This document shows positions 1 through 64,000 of a stretch of DNA of 64,000 nt, in pieces. Position 1 is the first letter of the stretch; each line of letters starts with the position of its first letter. A program made the position numbers and the translations under genes. This DNA is from Mobula birostris (Eukaryota), in assembly GCF_030028105.1 (NCBI RefSeq), contig NC_092380.1:56603717-56667716 (forward strand), read 5' to 3'. The notes beneath the pieces were generated by a model, which ran no database searches, was not told the DNA's origin, and saw only the letters and a list, made by a program, of their open reading frames with translations.

Positions 1-445
1 TGGATGTATAAAGCATTTGGGAGTCCCAGTACAGGATTTCCTAAAGGTTAACTAGCAGATGGAGTTAGCAGCAAGGGAAGCAAATGCAGTGTGAGCATTC
101 GTTCCAAGCATAGAATATAAAAGAATATATTATAGTGGGGGAGTCAGAGACAGAGGGTACAGCCTCAGTATACAAGGACACTTCCTTAGAACAGAGATGA
201 GGAGGAATTTCTTTGGACAGAGGGTGGTGAATCTGTAGAATTCATTGCTACAGAAGCTCTGGAGACCAAGTCATTCTGTAAATTTAAAGCAGAGGTTGAT
301 AGGTTCTTGGTTAGTAAGGGTATCAAGGGTTATGGGGAGAAGTCAGGAGAATGGGGTTGAGAGGGGGAAAATCAGACATGATTGAATGGTGGAGCAAACA
401 TGATGGGCTGAGTGGCCTAATTCTGCCCCTATGTTTTATGATCTT
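1..445 (+). mobile_element. CR1-type LINE, degraded 3' fragment
   Basis: Contains the same 3'-end phrases as the other CR1 copies (cagagggtggtgaatctg...tttaaagcagaggttgataggttcttg...ggcctaattctgc); no intact ORF. Confidence 0.7.
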
Positions 446-1035
446 GTACAGCATGGAAACCTAAAATACACCCCAATTCTACCGTAGGAACAGAACACTA
501 CAGTCCACCCCTTGCTCTACTACGAACTTACTGTTTTTGTGCAAATGTACTATTCTGCAGTTTTCCTCTCCACTCTGTTACATAATTTATGTACAATTCA
601 TATTTTGTGTTTCCTGAACTTGTGAATCTGCTACAAGGAAGGATTTTTTTTTGTACATTCATGTCATTGCTGTATTGTGCACACAGCAATAGACACAACT
701 TGACTTGAACCAGTCCTTGGCCCACCATACCTGTGCTGACACATCTCCATTTATCCCATCTTCCAGCACTTGTCCATAGTCTTCTATGCCTAGGCAATTT
801 CCATCCACATCTGCTAGCAGACTATTACTGTGAATTGCCCGGAGTGTTGGTGAGAGGCGGGAGAATGGTGAGCGCAGGTAATCACCATGACAGAGAGAAT
901 AGGTTAGCCACAGGCCACTAAGTGGGAGGGTTGTGACTAAAGGAAATGTTTTCACTAGCCGATGGGATGCAATTCCAAAACCTGATATTACGATTTGTTT
1001 CCTTTAGCACCAACATTACATCCGATTTGTCCTGA

Positions 1036-1291
1036 CAACACACTCAAAATGCTGGAGGAACTCACCAGGTCAGGTAGCATCGATGGTTGTTAAAGAGTAA
1101 ACGGTCGACGTTTCGGGCCGAGACCCTTCATCAGGACTGGGATCCACAACTGGGATTCTCTCTCCGCCGCTTGCAGACTCCTGCTGAAGGGTCTCGTCCC
1201 AAAACCTCGACTCTTTTCCGTAGCCCGCTGAGTTCCTGCAGCTTTTTGTGTGTTGCTTGGGTTTCCAGCATCTGCAGATTTTCCCGTGTTT
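1036..1291. mobile_element. Penelope-like element terminal fragments arranged as an inverted pair
   Basis: aaaatgctggaggaactca...gtcgacgtttcgggccgagacccttcatcaggactg followed by a diverged reverse complement ending ttccagcatctgcag; same terminus as the GIY-YIG-bearing copy at 22526-23570. Confidence 0.75.
1101..1140 (-). ncRNA. Minimal type I hammerhead ribozyme motif (Penelope-associated), core intact
   Basis: Minus strand reads CAGTC CTGATGA A GGGTCTCGGCCC GAAA C GTC GACCG: CUGAUGA and GAAA cores, stem II hairpin, GUC cleavage triplet, one mismatch in stem I. Confidence 0.7.
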
Positions 1292-1479
1292 GCAATCTAT
1301 GCTAACTTCTTTTTACGAGCATTCTCATCCCTGCCCTTTCATGACTTAACCTCACTGGCATCACCCTTTGCCTCTCCATCTGTTCAAAACCTTAAGGTGC
1401 TGTACCTGCTTGTAAAATACCTTTCCGCCAGATGAAAGATATTTTCCCTCCCTCCTACAATCCCCAGACACTCTTTCTG

Positions 1480-2230
1480 TGCGTAAAATGTGCACATCTG
1501 CGCCCAAGGTACCTCGCTGATAGTTGGGGAGTTCGGGAAAGGGTGAGATTGGAGGCGAGAGAGATTCCCGTCCCGGGAACAGGGCGTCTCTGAATTCGTT
1601 TCTTACCGAGACAGGCTTTGCTGACCAAGGTACAGGCTGTCAGCGCGCCGGCCGATGCCCCGTAGATGTTGCTGGCGTTGTGCACCAGCTGCGGGGCATG
1701 CTCGCACAAGCAGCTGGCCACTCCGACATGGTAGATGCCCAGAAACCCGCAGCCGGCGAACGAAATGCTCCAGGACGAGTCCTCGGGCCGCAGCATCTCC
1801 TCTGTGGGCTCAACTTCAAACGCGCCCTTCGGCAAACGTACTCGGAGCCGGCTTCTGACACCCTCTGGCTGCCGCACTCACATCTTCCGCTAAGCTGCTG
1901 CACAGACGTTTCCAAACACCCGGATCCTAACCTCCTCTGCTCTGCTCGACTCAGCTCTGTTCTGCTTGGGAGCGCTCCTGGATACTCTCTTTCTCCCTCC
2001 ACCCCAGCCAATTACCTTCGCCACCCACCTGAATGACCCTCGCGTTAGCCAATCACCGAGCTCCCACCCCGATCCACGTAACGCCACTGTCAACTGCTGG
2101 CAGTGAAAGGTCGGGCTTGTTTTTATATGTAGATTATTATCATACACTGAAGGCGCTGCCGCTAATTGGTTGGCCGGGGTATGCTGTACAATGTGCAAGG
2201 ATACCGGAAACGATCGCAATATCACTGATA
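1480..2230 (-). promoter_or_regulatory. CpG-island promoter region of PNPLA2
   Basis: CpG-rich stretch over and upstream of the first coding exon; CCAAT at 2049-2053 and ATTGG near 2165. Confidence 0.6.
1607..1796 (-). CDS. PNPLA2: PNPLA2 (adipose triglyceride lipase, patatin domain), first coding exon; gene continues beyond position 1
   Basis: [63 protein letters not shown]|G, with the glycine-rich GCGFLG motif and the GASAG lipase motif; 190 nt ending in a phase-1 GTAAGA donor; synteny with RPLP2/PIDD1 favours PNPLA2 over its paralogs. Confidence 0.93.
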
Positions 2231-2827
2231 ACGTAGTTTTGCCTTTATTTTCATATTTCCAGCATGTGCAATATTTTGTTGTTGTCATTCTGATTCTCAA
2301 ACTTAAGCGCTTAAAACAGCACCACGCCCATAGGGAAGATACTTGAAACTCAACGCAAAAACAGACCGATTTACTTAGCCTTTTTACAGAGAAAAGCTTC
2401 TCAAAATATCTCAGCAAGAGCTATCATACTCCAGTAACTCGGCAGGTCGAAAAGCATTGTCTGAGTGTGAAAAGTTAGGGAGAGGAATTGCGCTGTTCCC
2501 CCCCCCCCCACCAGATGCTGGCCGATCCGCTGTGTTCCCGCAACAGGCTGTTTGTTGCTCCGGGTTCTGGTGTCCCGCACTCTCTGCCTCTAGCTACCAT
2601 GCGAAACTGGATACCAAACATACACAAGGTCACTTTTGTGGAAGAGGTAGGCAGCGGGTTACTGATGTCCGGCTCGTGTATACGGCCGCAACGGTAGGGA
2701 TTGCGTAGTAAACGGAAAAGACAATGCTAGCTACCACAAAGTCAGAGTCTCTAGGGCAATGCTAACTGCCTAGCACGGGGGTAAGGGTTCTTCTGAGCTG
2801 GTAAAGAACTTGGGAGTGGGATAGAAG

Positions 2828-3078
2828 GGTGCCACGGTAATTTAGCAGTTAGCGCAACGCTATTACAGCTCGGGGCGTCGGAGTTCGGAGTTCGATTCCG
2901 GTATTCTCTTTTAGCAAACTTGAGCATTCCTTCTTGTGTTTCCTCCGGGTGCTCCGATTTCCTCCCACAGTCCAAAGATGTGCAGGTTAGTAGGTTAATT
3001 AACCATTGTCCTGCCCTGTCGGTGGTTTGCTGGGCAGCACGACTCGAAGGGCTAGCTCCACGCTGTATCTCTAAATAA
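2828..3078 (+). mobile_element. tRNA-derived V-SINE (HE1-like)
   Basis: tRNA-like head with B box (gagttcgattcc) followed by a V-domain-like gtttcctccgggtgctccgatttcctcccacagtccaaagatgtgcaggttag. Confidence 0.7.
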
Positions 3079-3274
3079 CTGTGTTGCTGAGAGAATCCTG
3101 GGTGTTACTGGCGCATAGGTAGAATCAGGTACTGTGTTTTTGGGTGATTTTACACAAAAGGCTTAAATAGGAAAAAGCCCTGAGGCGGGGGGGTGGGGGG
3201 GGGAACAAAACATTAAGATGTTGCCACAGAAAAAGATGACATAGTTGGCTACATCATTTTGGATAAAGGAACAT

Positions 3275-3665
3275 AGACACAAGAGATTACTCAGACACTG
3301 GAAATCTTGATAATTACATACAAAGTGCTGGAGGAACTCAGAAAGTCAGACAACATGTATGAAGAGGAATAAACAGTCGACGCTTCAGACCGAGACTCTT
3401 CATCAGGACTGAAAGAACGGGGCAGAAGCTAGAATAAGCATTTGGGGGGAGGGCAAGGGATACAAGCTAGTAGGTGATAGGTGACTCCAGGTACAGGGGA
3501 AGGTGGGTGGCACTTGATATGAAAAGTTGGGAGCTGATATGTGGAAGAGTTAAAGGGCTGAAGAAGAAAAGGGAATCTGATAGGAGAGGTCAGTGGAATA
3601 AAAGGAGGGGGTGGGGAAAAAGAGGGAGGTGATGGACAGGTCATGAAGGCAGGTAAGAAGTGAGC
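3275..3665 (-). mobile_element. Penelope-like element 3' fragment with mutated hammerhead (3374-3411)
   Basis: Shared terminus; the hammerhead reads CAGTC CTGATGA A GAGTCTCGGTCT GAAG C GTC GACTG (GAAA changed to GAAG). Confidence 0.7.
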
Positions 3666-3784
3666 GCAGTCTCACCTGCAAGAGGATGTTCAGATATTCA
3701 AGGCTGGAGAGAGACTGAGAGGAAGAGGAATATGTCATAATTACCTGGATGTCATTTTTGACTTTGCTGTGATGCAAGCTGGTT

Positions 3785-4683
3785 AGAATTGAATTGACTT
3801 TATTACTTACATCCTTCATATACGTTTGTACATGAGGAGTAAATATCTTTACATTACATCTCTGTCTAAATGTGCAATGTGCAACAGGACAGTCAATATA
3901 ACATAGAAATACAATTGTATCAGCATGAATTAATCAGTCTGATGGCCTGGTGGAAGAAGCTGTCCCGGAGCCTGTTGGTCCTGTCTTTCATGCTGCGGTA
4001 CTGTTTCCCGGATGGTAGCAGCTGGAACAGTTTGTGGTTGGGGTGACTCAGGTCCCCAATGATCCTTTGGGCCCTTTTTACACACCTGTCACTGTAAATG
4101 TCCTGAATAGTGGGAAGTTCACATCTACAGGTGTGCTGGGCTGTCTGCACCACTGCCTGCAGAGTCCTGTGATTGAGGGAAGTACAGTTCCCATACCAGG
4201 AAGTGATGCAGCCAGTCAGGATGCTCTCAATTGTGCCTCAATAGAAAGTTCTTAGGATTTGGGGGCCCACACCAAACTTCTTCAAATGTCTGAGGTGAAA
4301 GGAGTGTTGTTTTGCCGTTTTCACCGCACTGCCGGTATGTACAGACCACTTGAGATCCTCAGTGATGTTTATGCCAAGGAACTTAAACTGTTTACCCTCT
4401 CAACCCCAGATCCATTGATGTCAATAGGGGCTAACCTGTCTGCATCCTTCCCTAGTCCACAACCAGCTCCTTTGTTTTTGTCATATTGAGGGAGGGGTTG
4501 TTTTCTTGACAACCGCTGTGTCAGAGTGATGACTTCTTCTCCGTAGGCTGCCTCATTATTATTTGAGATTAGGCCAATCAGTGTAGTGTTGTCAGCAAAT
4601 TTAATTAGCAGATTGGAGCTGTGGGTGGCAACACAGTCATGGGTATACAGGGAGGAAAGGAGGGGGCCTGGTACACAGCCCTG
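3785..4683 (-). mobile_element. Rex1/Babar LINE, 5'-truncated
   Basis: ORF fragments SQGCVPGPLLSSLYTHDCVATHSSNLLIKFADNTT and QLLPSGKQYRSM..RTNRLRDSFFHQAIRLIN; the 3' end matches the copy at 34990-35683. Confidence 0.85.
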
Positions 4684-6299
4684 AGAGAATGATTCCTGCC
4701 AGAAATTAATGTTAAAACTATGGATTTTAACCTTACAGAGCCTGACAATATTCCTGATGTTTGCCTGCCCGAGCAATTAGCTCACCAGCTAGTCAAACTA
4801 TTGATACCCTATGGAATACTTGACAGCAATCTGATATTGGCTTATTCTCCGATGTACCAGCCAGGCTAAAAGTGTTCAGTCATTCATGGGCACACTTTGT
4901 CATGTCACTGACGGTTAACTCAGAGTGAGCCTTCTGTGACCAGGAATGTGGTATTGGCACAATTTTCACTTATTGGTTTAGTTATCTTTGGGATTTATGC
5001 TGCTAGTTAATCTGAATTATTTTCCTTAAGTAGCCTGAGTTCCTCATAGATGGAAAGCAACACAAGTTTAATAATGTCTGAGTTACAGACTTACCCAAAT
5101 TTGTCCTCAGGATGTGAATGTTAGACATAAGGGAGCTTTATACTTACCCAATTATACTAATTATATGAAATATCTGCTGGTTCAACAAGATCCTATAGGC
5201 CCATACCCTTTACCACTTCAACCTCTACCACACCCCTTGCACTCACTATTCTGTGTAAAAAAGTTACCTCTGACACCCTCACCCCAAACTTTCCTCCAAT
5301 TATGTACTATATCTTAAAATGATGTCCATAAGCGGATAAGACATAGGTGCAGAATTAGGCCATTTGGCCCATTGAGTCTGTTCTGCCATTCAATCATGAC
5401 TGATCCCTTTTTTGCCTCCTTAGCCCCACTCCCTGGCTTTCTCCCTGTAACCTTTGATGCCATGTCCAATGAAGAACCTATCAAACTCTGCCTTAAATAC
5501 ACCTAATGACCTGGCCTCCATAGCTGCCTGTGGTAATAAATTCCACAAATTCACCACCATCTGGCTCCTCTGGTATTAACCATTTCTCCCCTGGGAAAAT
5601 GTATCTGGCTATGCACTTGAGAAGCATGGAGGAACATCTGGAGAAACTTCTGAAATGCCTGCTTCGTTGCCGCTGCTACTGTGCGATCGAAAATCTCCGG
5701 AGAGGTAGGCCCCAAATCCTCGGCTTTGCCTATTGCCTGTTGCCGGGGCCGGGGTCGAAGCGCTCAGCAGAGATGGTGCTCTGTGCTCGGTGTCGGAGAG
5801 CTGATCGGAGGCTTGAAGTTTTCGGACGGACTCAAGAGTCGTCTTTGGTCGGGTGCTTCCAGGGTGCTGCATCGGCAAGTTTGCGGCGCTGGAGGTTCAT
5901 GGCAGGAAGAGTTTCTCCCTTCTACCGTCTGCGTGAGATGATGAGACTTTCGAGAGACTTTGAGACTTTTTTTTTTTACTTTGCCCATGGTCTGTTCTTT
6001 ATCAAATTACAGTATTGCTTTGCACTGTTGTAACTATATGTTATAATTATGTGGTTTTTGCCAGTTTTTTTAGTCTTGGTCTGTCTTGTGTTTCTGTGAT
6101 ATCATACTCCTGGAATATTGTATCATTTCTTAATGCATGCATTACTAAATTACAATAAAAGAGGACTGCGTGTCCTCATAATCTAACCTAATCTAATCTA
6201 TGCCTCTCATCCTCCTTCGCTCCAAAGAGGAAGCCCAAGCTCACCCAACCTATCCTCATAAGACATGGTCTCTAAACTAGACAGCATCCTGGTAAATCT

Positions 6300-7120
6300 T
6301 CAGATAAAGGAAAGTCAGTGCATGTAGTTTACTTGGATTTTGAGAAGCCTTTGACAAGGTACCGCATATAAGGCTGCTAAACAAGCTCACGGTATGACAG
6401 GAAAGATAAAAGCATGGATAGAAGATTGGCTAATTGGGAGGAGGCAAACTGGGAGTAAAGAGGGCTTTTTCTGGTTGGCTGTCACTTTCTAGTGATGTTC
6501 CACAGGGGTCTGTATTGTGACGGCATTTTTTTCATCTTTTATGTCAATGATTTGTATGATGGAATAAGTGGGTTTGTGACTGAGTTTGCAGATGATACAA
6601 AGACAGGTGGAGGGGCAGGCAGTATTAAGGAAGCAGTGAGTCTGCAGAAGGGCTTGAATGGATTGGGAGATGGGAAAAATAAATGGCAGATGGATAATAG
6701 TGTATGGTCGTGCCCTTTGATAGAAGGAATGAAGGTGCAGACTATTTTCTGAACAGAAGTGTATTTGGATGATGGAATTAATGGCCTTGTGGCCAAGATC
6801 GGTACAGACAGTGTTGAGGATGCTGGGAGTCTGCAGAAGAACTTTGATAGATTAGGAGAATGGGTAAATTAGTGGCAGATGGAACATAGTGCAGGGAAAT
6901 GTATGGTCATGCACTTTTTACAGAATAAAGGCATTGACTATTTTCTGAATGGAGAGGACAGCCAGAAATTAAAGGTGCAAACGGACTAGAGATTTCCCTT
7001 CCAGGATTCCCTAAAAGTTAACTTGTAAGTTGATTCGGTGGTAAGGAAGGCAAGTGCAACGTTAGCATTCATTTTGAGAGAACTGGTATATAAAAGCCAG
7101 GATGTAATGCTGAAGCTATA
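6300..7120 (+). mobile_element. CR1 LINE RT fragments (degraded, with an internal duplication)
   Basis: Remnants of VYLDFxKAFDKVPH; YVNDLYDGISGFVTEFADDTKTGG; a ~190-nt segment occurs twice. Confidence 0.75.
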
Positions 7121-7871
7121 AATAGTTTATAGAACTGCAATATTGCTTTGTAGCTCTTGAACCTAATCTTCTGACTAATGAAAGCCATCACACCATATCA
7201 ATTTGCACAGCTATTATAAGGGACCTGTGGTGTGGACCACAAGTAGTTTCTCCATACTATGAACCATTAACCCTGTATTCTGACTTCAAACTTGACCTTC
7301 CAAAGTGAATCACTTCACACGTTCTTGGGTTGAACTCCATCTGCCACTTCTCAGCCCATCTCTACATCCTGTCAATGTCCGGTTGTAACCTACAACAACC
7401 CTCCACTCTATCCACAACTTGGTAGATATTTGGTATGTGACTCCTTACCCATAAATGTGTTTGACACTTAACCGTTCTGAGAAGCGATTTGGTTCAGAAA
7501 GTAATTGAGAATAGATGGTAAATGCGAGCCTTACTACTGATAGTAACATACAAAGAATAAATATTTTAAAAAGAACAAAATATGTGGAAGTCGAGACAAA
7601 TAAAGGCAGGGTTTAAAAGATTAGCTTTATTTAGCATGTGCATTGAAACAGCGATACACACTGTAAAATGCGTCGATTGCATCAAATACAATCAGCGAAG
7701 GTTGTGCTGGGGGCTGCCCGCAAGGGTTACCACATAGCATGCCCACAACTTACTAACCCTCACCCTGTTTGTTTTTGGAATGTGAGAGAAACCTATGTAG
7801 CTACAGGGAGAATGCCCAAACTCGTTACAGATAGTGGCAGGAATTCAGCCCCAAACGGTGATCACTGGTAG

Positions 7872-9272
7872 CACAGAGTCTGCCCTGCTGAAAGTGTGCA
7901 ATGATCTCCTCCTCTCTACCGACTCAGGTGACTCTGCCATTCTTCTTGACCTCAGCGCAACGTTCGATACTGTGGATCATGCCATTTTAATAGACCGTCT
8001 CCAGTACGGGGTTGGTGTTGATGACACTGCCTTGAACTGGTTCACATCCTACCTCAAAAATAGAAGCTTCGCAGTCAACATAGGAAATTTTTCCTCTTCT
8101 CCAGCTAGTTTTTCCTGCGAGGTCCTACAAGGTTCCATCCAAGGTCCCATTCTTTTCTCTATATATATGCTTCCCCTCAGCCAAATCATTCAAAAATATG
8201 ACATTTCATTCCACTGTTATGCTGATGACACACAGCTTTATCTCCCCCTAAAACCAAACGACCAGTCAAATCTAGTCAACCTCATGAACTGCCTTGAGGA
8301 CATTAAGTGTTGGATGACACAAAACTTCCTACAGCTGAATGAAGGCAAGTCTGAAGTTGTCCTATTTGGGCCCCCTGACTCCATCAAAGTGATTACCAAT
8401 AGTCCTGGTAACCTGTCCATCCTTGTCAAACCCCATGTCAAAAACCATGGTGCGATACTTGATTCTGCCTCTTAGTTTGACAAGCAAGTTAATGCAGTAG
8501 TAAAGGCCAGTTTTTTCCAGCTTCGTACTATTGCCGAAATCAAGTCGTTTCTCTCTTTCAAAGATCTCGAGAAAGTCATCCACGCCCTTATATCCTCCCG
8601 CTTGGACTACTCCAACTCCCTGTACACTGGGATTAGTTAGTCGTCCCTGTCCCGTCTGCAACTGGTCGAGAACGCCGCAGCCAGGCTCCTGACAGGTGCC
8701 TGGAAGAGGGACCATATTACTCCTATCCTGGCCTCTCTCCACTGGCTACCAGTAGGCCTCTCTCCACTGGCTACTAGTATGGTTTAGAATTGATTTTAAG
8801 GTTCTCCTGTTTGTTTATAAAGCCCTAAATGGGCTGGCCCTCTCCTATATCACAGACCTTCTAACCCCTTATTCTAGTTCCACGTCCCTCAGGTCAGCTG
8901 ACTTGGGGCTCCTGTCTGTCCCACGATCTAAATTTAAGTTCAGGAGTGACCATGCCTTTGCTGTTGTAGCCCCTAGACTGTGGAACAGCATACCCCTCCC
9001 TATCAGATCTGCCCCCTCCATTGAGTCTTTTAAGTCCAGGCTCAAAACTTACCTTGATTCACTAGCGTTTGAATCTTCCTGATGTGGCTGATTTTTGGCT
9101 TGTGCTTAGGCTCCTGGGTTGTTTATTTTGTGCCTATAAGCTGTGTGCCTTCTTGTTTATATCTGTGTTTCTTGTATTTGTGATTTTAGCTACCTGTTAT
9201 GGATTGTACAGCACTTTGGTTAACATGGGTTGTTTTTAAATGTGCTTTATAAATAAACTTGACTTGACTTGA
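7872..9272 (+). mobile_element. L2-clade LINE, 5'-truncated
   Basis: STESALLKVCNDLLLSTDSG..LLDLSATFDTVDH..QGSIQGPILFSIYMLPL..FHCYADDTQLY; ends in aataaa plus a (CTTGA)n tail. Confidence 0.88.
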
Positions 9273-10345
9273 CTGTAATCTCTGTACTTACATCCACTGT
9301 GACGAAGTGTTTTGAGAGGTTGGTGATGAAACATATCAGCTCCCGCATGAGAGGCAACTTAGATCCGCTCCAATTTGCCTACTGGAGCAACATGTCCCCA
9401 CAGCAGATGGTGTTCACTCAATCCTGGAACATCTGGACAGCAAAGGTGCTCTTTATCATTTACAGCTTGACATTCAATACCATCATCCCCCCCTAAACTA
9501 ATCAATAAGCTCCAAATCTTTGGCCTCAATACCTCTTTGTGCAATTGGATCCTGGATTTCATCACTTACAGAACCCAGTCAGTTCAGATTGGCAACAACA
9601 TCTCCTCCACGATCTCCATCAGCACAGATGCACCACAAGGATGTGTGCTTAGCCCCTTGTTCCACTTGCTTCACACTTATGACTGTGTGGCTAAGCACAG
9701 CTCCAACACCACATGCAAGTTTGCAGATAGCACCACTGTTGTGGGCTGAATCAAAGGCAGTGATAAATCAACATAGAGGAGGGAGACTGAAGATATCGCT
9801 GAGTGGTGTCATAACAAAAACCTCTCACTCAATGTCAGCAAGACCAGGGAACTGATTATTGACTTCAGGAGAGGGAAACCAGAGTCCATAAGCCAGACCT
9901 CAACTGAGGATCAGAGATAGAGAGGGTTAGCAACTTGAATTTCCTGGGTGTTACAATTCCAGAGGATCTGTCCCAGACCCAGCACATAAGTGCAAGTGCT
10001 AAGAAAGCACAGAAGCAGCTCTACTTCCTTATGATTCGGCATGACAGCTAAAACTTTGACAAACCTCTATACAAAAAGGGGATAGCTACACTCACTTGCC
10101 CACCCAATGAGGTGTTCCCACAACCAATGATCTCACTTTAAGGACTCTATCTTGTTACTTATTGCTATTTATTTATATTTGCATTTGCAATTTGCACAGT
10201 TTGTTCTGCACTCTGGTTGATCTTTCACTAATTCTGTTATGGTTACTATTCTATAGATATATTGAGTATGCCCACAGGAAGATGAATCTTAGGACTGTAT
10301 GTAGTGACACATACATACATTGATAATAAAATTTACTTTGAACTT
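9273..10345 (+). mobile_element. Rex1/Babar LINE fragment
   Basis: LTSTVTKCFERLV..LDPLQFAY; [29 protein letters not shown]; 3' end tgataataaaatttactttgaac. Confidence 0.82.
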
Positions 10346-11032
10346 TTACTGAACGTTGTAAAGCAACTGCACTAACCACTACAATAAGGTGTACTTTATC
10401 AGAATGGTGAATAAGTTCAGCCTTTATAATAATCTGATAGTTATTAACGATGTGGGAAGACCCTGTCTGTTAATGTACGACAAGTCATCTATCTTTGGAA
10501 TGGTGAAGAATCTAAGCAAGATAGCCTGGAATCTGTATCGATCACCTTGATGTTGTGGCCTTCCAACCACAGCTATTTTTTATTATCAGGAACCAATAAT
10601 CAATTCTTCAATTAGATCTGATATGATGTACTTTGTAGACTCACCCAGGCTGCACAAGGAATGACTACTGTAGCTTGGACTCCTTTTTCTGCGCTTTATA
10701 GAAGTTCGATCCTGCACCTTGTGTGCAAGATGAAGTGGTGCAGTCATGTCCCAAGCACACAATATTCCCAGTTGACATATTAGTGAAGTACTGAAGAGAG
10801 CTGCATAATAAATGTTTCCATCTTTAGATCATGGAGGAGGCACAGGAGAATGAAGACCCACACTCAACATTTTAGGAACAGCTTCTTCTCTTCAGCATTC
10901 AGACTTCAGACCAGTCGTGGAACCAATAAACCAAATCTCGATATTCCTCTATTTATTTTTTTATTGTAACTTAGAATAATTTTTTAGGTCTTGCACTGCA
11001 CTGTTGCAACAAAACAACAAATTTTACAACAT

Positions 11033-11527
11033 ACATTCAGTGGGCACTTTATTAGGTATGCCTGCTTGTTAAAGCAAATATCTGATCAGTTGACCAGGTG
11101 GCAGCAACTCAATGCGCAAAAGCATGCAGACATGGTCAAGGGGTTCAGTTGTTATTCAGACGAAACATCAGAATATGGAAGAAACGTGATCTAAGTGACT
11201 TTGACCGTGAAATGATTGTGGGTGACAGACAGGGCAGTTTGAGTAGCTTGGAAACTGCTGATTTCCTGGGATTTGCACGCACAACAGTCTCTAGGATATA
11301 CAGAGAATGGGGCAAAAAACAAAAAAAAAAATTTGATGAGTGGCAGTTCTGTGGGCGAAAATGCTTTGTTCATGAGGGAGTCTGAGGAGAATGGTCTGAT
11401 TGGTTCAGACTGACAGGAAGGCAGCAGTAATTCAACCACATATTACGACAGTGGTGTGCAGATGAGCATCTCTGCACACACAATACGCATCTCAGCAGCA
11501 GTGGCCACTTTATTAGGTACAGGAGCC
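11033..11527 (+). mobile_element. Tc1-like transposon deletion derivative
   Basis: N-terminal HTH remnant KRDLSDFDREMIVG..SSLETADFLGFARTTVSRIYREW; a cagtggscactttattaggta motif near both ends. Confidence 0.7.
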
Positions 11528-12764
11528 TTGAGTGTACATCAGTGATGATAAACCAGATTCTGAGGTAAAACTGATATCCCTTCTGCCTGCTCATAAAACA
11601 TCCAATAGCATTTTAAAAAAGCATTTTTCTGGTGAAATATGAACTCGATCATTCAACTAATATTATTTTAATAAATCATCTCATCAATATTTAATTTAAG
11701 AGATATAAAGTACAAAACTGTTAGATTTTTTTGTCACTATATGTTTCAAAGAACATCGTTCAGTGCGTCAAAATGCAGGACCACATAGATCTCTCTTCAT
11801 TGTCTCTGGGGATCGAACACCATAAATTTACCTTGACATAAACTCTTTATCTTTTCCAACAAAGTTCAACTGTCACTTTACAAGGGCTCGTCTTTCACTT
11901 GATACTTTCCCTTGAAGGCTCTGCTTAGTTCACACACTTCTGCTGTCTGTTGTCTGCTACATCTTGTGCATGTAATCACTTGCCAACCATTGAGCACTAT
12001 TTCTGGCAGCAACTCAGATCTGACACAATACCTGAGATTCTCAGCCCTTTATGGCAGGGAAACTTGACCTAATCACATGGAACATTGGAACAAAAGTAAG
12101 TCATTTATCTCCTCTGGCCCGCTCTGTTATAATTTGAGATCTTTGCTGACAACACAGTTCCTCTGCTAACTCCATGTTCATGCTGTTCAACTTGGTTACA
12201 ATTTAGTGGGTGAGAGATTCACAGTAGGCCATCCCTCACATGAAGAAGTGTTTCCAAACTTCTCTCCTGAATGACCTTCCTCTAATTTTAATGAAGCATT
12301 CTCTTACCCTAGATTTCCTAAGAGCAGAAAATGATACCTACTTCTATGGAAATGCCTTATGAACACTAATATATGTGATTTATTGAACCCTGGGAACACT
12401 AGTGTATACACACCATGCTACTTTCATAGCTGTGGTACTCAAAGAAGTCCAAAATATCCCACACGTTGCTTTGTATTGTGGTAGCAACAATTGCATCCTG
12501 TTAATATTGTGGTACAAGTTATGAAGACTAACATTTCATTATTTTGTAGCATTTTTGTACTACATTTTAGTGACTTAAGTATAAGGATCCTTAATTTTCT
12601 TTGAACTTCCACTGTACCTAGTTTCCCCCAATTTAGGGAATGGTAGGCCAAAAAAGAAGAGAACTCAGTTGGAATTCAAACTATCTGCAAAACTATTTAT
12701 ATCTACGTGATTGTTGTGCACTGGAAAGAAAACGAATATTGCAATAGAGTGATTTGTACTATAC

Positions 12765-13170
12765 TTAAGTCTACCTACCTACCGACTGCCCATTACACCA
12801 CTCACATTTAGGGCAGCAATGGAGGTCCTCCATCTTTGGCAGTGTTCAGGGCTTCCTTTATCATGTCAGCAGCTCAGTTTCACTTAATACCAGCAAGTTC
12901 CAGGTGGAGATTCAGGAATACCGTCAGCACAGATGTAGAGTGATTCTTCATTGCTGTTTCCAAAACAGTTTTGTTTTACCAGTCAGGGTAGTTAGCCCTG
13001 AGCTGAACTCCCAAACCTGGAGGAGCAGTGGACCACTTTTAGTCTGGCCTCTACCCTTTAACCTATTTGGCATGGGTGACCCTACTGAGAGCCAAAGCAT
13101 GGTAGTTCTGCAGGTCATTGAGGCATGCAAGCCTCCAAACTCTATGACAAATTTGTGGTCCTCTTGGAGG
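12765..13170 (-). mobile_element. Probable RTE-related short element
   Basis: (TAGG)-type tail at one end and phrases shared with 56860-56960; no ORF. Confidence 0.35.
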
Positions 13171-14498
13171 ATACCTAGGTGTATAGGCCTCCAGTATAGG
13201 CCTCCAATAAATCATCACAACTGATGCGCCTCATGAGGGTTCAGACCATCTTGACCTTCAGATGGAGGGAATTTACAAACCTAATTCAACACTACACTAC
13301 ATTAAGAGTGGGATAGTGCTTGACAGAATGAGCCTGATTAATGTTGCTTCTGTCTTTCTATCCAGTTGTAAAAAGACATTTTGTCCCTTTTATTCCTATT
13401 TGACTGAGATGAATATGTTGCAATGTGTCCTTTGTTCTTTCTCTACATAGTCATGACCATTTTATCAAACCCTGTTCTTCTCTGCTATTAGCTGGACAAT
13501 GCACTAGCAAATTACCCTTCACTGAGACAGGCAAGATAGACAGTTTCATTTTTACAACTTGACCTTTAACAAAACACAAAACACCAACAAGAAGGGTCCA
13601 ATGCCCGAAACCAAGAAATTTGTGGTCATCCTAATTACTACCAGCCACAGGATTTCAGACTACTGACTAAAAGCAGGAGTCTGATGAGTCTCCATCCTTT
13701 CCAGCTTAGATAACTACAATGCCCAGTCCCTTGATGTTATTTGGATTCTTATACCTGATATTGCCATTGGTTACCTGATTGTCAAAGCTGTCAAGGTCAC
13801 AGAGACAAGTCTGATGCCTATTGTTTCTCTCCAAGGTGTCAACACGTTCTAAGTGGGAGGAAGACAATGTTGATTTTGCACATATGAAAATGGCAGTGTG
13901 GAGATGTTACTGCCTTTGCCTGAACAGTGCCCAATCCTAGATGAAAACCTTTTATTGTCAGAGTAAATTGTTAATTACAAGGACATTACTACTTGGGGGT
14001 TATTGTACTAGACTGGTAATCATGGATTAGCAATTCCTAACTTCGAATTTAATTTTACAAATCAAAATTGTGGCCTGATACTAAAAAATGCTGAATCTAA
14101 ATGGTTATCTTTGAGAGAAAGTTTGCGCGATTGCTTGAACAGGTCTACACGAGTCATGTCTCACATTGTATGTTGTTCTCAGGAGAATCAAAGGATAATG
14201 CTATATACTGCCTTGTCCATGCTGTTCATTGTACAAAGGATGACACACTATATAGCATACAAATAGGGTCATTGTCCCACCATTCCATCCTGTACACGAA
14301 ACACCCATCCTACTCAATCCTTGTTCGTCCCATTTCATTCTCCTTATATTCCTATCAGCACATCCCAGATTCTGCCACTCAGTACACACAAGGGCTATTT
14401 ACATTGACCATTTAACTAATCAACCTGAATATCTTTGGGATGTGGGAGGAAAATGGAATGTTTGAAGGAAGTCTATGCAATCATAGGAAAAATATACA

Positions 14499-14793
14499 AT
14501 CTCCTCGGACCTCCTGTCCCATGATCCTCTCGTATCCCCTTTTGCCTATCACCTGTCCAGCTCTTGGCTCTATCCTTCCCCCTCCTGTCTTCTCCTATCA
14601 TTTTGGATCTCCCCCTCCCCCTCCAACTTTCAAATCCCTTACTCACTCTTCCTTCAGTTAGTCCTGACGAAGGGTCTCGGCCTGAAACGTCGACTGCACC
14701 TCTTCCTACAGATGCTGCCTGGCCTGCTGCGTTCACCAGCAACTTTGATGTGTGTTGCTTGAATTTCCAGCATCTGCAGAATTCCTGTTGTTT
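14499..14793 (+). mobile_element. Penelope-like element terminal repeat
   Basis: Pyrimidine-rich body, hammerhead motif, ending gaatttccagcatctgcagaattcctgttgttt; near-identical to the reverse complement of 50269-50430. Confidence 0.8.
14659..14696 (+). ncRNA. Minimal type I hammerhead ribozyme motif, core intact
   Basis: TAGTC CTGACGA A GGGTCTCGGCCT GAAA C GTC GACTG; stem I TAGTC/GACTG fully paired (one G-U pair). Confidence 0.72.
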
Positions 14794-15839
14794 GCGTTTA
14801 AACTCCACATTGATAGCTTTGGAGATCAGGATTGAACCTAGCTCGGTGAAACATTGAGGCAGCAGCCCTAGTAGGGTTGACCACTGTACTGTCCATTGTT
14901 AACAGGTAGATCTATATTTGCTCAATCTACTATGAAATCTATTTGGTCTTTTCCAAGAAATACAAGTAGACACTTGCACACACATAAGCACTGTTCAATA
15001 AAGTATAACTTGCAATCATATTTAAGTATGACTGGTCATTCCTGATTTATGCTGTACAGTTAATTAAGTACTTTAGTGGTAATTTGTAAATTTGCCCGCA
15101 GTTCATCACAGCAAGATCCTAGAAATAATCAATAGATATGAACAATTTTTAATGACAACTCCCCTTTGATTAGAAATGCATCAAAGAATCTTCTACATCT
15201 ATGCGAAAGGGCCATCAGAACATTTGATCTGAAAGATAGCACCTCAGTTATGAAACACTTCATTTCTGAAGCAGAGAAGCAGAATTCATTTTGAACTCAA
15301 ATCTTATGATATAAAGTCAGTCATGCACCAGGAGCTGTGCAGGCAAGCAGTGGGGGACTGATCCCCAAAGCTTAGGTCTGAATTTTGAGAATAGCCGCAA
15401 GCGTCATGACCTTTGGGGAAGGACACACATCTGAGATGAATTTATTAAGGAATATGAAATTGTAAATTTGTGGCAAATTCAGTATTCCTCAGTTTAAACA
15501 GTAAGCACAGATTCACACTAGCAAATGTTAAGATTCAGGCTGATATCAGAAAGTTGTTTTTCCACTCGAAGAGTAATCAAGTTTTAGACAGCTGTTGGAG
15601 ACACAAATCCTGCAATTGTGAAATGACATTCGCCATTCCACAGATTTCAGTTTGGTTTTTGACTCGGGGCAAAAAATATTTATTATTAAGATTATAGCAA
15701 TATTTGATCCATTAAAACCAGGAAATTAATCTACTAACATGACATCAGAAGTGTGACAGATGAAGGCAAAACAAATCTGGACAAGGCAGGTAAGCTCCTG
15801 GGCTAGTAAAAAGAATAGGAGCTATTTTTATTAAGTATA

Positions 15840-16835
15840 AGAGACAGAGTACTAAAGCAGAGAAAGAGGCCCTTTGGTCTAATTTATGCCGAACTGGTTA
15901 GTCGCAACTACCTGCACCTGAACCATTGCCCTCCATACCCCCTTATACATGTACCTATCCAAAATGTTAAACATGAACCTGAATCTACTACTCCACTGGC
16001 AGCTCATTCCACACTCACACCACCGAGTAAAGAATTTCCTCCTGTTTCATACAACTACAACATAATATCCCAACTAATAATCAATGCCCTGATTTATAAA
16101 GACCAATGTGCCGCTCTTTATGACCCTATCTACCTGTAACACCACCTTCAAGGAATTATGGATCTATATTTCCAGATCCCTGTTCTACCACACTCTTCAG
16201 TGCCCTACTGTTCACCAAATCCTACACTGGGGTGTCCTCCCAAAGTGCAGCACATCACTCTTGTTTGTAATATACTGTTATTTTTCCAGCAGGTGCCAAT
16301 CTTTTCTTACAAACTTTGATAGCCTTCTTCACTGACCACTATATTCCCTAATCTTTGTGTCATCTGTAAATTTACTGAACCCGTTTGCCACATTATCATC
16401 TAAATCCTTAATATAGATGACAAACAACAATGGACCCAGCACCAGTCCCTGCACTACACCACAAGTCACAGGCCTCCAGTCAGAGACAACCATCTACTAC
16501 TTCTAAGCCAATACTAATTCCAGTTTTCTACTTTATCCTGAATGCTAAGCAACTGAACCTTCTGGAGCAGCCTCAAATGTGGGACTTTGTTAAAGGCTTT
16601 GCTAAAGTCACACAGACAAAATTTACTAGGCTGTCCTTCATCAATCCAGTAACCTTTGAAAACTACAAGATTGGTTAGATGTGATCGACCATGCACAAAT
16701 CCCTAATCAGGCCATCTATCCAAATACTTATATGTCCTATCCCTTAGAATACTTTCCAATACTGTATCTATTACTGATGTTCATCTCACTGATCTGCAAC
16801 TTCCTGGCTTATTTTTACAGCCTTTCTTGAACCAG
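15840..16835 (-). mobile_element. CR1 LINE, degraded
   Basis: MHGRSHLTNL..DFSKAFNKVPHLRLLQKV remnant; colinear with the CR1 at 48469-50013. Confidence 0.75.
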
Positions 16836-17214
16836 GAAGTATTGGCAACTTCTACATGATTCCCCCAAGGTCCAATGACACACCTTGTCAAGCCCTAGGA
16901 ATTATCCATCCATCCAGACTAGCACTTTATATTCCATTACACAGATAGTCTATGACCTCATTAGTTACTATAGATCTGTAGTCTGTGTTCATTTTCAATA
17001 TGGATACAAAAACAAAAATCATTTTAAGATGCCCTCCATCTTCCTGTTCCATGAATACCTGACTATGCTAATTGTGTTCCTTGCTATCATTATGCTCTTA
17101 AATATAGCTATAGAAACCCTTGAGATTCTTTCATGTTGTCTGCCACAGCCATCTCACATCCTCTTTTAGCCCTCCGATTGCTCTTTTCAGTGTCCCTTTG
17201 CATTTCTTATACGT

Positions 17215-18085
17215 AGAGTTCAAAGTAAATTTATTATCAAAGCACATACAACTCTGAAATTCATTTTCTTGTGGGTATATTCAGTAAATCCAAGAATCAT
17301 AATAGAATCAAAGACAACATCCAGCAGGGCAGATAAACAGCCCACGTGCAAGACAACAACTGCAAATACAAAACAAGTGAAAAGCAATAAATAGAGAACA
17401 TGAGATGAAGCATCCCTGGGAACTGTTCAGTGATGGGGCAAGTGAAGTTATCAACAGGGGTTCAAGAGCCTGACAGTTGAGGGGTAATAACTGCTCCTGG
17501 TGTGAGTCCTCAGGCTCCTGTACCTTCTTCCTCATGGTAGCAGCAAGACAGCACAACCTTGATGGTGGGGGTTCCTAATGATGGATGCTGCTTTCTCACA
17601 ACAGCACTCTACATAGATGTGCTCAATGGTGGGGAGTGTTGTATCAAACTTCTTTTCACAGGCATTTCCATTCAAGGGCATTGGTGCTTCCATACCAGGC
17701 CGTGATACAGTCAGTACACACTCCACCACACATCTATTGAAGTTTTTCCAAGTTTTATATCTTATGCTGAATCTCCACAACTATTAAGTAGGCATACTGC
17801 TGTGCTTTCTTCAATACACACATACGTGTTGGGCCCAGGACAGGTCCTCTGAAATTAACACCGAGGAATTTAAAGTCGCTGACCCTCTCCACACCTGATC
17901 CCTGATGGAGGATGGATCATGGAGCTCTTTCCTCCGCCAGAAGTCAATAATCAGATCCTTGATCTTGCTAACTTTGAGTAAGAGGTTGTTGCTGTGGCAC
18001 CACTCAGCCAGATTTTCAATCTCTCTCCTTTAGCTAATTCCTCACCACCTTTGTTTCCACCAGACAGCAGTGGTGTCAGCAAGCT
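17215..18085 (-). mobile_element. Rex1/Babar LINE fragment
   Basis: NFNRCVVECVLT..LPTIEHIY..KAASIIRNPHH remnant; colinear with 42545-43548. Confidence 0.7.
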
Positions 18086-19919
18086 TGCCTATACATGAAT
18101 GCACCTTCTCCTCTACTAGGCCCTCAAACATCCCTCGATAACTAAGGTCTCCTACACCAGTTTGCCTTGAACTTTATCTGAACACGAACATAGATTCTGC
18201 ATTCTCAATATTTTCACTTTCAAGAACTGCCCATTTATCAAACACCTCCGTCAGAAAACACCCTATCCCAATTCATACCTGTTCGATTTTTCCTGATGCC
18301 ATCAAAACTGGCCTTTCCTCAATTTAGATTCTCATCCAAAGGATCTGCCCCATCTTCCATAACACATAGAATCCAAATTTCCCTATACACCTTGTGTAGT
18401 TTGCAATTTTTTTTTTTGGAAAGGGGAGGGTGGTACAATAGGTGCATTGTTGAGGGGCTGAAGATGACAAACAGCCAAATGGAAAATATTCAGTGACAAC
18501 CAGTTATTCATCTCCAAGTATATTAAATAAGATCTTATAATCATTATAATTATTAGCATCTCATTGGAAAGTGGACAATGTAAAATCATAACTAGTTTCA
18601 AATCCATTTATGGGTACAGTGATGCCAGTCCCATTGCCACTTCTTCCTCTTCAATATATCTCAAATTCATTTCAGTGCCTCCTCTCCCCTTATTTGCAAA
18701 GGATTGCCTCCCTTACACTCCCTTTTTAAAGTGACGATTTCCATCAATAAGTTCCTAGAATATTTTGAACAATTTCTTCGTCCAATTGCCATTCATGAAT
18801 TTTAAGGTAAGTCTTTCAAAACAGTAGACTAACAATCCTGGCAACCAATATGGTTAAGCTTATCTTCTATATCTCATTTGACAAAAAACACATAGCTTGA
18901 TCTTTTCAAAATGTCAATATATATTAAGTTATACAAAAATGCTGCAAATAATCAGCTAATCAGGCACCATCTGCAGGACTACGTTAACATTACAGGTTAA
19001 CAACTTTACTAGAGCCAGTTGTTTACCCTTCCTACATTCTATTCTAGCCCAAGATGCACATTTACTACTGATGACAGCATCAGCAGTAGTTTAGCATTCA
19101 GGCACAAACAGAACTATAAGGATTACAGCCATAAGCAAATTGTGAAGAACTTAGACCTGCATATCAAACACGGCTGCTCTCAACCTGATAGTCGAAAGCC
19201 AACCGATATGCAGCATCTTTTCTGCACAGATTTTATTCCATAAAATGAATGATCACTGCTCAGTCAGCCTCAAGCCAGTGTTCATGGCAAAACATCATGT
19301 TGCTCTCTACATATTCAGCTGGTAACATTACTCAATATTTCAAGTTTAAAGAACTTGAGCTGCAGTACAAATCATCTAATGAGAGATAAGCACTAACTCA
19401 AGCCTGAACAAACATTTTAATTCAAAATTGTTGCTTAATTACAAACCAGTTTGTTAAGTCTAAATCACAAGCATTGGCTTAAATCAGAATTTTTCCTGAA
19501 TAGCTATAGCACCATCTTGTGACAAGCATGTGTATGACTTTTAACTATTGCACATGTTGAAGTACTTTTACTGTTGGTTAGATAGATAACTCACATCCGT
19601 GCTGCAGATAAGTTGCTCAAAATCAATATTTTACAGAGGTGGCCAGCTTAGCAGCTTTAACATTTTACTGCTAACATTGATAAAGTACCAGTGTCTGCCC
19701 TTTCAATGCCTGATGGTCTGTTCTATCATTCATGTTTAGTTGACTAAATATTAATTTCAGCTGAAACTCCTTAGAGATTTAATCTTACCATTAGTTTTAC
19801 TAAAATGTGCATAAATGCATACTACACAAGTATGTGCATCTCTTTTCATTGTAGAGAACACTAGTATGATGGAAGCTCTAGGTGCCAATGGTCATTAAGT
19901 ATGTGAAGTTACCATTACT

Positions 19920-20555
19920 ATGAGAAGGTTCTTGGTAAACTGAAAGGTCTGATGGCAGACAAGTCACCTGGACTAGATGGTGTTCACATCAGGGCTCTGA
20001 AGGGCATTAGTAACGGTCTTTCATGAATCACTAGACACTGGAATGGTTCTAGAAGACTGGAAAATTGCAAATGTCACTCCACTTTTCAAGGAGGGAGAGG
20101 CAAAAGAAAGGAAACTATAGGTCAGTTAATCTGACCTCAGTAGTTGGGAAAATGTTAAGTCATTAACGTTTCAGGCATGGTTTCCTCCAGGTAAAGTCTT
20201 GCCTGACAAATCTGTTGGAATTCTTTGAAATAACAAGCAGGATAGACAAAGGGAGAATCAGTTTATGTTGTGTACTTGGATTTTCAGGCCTTTAGACAAA
20301 GTGCCACACATGAGGCTGCTTAACAATCTACAAGCCAACGTTATTACAGGAAAGATTCTAGCATGGATAAAGTAATGGCTAATTGGTAGTGAGAATAAAG
20401 GGAGCTTTTTCTGGTTGGCTGCCAGTAACTAGTGGTGTTCCACAGGGATCGGAGTTGGGACCGCTTCTTTTTATGTTATATGTCATTGAGGGGGAAATTG
20501 GCAGAGCAAACTCGATAGGCCAAAGGCCTAATTCTGCTCCCATGTATCATGGCAT
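19920..20555 (+). mobile_element. CR1 LINE fragment
   Basis: Remnants of KSPGLDG..EDWKIANVTPLFK..NYR; FSGWLPVTSGVPQGSELGPLLF. Confidence 0.78.
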
Positions 20556-20663
20556 GGTTTTCGCAAAATGCATGGGAGTTGCGTACCAGCTTCAAATACA
20601 AGAACTGCTATTCTTATATTTGACATTCACACATCACCACACAAACACAAAATATTATAACTG

Positions 20664-20669
20664 TTTATT
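20664..20669 (-). terminator. RPLP2: RPLP2 polyadenylation signal AATAAA
   Basis: tttatt on + strand, 17 nt after the stop codon. Confidence 0.8.
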
Positions 20670-20686
20670 TTAAGCCAGCTTTCTAT

Positions 20687-20763
20687 TTAATCAAAGAGAC
20701 CAAAACCCATGTCATCATCTGATTCTTCAGACTCTTCCTTTTTCTCCTCTTTCTTCTCTTCAA
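20687..20763 (-). CDS. RPLP2: RPLP2 exon 5 (coding part)
   Basis: tttcag acceptor; (V)EEKKEEKKEESEESDDDMGFGLFD*, the conserved P-protein C-terminus. Confidence 0.97.
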
Positions 20764-21377
20764 CTGAAAATAAAAAAAAAGGTCACAACCAAAATCCTCA
20801 ATTCCAAGGCTAAATTCTCTAAAACAAAGCATTTGGGAACTAATCACAACACCAACATTGAGTTGAGAGCATCATGGATGTACTAGTTTACAAAGTTCCC
20901 AGTTACTATTTTTAGATCTCTTGCCTAACTCATCGATTTCTTAGCAATAACACTAAACAGGTAGGTCAGGAACAGATTTGTTTTATAAATTTGAAGGAAT
21001 GATGCAGTCCTTTTGTCTGCACTATAAGAATGTACATTCTAGCAATAAATTGTACATCCTTTGACACTGGCAATCTGGGGAAAAAAATCAACTGATGTGG
21101 CTGCAGAACCCAGCACCAAAAACCAGCTACATAAAATGTTATAGGATTTAACAGTAAGTTGTACCATAATGTCTCATTTTAGAACGAAAACTGTCAATAG
21201 TCCTCTGACTGCACCCAGAAGTTTATAAACCAGATCAATGCCCTTTTATAAGATTTTCCTCCAGTGCAACTATGTATATAGTTTCTAGTCAGATTTGCCT
21301 CCACTGCTGTAAATTGATTTTATACTAATTTACAGTTTCCATTCATTCCCTCAAGGCAAACAAAATAAATCACTTAC

Positions 21378-21464
21378 CAGCAGCAGCTGCAGCTGGTGCA
21401 GCAGCACTTGTGGCACTAACAGCAGCAGCACCTCCACTTGGGACACTTGCAAGCTTGGCATTGC
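21378..21464 (-). CDS. RPLP2: RPLP2 exon 4
   Basis: tttag acceptor, (G)NAKLASVPSGGAAAVSATSAAAPAAAAA, GTAAGT donor; 87 nt, phases match the neighbouring exons. Confidence 0.96.
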
Positions 21465-22525
21465 CTAAACGAGACAACTTGTCAACTCAGTTTTTGTATT
21501 TACTCACCACCAACCCAATAGAGGGTCAATTTGGCCTCATTTAGCCAGTTCAACAATTCAAAGGCAATGCCCGCATAAACCTGCACCCAAAATCCACCAG
21601 GTATTAAATACTTCTCCACATGCAGCAGATTGTTTGGGGTTCCAGCAATTTTCCTGTGTCTTCTGCACAAATTAATTGCATGGCCACCTGACAATCAAGA
21701 ACCTACAAACTTCTATCCCCACACAATTCCAGAGTGAGCCTCATCATCTCATACTAATAAAAATTTAATACACAAGTGAATATTCAGGGAATGAGGCACA
21801 GAAGTCAGAGGTACGGAAATTTTTACCAGCGATCTCAATCACACTAAGCTGTGAACACTTGTCTCAAGGCAACTTATTGTCAGGGTGGTGGCTTTTTCTG
21901 GCAAGTATGGAACAAGCCTTCATTTCAATACCATCTAGAACAAGTGATACAACACTGCAGTAGTGGAGGCAACAAAAATCAGCCAGAATCTCTTCTCTGT
22001 TCTTGGGTAAATAGAAAAGATCCAATAAGACATGCAGACACCTCAGTGCTCCGGCCAACATGTTTCCCATCTCCAATTACCAAAAGAAAACTCAACCATC
22101 TTTCTTCATTAACATTTTAGTCACCTAAACAACTTCTTGCATTACAATAGTAATTTTTTTTAAAGAATCACTTCAGCTAAATGACCTTTGGATGTGAAAG
22201 GCATCCTAAATGGCTCCTTTCAAAATGGTGGCAAAATAGCCAACCATAGCCACAGGTTAAATTTAAGAAACTGAACATTAACTCTCTAAACTTTTAGACA
22301 TAACCACTAACATACACAGAACCCACCCACCCAAGAAGAAAGACAAATTTAAAGCTGAAGTAGTTTCCAATAAACCACTACCTTTATTGCACCATTGAAA
22401 ACTGAGTTAAGATCTAATCCCATACAAGACACATTGCTGGACAATGCTCTTTGAATACTTTCATGGGATATTTGCTGCACACACTAGAAAGCAGATGGGG
22501 TCTTGGTTTAACATTTTTTCAAAAC

Positions 22526-23570
22526 AACACTCACAACACGCTGGAGGAATTCAGCAGGTCAGGCAGCATCCATGGAAATGATCAGTCAACGTTTCGGGCC
22601 GGAACCCTTCGTCAGGACTGAAGAGGGAAGGGGCAGAGGCCCTATAAAGAAGGTGGGGGGAGGGCAGGAAGAAGGCTGGTAGGTTCCAGGTGAAAAACCA
22701 GTAAGGGGAAAGGGATGGGGGAGAGGAAGCAGGGTGGTGATAGGCAGGAAAGGTGAAGGAGGAATAAGAGAAAACACAATGGGTACTAGAAGGAGGCAGA
22801 ACCATGAGGGAGGTGATAGGCAGCTGGGGTGAGGGCAGAGTGAAACTGGGATGGGGGAAGGGATAACTGGAAGTTGGAGAATTCTATGTTCATACCAAGG
22901 GGCTGGAGACTACCTAGACAGTATATGAGGTGTTGCTCCTCCAACCTGAGTTTAGCCTCATCATGGCAGTAAAGGAGGCCATGTATGGACAAATCCAAAT
23001 GGGAAGCAGAGCTGAAGTGGGTGGCAACCGGGAGATCCTGTTTATTGTGGCGGACGGAGTGGAGGTGCTCGACGAAGCGGTCCCCCAATCTGCGTCGGGT
23101 TTCACCGATGTAGAGGAGGCCGCACCGGGAGCACCGGATGCAATAGATGACCCCAGACTCACAAGTAAGTGTTGCCTCACCTGGAAGGACTGTTTGGGGC
23201 CCAGAATGGTGGTGAGAGAGGAGGTGTAGGGACAGGTGTAGCACTTACACTTACAGGGATTAAGTGCCGGGTGGAAGATCTGTGGGGAGGGACGTGTGGA
23301 CCAGGGAGTCGCAGAGGAAATGATCCCTGCTGAAAGCGGTGGAGAGGGAAAGATCTGCTTAGTGGTGGGGTCCTGTTGAAGGTGGCCGAAGTTGCGGAGG
23401 ATAATGTGCTGGATCCAGAGGCTGGTGGGGTGGTAGGTGAGGAGAAAGGGAACTCTATCCCTGTTGTGGTTGTGGGAGGATGGGGTGAGGGCCGAAGTGT
23501 GGGAAATGGAGGAGATGTGGGCGAGGGCATCATTGATGATGGCAGAAGGGAAACTACGATCCTTAAAGAT
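22526..23570 (-). mobile_element. Penelope-like retroelement 3' part with GIY-YIG endonuclease
   Basis: ORF 22786-23244: GVIYCIRCSRCGLLYIGETRRRLGDRFVEH...EEQHLIYCLGSLQPLGMNIEF, followed by the terminal repeat with a hammerhead. Confidence 0.9.
22583..22620 (-). ncRNA. Minimal type I hammerhead ribozyme motif, core intact, GUU triplet
   Basis: CAGTC CTGACGA A GGGTTCCGGCCC GAAA C GTT GACTG; perfect stem I. Confidence 0.68.
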
Positions 23571-23865
23571 CGATCAAAAAAACGTGTGTCCTCAACAATT
23601 TGGTACTGCACTAGAGTTCCTAACTAAATTGTGGCCTAGTCAAGGGTTTAATCCCATCCTGTAGCTTGGAACTAAGGGTTGCTAAATAAACCACTGAAGT
23701 TTTACCACCTGAATTCACTGTAGCACAAGCTAATCCAAAATTAATGTTCCACATAAAATAACCACATTTACCGATACCAGCATTTTAACCAAGACCCTTG
23801 ATGCTATTCAAGTACAGTTTTAAGCCTGAACATTTTGTTGACAGTAACAAAGCATGATCCTGACC

Positions 23866-25335
23866 CACACACCAAAATGCTGGAGGAACTCAGCAGGTCA
23901 GGCAGCATCTCTGGGGGCAGGGGAGAGTTGACATTTTGGGCTGAAACCCTTCAAGAGGACTGGAGGAAAAAGCTGAGTGGATTTAAAAGTTTGGTGGGGG
24001 GGGGGAGAGAGAAGAGGGGAAAAGGAGAAGAGAAACAAGGTGACAGGTGAAACCAGCAGGAAGAGGGTTGAAGAGCTGGAAACTTGATCAGTGTAAGAGA
24101 TACAGAGCTAGAGAAGACGGAATCTTAAGAGGGCAGAAAGTCATGGAGGGGAAGAATCAATGGGAGGAGATGGGCAGGCAAGGAGCTATAGTGAGGGGGA
24201 AGGGTAAAGAGGATAGGGAATGGTGAAGGGGGGCACCACCAGAAGTTGGGTTGGAGGCTACCCGGACAGAATACAAAGTGCTGTTGCTCCAACCAGAGTG
24301 TGGCCTCATCACGACAGAGGCGGCCATGGATTGACATGTTGGAATGGAAAGTGGATATAAAATTGGTGGCCACTGGAGGGAGGGAACGTCCAGACCACAA
24401 GAGGCCTGCATCAGGCATTTTCATGCCTTACAAGGTGCATATTGGAAGTCTGTGTGGAGCGCCACTCCTCGCACAAACACTAGAGCAATGTGTGGTTAAG
24501 TGCCTTGCTCAAGGACACAAACACGCTGCCACAGCTGAGGCTCGAACCAGCAACCTTGAGATCACTAGACGAACACCTTAACCACTTGGCCACGTGCCAC
24601 TGGGAGATCCCACTTCTTCTGGAGGACAGAGCACAGGTGCTCTGCACTTGTTCTGTTACTTGCCCCTACGCCTCCTTCCTCACTACCATTCAGAGTCCGA
24701 GTCCTTCCAGACGAGTTGACACTTTACTGTGAATCTGTTGGGGGTCATATAGCGCGGCCAGTGTGGCCTCCTGTATATTGGTGAGACCCAATGTAGATTG
24801 GTAGACCACAGTGCAAAGTACCTTGTGGTTGGAGCGTAGAAGCAGGATCACCCAGTAGCCACCCATTTTAACTCCACTTCCCATTTGGTAATCCATGGCC
24901 TCCTCTGTTGTGATGAGGCCACACTCAGGTTGGAGGAATGACACCTTGTAATCCGCCTGGGCAGCCTCCACCTGATGAACATCTATTTCTCAAACTTCTG
25001 GTAATGCACCACCCCCTCCCCCTTGCTTTCTTCCATGGCCTTCTGCGCTCTCCAACCAGTCTCCCTTCTCCAGCCCCGTATCTTTCACCAATCAATTTCC
25101 CAGCTCTTTACTTCACCTGCCACCCCCCCCCAACATTTCACATCTCATCTCACGTTTTTCTCTCTCCCCTCCCCCACCTTTTAAATCTACTCATCCCTTC
25201 CCAGTCCTGCTGATGGGTCTTGGCCCAAAATGTTCACTGTGCTTTTTTCTCATAGATGCTACCCGGCCTGTTAAGGTCCTCCAGCATTTTGTGTGTTGCC
25301 TGGATTTCCAGCATTTGCATCTTTTCTCCTGTTTG
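23866..25335. mobile_element. Inverted two-armed Penelope-like insertion (- arm 23866-~24648, + arm ~24648-25335)
   Basis: Both arms carry GIY-YIG remnants (DEATLWLEQQHFVF on -; GLLYIGET-like on +) and outward-facing terminal repeats with degenerate hammerheads. Confidence 0.75.
24377..24595 (-). mobile_element. tRNA-derived CORE-type SINE inserted in the Penelope arm
   Basis: A box TGGCCAAGTGG, B box GGTTCGAGCC, CORE-like tgtgtccttgagcaaggcacttaacc; 8-bp TSD GCCACTGG at 24369-24376 and 24596-24603. Confidence 0.8.
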
Positions 25336-26380
25336 AAAGATCTTGACAAGGCAGATTCAGAACTGGTTTGCCCACAGAAGGCAGAGGGTGGCAGTAGATG
25401 GAGCAGATCATGCATGGAGTGATTAGCTGCATTCCAAATGATCTGTTCTGGAACCTCTGCCCTTGCAATGACTTGCAAGAGGGAGGAGTCTGTTGATGGC
25501 ACTCTGTTGGTGTTGTGGATTGTAAGATCCTGCTGTAGGTTACAACACGACATTAATAGGATGTAGAGCTGCGATGAGTCACAGATGGAGAAGTGTAAAG
25601 TGATTCACTTCACATGGTTGAAACAGGATTCATAACAGTATGGAGGAACAGGGAAATCTTCAGGGTCCATGCCCATAGATCCCCTTAAGTGTCAGTGTAG
25701 ATTGACAGGGTTGACCTTCATTAGTCAGGGGAGATTGAGTTCAAAAGCCATAGACCAATGCTGCTCGATAAAGCAGCTCTGGTCAGTCCTCAACAGGATT
25801 ACTGTTTTCAGTTTTGGACACCTCATACAAAGGGCCTGAAAGTTTGAGGGTGCAGAGACTTTCCAAGATGCTACCTGAATTGGAGAGTAGGTCTTACAAG
25901 GAAAGGTGAGCAAGCTAGGCCTTTTCTCTTCAGAAAGGAGGAAAAGAAATGGGTTTATAGGGCAGTAGAAGATCATTCAGTTCCAAATCTTTGGAACTCT
26001 TCCTTGATGGCGGAAGCAGGACATTTGAATAAGTAGATATTATATGTTCAATGAACAAAGCTAAAAGTTACTGCTGGAATAAAAAACAATGGCTACAATC
26101 CAATAGCCATGAGCTAATTAAGTGGAGAAGATGCCAGAGTCTAAATAAGAGGTTCCCAATCTTTTTTATGCTATTAGGCAAGTGGTCTGTGGACCTCAGG
26201 TTGGGAACCCTTGGTCTAAACTGTCTTCTACTGCAAGTACCATGTCATTTTGAATAAAATCATTTTAGGCAGGTAGATTAAGAGAATTATTGGCAACCTT
26301 TTCAGTAGAGTAATTGTTAAAATTACTCTTGCATCCCAGGCCTATGACTTTAGAAACAAATATTAAAAAGTGTGACTCAC

Positions 26381-26429
26381 CAGCACTGATGACATCATCT
26401 ATATTCTTGCCTTTCAGTTCACTGATCAC
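26381..26429 (-). CDS. RPLP2: RPLP2 exon 3
   Basis: ttcag acceptor, VISELKGKNIDDVISA|G, GTGAGT donor; 49 nt. Confidence 0.96.
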
Positions 26430-26506
26430 CTGAAATTCATTTTAAAGTGTTAATTCAGGAAATGGAAATTCAGTAATACCAATGCTCTTCAATACACAAA
26501 CAATAC

Positions 26507-26629
26507 CTTGTTCAATCGCTCATCATCAGCTTCAATCCCAACACTATCAAGAATCTTCTTGATATCCTTTGAAGATGGGGCTTCATTTCCACCCAATACA
26601 GCAAGGAGGTAAGCCGCAATGTAACGCAT
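26507..26629 (-). CDS. RPLP2: RPLP2 (60S acidic ribosomal protein P2) exon 2, first coding exon
   Basis: ttttag|G ATG; MRYIAAYLLAVLGGNEAPSSKDIKKILDSVGIEADDERLNK, GTATTG donor; the spliced product is 111 aa. Confidence 0.97.
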
Positions 26630-26639
26630 CCTAAAAAAC

Positions 26640-27310
26640 AAATTCAAAGTAAGTGATCAAAAATGCACCCATAGACAAGCTTGAGAGTCATTTTTGTGGT
26701 CAATCACAGTAAATACAAGCAACACAAAAAAAAATCAATGATAAACCGCACCCAATTGGACAAACAACCAATGTTTGTCAACAATAAAGCATGCAAACAG
26801 AGGAAATAACAGATAATATATCAAGAACATGATATGAACACGACCCACATGCAGTGCGAGTTCACTGATGGGGTGAGCAAAGTTATCCCTTCTGGTTCAA
26901 GATCCTGATGGCTGAGAGATAATAACTATTGCTGAGGTTCTTTAATCTTCTTCCTGATAGGAGCCATTGACTCTCTCCACCTCTGATTCTCCCCGCTGCC
27001 CCCCCCCCCCAAAAAATGCGGACTGGCTTATGGACCTCTGGTTTCCTCCTGCTTAAGTCAATAACCATCTCTTTGGTCTTGCTGACATTGAGAAGTTGTT
27101 GTGGCACCACTCAGCCAGATTTTCAATCTTGCTAATATGTGCTGATTTGTCACCACCTTTGATTCAGCCAATGACAGTGGTGCCAATAAAGTTAAATATG
27201 GCGCCAATAAAGTTAAATATGGCTTGGAACTTAATCATAAGTATAAAGAGTCTAGCAGGGGGCTAAACACACCAGGCAGTTGTGGTGCATCTGTGCTGAT
27301 GGAGACTGTG
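26640..27310 (-). mobile_element. Rex1/Babar LINE fragment
   Basis: LNVSKTKEMVID..RKPEVHKPV and YYLSAIRILN remnants. Confidence 0.65.
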
Positions 27311-27794
27311 GAAGGAGCAATGTATTAGGATGAAGCTTAGTTTAATCTTTTGGCTTGTTGTAATATCAACATTTGCGCTACAAAAGCCAAAAATACACAA
27401 AATCTGCAGATGACATAACCCAGATTAGATTGCGTGCAAACCCTCGAACTTCTGCCTAGAAGATACCTGGAGAATATCCCTCCCATTCATGTGCCCACCC
27501 AAGCTTCAAAAACTGAAACCCCACCAACCATTTCTTGTATGAAGCTACTTGTATCTGGACTACTCAAGCCAATTGGTAATTACAAACTCACTGCCTTACA
27601 CTGGGCTTTCATTGCCACAGGCTCTCAGTATTGACAACATTTGACATTTCCCCAGTCAAGCAGCCCAGAACCAGGGTTCACCAATTCAAGGTGTCCGATG
27701 TTTAGTGACATTTCTTCACCCCAGCTTAGCAAATCTTTGAAATTCACTAAACAGAAAGGCTGGAGACTGTCACAATGTTTGTCACTTGAAGGTT

Positions 27795-28375
27795 CCTAAG
27801 GTTGTCAAGCCAAGGAGTGGTAGTGGGGACAAGCTCCCACTACCTAAAAGTGCTCCTCACAGCAGGCGACTCAAATAGCCTCTGGCAACCAAGTCCCAAC
27901 TCCTGGCCGTCTCATGTGGCTTAGCCTCTAAGCCTGGTGGAACTGTTTCTACTGACAGGAGAAGGGGCGAAGGTGGGTCCTGGCACCTTAAAACCAGTGC
28001 TTTGGGTAGATGGAGCTCATCAGCCTGGGAAGGCAGTCCATATAAGAGAGGAAAAACTCCGATTTTAAACCTCTGCTGCCTTGCAGCCATACCCACTCAT
28101 GGGAAAAGCTTCGGGAGTAAACCCCGAGGACAAATCCGGAGCTGGAGTCCCCAAGCCAGTCTGACATTGTCTTCAACCTCGTTCCAGCAACTCCTGTGAC
28201 AACACCGGTGCCAAGTTGTATCAGCCCTTGCCCTTCCCTTGGACAACATTAGTGGCATGGAGAGGGGAGACTTACTGCATGGGCAACTGCCGGTCTTCCA
28301 TAAAACCTTGCCCAGGCCTGCACCCTGGAAACCTTCCAGGCGCAGATCCATGGTCTCGCAAGACTAACAGATGCC
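27795..28375 (+). mobile_element. Probable RTE-derived element (5'-end-like)
   Basis: Discrete GC-richer block with retroelement-like phrases (gaaggcagtccatataagagaggaaaaactc); family judged from recall only. Confidence 0.4.
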
Positions 28376-29329
28376 ACCAGAGGAATAACAGATATATGGT
28401 TATTGCAGCAAAGAGGAATCTAAAGATCAACCTTAATCTTAATCAGTGCTAGCAAAATGGCCTAATTTGCTTCCATTATCCAAGCGCATTCCTTAAACTC
28501 ACCACCCCCCAGGGTTTAACAGCTCTTGTAACTTGGGTCAAATTCCATCCAATGGCAAACCTTATACAAAATGGTTACAATCCATCCAGTAAAAGAAGTG
28601 TCTCTCCCGTTTGAAAGCTTGAGAATGGCAGTGGAAACAATGTGTTTTGAATTTTTGTATCTTCAACAAAATATTTCAGCAGACATGGTGACCTTTGACC
28701 CAAGCCTTTCAAAAATCAACATTCAAAGCAACGCTGTCAAATTCTCAATCAGGCACTTATCCAAAGGAATGCAAGCCATCCCGTGTGCTCTGCTGCTGCC
28801 CAAAACAGCAACAAATTTGTTTAGGAAAACTCAGCAATTACACATTTTGCAAAACTTAAGACAATAGAGCAAACTATATATATATCAATCATCTAGCAAA
28901 AAGAGATGCCTGTCACCTCAAATATAAGGATTTTTAAGTCACGATCATATGAAAGGGTCCTGTGTAAAGAGGTAAAGCTTTGCTCAATGATTGGGAACGT
29001 CTGGAGTTATTTGACACAAGGAACCATGGTGGGTCAGATATCCACAACAAACTAGCGGTCTTAAAAGCAAGGTGGATAAATCGAAGCCTCAATAAAGAAT
29101 AACTTCATCATGCATATCTAAAGGTGTTCCTTAAATACCTCAAATCTTTTAAATAGACCATCCCACTGTAGAAGGTAAAAGAGGATGCCTGGCTTTTCAA
29201 ATCTTGATTTACTTTAACAAAAATAATTCCTGTTTAATAGCGCGAATTCAAAACAATCTCAACTGGAAAAAAACGACTTATTTGTTTGTTAACATTTTGT
29301 TATAATTAATCTCCTAATCCACTATTAAA

Positions 29330-30250
29330 AAAGGGGCAGTGGAAGGGACAACGGATAGTATTGGGACAAAAACCACGACAAGGGAAAAGCCCACCACCGC
29401 CCCATGGTCAGGCCTTCGTCGGCAGCACTAGTGAGGTGAGGTTGAAGGAGCCGCGACCGAGAACGCTGGTGTAGGGGTGGCCGGAGCTCTGGCTGACGGC
29501 CCGCAGTTACCGTTGATCCAGCGTCCCATCACCGAATGTCAGCCGACATCGTCAGGCCCGAGTAATAGTCGGGCCCCGAACCAGCCGCACGTGGGAGCGG
29601 TGAATGCAGGCGGAGGCTGCTTCCCTTCCCCCGCTCGCCGCCCGTCAATTCAGTGACTAGCAGTGGGGAGAAGGTCTTCTTCCCTGCCGAGAGGCGAATC
29701 CCGATCCGGCCGGCATCGTCCTCACTCCTCCCCCCCCCCCCCACCCACTCTCCCCTCACCAGCATGTCCGGGGCCCGCCGCTCCTTCAGCAGCCAGGCCC
29801 TGGTTAGGCCTCAGCTTTCCCCCCTTCAAAACCTTATCCTCCCCTGCGACACGGAGTGTGTGGAGCCTTCGGGTGCATGTCGGCGTCCAAGGGAAGGAGT
29901 ATGCTGCCTGAGAGCAAGCGCGGGTGCAGCGGGGCCAACTTACTTGGCAGGATAGGGGAAGCGCTCGCCTTTCCTCCGGCACACGCAGGGCGCTAAAAGA
30001 AAGAGCCTCGTCCTCGTTCACCCACATAAGGAGCATGCGTCAGCTGCTCGCCACGCTATTGGGCAGCCGGAGCCGGCCTTTGGCCAACCCCACTGCCGCC
30101 TGAGTAATCCTCTACGTGATTGGTTAGAAGTTTTTAAACTGCAGTTCGGGACGTTTGATGTCAAAGAGTTAGTTGGTGCTGTTGTCGTACAGAAGTTATA
30201 TGACATGATGTTTTACCGCAAAATGAATAAAACATTACCACCAGGTAAGA
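29330..30250. promoter_or_regulatory. CpG island / probable bidirectional promoter for RPLP2 (-) and PIDD1 (+)
   Basis: High CpG density; ATTGG boxes at 30058-30062 and 30119-30123; strong + strand donor CCAG|GTAAGA at 30244/30245. Confidence 0.65.
29944..30005 (-). other. RPLP2: RPLP2 non-coding exon 1 with 5'TOP motif
   Basis: Starts CTCTTTCTTTT (pyrimidine tract beginning with C, typical of ribosomal protein mRNAs) and ends CCAA|GTAAGT, inside a CpG island. Confidence 0.85.
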
Positions 30251-32299
30251 CTCTGAAACTCTTTACAATGTTGTATGTCTTTGAATCATATTAATTGCTA
30301 AGAACGTTACCTGTTGAATCCTACAGCTTCAGTGCACTCAAGAGCAGGGAAAATCACAGCCGCAGCTAATAAAGTCAAAAGTCGAGTTTATTGTCACACA
30401 CACAAGTATATGTATGCACAATTACAGTGAAACATGTATTTGCAGCAGCATCACGGGAACATGGCATTGGATTTGGCTTTCACAAGAAAAACATAAACAT
30501 TAAATTATTTTAAATTTTTATAAGAAAGAGCACGATTAGATCAAAGTGATTGCTATATTGAGGTAGTGATGAGGGTTTTGCAGGTTGGTTCAAGAAACAA
30601 AAGGTAAATAGTTGTTCTTGAATTTGACACACAGAAATAATGTAATGCCAATGAATTAGTGAAATAATAAACCACAATTCCCCTCCCCACACCCAACCCA
30701 AGAATCAACATTCTATTACTGTACGACTTTGTAGTGACAAGTTTATTTTACAGTTAAAAATCCTGATGGCCTTATAGAGTTCATTCTTTAGGAGCAAATA
30801 TTGGGAATTAATCGAGTGATCTACTAAGTGAAGAGCAAAAGGAGCTGTGGATGATGGAAGTAAAATTGGATAGACAACACACACCAGGTCAGGTAGTAAC
30901 AGTGGAAAGTGAGTCATGGGTCAATGGCCCTTCATCATAATCTCTGTTAGGTTTTTTTTTCGTGCAAATTGTCATGTCTATCACTGTGAATGTTTTAATT
31001 TAACACATTGAAGATTTCACAGATCGTACGACTAGACACTGCATAAAATGAGAAAAATTCTTCAGAGGCTGTCCGTCAGTGTCAAGGGTACATCACTAGA
31101 GTTCTGAGGGTTCCGAGGTGACCAATCAGTCCATTGCAGAATCTGCAGATTTTGCACAGGTGGGACAGGTGGAGCTTGGTGGCTGGATTGGACTTGTGCT
31201 TGGCCTCCATGTGCTCTTGATGGACGTACTCACATTGCTTTCAGCTAATTTTATGCTCCTCAGCCAATATAGGTATTCTTAAGCTTGGAACTCCCAGTGA
31301 CTAGAGAGGATCTGATGTCTGTTCTCAAAGATCACTTCTGTGACAAAGATTCTTGAAAGATTTACTGTCTATTCTCATAGATTTCTTGCTGTGTTAAAGT
31401 TTGATTTGGGCCACTAACGTCGACTGTGCAGGTAACATGGATTGACATTAAAACCACTTGAACATGGACAAATTCTTGATGTTAGGGATATTGGTTTATC
31501 TATCCTTACAATGAATCTGAATGATTTTACAGAAGCAGCATTTCTGATACATTTCTGGGTTATGAAATACTGACTGCAGGTTTCCATATATCTGATGTGT
31601 ATATGAGTGTGGGAGATCAGTATGGAGTTATAGACCATGAGTCTAGTGACAGGTTTGATGTTTTGGCCATCAGCAACTCCAAAGGGTGTGTTGGCACATT
31701 GAGGACAGTGGTGGATTTCATCACCTGTGTCTGGTCTTTCTGAAATATGGGAAATCATCCACTTTGTTCAAGATCCCTTCATGGATGTTAGCGATCAGGG
31801 TGAGAACATGTCAGTGAAAGAGGTTTTTTAGCATCAGAATCAGGTTTATGTGAAATTTGTTGTTTTGCAACAGTTCTACAGTACAATATGTCTAGAAATT
31901 TCTATACGTTACAAAATAAATATTCAAAAGATAAATAAACAATGCAGAAAGTGAGGTAATGTATATGAGGGCCATTCAGGAAGCTGATGATGGAGGGGAA
32001 GAGGCTGGTCTTCAAACACTGAGCGTACAGAGTAAACCTCCTCAGACTCAAGTACCTCCTCCTCGATGGTAGTAATGAGAAAAGGGCATGTCTGGGATGG
32101 GGAGAGTCTTTAATGATGGACGCCTGGGATTTTCAAACATTGGTGAATTTGGGCATGTATGTTCCAATAACGTTTGCAGAGCGAAAGTTTATGGTATGTA
32201 CAGTGAAATAAAAATGTCTATGTGTGTGTCAGTTTACGTGTCCAGTACGTTCTGAGATTACTTTATAAACCCGGACAGAGATTCCTCTGCCCCCAAAAA

Positions 32300-33330
32300 A
32301 ATGATCACAGATTTTTTTAAAATGATCGTTTTCCAGTCGAAGAATGCTAGCAAGTTATTTGCAAAGCCAGTGGTGCGGAAAGTTAAGCTTGATCTTTCGC
32401 GTTACCATCTGTCAGCTTGGACTAGGAAGTCCCAGTCGCTGGGCTCAGGTGTACGACGGATTAGATGGTTCATGACTGAAGCATTTTTGTAAGTTCGAAA
32501 CTAAATTTAATAAAATAGTGCAGAGCTTTCTTTACGTTAATAGTGTCGTCCGTTTATAGTGTTATCAGGTCCATACATTAGTAGTATTAGCACATCCCGT
32601 GTAGAAGGCACCTTTGTGTCCTCTTTGAAAGATACACTCTTAACAGAGAAAGGCGTCTGTCAGAGTTAGTGTATGTGACTTGAACAGGAAATGCAAAAGT
32701 GGTCGGGTCTATAGTGAGAACCAATTAGCCCTTTGCAGTGACGAGGGAGAAAGACTTCAGTAGCAAGGGTTTTGAAGCAAGAAATGTTGCGAAATCCTTA
32801 ACACCTAACATCACAATTCCGGGAAGTTGTAACAGCCTATCCTCGGAACGTAGCAACTCAGATAGTGTCGTGAGGCGGGAAGAATCTTCCCGACGGCGCT
32901 TTTTAGTAAAACCGGGCAAGAGCCGCCTTAAATCCAACGTCTCTTTAAACTCGTGGAAAACTTTTTGTTCAGTTGCCGGGGATCGCGCTGTGTCGCCCGT
33001 TCTTCCGGCGCGTTTGGATTTGTCAGTTTCATTTTGGCACTGTGCCTGTATGTGTGATCGGGAACAGTTTTTTTCTACTCTCATTTTCTTTCTTTCCACG
33101 GGCCAAATGCATAGTTTTCGTGAGGATATTCTTCGCAGATGCTGAACTGCGATCGTTTTATATTTTAATTTTGTATCAATCCATTATCAGGGTAGGTCGA
33201 TAAGACTTGGACCTCACAGTCTCGTGACACTTCCTGGACAAGAGCATTTTCTGGAGTTAATTTGAAGGAATTTCATCCACGCCTTTGTAAGATGAATGTT
33301 TTAGCTTCGTAGAATGTGATGACGTGTAGC
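32300..33330 (+). promoter_or_regulatory. Second CpG-retaining region, candidate PIDD1 promoter or enhancer
   Basis: Non-repetitive-looking and CpG-rich; TTCCGGGAA (32817-32825), GGCGGGAA (32874-32881), CCAAT at 32721, donor CAGG|GTAGGT at 33191/33192. Confidence 0.45.
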
Positions 33331-33359
33331 AATAATTTGCAATTAAATAGCTCCTTTAC

Positions 33360-33918
33360 AAAACAGGAGAAAGTCTGCAGATGCTGGAAATCCAAGCAAC
33401 ACACACAAAATGCTGAAGGAACTCAGCAGGTCAGGCAGCATCTATGGAAAAGAGTAAACATTTGATGTTTCGGGCAGAGGCCCTTCTTCGGAGCTGAGAA
33501 GAAAGGGGGAACATGCCAGAATAAAAAGCTGGAAGCCGAATAGCTGGGAAGTGATAGGTGAACCAGGTGGGTAAGAAAGGGCTGGAGATGAAGGAATCTG
33601 ATAGGAGAGGAGAATAGACTGTAGGAGAAAGGGAAGGAGCAGGGGACCCAGTGGAAATATGAGGCAGGTGAGAAGTCAGAGTGGGTAATAGAGAAGGTGG
33701 TGGGTGGTGGGATTTGTTTACCAAAAAGAAAAATCGATATTCCATCAGGTTGGAGGCACCAAGACCGAATATAAGGTGCTGCTCTTTATATTCATTGTGA
33801 CATGAGGAGGCCATGGACCGACGTGTCAGAATGGGAATCGGAATTCAAATGTTAGGCCTCCGGGAAGGCCTGCTTGTGACAGTTGAAGTGGAGGTGCTTG
33901 ACAAAGTAGTCCCCCAAT
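33360..33918 (-). mobile_element. Penelope-like element 3' fragment
   Basis: EQHLIFGLGASNL remnant, shared terminus, degenerate hammerhead near 33457-33495. Confidence 0.72.
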
Positions 33919-34989
33919 TTAATTCAGAGTTTCATGAAAATAAAACAATGCCTCGTCAGGGCTCCAAAAACTTCAGCATCTTAGGAGCACTATTGAAAGA
34001 AGATTGAGGATGTGAAGGGCAGGTGGTGAATGGAGAAAATGCAGGAGGTTTAGTGGCAACTTTGACCTGTGCATGTTCTTCACCCTATCAACACCATCTA
34101 CTGACTCAGCTCCCAACACCTTACCCCAGAGTTAAGAACAGAATGTGGGAAGGGCTAGTTAGACTCATCAGAGACAGAGTGCCAGTGAACATCTGCTCAG
34201 CTGGGATTCCGTCCTTGTTGTGAATGCCCACTGGAAGCCATGGGCCCAAACTTCCCACCTTCCCTGACTGACAAGAGGATGAAGTGGCCAGATCCATGCT
34301 GGAATAATGTTCACTTCGAAATAGGTAATACCCATACTGAAGTTTTAAAACCCAGTGGTAAAGTCCTTCAGTCACAAATCCACTTGTTGGAAGAGGAGAA
34401 TATAGCAGGAGATGTCAACAATGCTATAATTGTGATCAGCCTCACAAATGGAGAAAAGTTTATTTGTGATAACTAAGTAACATTGAACCTGCTGCCTAAC
34501 GCAGAGACAAGCATCACCAGAATAATCCTTAAACACCTCCTCTCGTGGTCAAGGATTTGCTCCATGATCCAACAAGTGAACTCCAACCATGGAGATGATT
34601 GTGCACATGATCTTCACCATGCAACAACATGCAGGGATTTGCTCCAATCACCACACATGCAACTTTTTGCCCTTGCTAAAGTCTCTGACAGCAACAATCA
34701 AGAGGCACTGTGAGCTATCATACTAAATGCAGGTGCTTGCATAAGTATGTCACCATTTGATATTTACTTCATGATAGTATGTAAGGCATAATTTGAACTT
34801 GTGTATCTACAACAGAGTCAATCATGGTGGAGACCAGCGCCAAGCAGAGTGCATTATTGCCCCAGCACTTTTTTTGCCAAGATATTATGCTTCACTTCCA
34901 CTAGGAACTAATGAGAAAATCTTCAGCCTAAGAGACTGTGCTAAAGAATTAAGGTCACAAAATTTCAACAGTTGAGCAGAATTATGCAG

Positions 34990-35683
34990 GTGATGTAGGT
35001 TGTGGACTACAGGAGGAGTGGAGACAGGCTAACCCCTATTGACGTCAATGGATCTGGGGTTGAGGGGGTGAACAGCTTTAAGTTCCTTGGCATAAACGTC
35101 ACCGAGGATCTCACGTGGTCTGTACATACCGCTGTGTGGTGAAGAAAGCACAACAGTGCCTCTTTCACCTCAGATGGTTGAAGAAGTTTGGAATGGGTCC
35201 CCAAATCCTAAGGAATTTCTACAGGGGCACAATTGGGAAGACTGGCTGCATCACTGCCTGGTGTGGGAACTGTACCTCCCTTAATCGCAGGACTCTGCAG
35301 AGAGTGGTGCGGACAGCCCAGCGCATCTGTAGATGTGAACTTCCCGCTATTCAGGACATTTTCAAAGACAGGTGCATAAAAAGGGCCCGAAGGATCATTG
35401 GGGACCCGAATCACCCCAACCTCAGACTGTTCAAGCTGCTACCATTGGGGAAACGGTACTGCAGCATAAAAGCCAGGACCAACAGGCTCCGGGACAGCTT
35501 CTTCCACCAGGCCATCCGACTAATTTATTTACACTGATACAATTGTATTTCTATGTTATATTGACTGTCCTGTTGTACATACTATTTATTACAAAGCACC
35601 ATAAATTGCACATTTAGACGGAGCCGTAATGTAAAGATATTTACTCATGTTTGCGAAAGATGTAAGAAATAAAGTCAATTCAA
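34990..35683 (+). mobile_element. Rex1/Babar LINE, 5'-truncated
   Basis: KKAQQCLFHLRWLKKFGM..FYRGTI..CITAWCGN..ARTNRLRDSFFHQAIRL; tail aataaagtcaattcaat. Confidence 0.85.
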
Positions 35684-36365
35684 TACATTTGTGCATGGCT
35701 GAGTGCTGAGACCTGTTCCGTAAAGCATACTAGAAGAAGATGGCCTTGCATTCAGCATCTGCAAGACCAGGTCCTTTGCCAATCTGCCCTCCCTGCACAG
35801 CACTTGCCCTCTGTCAATAAACGTTCGTGGCGAAACTGCTAGAAAGAAGACTACTTCCTATATTTTGGGAGGCACTCCATGACAAAGGCAGATAACAATG
35901 ATGAAATTGAACACCACCTTGCTTTTGGCATTTGAGGAGGAAGATATTTGAAAATCAAGACTTTGGGCCTGGTACAAGACCCATGAGCAGTAGTGATCCC
36001 TGCTTTCCTAATGCTTTGGAAGCCTATACTGCCTGCAGCAGATACCTGAAAGCAATCGAAAGATACTATCATCATTGTCACTGCAAAATTTGCTATATTC
36101 ATTAGAAAGATGAGCAAATCAATGTCAGTATCCTCCACCTGGTCAGCATCCTAATCTCGCACGGTAGCTTCTTTAGGTAGGCCATGCCATTTACCCATGC
36201 CTAACTCCCAGAACAGACAACCTATTCAGAGTTCTTTCATGGAAGATTACCGGGCAGAGTGAGGAAATTATTCAAGGATGTGCCAAAGCTTTGCTGAAGA
36301 AATACATCATCCTCATTGGCTCCTGGAAATCTCTTGCTTATGGTCACGAAAAGTGGAGAAGGAAG

Positions 36366-36961
36366 TGTCGTGGTTTCTCGTTTCTTACAAACAACAAGGA
36401 GACGCAGAAAATCCTTCAAGACGTTTTAAACTTTAATTTGCAAATCAAAGCTGAGACAATCAGAAAACTAGTAGCTGACTGCCCATCGAGGCTTGTACAC
36501 AGCATTCTTTATAGCAATCTCCTATCTTAGCTACATTATCATATCCAGACGGCCTGTGCTCACACATCATCAATACATCCGCTCTCGACCTTGCACTATT
36601 GTTTTACTCCCCAATTTAATTATGTCCTAGTTTACTTTTTAGACCAGGTGTCTCCTCATCCCTAACCACAGTTATTTCTTAATTAGTCTTGTTGTGACAT
36701 ACTACCACATATTTCATTACCTTACTCGCCACCGTTATCTTTCTACTTGGTTTCATTCTAGTTCTCTTCCTGAATTAATAGTGATTAGGTCAAAAGTCAT
36801 GGCTACATAGTGAATACCCTCTATTCAGCTAGCAGTGGTTACATAGTAAATATAGAAAATATAATGTGTGCATTTGAGTAAATACTGAAATACTGTTGAG
36901 TAAATATTGTAAATACTGTAATACATAGAAAATACAATGTATGCATTTACATTTTCCAATA
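36366..36961 (-). repeat. ERV 3' LTR (596 bp)
   Basis: Differs from 41516-42110 by 5 substitutions and one 1-bp indel on manual comparison; TATAAA and ATTAAA on the - strand; preceded by a purine tract AAAGGGGA (36966-36973). Confidence 0.95.
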
Positions 36962-37251
36962 TAAATCCCCTTTGAGACCCACAGGGTCTCGTACAGAGAG
37001 AGAGAGGACTGAGAGTCTATGCACAAAGGCTCAAATAAAGCCACGCATTTACTCCCAAATTTAGGTTAAACTATAGTTTCCTGCGCTTAAGACTCAAAGT
37101 GTTCTCTCCCTACCTCCCTAGGCTGCTGAGCCAAAAACCCGCCCCTTCGTATCTGAGACGGAAAAAGACTCAGGAGCCTTCACAGCCTAATTCCCACATA
37201 TTTCATCTCTCTCCTGTTCGTCTTGCATGTCTCGTAAACTGTACGAATACA

Positions 37252-38733
37252 TCATCGGTGCTTCTTTCTCGTAGGGCTCGACCCAATAAACTCCAGGAGC
37301 ATCGGAAACCGTTTCATTGCAGCACGCACTACAAGCGACTTGAGGCATGGAAGAAAACAGCACAGAATGACCGCACAGCTTAGCAATACAATACCAATGG
37401 TTACTGCAATCTTGGTCAGCCATGCTCCCCATCCCCCTAGTTTACTATTTAACCAGTCAAAGAACTGGTGTCCAAACCCTGCATTTTGTTTAACTTTCTT
37501 TCTTAGATTTTTCAGTTTATTCATTGCTCTGGTAAACGATCCCTCCAGACTGGTGTTATTCGGTATAAAAGTACAGCATTGTTCCCCAAACATTACACAA
37601 ACTCCTCCTTTCTCTGCCAATAGCCAGTCTAGTACCTGAATATTCTGCCACGCCACTCTACTGGTTGCATCTAGCTGCTGCCCCAAAACCTCTAGTGCAT
37701 CATCGGTGTAGTTAATGAATCTCTGTTGATTATAATATATATAATTTATCCATTCAACATTTTTACTAACCCCTTTCACAGGTATAAGTGCTTCCCAGCC
37801 CGCAGCAATCTCATTTCTTGCTTTAAACTCGTTAGGTATACCTCTCGGCTGTCCTATACTGTCAATTTGGACTGTTGGATCAAGTTCATATTTTCTCTTC
37901 CTTCGTCGCAGTATCTGCTGCTTCAGAGCGTCAAATTGTACTTCAGGGGATACTACAACTTCTTGAATCAGCATAACTCGTGTACATGTACTTGTCCAAC
38001 CGAGGGGGAGCATGGATCTCAGACCTCCCTCCTTCCCACAGAGCCACCAGGTATCTGCTAACGGGATGCTCTGGGCATCCAGTGCACCATCGGACGAAGG
38101 GGTACCTGTCTTGTATCTCTGGCCTGGGGTTACATCCCAAGTCTTAGCACAGTTACCACTGAAATGTCCAACCAAGAGATCACCCATCCATGTGAAACAT
38201 TCATAACTCAAATGCTCCTGCACTTTGAGCTTTCCCAATGTGGGTATCTGGCTTCTTTTATTCATAGCCCACGGTCTGCTGTAATTATAGTTAGAGGCAA
38301 GCTTGTTTTGATCATACTGCGAGGAAGCCTGGTATAACATACACCAATAAGGGCACATTGGTGTGTTATCAATACATTTCCGATAACAAGGATCTATCCC
38401 GCTACAAATTCCCATACTGCAGGTCTTGACTATACTTGGACACTGCTGCGCACACTGCCCCCTCCGCTCCTTTCACCATTGCGCGCAGGTGGAAGAGTTG
38501 TAAGGCATGGGGACTACATACTGTGCTGGATTTGCTCCTGAGCATACATAACAATTCTGTCTCTTCATCATCCCTGCTGTATAATTTGCCCATTGGTACT
38601 ATATGTTCTGATACCATGGTACGGAGGTAATCGTTGTGCTCCTCTTACTCCTTTCTCTCAGGTTTTGTGGGATCCTAACAGTCCCATGCCACATCTGCCA
38701 AATTAATGGTCTCCAAATCTGCACAAGAGTATC
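37252..38733 (-). pseudogene. env: ERV env (SU+TM) with two premature stops in N-terminal SU; the last 387 codons are open
   Basis: CYVC (CxxC) motif in SU; RRRKR furin site; IDSIGQPRGIPNEFKAR; ISD-like WQNIQVLDWLLAEKGG; CVMFGEQCC (CX6CC); hydrophobic anchor IAVTIGIVLLSCAVILCCFL; stops at 38599-38601 and 38473-38475. Confidence 0.92.
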
Positions 38734-40213
38734 TCAGTGTATCCTCCCGGGGGCCGGACTGGTCGCCCCCAAGTCGTCCCCATTATCTGAAAGAGTACTA
38801 CCATCCATAACCCCATCCTTAGGGTCTTCGGGCCTGTCCTCAGGACCAAAAATTTCCCTTATTACTTGGTCAAGTTCCTGCGGTTCAGTGTCAGCTTCTT
38901 GTTCCTCTTGTCTGTCCCCTACTGTTTGTTCCTCTTCACCACTTACCTCGGGTGGCCCACCTGATTGTACCTGCGGGACTGCTCTAGTGCAGTGAGTGAG
39001 ATGATACCAGGTGGAGCGTCCTTCCACTTGAACTACAGTGGGTGATGCTTTGGTTACTATAAAGGGCCGTTCCCTTCTGGGTTCGTTCCACTTTCTTCGA
39101 AACGCTCGCACATAGACCTGATCACCTGGCTTGATTGGTCCTTCCCCTCGATCGATCTCTGGCTCTTTCTGTTTTTCCTGTGCATAAATAGACTTATGTA
39201 TCATAGTTAATTGCTGCATGTATTGTTTTAATTCCACTTCCAATTGTTCCAAACTAGGCCCTTTATATGGTCCTCTCCACTGGGGCACTGGCATGGGCCT
39301 TCTGGTTAGCATTTCATGCGGTGTTAGACACGTCATCCGATTAGTCTGCATGCGGTAACTCATTAACGCTAACGGTAGTGCATCGACCCAATTGAGTTTA
39401 GTATCTGCACAGATTTTGTTTAGTTTTTAAGGTCCCGTTAATTCTTTCCACCATACCCTGCGACTGAGGGTGATACACACATCCAAATCTCTGCTTTATT
39501 CTCAGTGCTCGCAGAACTAACTTGACCACTTTTTGAATGAAAGCTGAACCATTGTCTGAGCTCATTTCTGTCGGTATCCCAAACCTTGGGATCACTTCGT
39601 TTGTCAGGAATTTCACCACTGTTCCTGCCCCTTGATCTTTCGAGGGTACTGCCTCTACCCATCTGCTGAATCTGTCGATTACCATCAACATGTATCTTTT
39701 CCCTCTTACTGTTTTTATCATGTCTACATAGTCAATCACTGGGTGTTTAAATGGCCCTTCAGGTACGGGTATATGACCTATTGGGGTTGTAATTCCTTTC
39801 CGAACATTATTCTGCGCGCATACCTCGCACTGTGACAACACATGGTCTACTGAAGCCTGTAAATAAGGCGACCAAAATCCATCCTTTTTTATTTTTCTTA
39901 TTACTTCCCCCCCCCCCTTGCACAATGATCCATCCCATGTGCTTCTGAGATCAGGATAGTCAGTAAAGGGGTGGGAGCTACCAGTAGGCCATCTTCCGTG
40001 GTCCATAGGCCTTCTGGGTTCTGCTTGGCCCCCCTTCGTCTCCACAGAGTTTGTTCTGCCAAAGTTGCCTTTCCCTGTATCTTAATTAGGTTCTCTACCA
40101 TAGGTTCCGGCTCTAGACTTACCTGGGGTGCGATAACAGCGGATGTACACCCAGACGCTTTCCTGGCTGCTTCATCTGCAGCTTGATTTCCCTTTGTTAC
40201 TGCATCATTTCCT
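38734..40213 (-). pseudogene. pol: ERV pol 3' part: RNase H tail plus integrase, frameshifted
   Basis: TKGNQAADEAARKAS; AHGMDH...CEVC zinc finger; IDYVD / SSDNG / QSQGMVER DDE triad; frameshifts near 39910 (homopolymer run) and ~39420. Confidence 0.93.
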
Positions 40214-40719
40214 CCTCGGTATCCCAGACTTTAATTTCTCCATTTAGATCCACTCTTCCTGTTATCATCGGACACGGCTTAAGGGTTTTTCTCTCGTAAT
40301 AGGGAGGAGGTTTTTCTACGTCTTTCAGGTCTGGGTATAGAGCCGAAGCCGACTCCCTGTTATGCTTTTCCTTTTCTTTATCAGCCTGCTCGTTTCGTTT
40401 CTCAGTGTCTTTTTTTACTTACTATTAATATACCTCCCGTCTTTCTTAATCTTTCTCCTTCCATCCTAAAGAGTTTTAACACTTCCATTTCTTGTTCCCT
40501 TTTTCCTTCTCTTTTCTTAGATTTATCTTTGGGTTTGTGATTTTTAATTAGCGCTTCCATTTCCTCACATAAGCTTACATCAAATGTTCCTTCTCTTGGC
40601 CATTTCGTGACCAGTTCTTTAGTTCTTTTTTCCCATTTTTCTGAAATTTCCGCGATCTTACCTTGACACACCGGGAATTTTCTGCTCAATATTTCTACTG
40701 CCGTTCCTTTCTCTGTCAT
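40214..40719 (-). pseudogene. gag: ERV gag 5' part (matrix-like region and late domains), truncated by deletion
   Basis: MTEKGTAVEIL..KWPREGTFD; after a frameshift, LYPDL (40326-40340) and PPPYY (40296-40310). Confidence 0.8.
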
Positions 40720-40923
40720 GTTGTTCTTTTTTTCCTTTTTCTAGTATGGTATTTTTAGAATCTCACTACTTGCCTATTTAATAGCACTATTTTTCTAACT
40801 CTATTTCTATGCCTAGCCTTATGGTTTATCTCACCCACGTCTGAATTATCTATCAAACTATCTTTGTCTCTTACTACATTCTGCCCGTGCAGACCCCTAC
40901 TTAGGGTGGTATCCACAGAACCT

Positions 40924-41108
40924 TTTACACCTCGCCTATGCAGACCCTTACACTTCTTAAGGCAGTATTCATGAGGATTTTTAATTTGCACATCGCCTAT
41001 GCAGACCCTTACACTTCTTAAGGCGGTATTCACGAGGATTTTTAATTTACACCTCGCCTATGCAGACCCTTACACTTCTTAAGGCGGTATTCAGGAGGAT
41101 TTTTAATT
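40924..41108. repeat. Three tandem 61-bp repeats in the ERV 5' leader
   Basis: cacctcgcctatgcagacccttacacttcttaaggcrgtattcangaggatttttaattt x3, with degenerate partial copies on both sides. Confidence 0.92.
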
Positions 41109-41493
41109 CTCCTTCCCTGCCTGTTCAGACCTTCGTTTCGTGCGAAGCGGTATCCACAGGGACTTACCAACACCACGTGGAATTTTCTTACTTAACTTGT
41201 TATTACTTCATTCGTACTTACCCCCGCTGCAGTGTTCTTGATTAATCCTCTGAGCCTCCTTTTATCCCCGATTCTCCCAGATTCTTTGGATCGGAGAGAC
41301 CTTCCGGCAGTTGCTTCACACTTCTGAGTCCCCGAGACCCCCAAAACCAACAGAATTCTTAGTCCGAATTATCGCAAAAAGCGCTCACTTTTTTCTTTGG
41401 GTGCACCCTTAATTCTGTTAGCCCCGTGAGGGTCCCCGAGGGACCGGGAAGCGTCCCAATCTGCCGTTCCCTTCCTCGCGGGTCTCTATCTGA

Positions 41494-41511
41494 ATCCTGT
41501 TCGTGACGCCA
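41494..41511 (-). promoter_or_regulatory. ERV primer-binding site, complementary to the tRNA-Ser(CGA) 3' end
   Basis: TGGCGTCACGAACAGGAT, 4 nt after the 5' LTR; + strand GAATCCTGTTCGTGACGCCA matches my recollection of a vertebrate tRNA-Ser-CGA 3' end plus CCA. Confidence 0.85.
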
Positions 41512-41515
41512 ATTT

Positions 41516-42110
41516 TGTCGTGGTTTCTCGTTTCTTACAAACAACAAGGAGACGCAGAAAATCCTTCAAGACGTTTTAAACTTTAATTTGCAAATCAAAG
41601 CTGAGACAATCAGAAAGCTAGTAGCTGACTGCCCATCAAGGCTTGTACACAGCATTCTTTATAGCAATCTCCTATCTTAGCTACATTATCATATCCAGAC
41701 GGCCTGTGCTCACACATCATCAATACATCCGCTCTCGACCTTGCACTATTGTTTACTCCCCAATTTAATTATGTCCTAGTTTACTTTTTAGACCAGGTGT
41801 CTCCTCATCCCTAACCACAGTTATTTCTTAATTAGTCTTGTTGTGACATACTACCACATATTTCATTACCTTACTCGCCACCGTTATCTTTCTACTTGGT
41901 TTCATTCTAGTTCTCTCCCTGAATTAATAGTGATTAGGTCAAAAGTCATGGCTACATAGTGAATACCCTCTATTCAGCTAGCAGTGGTTACATAGTAAAT
42001 ATAGAAAATATAATGTGTGCATTTGAGTAAATACTGAAATACTGTTGAGTAAATATTGTAAATACTGTAATACATAGAAAATACAATGTATGCGTTTGCA
42101 TTTTCCAATA
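41516..42110 (-). repeat. ERV 5' LTR (595 bp)
   Basis: Adjacent to the PBS; ~99% identical to 36366-36961; followed by TSD GAAG. Confidence 0.95.
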
Positions 42111-42544
42111 GAAGCAGTTGAGATAGTATTGAGAACCTTGAGTTTATGCAGATGACCTGCATTCAAGCACATCTCTTCACATCCACCTGAAGGCCCCTTC
42201 TGCTTCATCTTTGGAAGTACACTGTTCCCACATTAGCCTCAGCAGTTACCTCGGAACACCCATGAAGTGAACCTGAGGGGCTGCCTAAAAATAGGAGAAT
42301 TAAAAACTCATTTGCTCTTGTCACCAATGTAAGGTTGGGAAAGTAATGCAGCATTTTGCCATTAACCCGTACCCTCGTGACCTCAATAACCAGTGCAAAA
42401 TTTAAGATCATAATCAAGTTTCATTTTGGTCAACATGAACTGATACCGATCCTACTCTTTGTTGCATCTCCTGCTCTACACCAAGCTGTTGTTTCCTTAT
42501 GGGCACCATGCTTCTGGTTTGTAGGCCGAGGCAAAGGTATCACC

Positions 42545-43548
42545 ATTTAGGAGGGAGATTGACAATCTGGCTGAGTGGTGCCATGAGAACTGAATGTCAG
42601 CAAGACCAAGGAGCTGATCATTGACTTCAGGAGGAGGAAACCAGAGGTCCATGAGCCAGTCCTCATCAGGAGATTGGAGGTGGAGAGGGCCAAATTCCTC
42701 AGTGTTGTCATTTCAAAGGACCTGCCCTAGGCCCAGCACGTAAGTGCAATTACGAAGAAAGCAGGGCAGCACCTCTGCTTCTTCTGGAATTTGCAAAGAT
42801 TCAGCATGACACCTAAGACTTTGACAAACTTGTATAGATGTGTGGTGGAGAGTATATTGACTGGCTGCAACAATGCCCTTGGATGGAAAATCTGACAAAC
42901 TGTAGTGGATACAGCCCAGTCCATCACGGGTAAAGCCCTCCCCACCATTGAGCACATCTACACAAAGTGTTGTCTCAGGAAAGCAATATTCATCATCAGG
43001 GACCCCCACCACCCACGTCATGCCCTCTTCTCTCTGCTGCCTTCAGGAAGATCAGAATTGGGTTTAATATCACCAGCATATGCTCTGAAATGTGTTGTCT
43101 TTGCAGCAGCAGTACAACATAATACATAATAATAGAAGAAACTTACAAAAAAGGTACAGGAGCCTCAGGACGCACACCACTAGGTTCAGGTACCATTGTT
43201 AACCCTCAACCATCACACTGTTTAACCAAAGGAGATAACTTCATTCAACTTCATTTGCCCAATCATTAAAATGTTCCCACAACCTATGGACTCACTTTCA
43301 AGGACTCTTCAACTCATGTTCGATATTTATTGCTTATCTATTCACGATTTTTTTTCTTTCTTTCTGTATTTGCAGTTTGTTGTCTTTTACACAATGGTCG
43401 ACACTCAAGTTGGTCCGGTGTTTCATTGATTTTATTATGGTTATTGGATTTATTGAGAATGCCCACAAGAAAATGAATCTCGGGGTTGTATATTGGTGAC
43501 ATGTATATACTTCGATAATAAATTTATTTTGAACCTTGAACTTTGAAC
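42545..43548 (+). mobile_element. Rex1/Babar LINE fragment
   Basis: NVSKTKELIIDFRR and DTAQSITGKALPTIEHIY..HHPRHALFSLLPSGR; tail ttgaaccttgaactttgaac. Confidence 0.8.
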
Positions 43549-44777
43549 TCATCTTTCCTTTATTGGAGTCACTCCAGCTGTCATCCTATTGAATGTTTTC
43601 CCTTTTGTTCTTTATTCACCATCTCTCAGCTACTGTATTCTCCTTCTTCATCTCTCTCTGTTTTGTAATCTTACACAGATGAAAAAGTTATGGTTTGCAG
43701 CTATAACTTTGTTTTAGTTTTAACAGTTGTACAAATGTAACCCTCTCTCCGGGGCTCATACACAAAAATGGCTCATTAGCTAATTCTGGTAATGATAATC
43801 TTTAACACGAGGTGAATATTTTTTGTCTTTTATAAGCCCAGTGGATCTTGGTGAAATCGTGAAGAGGCAATAAATCAGCTTCAAGGATAAGATAAATTTA
43901 GACAAAGCATGAAATAAAACACACCTTTTTGATTTAGTTTTATGTCACTTCTCAATATTTTCTTAAATTGCTTAATTGTTGTGAATGCTTCTTTGAAGTT
44001 GAAAATACTATATTCAACTTGTTTAGTATATTGTATATACTATACAAGGTGCTTTGGATGTAAGTTGCAGTTTTTGCTGAATAAGGGTCAATTTTGCATT
44101 GACAACAGGCCTGCTTGGAACTAATTTGATAGCGTCCAGATTCACCTCATAGGACAAAATGGCCAGCAGATGATCCCTAGAAAGGCATCATCCAGACAGG
44201 TTGTAGTGCACAACGCTGGGGGAGTACTGGAGTGCCAGCAGTCCGATCTTTTAGCTAGACTTCTTGAGCGGTATTAAGTGAATTCCCAATCTCTAATATG
44301 AGAACAAGGAAATTTCATGACTGTCATGGCAAACATTAATTAACTGTTGATTCTGGGATCTGGTTTGAAAGTTAACTACTGTACTTCCAACTTTGTTACA
44401 GTAATTACATTTCAAATGCAGTTTTTAGTCTTTTTTTCTCAAGTATCATTTGTGTACCTAATCTGATAAGTCTCACCTGTCTTGTCTTACTTCCATGATT
44501 ATATATGATAGCATCGCAATCCTGCTTTTTAGTTTGCAATATTACGCTGTGCATCAATGCCTTTAGTTTTGAGAGGAACAACTCACTATAATTCTGTTGG
44601 ACTAGACAGATGTAAAATGAACTAATTAGCGAACATGTTTATTAACTTATGACTTTTCTTACTTTCTCAATTTTGTGTAGTGCAGCCTGTTCTTGAGGGA
44701 GGATCATTGTGCAAAGCACCAAATGTCTGCCTGGCGTGTTGAAACATGCACCTTGCACAGCTGAGCTATGGTAGAAG

Positions 44778-45021
44778 ATGGCGAAATTATTGCTTGGGGA
44801 GGCAGACAAAGACAGCACTGCAGAAGTGTACTTGGCAGACAACAGACTGAACTTAGACGTATTTCCAAATGGCACCAGAAAATTTTTGGTGCTATGCAAT
44901 ACTCACAGGAAGGAGCTACAACAGGTTGAGTTTCTACGGCTAAACTGCAATGAAGAGGAGATCGGTCCATCACTGACATTCGTTCCTGAACTAAGGAGGC
45001 TGAAATCACTTGTGCTTAAAG
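44778..45021 (+). CDS. PIDD1: PIDD1 first coding exon (acceptor at 44680 or 44685)
   Basis: MAKLLLGEADKDSTAEVYLADNRLNLDVFPNG...LQQVEFLRL...LRRLKSLVLK|G, matching the PIDD1 N-terminal motifs; in-frame stop upstream; phase-1 GTATTG donor. Confidence 0.92.
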
Positions 45022-45465
45022 GTATTGCAACTGGGTTTACTTGTGAGGTCAATTAATACCTTGATTCCCCTTTTTGTCATTATTATTTTGTATTTGCATT
45101 TCATTTTCTGAATATAAATGAGTTTGGCTATAGAGTATTTCGCTAACATTTTAATTTCTAAATTATAATTTGGGTATTTTTATTTTTATGTGATTATGAA
45201 TAATCAGTGGTGTGAATACTACATGTTTTTAATTATTGCAAAGTAATAAATGTTATTTATATTATATAGAGCATTGTGCACATCTGCATGTATGGGTGAG
45301 TGATTTTTGCTGTCAGGATGTATGTGTACTGCTGTAAGTCTGTTATCTCTATGGGCAGTAATGGATATAATTATATTTCGGTAATTCCTGGACAATAAGA
45401 TAGTGCGATCCACCTGGATATTTACATCCATTGAAATATTGATATTTGTTAAATGTAATCACCAG

Positions 45466-45879
45466 GTGGTCACCTCAGGGATGAATATGGTGCATGTAAG
45501 CATGGTCTGTTGGCGACTTTGCCTGTGAACTTTGGACATTTCCAGTGCTTGAGTCATTTGGATCTGAGTTTCAACCGCTTCGTCTCTTTGCCTGAATGTC
45601 TGACGGAATTGAAGGAACTCACTGTGCTCCTGCTAAGCCACAACCAACTGGCTGCACTGCCCAACAGCATTGGGAAGCTGGTAAAACTGTCTTTTCTGTC
45701 CCTGATGAAAAATCAGCTGAGGGTGTTGCCTGGAAGCATTGGTGAACTTGTAGCACTTAAGAGAGTGGACTTATCTGAGAATAAACTGGAACAGCTTCCT
45801 GATGAGATCGGAAAACTGAGTAGCTGTACCTGGATAGACTTTTCAGGGAATCGATTGAAAACTCTGCCGTCCACACTCA
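45466..45879 (+). CDS. PIDD1: PIDD1 LRR exon (414 nt)
   Basis: GGHLRDEYGACKHGLLATLP..LSHLDLSFNRF..LLLSHNQL..VDLSENKLEQLPDEIGKL; cag acceptor, GTGAGT donor, frame preserved. Confidence 0.95.
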
Positions 45880-46357
45880 GTGAGTTAATTGAACAAGTCT
45901 GATTACGTGTTTATAGATGTAACTTGATTTTAGGATTGTCTCATTAATGTAAGATCATTAAGAACATTATGGGTTAAGGATCTGTGAAAATGTTGAGATA
46001 AAAATGAGCTAAAATGTTTGAATTAAATTTTTATTACAGACTACTATATTTGCAATGCCACTACTAATACACATTTGGCCTATGTAACATCTTTCATAGA
46101 CAAGATAGTGTTAGACAAATCAATGCTTTGAGCAGATCATTTATGGTTAGAACTGGCACCTAAATGACGGGTTAGAAGCTTCATTAATACTTTTCGTGTT
46201 CTGCATAACACTGCATTTTGAGTTATTTTTGGTTTGCTTTAATTTTTAAGATTTTGGTACAAGATTAGATAAGTTTAGATGTTGATGTATCGTGATAACA
46301 ATAAATTTTTTAAAAAGCACTTATATATGATACAAGTCTTGATTTGCCTGCTTGCAG

Positions 46358-46561
46358 CAAACATGGCGTCCCTTGGGGAATTACATCTACACAGCAATCA
46401 ACTCATAACGGTTCCAGCTGAGCTTGCTTACATCCCCAACTTGTCAAGACTTGACCTGCAAAACAATTGCCTACGCTCTGTGCCCCCTGAGATCCAGAAC
46501 TTCCCCTTTGTGCATTTGAAGGGCAATCCAATAGGGGAGGCAGAAGGCCCTGAAGAACAAG
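46358..46561 (+). CDS. PIDD1: PIDD1 LRR exon (204 nt)
   Basis: NMASLGELHLHSNQLITVPAELAYIPNLSRLDLQNNCLRSVPPEIQNFPFVHLKGNPIGEA; tgcag acceptor, GTACTG donor. Confidence 0.95.
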
Positions 46562-48468
46562 GTACTGCATCGATAGACTGTAGTTTATTTCACTGACTGC
46601 AGCAAAAGCATGCTCTAGAAATGTTGTTGCATGTTCATAAACTGAACAAAGCTTAATAATGTCTCTTTTGGGTTAAGAGACATTCTGTAATGTGGAATTT
46701 GCAGCTCTTGTTCCTGTCGAGCTTAAATTGCTTCTTCTCAGAAATTTTTTGGAATTAATGTTTGCAAATATTGCCTTGAAACCTCTTGGTTCCTCTCTCC
46801 TATAGCCCAGCTTCACCCTTTTTGTTTGTGGTTTAATTACAAGAGGCGGGAAGTACCACTTGCTCATCTCTGACGGTAAACTCCCTGGAATTGTTGGTTT
46901 TGTTTGTCCTTTGCTCCAAACCTCAAGACTGTTCATAATGTTCAGTAGAATCTGTTAGCACAACAGAAACCACGGTTCAGAGCAGCAACCCTTCCGCTCA
47001 TTATGTTTACAAGTCACCGATTTAGGTTTCCGAACATGACCGTGATTCTCAGGCCAAACCTCTGGCATGTCGAATAGCGGCCCATTCCCACAAAGAACCA
47101 AAGCCTGCGTGTAACTCCAGGTCAGGGTCTTCAAAAGAACCCCTGAAAGAGAAAAATAGAGATATTAGAGATAGAAATAGAGCTGTGTCCGAAGATGCAA
47201 ACAAAGGAGTCGCCGTTAGGTGCCGTCATTCCTCCTAAGCTTATTTTTATATAATTTATTTGTATCATCTTTGTCTTTCATCTCAATAGGAAACTCTAAA
47301 GCGAACATCTATCGTCAATGCCTCAAGCACGCAGCTAGAATTAGACTTGCAAGTAAAACTTGTACAAACACTAGTGTACTAGCCCCTATCCACTTCACTG
47401 CCTTTTAAGAAGAATACAATTTTATCATCAGATCTTTTTCCGGGACTGTTAATGACCACTCACTCCCTTGCTTATCAAGTATCAGTCTTTCTCTGCCTTA
47501 AAAATTATTCGTTGATTCTAATTCCAGTGCCCTTTGAAGAAAAGAGCTTCAAAGACTCATGACCCTCAGAGAAAAAAAATCATAATATCGCTCTTAAATC
47601 TGTGATCCCTATTAGAATGCCCTAGTTCTAGATTACCCCACTAAAAGAAACATACCCTTCGCGCTTTCAAAATCCTTCAAGATCTAATATTCCATTCCCC
47701 TGGATTTTCTAATCTTCAACGGATATGAGCTGAGACTACCCAGTTATTGCTCATAAGACAGCCTGACCATTCCAGATATCAGTTTGGCAAACTTTTTCTG
47801 AACTGTTGGCAATGCATTTCTGATATAAGGAAACAGTATTACAGAAGTGGTTTCATTATTGTGCTATATACAGTACCTATAAAAAGTGTTCACCCCCTCT
47901 GGAAGTTTTCATGTTGTATTGTTGTTCAACATTGAATCACAGTGGATTTAATTTGGCATTTTTTTGACACTAATCAACAGAAAGGTCACTTTTGTGTCAA
48001 AGTGAAAACAAATTTCTACAAATTAATCTAAATTTATTGCAGTTATTAAACACAGAATAATTACTCACCCCCTTCAAGTCAGTAATTAGTAGGTGCACCT
48101 TTGTCAGCAATTACAGCCTCGAATCTGTGTGGATAGGTCTCTATCAGCTTTACACACCTGGACACTGCAATGTTTCCCCGTTCTTCTTTACAAAACTGCT
48201 CTAGCTCCGTCAGATTGCATGGGGATTTTGAATGAACAGCCCTTTTCAAGTCCAGACACATATTCTCAATTGGATTGAGGTCTGCATTCTGATTTGGTCA
48301 CTCCAGGACATTGACTTTGTTGTTTTTAAGCCATTCCTGTGTAGCTTTGGCTTTATGCTTGGGGTCATTGTCTTGCTGGAAAACAATTCTTCCTCCAAGA
48401 AGCAGTCTCTTGCAGACTACATCAGGTTTTCTACCAGGATTTCCCTGTATTTTGCTGCATTCATTTTA

Positions 48469-50013
48469 ACCATATATAACCATATAACAACTACAGCACG
48501 GAAACAGGCCATCTCGGCCCTTCTAGTCCGTGCCGAACTCTTACTCTCACCTAGTCCCACCGACCTGCACTCAGCCCATAACCCTCCATTCCTTTCCTGT
48601 CCATATAGCTGTCCAATTTAACTTTAAACAACAACATCGATCCTGCCTCAACCACTTCTGCTGGAAGCTCATTCCACACAGCTACCACTCTCTGAGTAAA
48701 GAAGCTTCCCCTCATGTTACCCCTAAACTTTTGCCCTTTAACTCTCAACTCATGTCCTCTTGTTTGAATCTCTCCCACTCTCAATGGAAAAAGCCTATCC
48801 ACATCAACTCTATCTATCCCCCTCATAATTTTAAATACCTCTATCAAGTCCCCCCTCAACCTTCTATGCTCCAAAGAATAAAGACCCAACTTGTTCAACC
48901 TTTCTCTGTAACTTAGGTAATGAAACCCAGGTAACGTTCTAGTAAATCTTCTCTGTACTCCCTCTATTTTGTTGACATCTTTCCTACAATTCAATGACCA
49001 GAACTGTACACAATACTCCAAATTTGGCCTCACCAATGCCTTGTACAATTTCAACATTACATCCCAACTCCTATACTCAATGCTGTGACTTATAAAGGCC
49101 ATCATACCAAAAGCTTTCTTCACCACCCTATCCACTTGAGATTCCACCTTCAGTGAACTATGCACCATTATTCCTAGATCCCTCTGTTCTACTGCATTCT
49201 TCAATGCCCTACCATTTACCATGTATGTCCTATTTTGATTAGCCCTACAAAAAAGTAGCACCTCGCATTTATCAGCATTAAACTCCATCTGCCATCTTTC
49301 AGCCCACTCTTCTAACTGGCCTAAATCTCTCTGCAAGCTTTGAAAACGTACTTCATTATCCACAACTCCACCTATCTTAGTATCATCTGCATACTTACTC
49401 ATCCAATTTACCACACCTTCATCCAAATCATTACTGTATATGACAAATAACATTGGACCCAGTACAGATCCCTGAGGCACACCACTAGTCACCGGCCTCC
49501 AATCTGACAAAGAGTTATCTACCACCACTCTCTGGTGTCTCCCATCCAGCCACTGCTGAATCCATTTTACTACTTCAATATCAATACCTAACGATTGAAC
49601 CTTCCTAACCAACCTTCCGTGTGGGACCTTGCCAAAGGCCTTACTGAAGTCCATATAAACAACATACACTGCTTTACCCTCATCAATTTTCCTAGTAGCC
49701 TCTTCAAAAAATTCAATAAGGTTTGTCAAACATGACCTTCCATGCACAAATCCATGTTGACTGTTCCTAATCAGACCCTGTCTATCCAGATAATTATATA
49801 TACCATCTAAGAATACTTTCCATCAATTTACCCACCATTGACATCAAACTCACAGGCCGATAATTGCTAGGTTTACTCTTAGAACCCTTTTTAAACAATG
49901 GAACAACATGAGCAATACGCCAATCCTCCGGCACCATCCCCGTTTTTAATGACATTTGAAATATTTCTGTCAGAGCCCCTGCTATTTCCACACTAACTTC
50001 CCTCAAGGTCCTT
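48469..50013 (-). mobile_element. CR1 LINE, 5'-truncated, relatively young
   Basis: 398-aa RT ORF (GRSCLTNLIEFFE..DFSKAF..GVPQGSVLGP..KYADDTK..VRPNLEYCVQFW); tatatggt-type tail; 6-bp TSD ATTTTA (48463-48468 and 50014-50019). Confidence 0.93.
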
Positions 50014-50268
50014 ATTTTACCCTCTACCTTCACAAGCCTTCCAGGGTCTGCGGCAGTGAAACATCCCACGCAACATGATGCAGCCATCACCATACCTCAT
50101 GGTAGGGATGGTGAGTTTTTGATGATGCACGGTGTTTGGTTTATGCCAAACAGTGTTTAGTCTGATGGCTAAAAGCTCAATTTTGGTTTCATCAGGCCGT
50201 ATAACCTTCTTCCAGCTGACCTTAGAGTCTCGCACATACCTTCTGGCAAACTAGCTGAGGTTTCATGT

Positions 50269-50454
50269 AAACATGAGGAATTCTGCAGATGCTGGAAATT
50301 CAAGCAACACACATCAAAGTTGCTGGTGAACGCAGCAGGCCAGGCAGCATCTCTAGGAAGAGGTACAGTCGAAGTTTCGGGCTGAGACCCTTTGTCAGGA
50401 CTAACTGAAAGAAGAGCTAGTAAGAGATTTCAAATCTCTTTGATGTGTGTTGCT
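50269..50454 (-). mobile_element. Short Penelope-like insertion with terminal inversion
   Basis: 13-bp TSD TGAGGTTTCATGT (50256-50268 and 50455-50467); mutated hammerhead (CTGACAA) at 50366-50403. Confidence 0.82.
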
Positions 50455-51087
50455 TGAGGTTTCATGTGAGCTTTTTTCCACAGTGACTTTCTCTTTGCCA
50501 CTCTCCCACAAAACTGTGACTGGTGAAGCACCTGGGCAACAGTTGTATGCGCAGTCTCTCCCATCTCAGCTACTGAAGCTGGTAATTCCTCCAGAGTTCT
50601 CATAGGTGTCTTGGTAGCCTCTTTCACTCACCCCCTTCCTACACAGTCACTCAATTTTTGAGTATGGCCTCTAGGCAGATTTACAGCTATGCCATATTCT
50701 TTCCATTTCTTGATGATTGACTTAACTATACTCTAAGGGATATTCAATGATTTGGAACTGTTCTTGTATCCATCTCCGGACATGTGCTTTTCAATAACCT
50801 TTTCACGAAGTTGCTTGGAGTGTTCTTTTGTCTTCATGGTGTAGTTTTTGCCAGGATACTGACTCACCTGCAGTTGGACCCTGTCTGTCTGTCTGTATCT
50901 TGCTTTACAGCAGTTGGCATCCAGCTTAATGGTGCATTACCGCCACCCTCTGCTCCAGAATGTGCACTAGACATACATTCTAAATCCCTTCACCCAATCA
51001 CACACACACACACACGCATGCACACCTACACTTCACCCTCCCATCTTTGACCATCCTAGCATCCTATTCCTGTTTATTTGTCATATT

Positions 51088-54000
51088 CTATAAAAAAACC
51101 CCTGTATCCCTTAAAAATGCTGAAAATACCCAGACTTGTGCTCTCTTACCCATGCCCAGCAACCCTTTTAATGTGAATTCCCGCATCCCCAAATCCCTTA
51201 ATTTATTTCTCATCATCTCTCTCTGTATCCCATACTTCCTGCAACTCAGAACTACATGTTCTACTGACTCCTCTTCCTGACATTCCTCACACAATCCTGT
51301 CTGGTGTTTCCCTATCATTTTCAATGTTTTGTTTAATGCACAATGCCCCAGCCTTAACCTAGTCCACACAATTTCCTCTCTTCTGTTTCCATTACCTAGC
51401 CTAGTAACTGCAACACTCTTTTGTATTTGATATAAATGCCTCCCTTTCCCCTCCCTGTCCCATCTTTCTTGCCACATTCGGTTGACTTTTTCCCAGATTA
51501 CACACTTAACCTCTGCTTTACTGATACTAATGTGCATTTCCACATTTTCTTTCTTTAACACCCTCTTTGCCAACTCATCCATCCTCTCATTCCCCTTCAC
51601 CCCTACATGTGCTGGAACCCATAGAAATTTTACCTGACCTCCCTGATTTGCAATCCTTGTAACTAACTGAAGGACTTCATAAAGTACATCTTGCCGACTG
51701 TTTGTGTGAAAAGACCTTAAACTTGCTAGAACGGAGGATGAATCTGAATATATCAATGCTTTGACTTGTCTGGCTTTCTGCACCCATTGCAACGCAACCA
51801 ACACTGCCAGCATCTCCACTGTAAACACTCCTAACTTATTAGATGTTCTTCTGCTGATTCCAATTTCTTTTGCTGGTATGACCACCCCAAACCCTGTCAC
51901 TCCTGTTGCAGGTTCCTTCGCACCATCCGTATAAATGTGAGTATAATCTCTATACTTTTCCATCACATGACAGTTAAATGCATTTACCAAATCTGTTTTA
52001 TATCTTTCTTTCCTTTTTACCTCTAACAAATGCCAGTCTATGTCAGGCCATACAAGCTTCCATGGAGCTACAACCGGATAAACTACTGAAGGACTTATCC
52101 TCAGATCAAATACTCCACATTCTTTCGCGATATCATTCCCTACCCGACTAAAGGTATCCCTCTGAAACCTCCCATTTTCCCAGCACTCCTGCAACACTCC
52201 TTTAGTAGGGTGAGAATCATTGTGCCCCTGCAAGTTAGCCCAGTAGTTTGCCATCAGTTGCATCCTTCTTAGTTCCAAAGGCATTATTCCCATTTCTATC
52301 TGTAGGGCTGACACTGGTGACGTTTTAAAAGCCCCACTGCACACTCTCAAGGCCTGAGCCTGAATCACATCCAGTTTCCTTATAAGAGACCTAGCTGCTG
52401 ATCCATATACTATATTTCCATAATCCAATACAGATCTTACTAAAGCCACATACATTCTCTTCAAAGCTGAACAACTTGCTCCCCATTCCCTACCAGTCAA
52501 ACATCTCATCACATTTATTACTTTTTTACATTTCTCCTCAACTTTCCTGATATGGTCTGCCCATGTTAATCGTGAATCAAATATAACTCCCAGAAATTTA
52601 AATGATGCAACCCTTTCTAATTCAACCCCATACATCCTTAACTTCTTCCCTACCTCAACCCTTTTCCTGGTAAAAAATACAGATTGAGTTTTGTCTACTG
52701 AAAATCTACATCCCCAATCATAACCCCACTCCACCACTTCATCAATTGCTTCTTGTAGTTTCCTAATTATATGGTCCATGTTCCTGCCTCTTTTCCACAA
52801 GGCCCTATCATCCGCAATCAGTGACCTACCTATATCCACTGGTACCTTTGTGAAGACATCATTGATCATAATCATGAAAAGTAATGGGCTAATCACACTA
52901 CCTTGAGGTGTGCCATTTTCCACTATGTACTGTTTTGATAATTCTGATCCAATCCGAACTTGAATTTTTCTACCAAACAAAAAATCTTTAATCCAATTAA
53001 AAACTCTCCCACCAACCCCCATCTTGTGCAGTTTAATTAATAATCCTTCCTTCCACATCACATCATAGGCTTTTTCAATGTCAAAGAACACTGCCACTAC
53101 TGACTCTCTATTTGCCTGGGCCTTCCTTATTTCAGTCTCTAACATAATCACTGAGTCCATGGAATTCCTTCCCTTTCTAAAACCACTCTGATAACTTGTC
53201 AGCATTCCCCTTTTCTCAAGCTCATATGATAACCTTTCTGTTATCATCCTTTCCATTATCTTACATATACTTGATGTTAATGCTATTGGTCTGTAGCTAG
53301 TGGGTTTTGACAGATCCTTGCCAGGCTTTCTTATTGGAATTACTACTGCTTCTTTCCATGCACTTGGTAATCTTCCCTCCTCCCACACTCTGTTATAAAA
53401 ATGCAGCAACTTCAAGAGCGCTCCTTCTCCTAGATTTTTTAGCATCACAGAGCATATCAGATCTTTCCCTGGGGAGGTTGGTCTCGATGTCTTTATTGCT
53501 CTCACCATTTCTGCTAATGTAAATGGATCATCAATTATATCATCTGTTCCTTCCCTCCTGCTTAACACATCTGGGCGTTGGCTCATTATTCTTTCCCTTC
53601 TTCAGACAAATTTTCTGAACTGTGTATCAGTACAAATGACTTGGCCATGACCTCAGCCTTATCCCTACTGGAGACTGCAGTTTCCTCCTCAGATATCATT
53701 ACTGGATATTCCCATTCCCTTCTATCTCCTCCCATCCTCTTAATCATTCCCCATATCTCTCCCACAGGTGTTGTTCTTCCTATCTTGTTACAAAAACTCC
53801 TCCAACTTGCCCTTTTAGCTTGACGTATAGTTCTCCTCACCACTGCCTGTGCTTTCTTATATTGAACCAAATGCTGCATATTATGGGTTCTTTTAACTAG
53901 CCTGAATGCTCTATTTCTGTTTTTTACAGCCTGACAACATTCCTCTGTCCACCATGGTACCAGTTTTCTATTCATCCTATTTTTACTCCTAGCTATAGAT

Positions 54001-54824
54001 CCTTCTGCTGCCAGGATAATTGCTGAAGTCACCTGACTGTTTAATTCATCTACATTTCCAGAAATATCAATCTTTGTCAACCCTTCTTCACTCAACTTCT
54101 GGAACTTACCCCAATCAGCTTTTTCAAACACCCACTTTGGGGTTCCGCCACCTGGTCTTACTTCAACTCTTTCACCCACTGAACACAAAACTGGGTAGTG
54201 ATCACTGCCTACTGTTGAAGCAGTCCAAACTCCCCAGTTACTAATGCCAGCCAAGGTATTAGACACTAACGTAATATCTAACACTGACTCAGTTCCTGTT
54301 GTTATATCTATCCTTGTGCCGCTACCATCATTCATACACACCAAATCCCTTTCTTCCATCAAATCTTCAATTACCTTTCCATTTGGATCTGTAATCTGAT
54401 CCCCCCATATTGTGCTATGAGCATTGAAATCTGCACACCACACTACTTTATGTCTGTTTTGTCCTTGTATCTTTAATAGGCTGTCCAAATCCAACCTTTT
54501 ACATGGATTGTAGTAGTTAATTATAACCACTCCCTCCCCTCTCTCCCACACTTCCACCACTATGTATTCCTGATCATCTCCTTTTTCCAATACCCTATAT
54601 GGTATACCTTGCTTGATTAACATAGCACAAACCCCTCCTCCCCCTAGATTTCTATCTTTCCTTATTATTGTATACCCATATACCACAAAGTCTAAAGTTG
54701 GTTTCAACCAAGTTTCCTGAATACACACTACATCCGGTTTTACAACCATTTCTTTAATAAAGTGCTTGAATTCCCAGCTATTGGCCAGTAAGCTCCTTGC
54801 ATTCCATTGTAAAAGAATCACCAT
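51088..54824 (-). pseudogene. LINE ORF2: AP endonuclease + reverse transcriptase + RNase H + C-terminal CCHC, one frameshift near 53590
   Basis: LQWNARSL, CIQETW, DFNAH, GSDHYP; SYRPIALTS, FFDIEKAYD, GTPQGSVISP, IADD; IYTDGAK, IYSDS, WVPAHVGVKGNE; CEECQEEESVEHVVLSC. Confidence 0.93.
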
Positions 54825-54832
54825 AATTAGTA

Positions 54833-55876
54833 TTAACCAACACATGACACTTCCTGGCTTGACTGATTACTGAGGTTCTCCCTCACTTCCTCCCATGTCA
54901 GTCCTACTAACCCTAAATGGTTTACTGCTGCTTTTACCACCAGCTGAATTTTGTCACTTTTTGACTTTACCTCAGCAGTACTATTAATCACTCCTGCAAT
55001 GAATGTTACTAGAGCCTTTTTGTCTACATAAATCCTGTCATTTGTTCTTTGTTGCATCTCTCGTATCCCTATTGCTCCCTGTTCATTAGGAACATTATTC
55101 TGTTCTCTTGACACTTTTACAGCTTCTGCATAAGTGATCTTTCTTTTCACTTTTATTTCTTGAATTTTAGTCTCCCGTCTCACAACCGCACACCCACTAT
55201 ATGCAACATTATGAGCTCCTCCACAATTGCAGCATTTTGGTTGAACTCCTGTTCCGCACTTTCCATATTCATGATCACCCCCACATCTAGCACATCTCCT
55301 CTGCCTTTTACAGTTTTTAGCCACGTGTCCAAACCTTTGACAATTATAGCACCTCAGTGGCTTTGGCACATACACCCTTACTGGGTAACTCATGAAACCC
55401 AGGAACACCTTCCTTGGCACTCTTTCTTCTTCAAATTCAATCAATACTGATTCACTTTCCTTTTTCACTCCCTCCTTTGTTGTTTTCAGTCTTTGAACAT
55501 TCATTACTTTCCCTCCTTTGAGATTCCTCTTTATCTCCTCCATATTTATACTCATTGGTATCCCCGTGATCACTCCTTTACAACCACTGTTTTGTGCTCC
55601 CACCCTCCCAGTGTATTCCACCTTGCATTTTCCTATCTCTTTTAGCTTGAGTGCTTTCTCAAGTTGTTCCTCATTCGCACATCTTACCAATAAGTTGCCA
55701 TCATTAAGGACTTTTGCAAATACTATTTCCCCTACCTTATTTGTCAGAGTTGTTGTTAGCACAAACGGGTTAATTTTCTTCATATGTCCCTGAGCCTTCT
55801 CATTAAACCTAATTATGACAACACCTCCTCTCTGAGCTTGTTCATCTTCCTCACTTTGAGCTTTCTCCACTATCAT
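54833..55876 (-). CDS. LINE ORF1, gag-like nucleic-acid-binding protein with three CCHC knuckles (true start probably ATG 56063, upstream of a frameshift)
   Basis: CYNCQRFGHVAKNC, CARCGGDHEYGKC, CCNCGGAHNVAYSGC, ITYAEA. Confidence 0.88.
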   Translation of the reverse strand: MIVEKAQSEEDEQAQRGGVVIIRFNEKAQGHMKKINPFVLTTTLTNKVGEIVFAKVLNDGNLLVRCANEEQLEKALKLKEIGKCKVEYTGRVGAQNSGCKGVITGIPMSINMEEIKRNLKGGKVMNVQRLKTTKEGVKKESESVLIEFEEERVPRKVFLGFMSYPVRVYVPKPLRCYNCQRFGHVAKNCKRQRRCARCGGDHEYGKCGTGVQPKCCNCGGAHNVAYSGCAVVRRETKIQEIKVKRKITYAEAVKVSREQNNVPNEQGAIGIREMQQRTNDRIYVDKKALVTFIAGVINSTAEVKSKSDKIQLVVKAAVNHLGLVGLTWEEVRENLSNQSSQEVSCVG

Positions 55877-56969
55877 TTCTTATTCTTTTATTCCCTTTGT
55901 CTTGGTTTTTATTCATCCGACCCCTCACTACCTCCTCATTCCTTTTATTTCTCCCTTCACAATAATCCACCTCTCCCCAGCTGCCTACCTCTGGTCCCAA
56001 GTCTCTATCCCTCTCCTTCTCCACTTTCTTTCCCTCAACCCCGCCTCTTATCTTATCCGCCATTACCAGACCCACACGACCCCCTCCCAGCAATTTCCGT
56101 TCCTTCCCCACTCTCTTTCCCTCAACAGGTTCCAAAACACACTCACACATCAAGCAAAACACAACTAGCTTCCAGTCCAACCACTCCTAGCCCAGCCCTC
56201 TCTGCAATTGGACCCTCCAGCTACAGGTGTATTTTTACTACAATCAATTGAAACACCTTGACTGCACATGGTGATCTCAATTTAATTAATTATTGACTTC
56301 TAAAACCAATTGGCTGCACCGGTGATGAATTGGTGTGTCGTACTAAAAGGGCTGAATACTTATACAATCAATCATTTTATGTTTTGTATCTGTTAATGAT
56401 TTAGATCACTTTGTAGAAATCTGTTTTCACTGACAAGAAAGAATCTTTTTCTGTTGATCAGTGTCAAGAAAAGCCAAATTAAATCCATCGTGATTCAATG
56501 ATGTTAAACAATAAAGCATGAAAACTTCTGGGGGGTGGTGGTGAATACTTTTTGTAAGTATTGTATCTGAAGCTTACTTTCATATTCAATTCCCATTAAA
56601 ATAAAATGAGTATTCAACTTGAGCGGGGTGCTGGAAGCCAAGCCCATCATATCCTTGCTTAATGTGCATGTATGCTTTCAGCAGAATCAAAGAGATTTGC
56701 TGCATTTATCTGTTCAGGGAACAGTTTACGTTAATGCATAAACCATTGGTCCTGGGGTCTTGTGTTTGGACTGGTTTAATTCCACATTGGGGATTGCATT
56801 TTCCAACCAAGTCAGTGAGGTACCCTCTGCTACACCAAACATTGATGCAGTTGTCTCCTTGTTAGTTACTGCCCATTATGCCACTGGTGTTTAGCACAGC
56901 AATGTAGGTCCTCACTGTCTGTCTGTCATTGGCCATCCTTGGCAGCTTTGGGCCTGTACTCACTGGAAT

Positions 56970-57350
56970 TTAGAAGAATGCGGGGGATCTCATTGAAAGC
57001 ACTAGATAGGGTGGATGTGGAGAGGATGTTTCCTGTGATGGGTTATTCAGAATTAGAGGGCACAGCCTCAGAATTAAATGTGACCTTTTAGAACAGAGAT
57101 AAGGAGGAAATTTTTTAGCCAGGGAGCAGTGAATCTGTGGAATGCTCTGCCACAGACTGCGGTGGAGGCCAAGTCCGTGGGTATATTTAAGGTGGAAGTT
57201 GATCGTTTCCTGATCAGTCAGGGCATCAAAGGATATGGTGAGAAGGCAGGTGTGTGGGTTTGAGTGGGATCCGGGATCAGCCATGATGGAACACTGGAGC
57301 ATGCTCGATGGCCTAATTGTACTCTTATGTCTTGTGGTATTATGGTCTTG
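56970..57350 (+). mobile_element. CR1 3' fragment
   Basis: gggcacagcctcagaat...gtgaatctgtggaatgctctgcc...ggcctaatt, the same 3' end as 1-445. Confidence 0.72.
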
Positions 57351-57522
57351 TCTTCTCTATTGTCCTCCATATATGGTTCATATTTAATGTACACATTGTG
57401 TCAATCTATTTGAGATCTTACACTTTGTACCAATCCATGGCAGGGAGTCCTTTTTGATTAAGACTAGCACAGTAATTCCACAGGAGAAAATGAGCAACAG
57501 CCAGTCATTTGTGGAAAAAGTT

Positions 57523-59311
57523 TAGAAACATAGAAAACCTACAGCACAATACAGGCCCTTTGGCCCACAGTGCTGTCGAACATGTACTTACTTTAGAAAT
57601 TACCTAGGGTTTCCTATAGCCCTCCATTTTTCTAAGGTCCATGTACCTATCCAGGAGTCTCTTAAAAGGCCCTATCGTATCCGCCTCCACCACAGTTACC
57701 GGCAGCCCATTCCACGCACTCACTACTCTCTGCGTAAAAAAACTTAACCCTGACATCCCCTCTGTACCTACTTCCAAGCACCTTAAAACCGTGCCCCCTC
57801 ATGTTAGCCATTTCAGTCCTGGAAAAAGCCTCTGACTATCTACACAATCAATGCCTCTCATCCTCTTATACACCTCTATCAGGTCACCTCTCATCCTCCG
57901 TCGCTCCAAGGAGAAAAGGCCAAGTTCACTCAACCTGTTCTCATAAGGCATGCTCCCCAATCCAGGCAGCATCCTTGTAAATCTCCTCTGCACCCTTTCT
58001 GTAGTTTCCACAGCCTTCCTGTAGTGAGGCGACCAGAACTGAAGATAGTACTCCAAGTGGGCTCTGACCAGGGTCCTATACTGCTGTAACATTACCTCTC
58101 GGCTCTTGAACTCAATCCCCTGGTTGATGAGGGCCAATGCATTGTATGCCTTCTTAACCACAGGGTCAACCTGCAGAGCAGCTTTGAGTGTCCTATGGAT
58201 TCAGACCTCAAGATCCCTCTGATACTCCACACTGCCAAGAGTCTTACCATTAGTACTATATTCTGCCATCATATTTGACCTACCAAAATGAACCACCTCA
58301 CTCTTTTCGGGGTTGAACTCCATCTGCCACTTCTCAGCCCAGTTTTGCATCCTGTCAATGTCCCGCTGTAACCTTTGACAGCCCTCTACACTATCCACAA
58401 CACCACCAACCTTTGTGTCATCAGCAAATTTACTAACCCATCCCTCCACTTCCTCATCCAGGTCATTTATACATCACAAAGAGAAGGGGTCCCAGAACAG
58501 ATCCACTGGTCACCAACCTCCATGCAGAATATGACCAATCTACAACCACTCTTTGCCTTCTGTGATCAAGCCATTTCTGGATCCACAAAGCAAGGTCCCC
58601 TTGGATCCCATGCCTCCTTACTTTCTCAATAATCCTTGCATGGGGTACCTCATCAAATGCCTTGCTGAAATCTGTATACACTATATCTACTGCTCTATCT
58701 TCATCAATGTGTTTAGTCACATCCTCAAAAAATTCAATCAGGCTCGTAAGGTACTTTATAAGTAAGTTACTTACTTACTTACTTCGTAAGCCTTTGACAA
58801 AGCCATGCTGACTATTCCTGATCATACTATGCCTCTCCAAATGTTCATAAGTCCTGCCTCTCAGGATCTTCTCCATCAACTTACCAACCACTGAAGTAAG
58901 ACTCACTGGCCTATAATTTCCTGGGCTATCCCTACTTCCTTTCTTGAATAAGGGAACAACATCTGCAACCCTCCAATCCTCTGGAACCTCTCCTACTCCT
59001 CATTGGTGATGCAAAGATCATTGCCAGAGGCTCAGCAATCTCCTCCCTCACCTCCCACAGTAGCTTGGGGTATATCTCATTCGGTCCCAGTGACTTATCC
59101 AACTTGATACTTTCCAAAAGGTCCAGCAAATCCACTTTCTTAATGTCTATATGCTCAAGCTTTTCAGTTCGCTGCAAGTCATCCTTACAATCACCGAAGT
59201 CCTTTTCCGTTGTGAATACTGAAGCAAAGTATTCAGTACCCCAGCTATCTCCTCCAGTTCCATACACACTTTTCTAATGTCACACTTAATTGGTTGTATT
59301 CTCTCATGTCT
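57523..59311 (-). mobile_element. CR1 LINE, 5'-truncated, frameshifted
   Basis: EYFASVFT, DFSKAFDEVPH, VSKFADDTKVGG, VRAHLEY..QFWSPHY, RGDLIEVYK. Confidence 0.9.
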
Positions 59312-60734
59312 TAATAAAGTTTGAGAATTTATTAAGTTGAAAAATTCAGGTAGTAGATGACAAATAGGTCACATCTCTCAATGTGTGGGGGTCCTTTGAT
59401 ACAGTGGCATTGTCTACAGTCTACTCTCTTAATTTGTTTTCTCCTGAAGTGTAGTTCTGTGCTTAATTTCATTGCTCAGTTAAACACCAGTCAGTCTTTA
59501 AAAAAATCTACTTGATTTCAATGCCACTGCCATTAATATTCCAAGTGTCCTTTCAATTCCACGTAAGTGATAGGGTGGCCATTTTTTACCGTTATCTCTT
59601 TGACACAGATCATTCACACAGTTCCTACACCTTTCTTCCTGCATATCTCCAATCTTGTGAACAATTGCTCATGTCCCTTTGTCTCTAGCTGGTTAATGAC
59701 CGTAGACTTCTGATAAGCCTTGTCTTTGAATGGAACCTTTATAAGTCACTGCTGATTACATTAATGGTAACTGCATGGAAAGTTTACTTTAATGAAGAGA
59801 TATTTACAGACAGTTTCGGTCTGTAGTTTCTTCTCAGCTCATTTCAGAATCAGAGATCTTTGTCACATTTTACACAAATTACATTTTTGTGTATAGTTAT
59901 TACATAATAACCCCTCAACTCTTTAACAATTAACCCAATTTCTCATCACACCTTATGATTGCAGGTTCAGAATTATTCACGGATAAAATATTGAAAAAAT
60001 GTGTTTGATTCTGTACTACCCTAAAGTAGGACTGATGCTGAAGCAGCTTTGATATGACTTGCTCTTTATTTTATTCTCGTGCAAAGGTAGTTTGTTCTTC
60101 AGATGTTGGAAAATGCAGTTCAAAGGGTGCTCAAGACACTAAATTATTACAAGCACTTTATAGAATTATTCAAATAAATTGTAGGTGAAGTGATATCAGC
60201 GTCCCCTCCCAGAGCTGACATTCCCAGCGGTGAAGCCCTAACTACAGTCAATCAGTGGGAATATTGTTCAGATATCTCACACCGTACTCTCAAAATGCAT
60301 ATCGTACTCCAAGCTCTGTCATGGGAAAAAATTATTATCAGGTGGAGATATTTCAAGGATGTTCTCAAAGCCTCCTTGAAACAAATTAACCTCTTCAGTG
60401 TGTTGGAATCTCTGGCCTGTGGCTGCTCAAAATGGAGAAGGAGCCTTCAGGATGGCATTGAAAACCTTGTGTCCCTTTGGAGTAACTTAAGCTCAGTAAT
60501 GCACTGTGTAATGATTTGATTTATATGAACTACATGCAAGACAAGTTCTCACTGTACTTTAGTACATGTGACAATAATAAAGCAATTCCAATTCCATAAA
60601 GAGCAACCAACCATCCTCCCATCCATTTCCCCAGTCAAGTACCCCCGGCCTCTCTGTGGCAGAGTCTGAAGTTTCCAGGTTGACCTTTGAGCCCAGAGAA
60701 GTGGAGTGGAAGCAAGTCATACTTGACTTTATGG

Positions 60735-60801
60735 TACAAACAACAGGAATTCTGCAGATGCTGGAAATTCAAGCGTTCACCAGCAACTTTGATGTGTGTT
60801 G
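60735..60801. mobile_element. 67-bp Penelope-terminus insertion with internal inversion
   Basis: 13-bp TSD CTTGACTTTATGG (60722-60734 and 60802-60814); both halves match the element at 14499-14793 in opposite orientations. Confidence 0.75.
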
Positions 60802-61593
60802 CTTGACTTTATGGGATTGCTTAAGAAGTTTTCAGTGTTCTGCTTTGTCTGTTTTATGGTACTGAATTAAATGTGCCACCAGAGGGCAATACATTCTGCT
60901 CTTCTGTTTCCAGGTACCCTTGAGGGTTGCAGAGTGAATGAGGAATTGTGGCTTCTTCACAATTCTCCAAAACGTACTGCAATATTTGTGTGGGTCCAAG
61001 GGAGTCACGCCAGTGTAATGAAGAAATGATTAAAGAATACTACATCTAGGAAAATTCCTAAAATAAATTATAGTTATAATTCAGAGGCAACAGAACACAG
61101 TATTCCATCTTCCATAAATGATTTAGGATTGCTTTGCACTGTGGGCAATGGCACAGGATCTTAACTTTAAAAAATGTTGGACATTTACTTAGTACAACTG
61201 AGGGTAACAAGAAAAATTTGATTTTAGTATTTACATCACTAAATTGTTAAAAATAGGATTTCTGTGTTTGTGTGTTAATTTATTACTTCCATCAGTTGAT
61301 GTTTTCCCTCCATTAGCCAGCATGAAGCTGAATACCATAACAGGTGAAGATTGTAATTTTAGGGTCAAATGGTTCACATATTTCTCTGCAAGTTCTTCAT
61401 CATTTTGTTTCATTTGTGTAATGGGACAGTTCTATTAATGAAGTGGGAAATTATTTTCCAGGACTGTCCCTATGCAGCGTCCATTATTTGCTGGCAGTTT
61501 TCAAAGAGGTCTTGAAATCATTCAGCAATAATCAATATGAATGAGTTGGTAATATTTCATTTAACGTTCCATTTGTTTTCTCATTTTACACAG

Positions 61594-61648
61594 ACCACGA
61601 CAAACCAAAAGAAATCGCTATCCGAAACCTTCCATCTAATACAGAGAG
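61594..61648 (+). CDS. PIDD1: PIDD1 55-nt linker exon
   Basis: Pyrimidine tract plus cag; (D)HDKPKEIAIRNLPSNTE(S); GTACTG donor; supplies the phase 1 to phase 2 change needed to join the flanking exons. Confidence 0.8.
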
Positions 61649-61734
61649 GTACTGGTCAGTTATTGCCTGATTGAATTAGCCATTTTATTTAGATGCACTA
61701 TGAAAGCTAAATGTACTATTTTGAAATGTTCCAG

Positions 61735-61936
61735 CTTCACTATTACTGCTGAGGGTTGCAATGTTGCTTTGCCCTGCGGAATTGAAATCAATTTCCCACC
61801 TGAGGCTGTTTCTTTGATGACGGTGATCTCTTGCAATGTCATAGCCCCGGACCCTCAGCAGGTGAAACTCAAGCATCATGACTTCTTACTGAGCCCTGTT
61901 CTGGAACTACTTCCTCACGGTATACAATTTAAAAAG
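61735..61936 (+). CDS. PIDD1: PIDD1 first ZU5-domain exon (202 nt)
   Basis: SFTITAEGCNVALPCGIEINFPPEA..HDFLLSPVLELLPHGIQFKK; ccag acceptor, GTACGA donor. Confidence 0.93.
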
Positions 61937-62075
61937 GTACGAACTCGTCATCTAAATACGTATGTTGGTATTTTTCCTGGAATTGCTTGTAGTAGGGTGG
62001 TCAGTGCTTTTTAATATGCATGAATTATTCTGATGAGAATCCTTTTGAAATTACTAGGTCTAATTTATATTAGCA

Positions 62076-62887
62076 CAGTAGATTCCAGTTAATTAGGCCA
62101 GCGGTTAATCGAGGCAGCCGCTTATTTAGGACAACTCTTAACAACAAAAACTAATCAAGAAAATAATTGAGATTCCCTTGGTTTATTTGGGACACTATGC
62201 TGTTTAATTAGGGCAGGAGACAGTTGCCAAACAGCTTCCAACTAGCATCAGTCACATGTACTTGTGTGGCCATTAGACACTGCGTCATACTTAGAGTAAA
62301 CTGTTTTACTTGCATGTGTTTCTGTTCAAAAGTAGTGATTTTTGTCACTGGGCAAGAAATAAGCAGTAAGACAATTTGGAATTGTTTTGCTTACTGTGGT
62401 TTCAAGCATTCAGGATTGGAGATTCCAGAAATGGCCAGGAGTGAAAATGAAAGAAAGTTCCCTCTTTCAACAAGTTAAGAATTGCAAAGAGTTTAAAGGT
62501 ATCGATAATCTTCTTGAATGTTTCAATGAACATGAAGATTTGGAGGGTGCAATTGTCAAAAGCATTGAGTGACACCAGTTCATTATCTGCGCTAGGAGAT
62601 GTTGTTCATTTACAGTAAATCAAAATAACATGGTAGCATACATCAGATGAATTCCTCCCATCAATAACATTAGGAACTAGTATGCAGTTTTCTAGTACTG
62701 TAGAGATATGCGTAGTCTTTCAGTATTTTCTGTATTTCATTTAAATACACAAATTTTACTCAATTAAACAGTTTGGCTTTTTTATAGCTTTTTAACAATT
62801 CCATGAACCTTTGGCTAATTAGGACAGCTGCTTAATTGGGCCAAAATGTACTGGTCCCAATGTGTCCCAATTAACCAGAATCCACTG
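62076..62887 (+). mobile_element. Tigger/pogo-like non-autonomous DNA transposon
   Basis: TIRs CAGTAGATTCCAGTTAATT / AATTAACCAGAATCCACTG+TA; transposase C-terminal remnant QEISSKTIWNCFAYCGF. Confidence 0.75.
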
Positions 62888-63313
62888 TATAGCCTCAGAT
62901 AATTGTTGTAGTAAGGGATGATAGTATATCACAAAATGTTTTTAAATTTGTTTTAGAGCTTAGCAATGGTGAATTGCATACAGCTAGGCACTACGGGTTG
63001 CAAGAGGAATTTCCCTTTTTTTTGCCTAATCAGACATTGTGAACTGAATGTCTGATTTGTGTCGAGTCTGTATTGGGGGAGTAGTTGGTTGACTTTTGGG
63101 TTTTAATGGTAAACTGTAATTCAGGCCACATTGATTGGACATAAACATAACCTTATAAGGCAGGTTATTGTTCAATGCCTGATGTAAGGCATAGAAGAAT
63201 ATAACCCTAATGCATGCAAATAGGATTAGTATAGATTACCCATGGACGTGTTGGGTAGGGCCTGTTTCTGTGCCATAGGACTTTATTACTGTGACAATTT
63301 TCCCTTTGCACAG

Positions 63314-63424
63314 GAAGTGGTTATTTGGATGCCATATATTTCTTCTCGTTCTGACCACAAAAGAGAAGTTGTGATGCGAACGTTCAATGGAAGCTGGAAT
63401 AATTTGGAGACCAAGATTTCTAAG
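63314..63424 (+). CDS. PIDD1: PIDD1 next ZU5 exon (111 nt); gene continues beyond the window
   Basis: EVVIWMPY..KREVVMRTFNGSWNNLETKISK; cacag acceptor, AAG|GTACTG donor, phase 0. Confidence 0.85.
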
Positions 63425-63537
63425 GTACTGGGTAATTAGTTATGCTCATAATTATAAAAGTGTATTTAACGTTGGAAGATTTTTCGATTGATCTATTCTT
63501 CAAATAGTAAATGTTAGAGGTGTACTTTTTAGTATTA

Positions 63538-64000
63538 CAGTCGGTCCTCCTTATCCGCGAGTTCCACATGCGTGAATTCAACCAACCGCGAATCGAGAAA
63601 ACCCAGAAGTGTTCTTCCAGCNNNNNNNNNNNNNNNNNNNNNNNNNNNNNNNNNNNNNNNNNNNNNNNNNNNNNNNNNNNNNNNNNNNNNNNNNNNNNNN
63701 NNNNNNNNNNNNNNNNNNNNNNNNNNNNNNNNNNNNNNNNNNNNNNNNNNNNNNNNNNNNNNNNNNNNNNNNNNNNNNNNNNNNNNNNNGAAAAAAAAAG
63801 TTCTCTTACTAAGTAAGTCTGAACAGGTGCATCCGGTATTATTTAGCGTCAGTTAGTCAAACGTTTGTCTTAGTATATAGTATCTATTTTACCTTTCTAT
63901 GCATATAAAACACTTAAGAAACGTATGTTTCAGCGCTGGGCTCGGGAACGGAAGTTCCTGAGTTCGATCCAGTGACTGATCACTCCCGACCACGCTCTCC
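63538..64000. mobile_element. Tigger/MER2-like element start, spanning the assembly gap
   Basis: TA + CAGTCGGTCCTCCTTATCCGCGAGTTCC, a Tigger-type TIR; CpG-rich. Confidence 0.55.
63622..63789. other. Assembly gap (168 N)
   Basis: Run of N. Confidence 1.

Follow-up and report, generated by a model that had tools for sequence, protein, structure and literature searches.

A private internal deletion in an intronic endogenous retrovirus of Mobula birostris, and shared deletions elsewhere in its family

A provirus that has lost the core of gag-pol but kept the signals needed for its own copying raises the question of whether it belongs to a non-autonomous family spread by a helper virus or is a single damaged copy. 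Such a provirus, 5.7 kb long and on the minus strand, lies at 36366-42110 of a 64,000-nucleotide stretch of the Mobula birostris genome (the window). The first-pass annotation had described near-identical LTRs within a perfect GAAG target-site duplication, and both descriptions hold: the duplication occupies 36362-36365 and 42111-42114, and the 5′ LTR (595 bp, 41516-42110) and 3′ LTR (596 bp, 36366-36961, starting with TA and ending with CA) have five transitions and one indel between them (K2P 0.0085, 0.85% apart). Inward from the 5′ LTR are a primer-binding site complementary to host tRNA-Ser(CGA) (41494-41511), a leader with three tandem 61-bp repeats (40924-41108) and a gag 5′ remnant of about 170 codons (40214-40719), assigned to the matrix region by position, for which a Pfam search returned no match above cut-off. 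The remnant is joined, as had been proposed for the vicinity of 40213, to the tail of RNase H, through a 6-bp microhomology at 40208-40213. Beyond it lie the RNase H tail and integrase with zinc-binding, rve core and MLVIN_C domains (38734-40207), a gamma-type env with young-type SU (37184-38816), and what is by its position the polypurine tract region (36962-36973).

All cis signals are thus present along with integrase and env, and the deletion has taken CA, NC, PR, a 2H-phosphoesterase-like domain, RT and most of RNase H, in agreement with the losses first listed; its size is 3,677 bp relative to a longer copy and about 4.5 kb relative to undeleted copies. The gag-to-RNase H join is out of frame. 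Coding damage is heavier than the three frameshifts and two env stops originally counted, with at least five frameshifts (near 40410 in gag, 39908 and 39410 in the RNase H-integrase region, and 38750 and 37270 in env) and three env stops (38736, 38601, 38475).

The element is antisense to a host gene, as noted earlier, but it is inside the gene rather than upstream of it. The gene, which we take to be PIDD1-like, has a non-coding exon 1 with a GT donor (30147-30244, plus strand) and a first coding exon at 44681-45021 (plus strand), followed by an LRR exon at 45466; intron 1 (30245-44680) contains the whole element. On the gene strand the element carries two AATAAA words, at 37034 and 37285, which are candidate sites of intronic termination. 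In a 589-nt contig from what is probably an RNA run, exon 1 is connected to exon 2, so a probable transcript splices across the provirus-bearing intron; no run is catalogued as RNA, which has no bearing on expression. The flank join of the 5′ LTR is bridged by a contig of organism A with 0 differences. The insertion site is empty in the related organism B, where 35523-36360 is followed in a 1307-nt contig by 42111-42578 and GAAG occurs once at the join. The insertion is species-specific, and insertions of this kind provide clean markers for ray phylogeny. The claim of a recently active lineage stands in the sense of activity later than the separation from a relative that differs by about 2.2%, but not as present activity; with the rates of sharks and rays, a "young" copy may be millions of years old.

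A non-autonomous subfamily is recognized by the same junction at several independent sites. When the assembly was searched with a 41-nt junction pattern allowing up to two mismatches, the window junction was found at one place in 4.0 Gb, the outcome that the first-pass annotation had named as refuting a non-autonomous family; it was spanned in one of 40 scored matches, and no scored LTR elsewhere exceeded 97% identity to the window LTR. The junction being single in the genome, the window copy does not belong to a family amplified in trans, one of the two readings in the first-pass annotation, and it has no offspring in this assembly, which represents one individual. We put at about 0.9 the probability that the window provirus is a private, dead-end copy. 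In this respect the locus is unremarkable, a decayed provirus with a deletion of its own. The family was sampled at 69 loci, compared with 176 first-look integrase candidates; L118, which duplicates L117, was set aside, as were the partial stretches L039 and L108 and copies under each script's coverage cut.

Mobilisation by a helper, withdrawn for the window junction, applies to the family through three other deletions. The J2 junction was found at no fewer than 34 loci (33 and one more) and removes the RT connection and most of RNase H; J1, at 22 or more loci, is nested in J2, with NC, PR and the phosphoesterase gone as well; J3, at 13 or more loci, is RT-less, and most J3 copies are also deleted in env. 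A perfect 4-bp target-site duplication flanks 23 of the 27 copies with both ends scored and every duplication is different, which rejects segmental duplication as the source of the shared junctions. Duplicated loci do occur as a few pairs (L117/L118, L158/L159). Since the lesions are shared at independent insertion sites, copying in trans is indicated, and J1, J2 and J3 are likely helper-dependent subfamilies, spread with proteins from an intact virus. Undeleted relatives, which had been proposed as a target of search, are present in the genome. With 126 first-look candidates from an RT-thumb probe, the lineage is not hidden from RT-based screens, which had been expected to miss it at this locus. 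Median LTR K is 0.039 for undeleted copies, 0.026 for J3, 0.015 for J1+J2 and 0.012 for J2-only copies. The J1 Gag-to-RT join is in frame in 12 of the 13 J1+J2 copies that could be measured, but two gag frameshifts common to all 15 of 15 such copies precede it, so that no Gag-RT fusion protein is made; singleton changes look neutral (omega about 0.5-1.3), with no clear signal of selection. A fusion like that of the mouse IAP 1Delta1 element was accordingly rejected for J1+J2.

The ancestry of the window copy is mosaic. It is young-type at 60/60 SU sites, 4/5 leader sites and 9/11 5′ LTR sites, and its pol tail is undeleted-type at all nine sites that separate deleted young copies from undeleted old ones; descent from J1 or J2 masters is rejected by the same nine sites. 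Its rate of private change (0.54%, compared with a median of 0.46% in both deleted young classes) and its LTR K fit the same wave. The window copy is therefore of the same age as the young deleted wave, and neither a younger age than its relatives nor homogenization of its LTRs by conversion was retained. Integrase trees are poorly resolved; in the env tree the window copy is placed beside a J3 recombinant with support 0.86. The young character of LTR, leader and env beside a pol tail of the undeleted type points to a full-length parent and makes a jump between 6-bp repeats likely.

We rate as somewhat better than even the prospect that the private deletion arose from a jump of reverse transcriptase during the copying of a full-length genome. 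On that account, a class I fish-type retrovirus would have been inserted antisense into host intron 1, its parent being a full-length genome of the young wave, after reverse transcriptase had jumped between two 6-bp repeats with loss of the 4.5-kb core; with such a parent, no separate helper would be needed for the window insertion. Overlaps of 5-15 bp are found at deletions in 15 of 20 junction classes of the family. The jump would have ended at the same A-rich word as the 13-locus J3 deletion, which points to a slip-prone site. Of the private deletions larger than 300 nt, 2/10 end within 8 nt of the 3′ end of a shared deletion, with p 0.006 under random placement in a post hoc comparison of two cases devised with the data in view. 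Splicing was rejected as the source of the junctions, as J1 and the window junction have neither GT/AG nor a pyrimidine tract.

Microhomology cannot distinguish a jump of reverse transcriptase from host end-joining, and a preprint on HIV-1 describes some large deletions for which reverse transcriptase is not needed (10.64898/2026.03.31.715508). It is accordingly possible, if doubtful, that the provirus integrated at full length and that microhomology-mediated repair in the host germ line removed its core afterwards, the post-insertion deletion originally suggested; of that suggestion the private deletion stands, while its timing may instead be that of reverse transcription. A private junction, a full-length parent type, a 6-bp overlap equally compatible with end-joining and about 0.5% private change, which represents available time, all agree with germ-line repair, but host repair is not expected to favour the 3′ end point of the independently arisen J3 deletion, and no undeleted allele was seen in the one assembly. 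That shared end point and a diagnostic base identical to J3 would be explained if the window copy had come, by a second deletion, from an RT-less J3-type genome that had recombined with young LTR and env, and had been packaged by a helper; in the env tree it stands next to a J3 copy whose env is young, and env is kept in 2/13 J3 copies. This origin is improbable, however, because the leader and matrix are 3.1% from J1+J2 copies and 5.1% from J3 copies, the 3′ LTR is 2.9% and 6.9% from them, respectively, and at the leader sites the window copy has the young type and J3 copies the old type.

Complete cis signals, and the mobilisation of other deleted forms by the same family, would allow the junction to mark a small non-autonomous family with further, polymorphic insertions that this assembly lacks; the single match in 4.0 Gb makes this very unlikely, as does the fact that siblings would be about 99% alike whereas no scored LTR elsewhere reaches beyond 97%. 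Least probable is an assembly error at the internal junction: the listed contigs stop at 40208-40213 and none bridges it, a stop expected for majority copies, but the clean microhomology resembles other junctions of the family, the target-site duplication is perfect, the LTR-flank join is bridged in organism A and the site is empty in organism B.

Features of the family place it in class I (gamma/epsilon-like), with the layout LTR-PBS-gag-pol-env-PPT-LTR and a short target-site duplication. The best solved-structure matches of the RT of relatives include MLV RT at 105 bits, compared with about 57 for HIV; gag of relatives ends at an in-frame TAG ahead of protease in 40/40 matches; and env has a TLV_coat match and the CX6CC motif in TM, which is part of the gamma-type definition as outlined in 10.1101/2021.11.23.469661. 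The canonical TG start is replaced by TA in 94/97 LTR starts, while CA is found in 103/105 LTR ends. Between PR and RT, relatives encode a candidate 2H domain with two HxT motifs (21/23 and 28/31 motif matches), for which atlas leads scored 0.85-0.87 (mark 0.9) with no Pfam or PDB match. A gamma-type env and MLV-like RT and integrase tail are shared with epsilon-like fish ERVs, namely the ZFERV and SSSV group and CmiERV II/III, as portrayed in PMC4977317 and PMC4422223, whose extra phosphodiesterase-like pol domain would correspond to the candidate domain here; the TA start and the tRNA-Ser(CGA) primer set the ray family apart from these, and the likeness is one of features. Its RT shares 70-75% identity with ERV proteins of teleosts and sharks.

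The pattern of deletion sharing is already known from mammals. Deleted (RTVLH2-like) HERV-H proviruses, also class I, are summarized in PMC6629862 as a younger, larger subgroup with common pol deletions, a pattern repeated in the ray family, where deletion lineages, nested or parallel, number three or more, the window copy being in none. Mouse IAP 1Delta1, according to the outline in PMC6466679, has an internal gag-pol deletion and spreads in trans; the in-frame J1 join resembles it, but the ray elements lack a translated open Gag-Pol fusion and retain env, and the junction of the window copy is not in frame. In cattle, ERVK[2-1-LTR] D-type elements are presented in PMC10924933 as defective class II elements carried by a competent minority and active today; defective elements with a helper are common to both systems, whereas the ray family is class I and known from genome sequence. 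The ray family thus shows, in a cartilaginous fish, the interplay of helper and defective elements known from human, mouse and cattle, in layers datable by LTR K. A literature search of incomplete coverage found no paper on Mobula endogenous retroviruses, and the cartilaginous-fish ERV literature it covered held no ray study.

More tentatively, the lineage with the TA U3 end may have been relaunched by a new env SU and then overrun by successive helper-dependent genomes, and it may still be insertion-polymorphic or active, a succession we consider conceivable rather than probable. If true, it would be a record of parasites of a parasite in a cartilaginous fish. The SU of env is replaced in young-type copies. 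Among 45 scored copies, a signal stretch is in the SU frame in 22 and integrase and SU are in one frame in 11; because most copies have a separate env start, an apparent Pol-Env fusion frame reflects indels, and a natural fusion was rejected. Annotated env-like proteins of Mobula hypostoma (91%) and Hypanus sabinus (75%) belong to the same env lineage in myliobatiform rays; their "syncytin-like" labels are automatic, and the proteins are proviral env frames.

The provirus (36366-42110, minus strand) is delimited by paired LTRs of 595 and 596 bp, separated by five transitions and one indel, and by a GAAG target duplication on both sides, in agreement with the first-pass annotation. Its order is 5′ LTR, primer-binding site matching a host tRNA-Ser(CGA) gene, leader with three 61-bp repeats, gag remnant, junction, RNase H tail, integrase, env, purine tract and 3′ LTR. 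One copy among the fetched loci has a different primer-binding site, presumably that of another tRNA-Ser type. At the deletion junction (40208-40213, minus strand), gag is joined in the assembly to the RNase H tail with the core missing, as had been described: 3,677 bp of a longer copy (capsid region, zinc knuckle, protease and RT) are absent, and undeleted copies are longer by a further ~790 bp. The reading frame is lost across the join, and a fusion protein is therefore not expected. Broken frames had also been noted, but the count of three frameshifts and two env stops rises to at least five and three. The element is real and was accurately described; it is ordinary in kind.

The proposal that the same junction recurs at several loci, as in a non-autonomous family, fails: a 181-bp junction probe gave 40 scored matches, of which only that at the window's own locus spans the junction, the remaining 39 ending at the 6-bp overlap, and a 41-nt junction pattern (up to two mismatches) has a single match in the genome assembly. 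No other LTR among those scored is more than 97% identical to the window copy. The non-autonomous story is that of sibling copies, not of the window junction.

First-look searches of the genome gave 596 LTR, 176 integrase and 126 RT-thumb candidates, which are not copy numbers. Three deletion junctions are common to other copies. In J2, the RT connection and most of RNase H are lost and the frame shifts ahead of integrase (33 loci, and one with more mismatches). J1, at 22 loci (21 of them also with J2), lacks 1,150 bp between the end of gag and the start of RT. J3, at 13 loci, lacks 1,704 bp as measured on the reference, a deletion that begins inside protease and reaches the RNase H tail. At least ten J3 loci share an env deletion as well, and five share a further 141-bp deletion. 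Two gag frameshifts are common to all 15 fetched J1+J2 copies, and the 4-bp target duplications are perfect and all different in 23 of the 27 copies with both ends scored. Because lesions were inherited across independent insertion sites, defective masters appear to have been copied with borrowed proteins. In every class, singleton changes look close to neutral; omega is lower for shared changes in the majority of genes, although most of these differences fall short of significance.

The J3 subfamily without RT comprises L137, L148 and L153-L163, most of them env-deleted. L152 (517-9639, element sense) carries J1 without J2, has an LTR that also belongs to an upstream copy, and shows an env deletion that is also present in L123, a mix that indicates recombination between classes. 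L138 has a separate private 3.2-kb gag-to-RNase H deletion whose end adjoins the J2 junction. L117/L118 and L158/L159, with identical break points or flanks, are likely segmental duplicates. Among the best LTR matches, five of 26 scored are solo LTRs with perfect target duplications (L007, L008, L017, L021, L024).

Copies form two env groups, old and young, 12-17% apart in central SU and 3-6% within groups. The window copy is young-type at 60/60 SU, 4/5 leader and 9/11 5′ LTR sites and undeleted-type at 9/9 pol-tail sites, and it therefore likely descends, judging from these sites, from a full-length young-wave genome, not from J1 or J2 masters; one undeleted-class copy has nearly the same mosaic. 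Descent from J3 is less likely: the env tree pairs the window copy with a J3 recombinant (support 0.86), but its leader-matrix and LTR lie farther from J3 (5.1% and 6.9%) than from J1+J2 (3.1% and 2.9%). Integrase trees do not resolve its placement. Across SU (window 37900-38500 and fetched loci), the young wave likewise differs by 12-17% from the old undeleted copies, with TM and pol at 4-6%, which suggests that SU was replaced.

Deletions between short repeats are usually explained by RT template switching, and RT slippage between short repeats would be the favoured origin of the window deletion (probability roughly 0.55); if it acted on a full-length genome, a separate helper would be unnecessary. 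The window junction and J3 end on the same A-rich word, and of the ten private deletions longer than 300 nt, two terminate no more than 8 nt from a shared 3′ end (p 0.006, in a post hoc test of 3′ ends only). Host repair is also reported to be capable of such deletions (10.64898/2026.03.31.715508), and a loss by repair after insertion is a possible but distinctly less probable origin than slippage.

The LTR divergence of the window copy (K2P 0.0085) falls among the values of the deleted young classes (medians 0.015 for J1+J2, n=10, and 0.012 for J2-only, n=9); the medians are 0.039 for undeleted (n=17) and 0.026 for J3 copies (n=9). Private change is 0.54% in the window copy versus a median of 0.46% in each of the two deleted young classes. 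Five substitutions give an interval of 0.27-1.96%; relative to the 2.2% divergence of the flanks from organism B, a related species (211/9,761 sites in the longest contigs), this is a fraction of 0.13-0.91, which agrees with the empty site there: a 1307-nt contig joins both flanks with a single GAAG. At the 2.2e-10 per site per year assumed in one study (PMC4422223), insertion would date to about 19 million years ago (6-45), and at an illustrative 1e-9 to about 4 million. A shark mutation rate is reported to be low, at 7e-10 per generation (PMC10587355).

A 589-nt contig, probably from an RNA run of another sample that may not carry the insertion, joins an exon at 30147-30244 to 44681-45021 and onward to an LRR exon, and this joining places the provirus antisense within a 14.4-kb first intron. 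The product of the host gene, which we take to be PIDD1, has LRR domains. The antisense orientation assigned earlier holds, and the position, formerly the 5′ region, becomes the first intron, 2.6 kb ahead of the first coding exon. A DNA contig of organism A, which may be the source sample, spans the LTR-flank join with no differences.

The element is a class I ERV with a gamma-type env, whose closest named relatives are both from rays (Mobula hypostoma, 91%; Hypanus sabinus, 75%), making a myliobatiform ray the likely host. A 2H-like domain in related copies would make a grouping with ZFERV and SSSV (PMC4977317) plausible. The RT of L032 (4454-4912) matches several teleost ERV proteins at 70-75% identity, as high as its 71% to a shark one, which hints at cross-class transmission. 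Shared-deletion subfamilies, as among the relatives of the window copy, are described in HERV-H (PMC6629862), IAP 1Delta1 (PMC6466679) and cattle ERVK (PMC10924933); recKoRV may be a further example. A Gag-Pol fusion like that of 1Delta1 was rejected for the J1+J2 class on account of its two shared gag frameshifts.

LTRs start with TA, not TG, in 94 of 97 cases and end with CA in 103 of 105, and this holds for both old and young classes; the window LTRs also start with TA, at 42110 and 36961. TG/CA ends are described as conserved in retroviruses, but RSV as not needing CA at U3 (PMC12789967). For LTRs with TA and CA ends, the literature search found only a report of TACA in plant Copia elements (PMC9804982).

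Elsewhere in the window, a patatin-like first exon (1455-1877, minus strand) is presumably PNPLA2, fitting the PNPLA2-RPLP2-PIDD1 synteny. Long open frames in a host intron (51088-55879, minus strand) contain motifs of a zinc knuckle, an endonuclease, RT and an RNase H-like domain, and are taken from these motifs to be a LINE.
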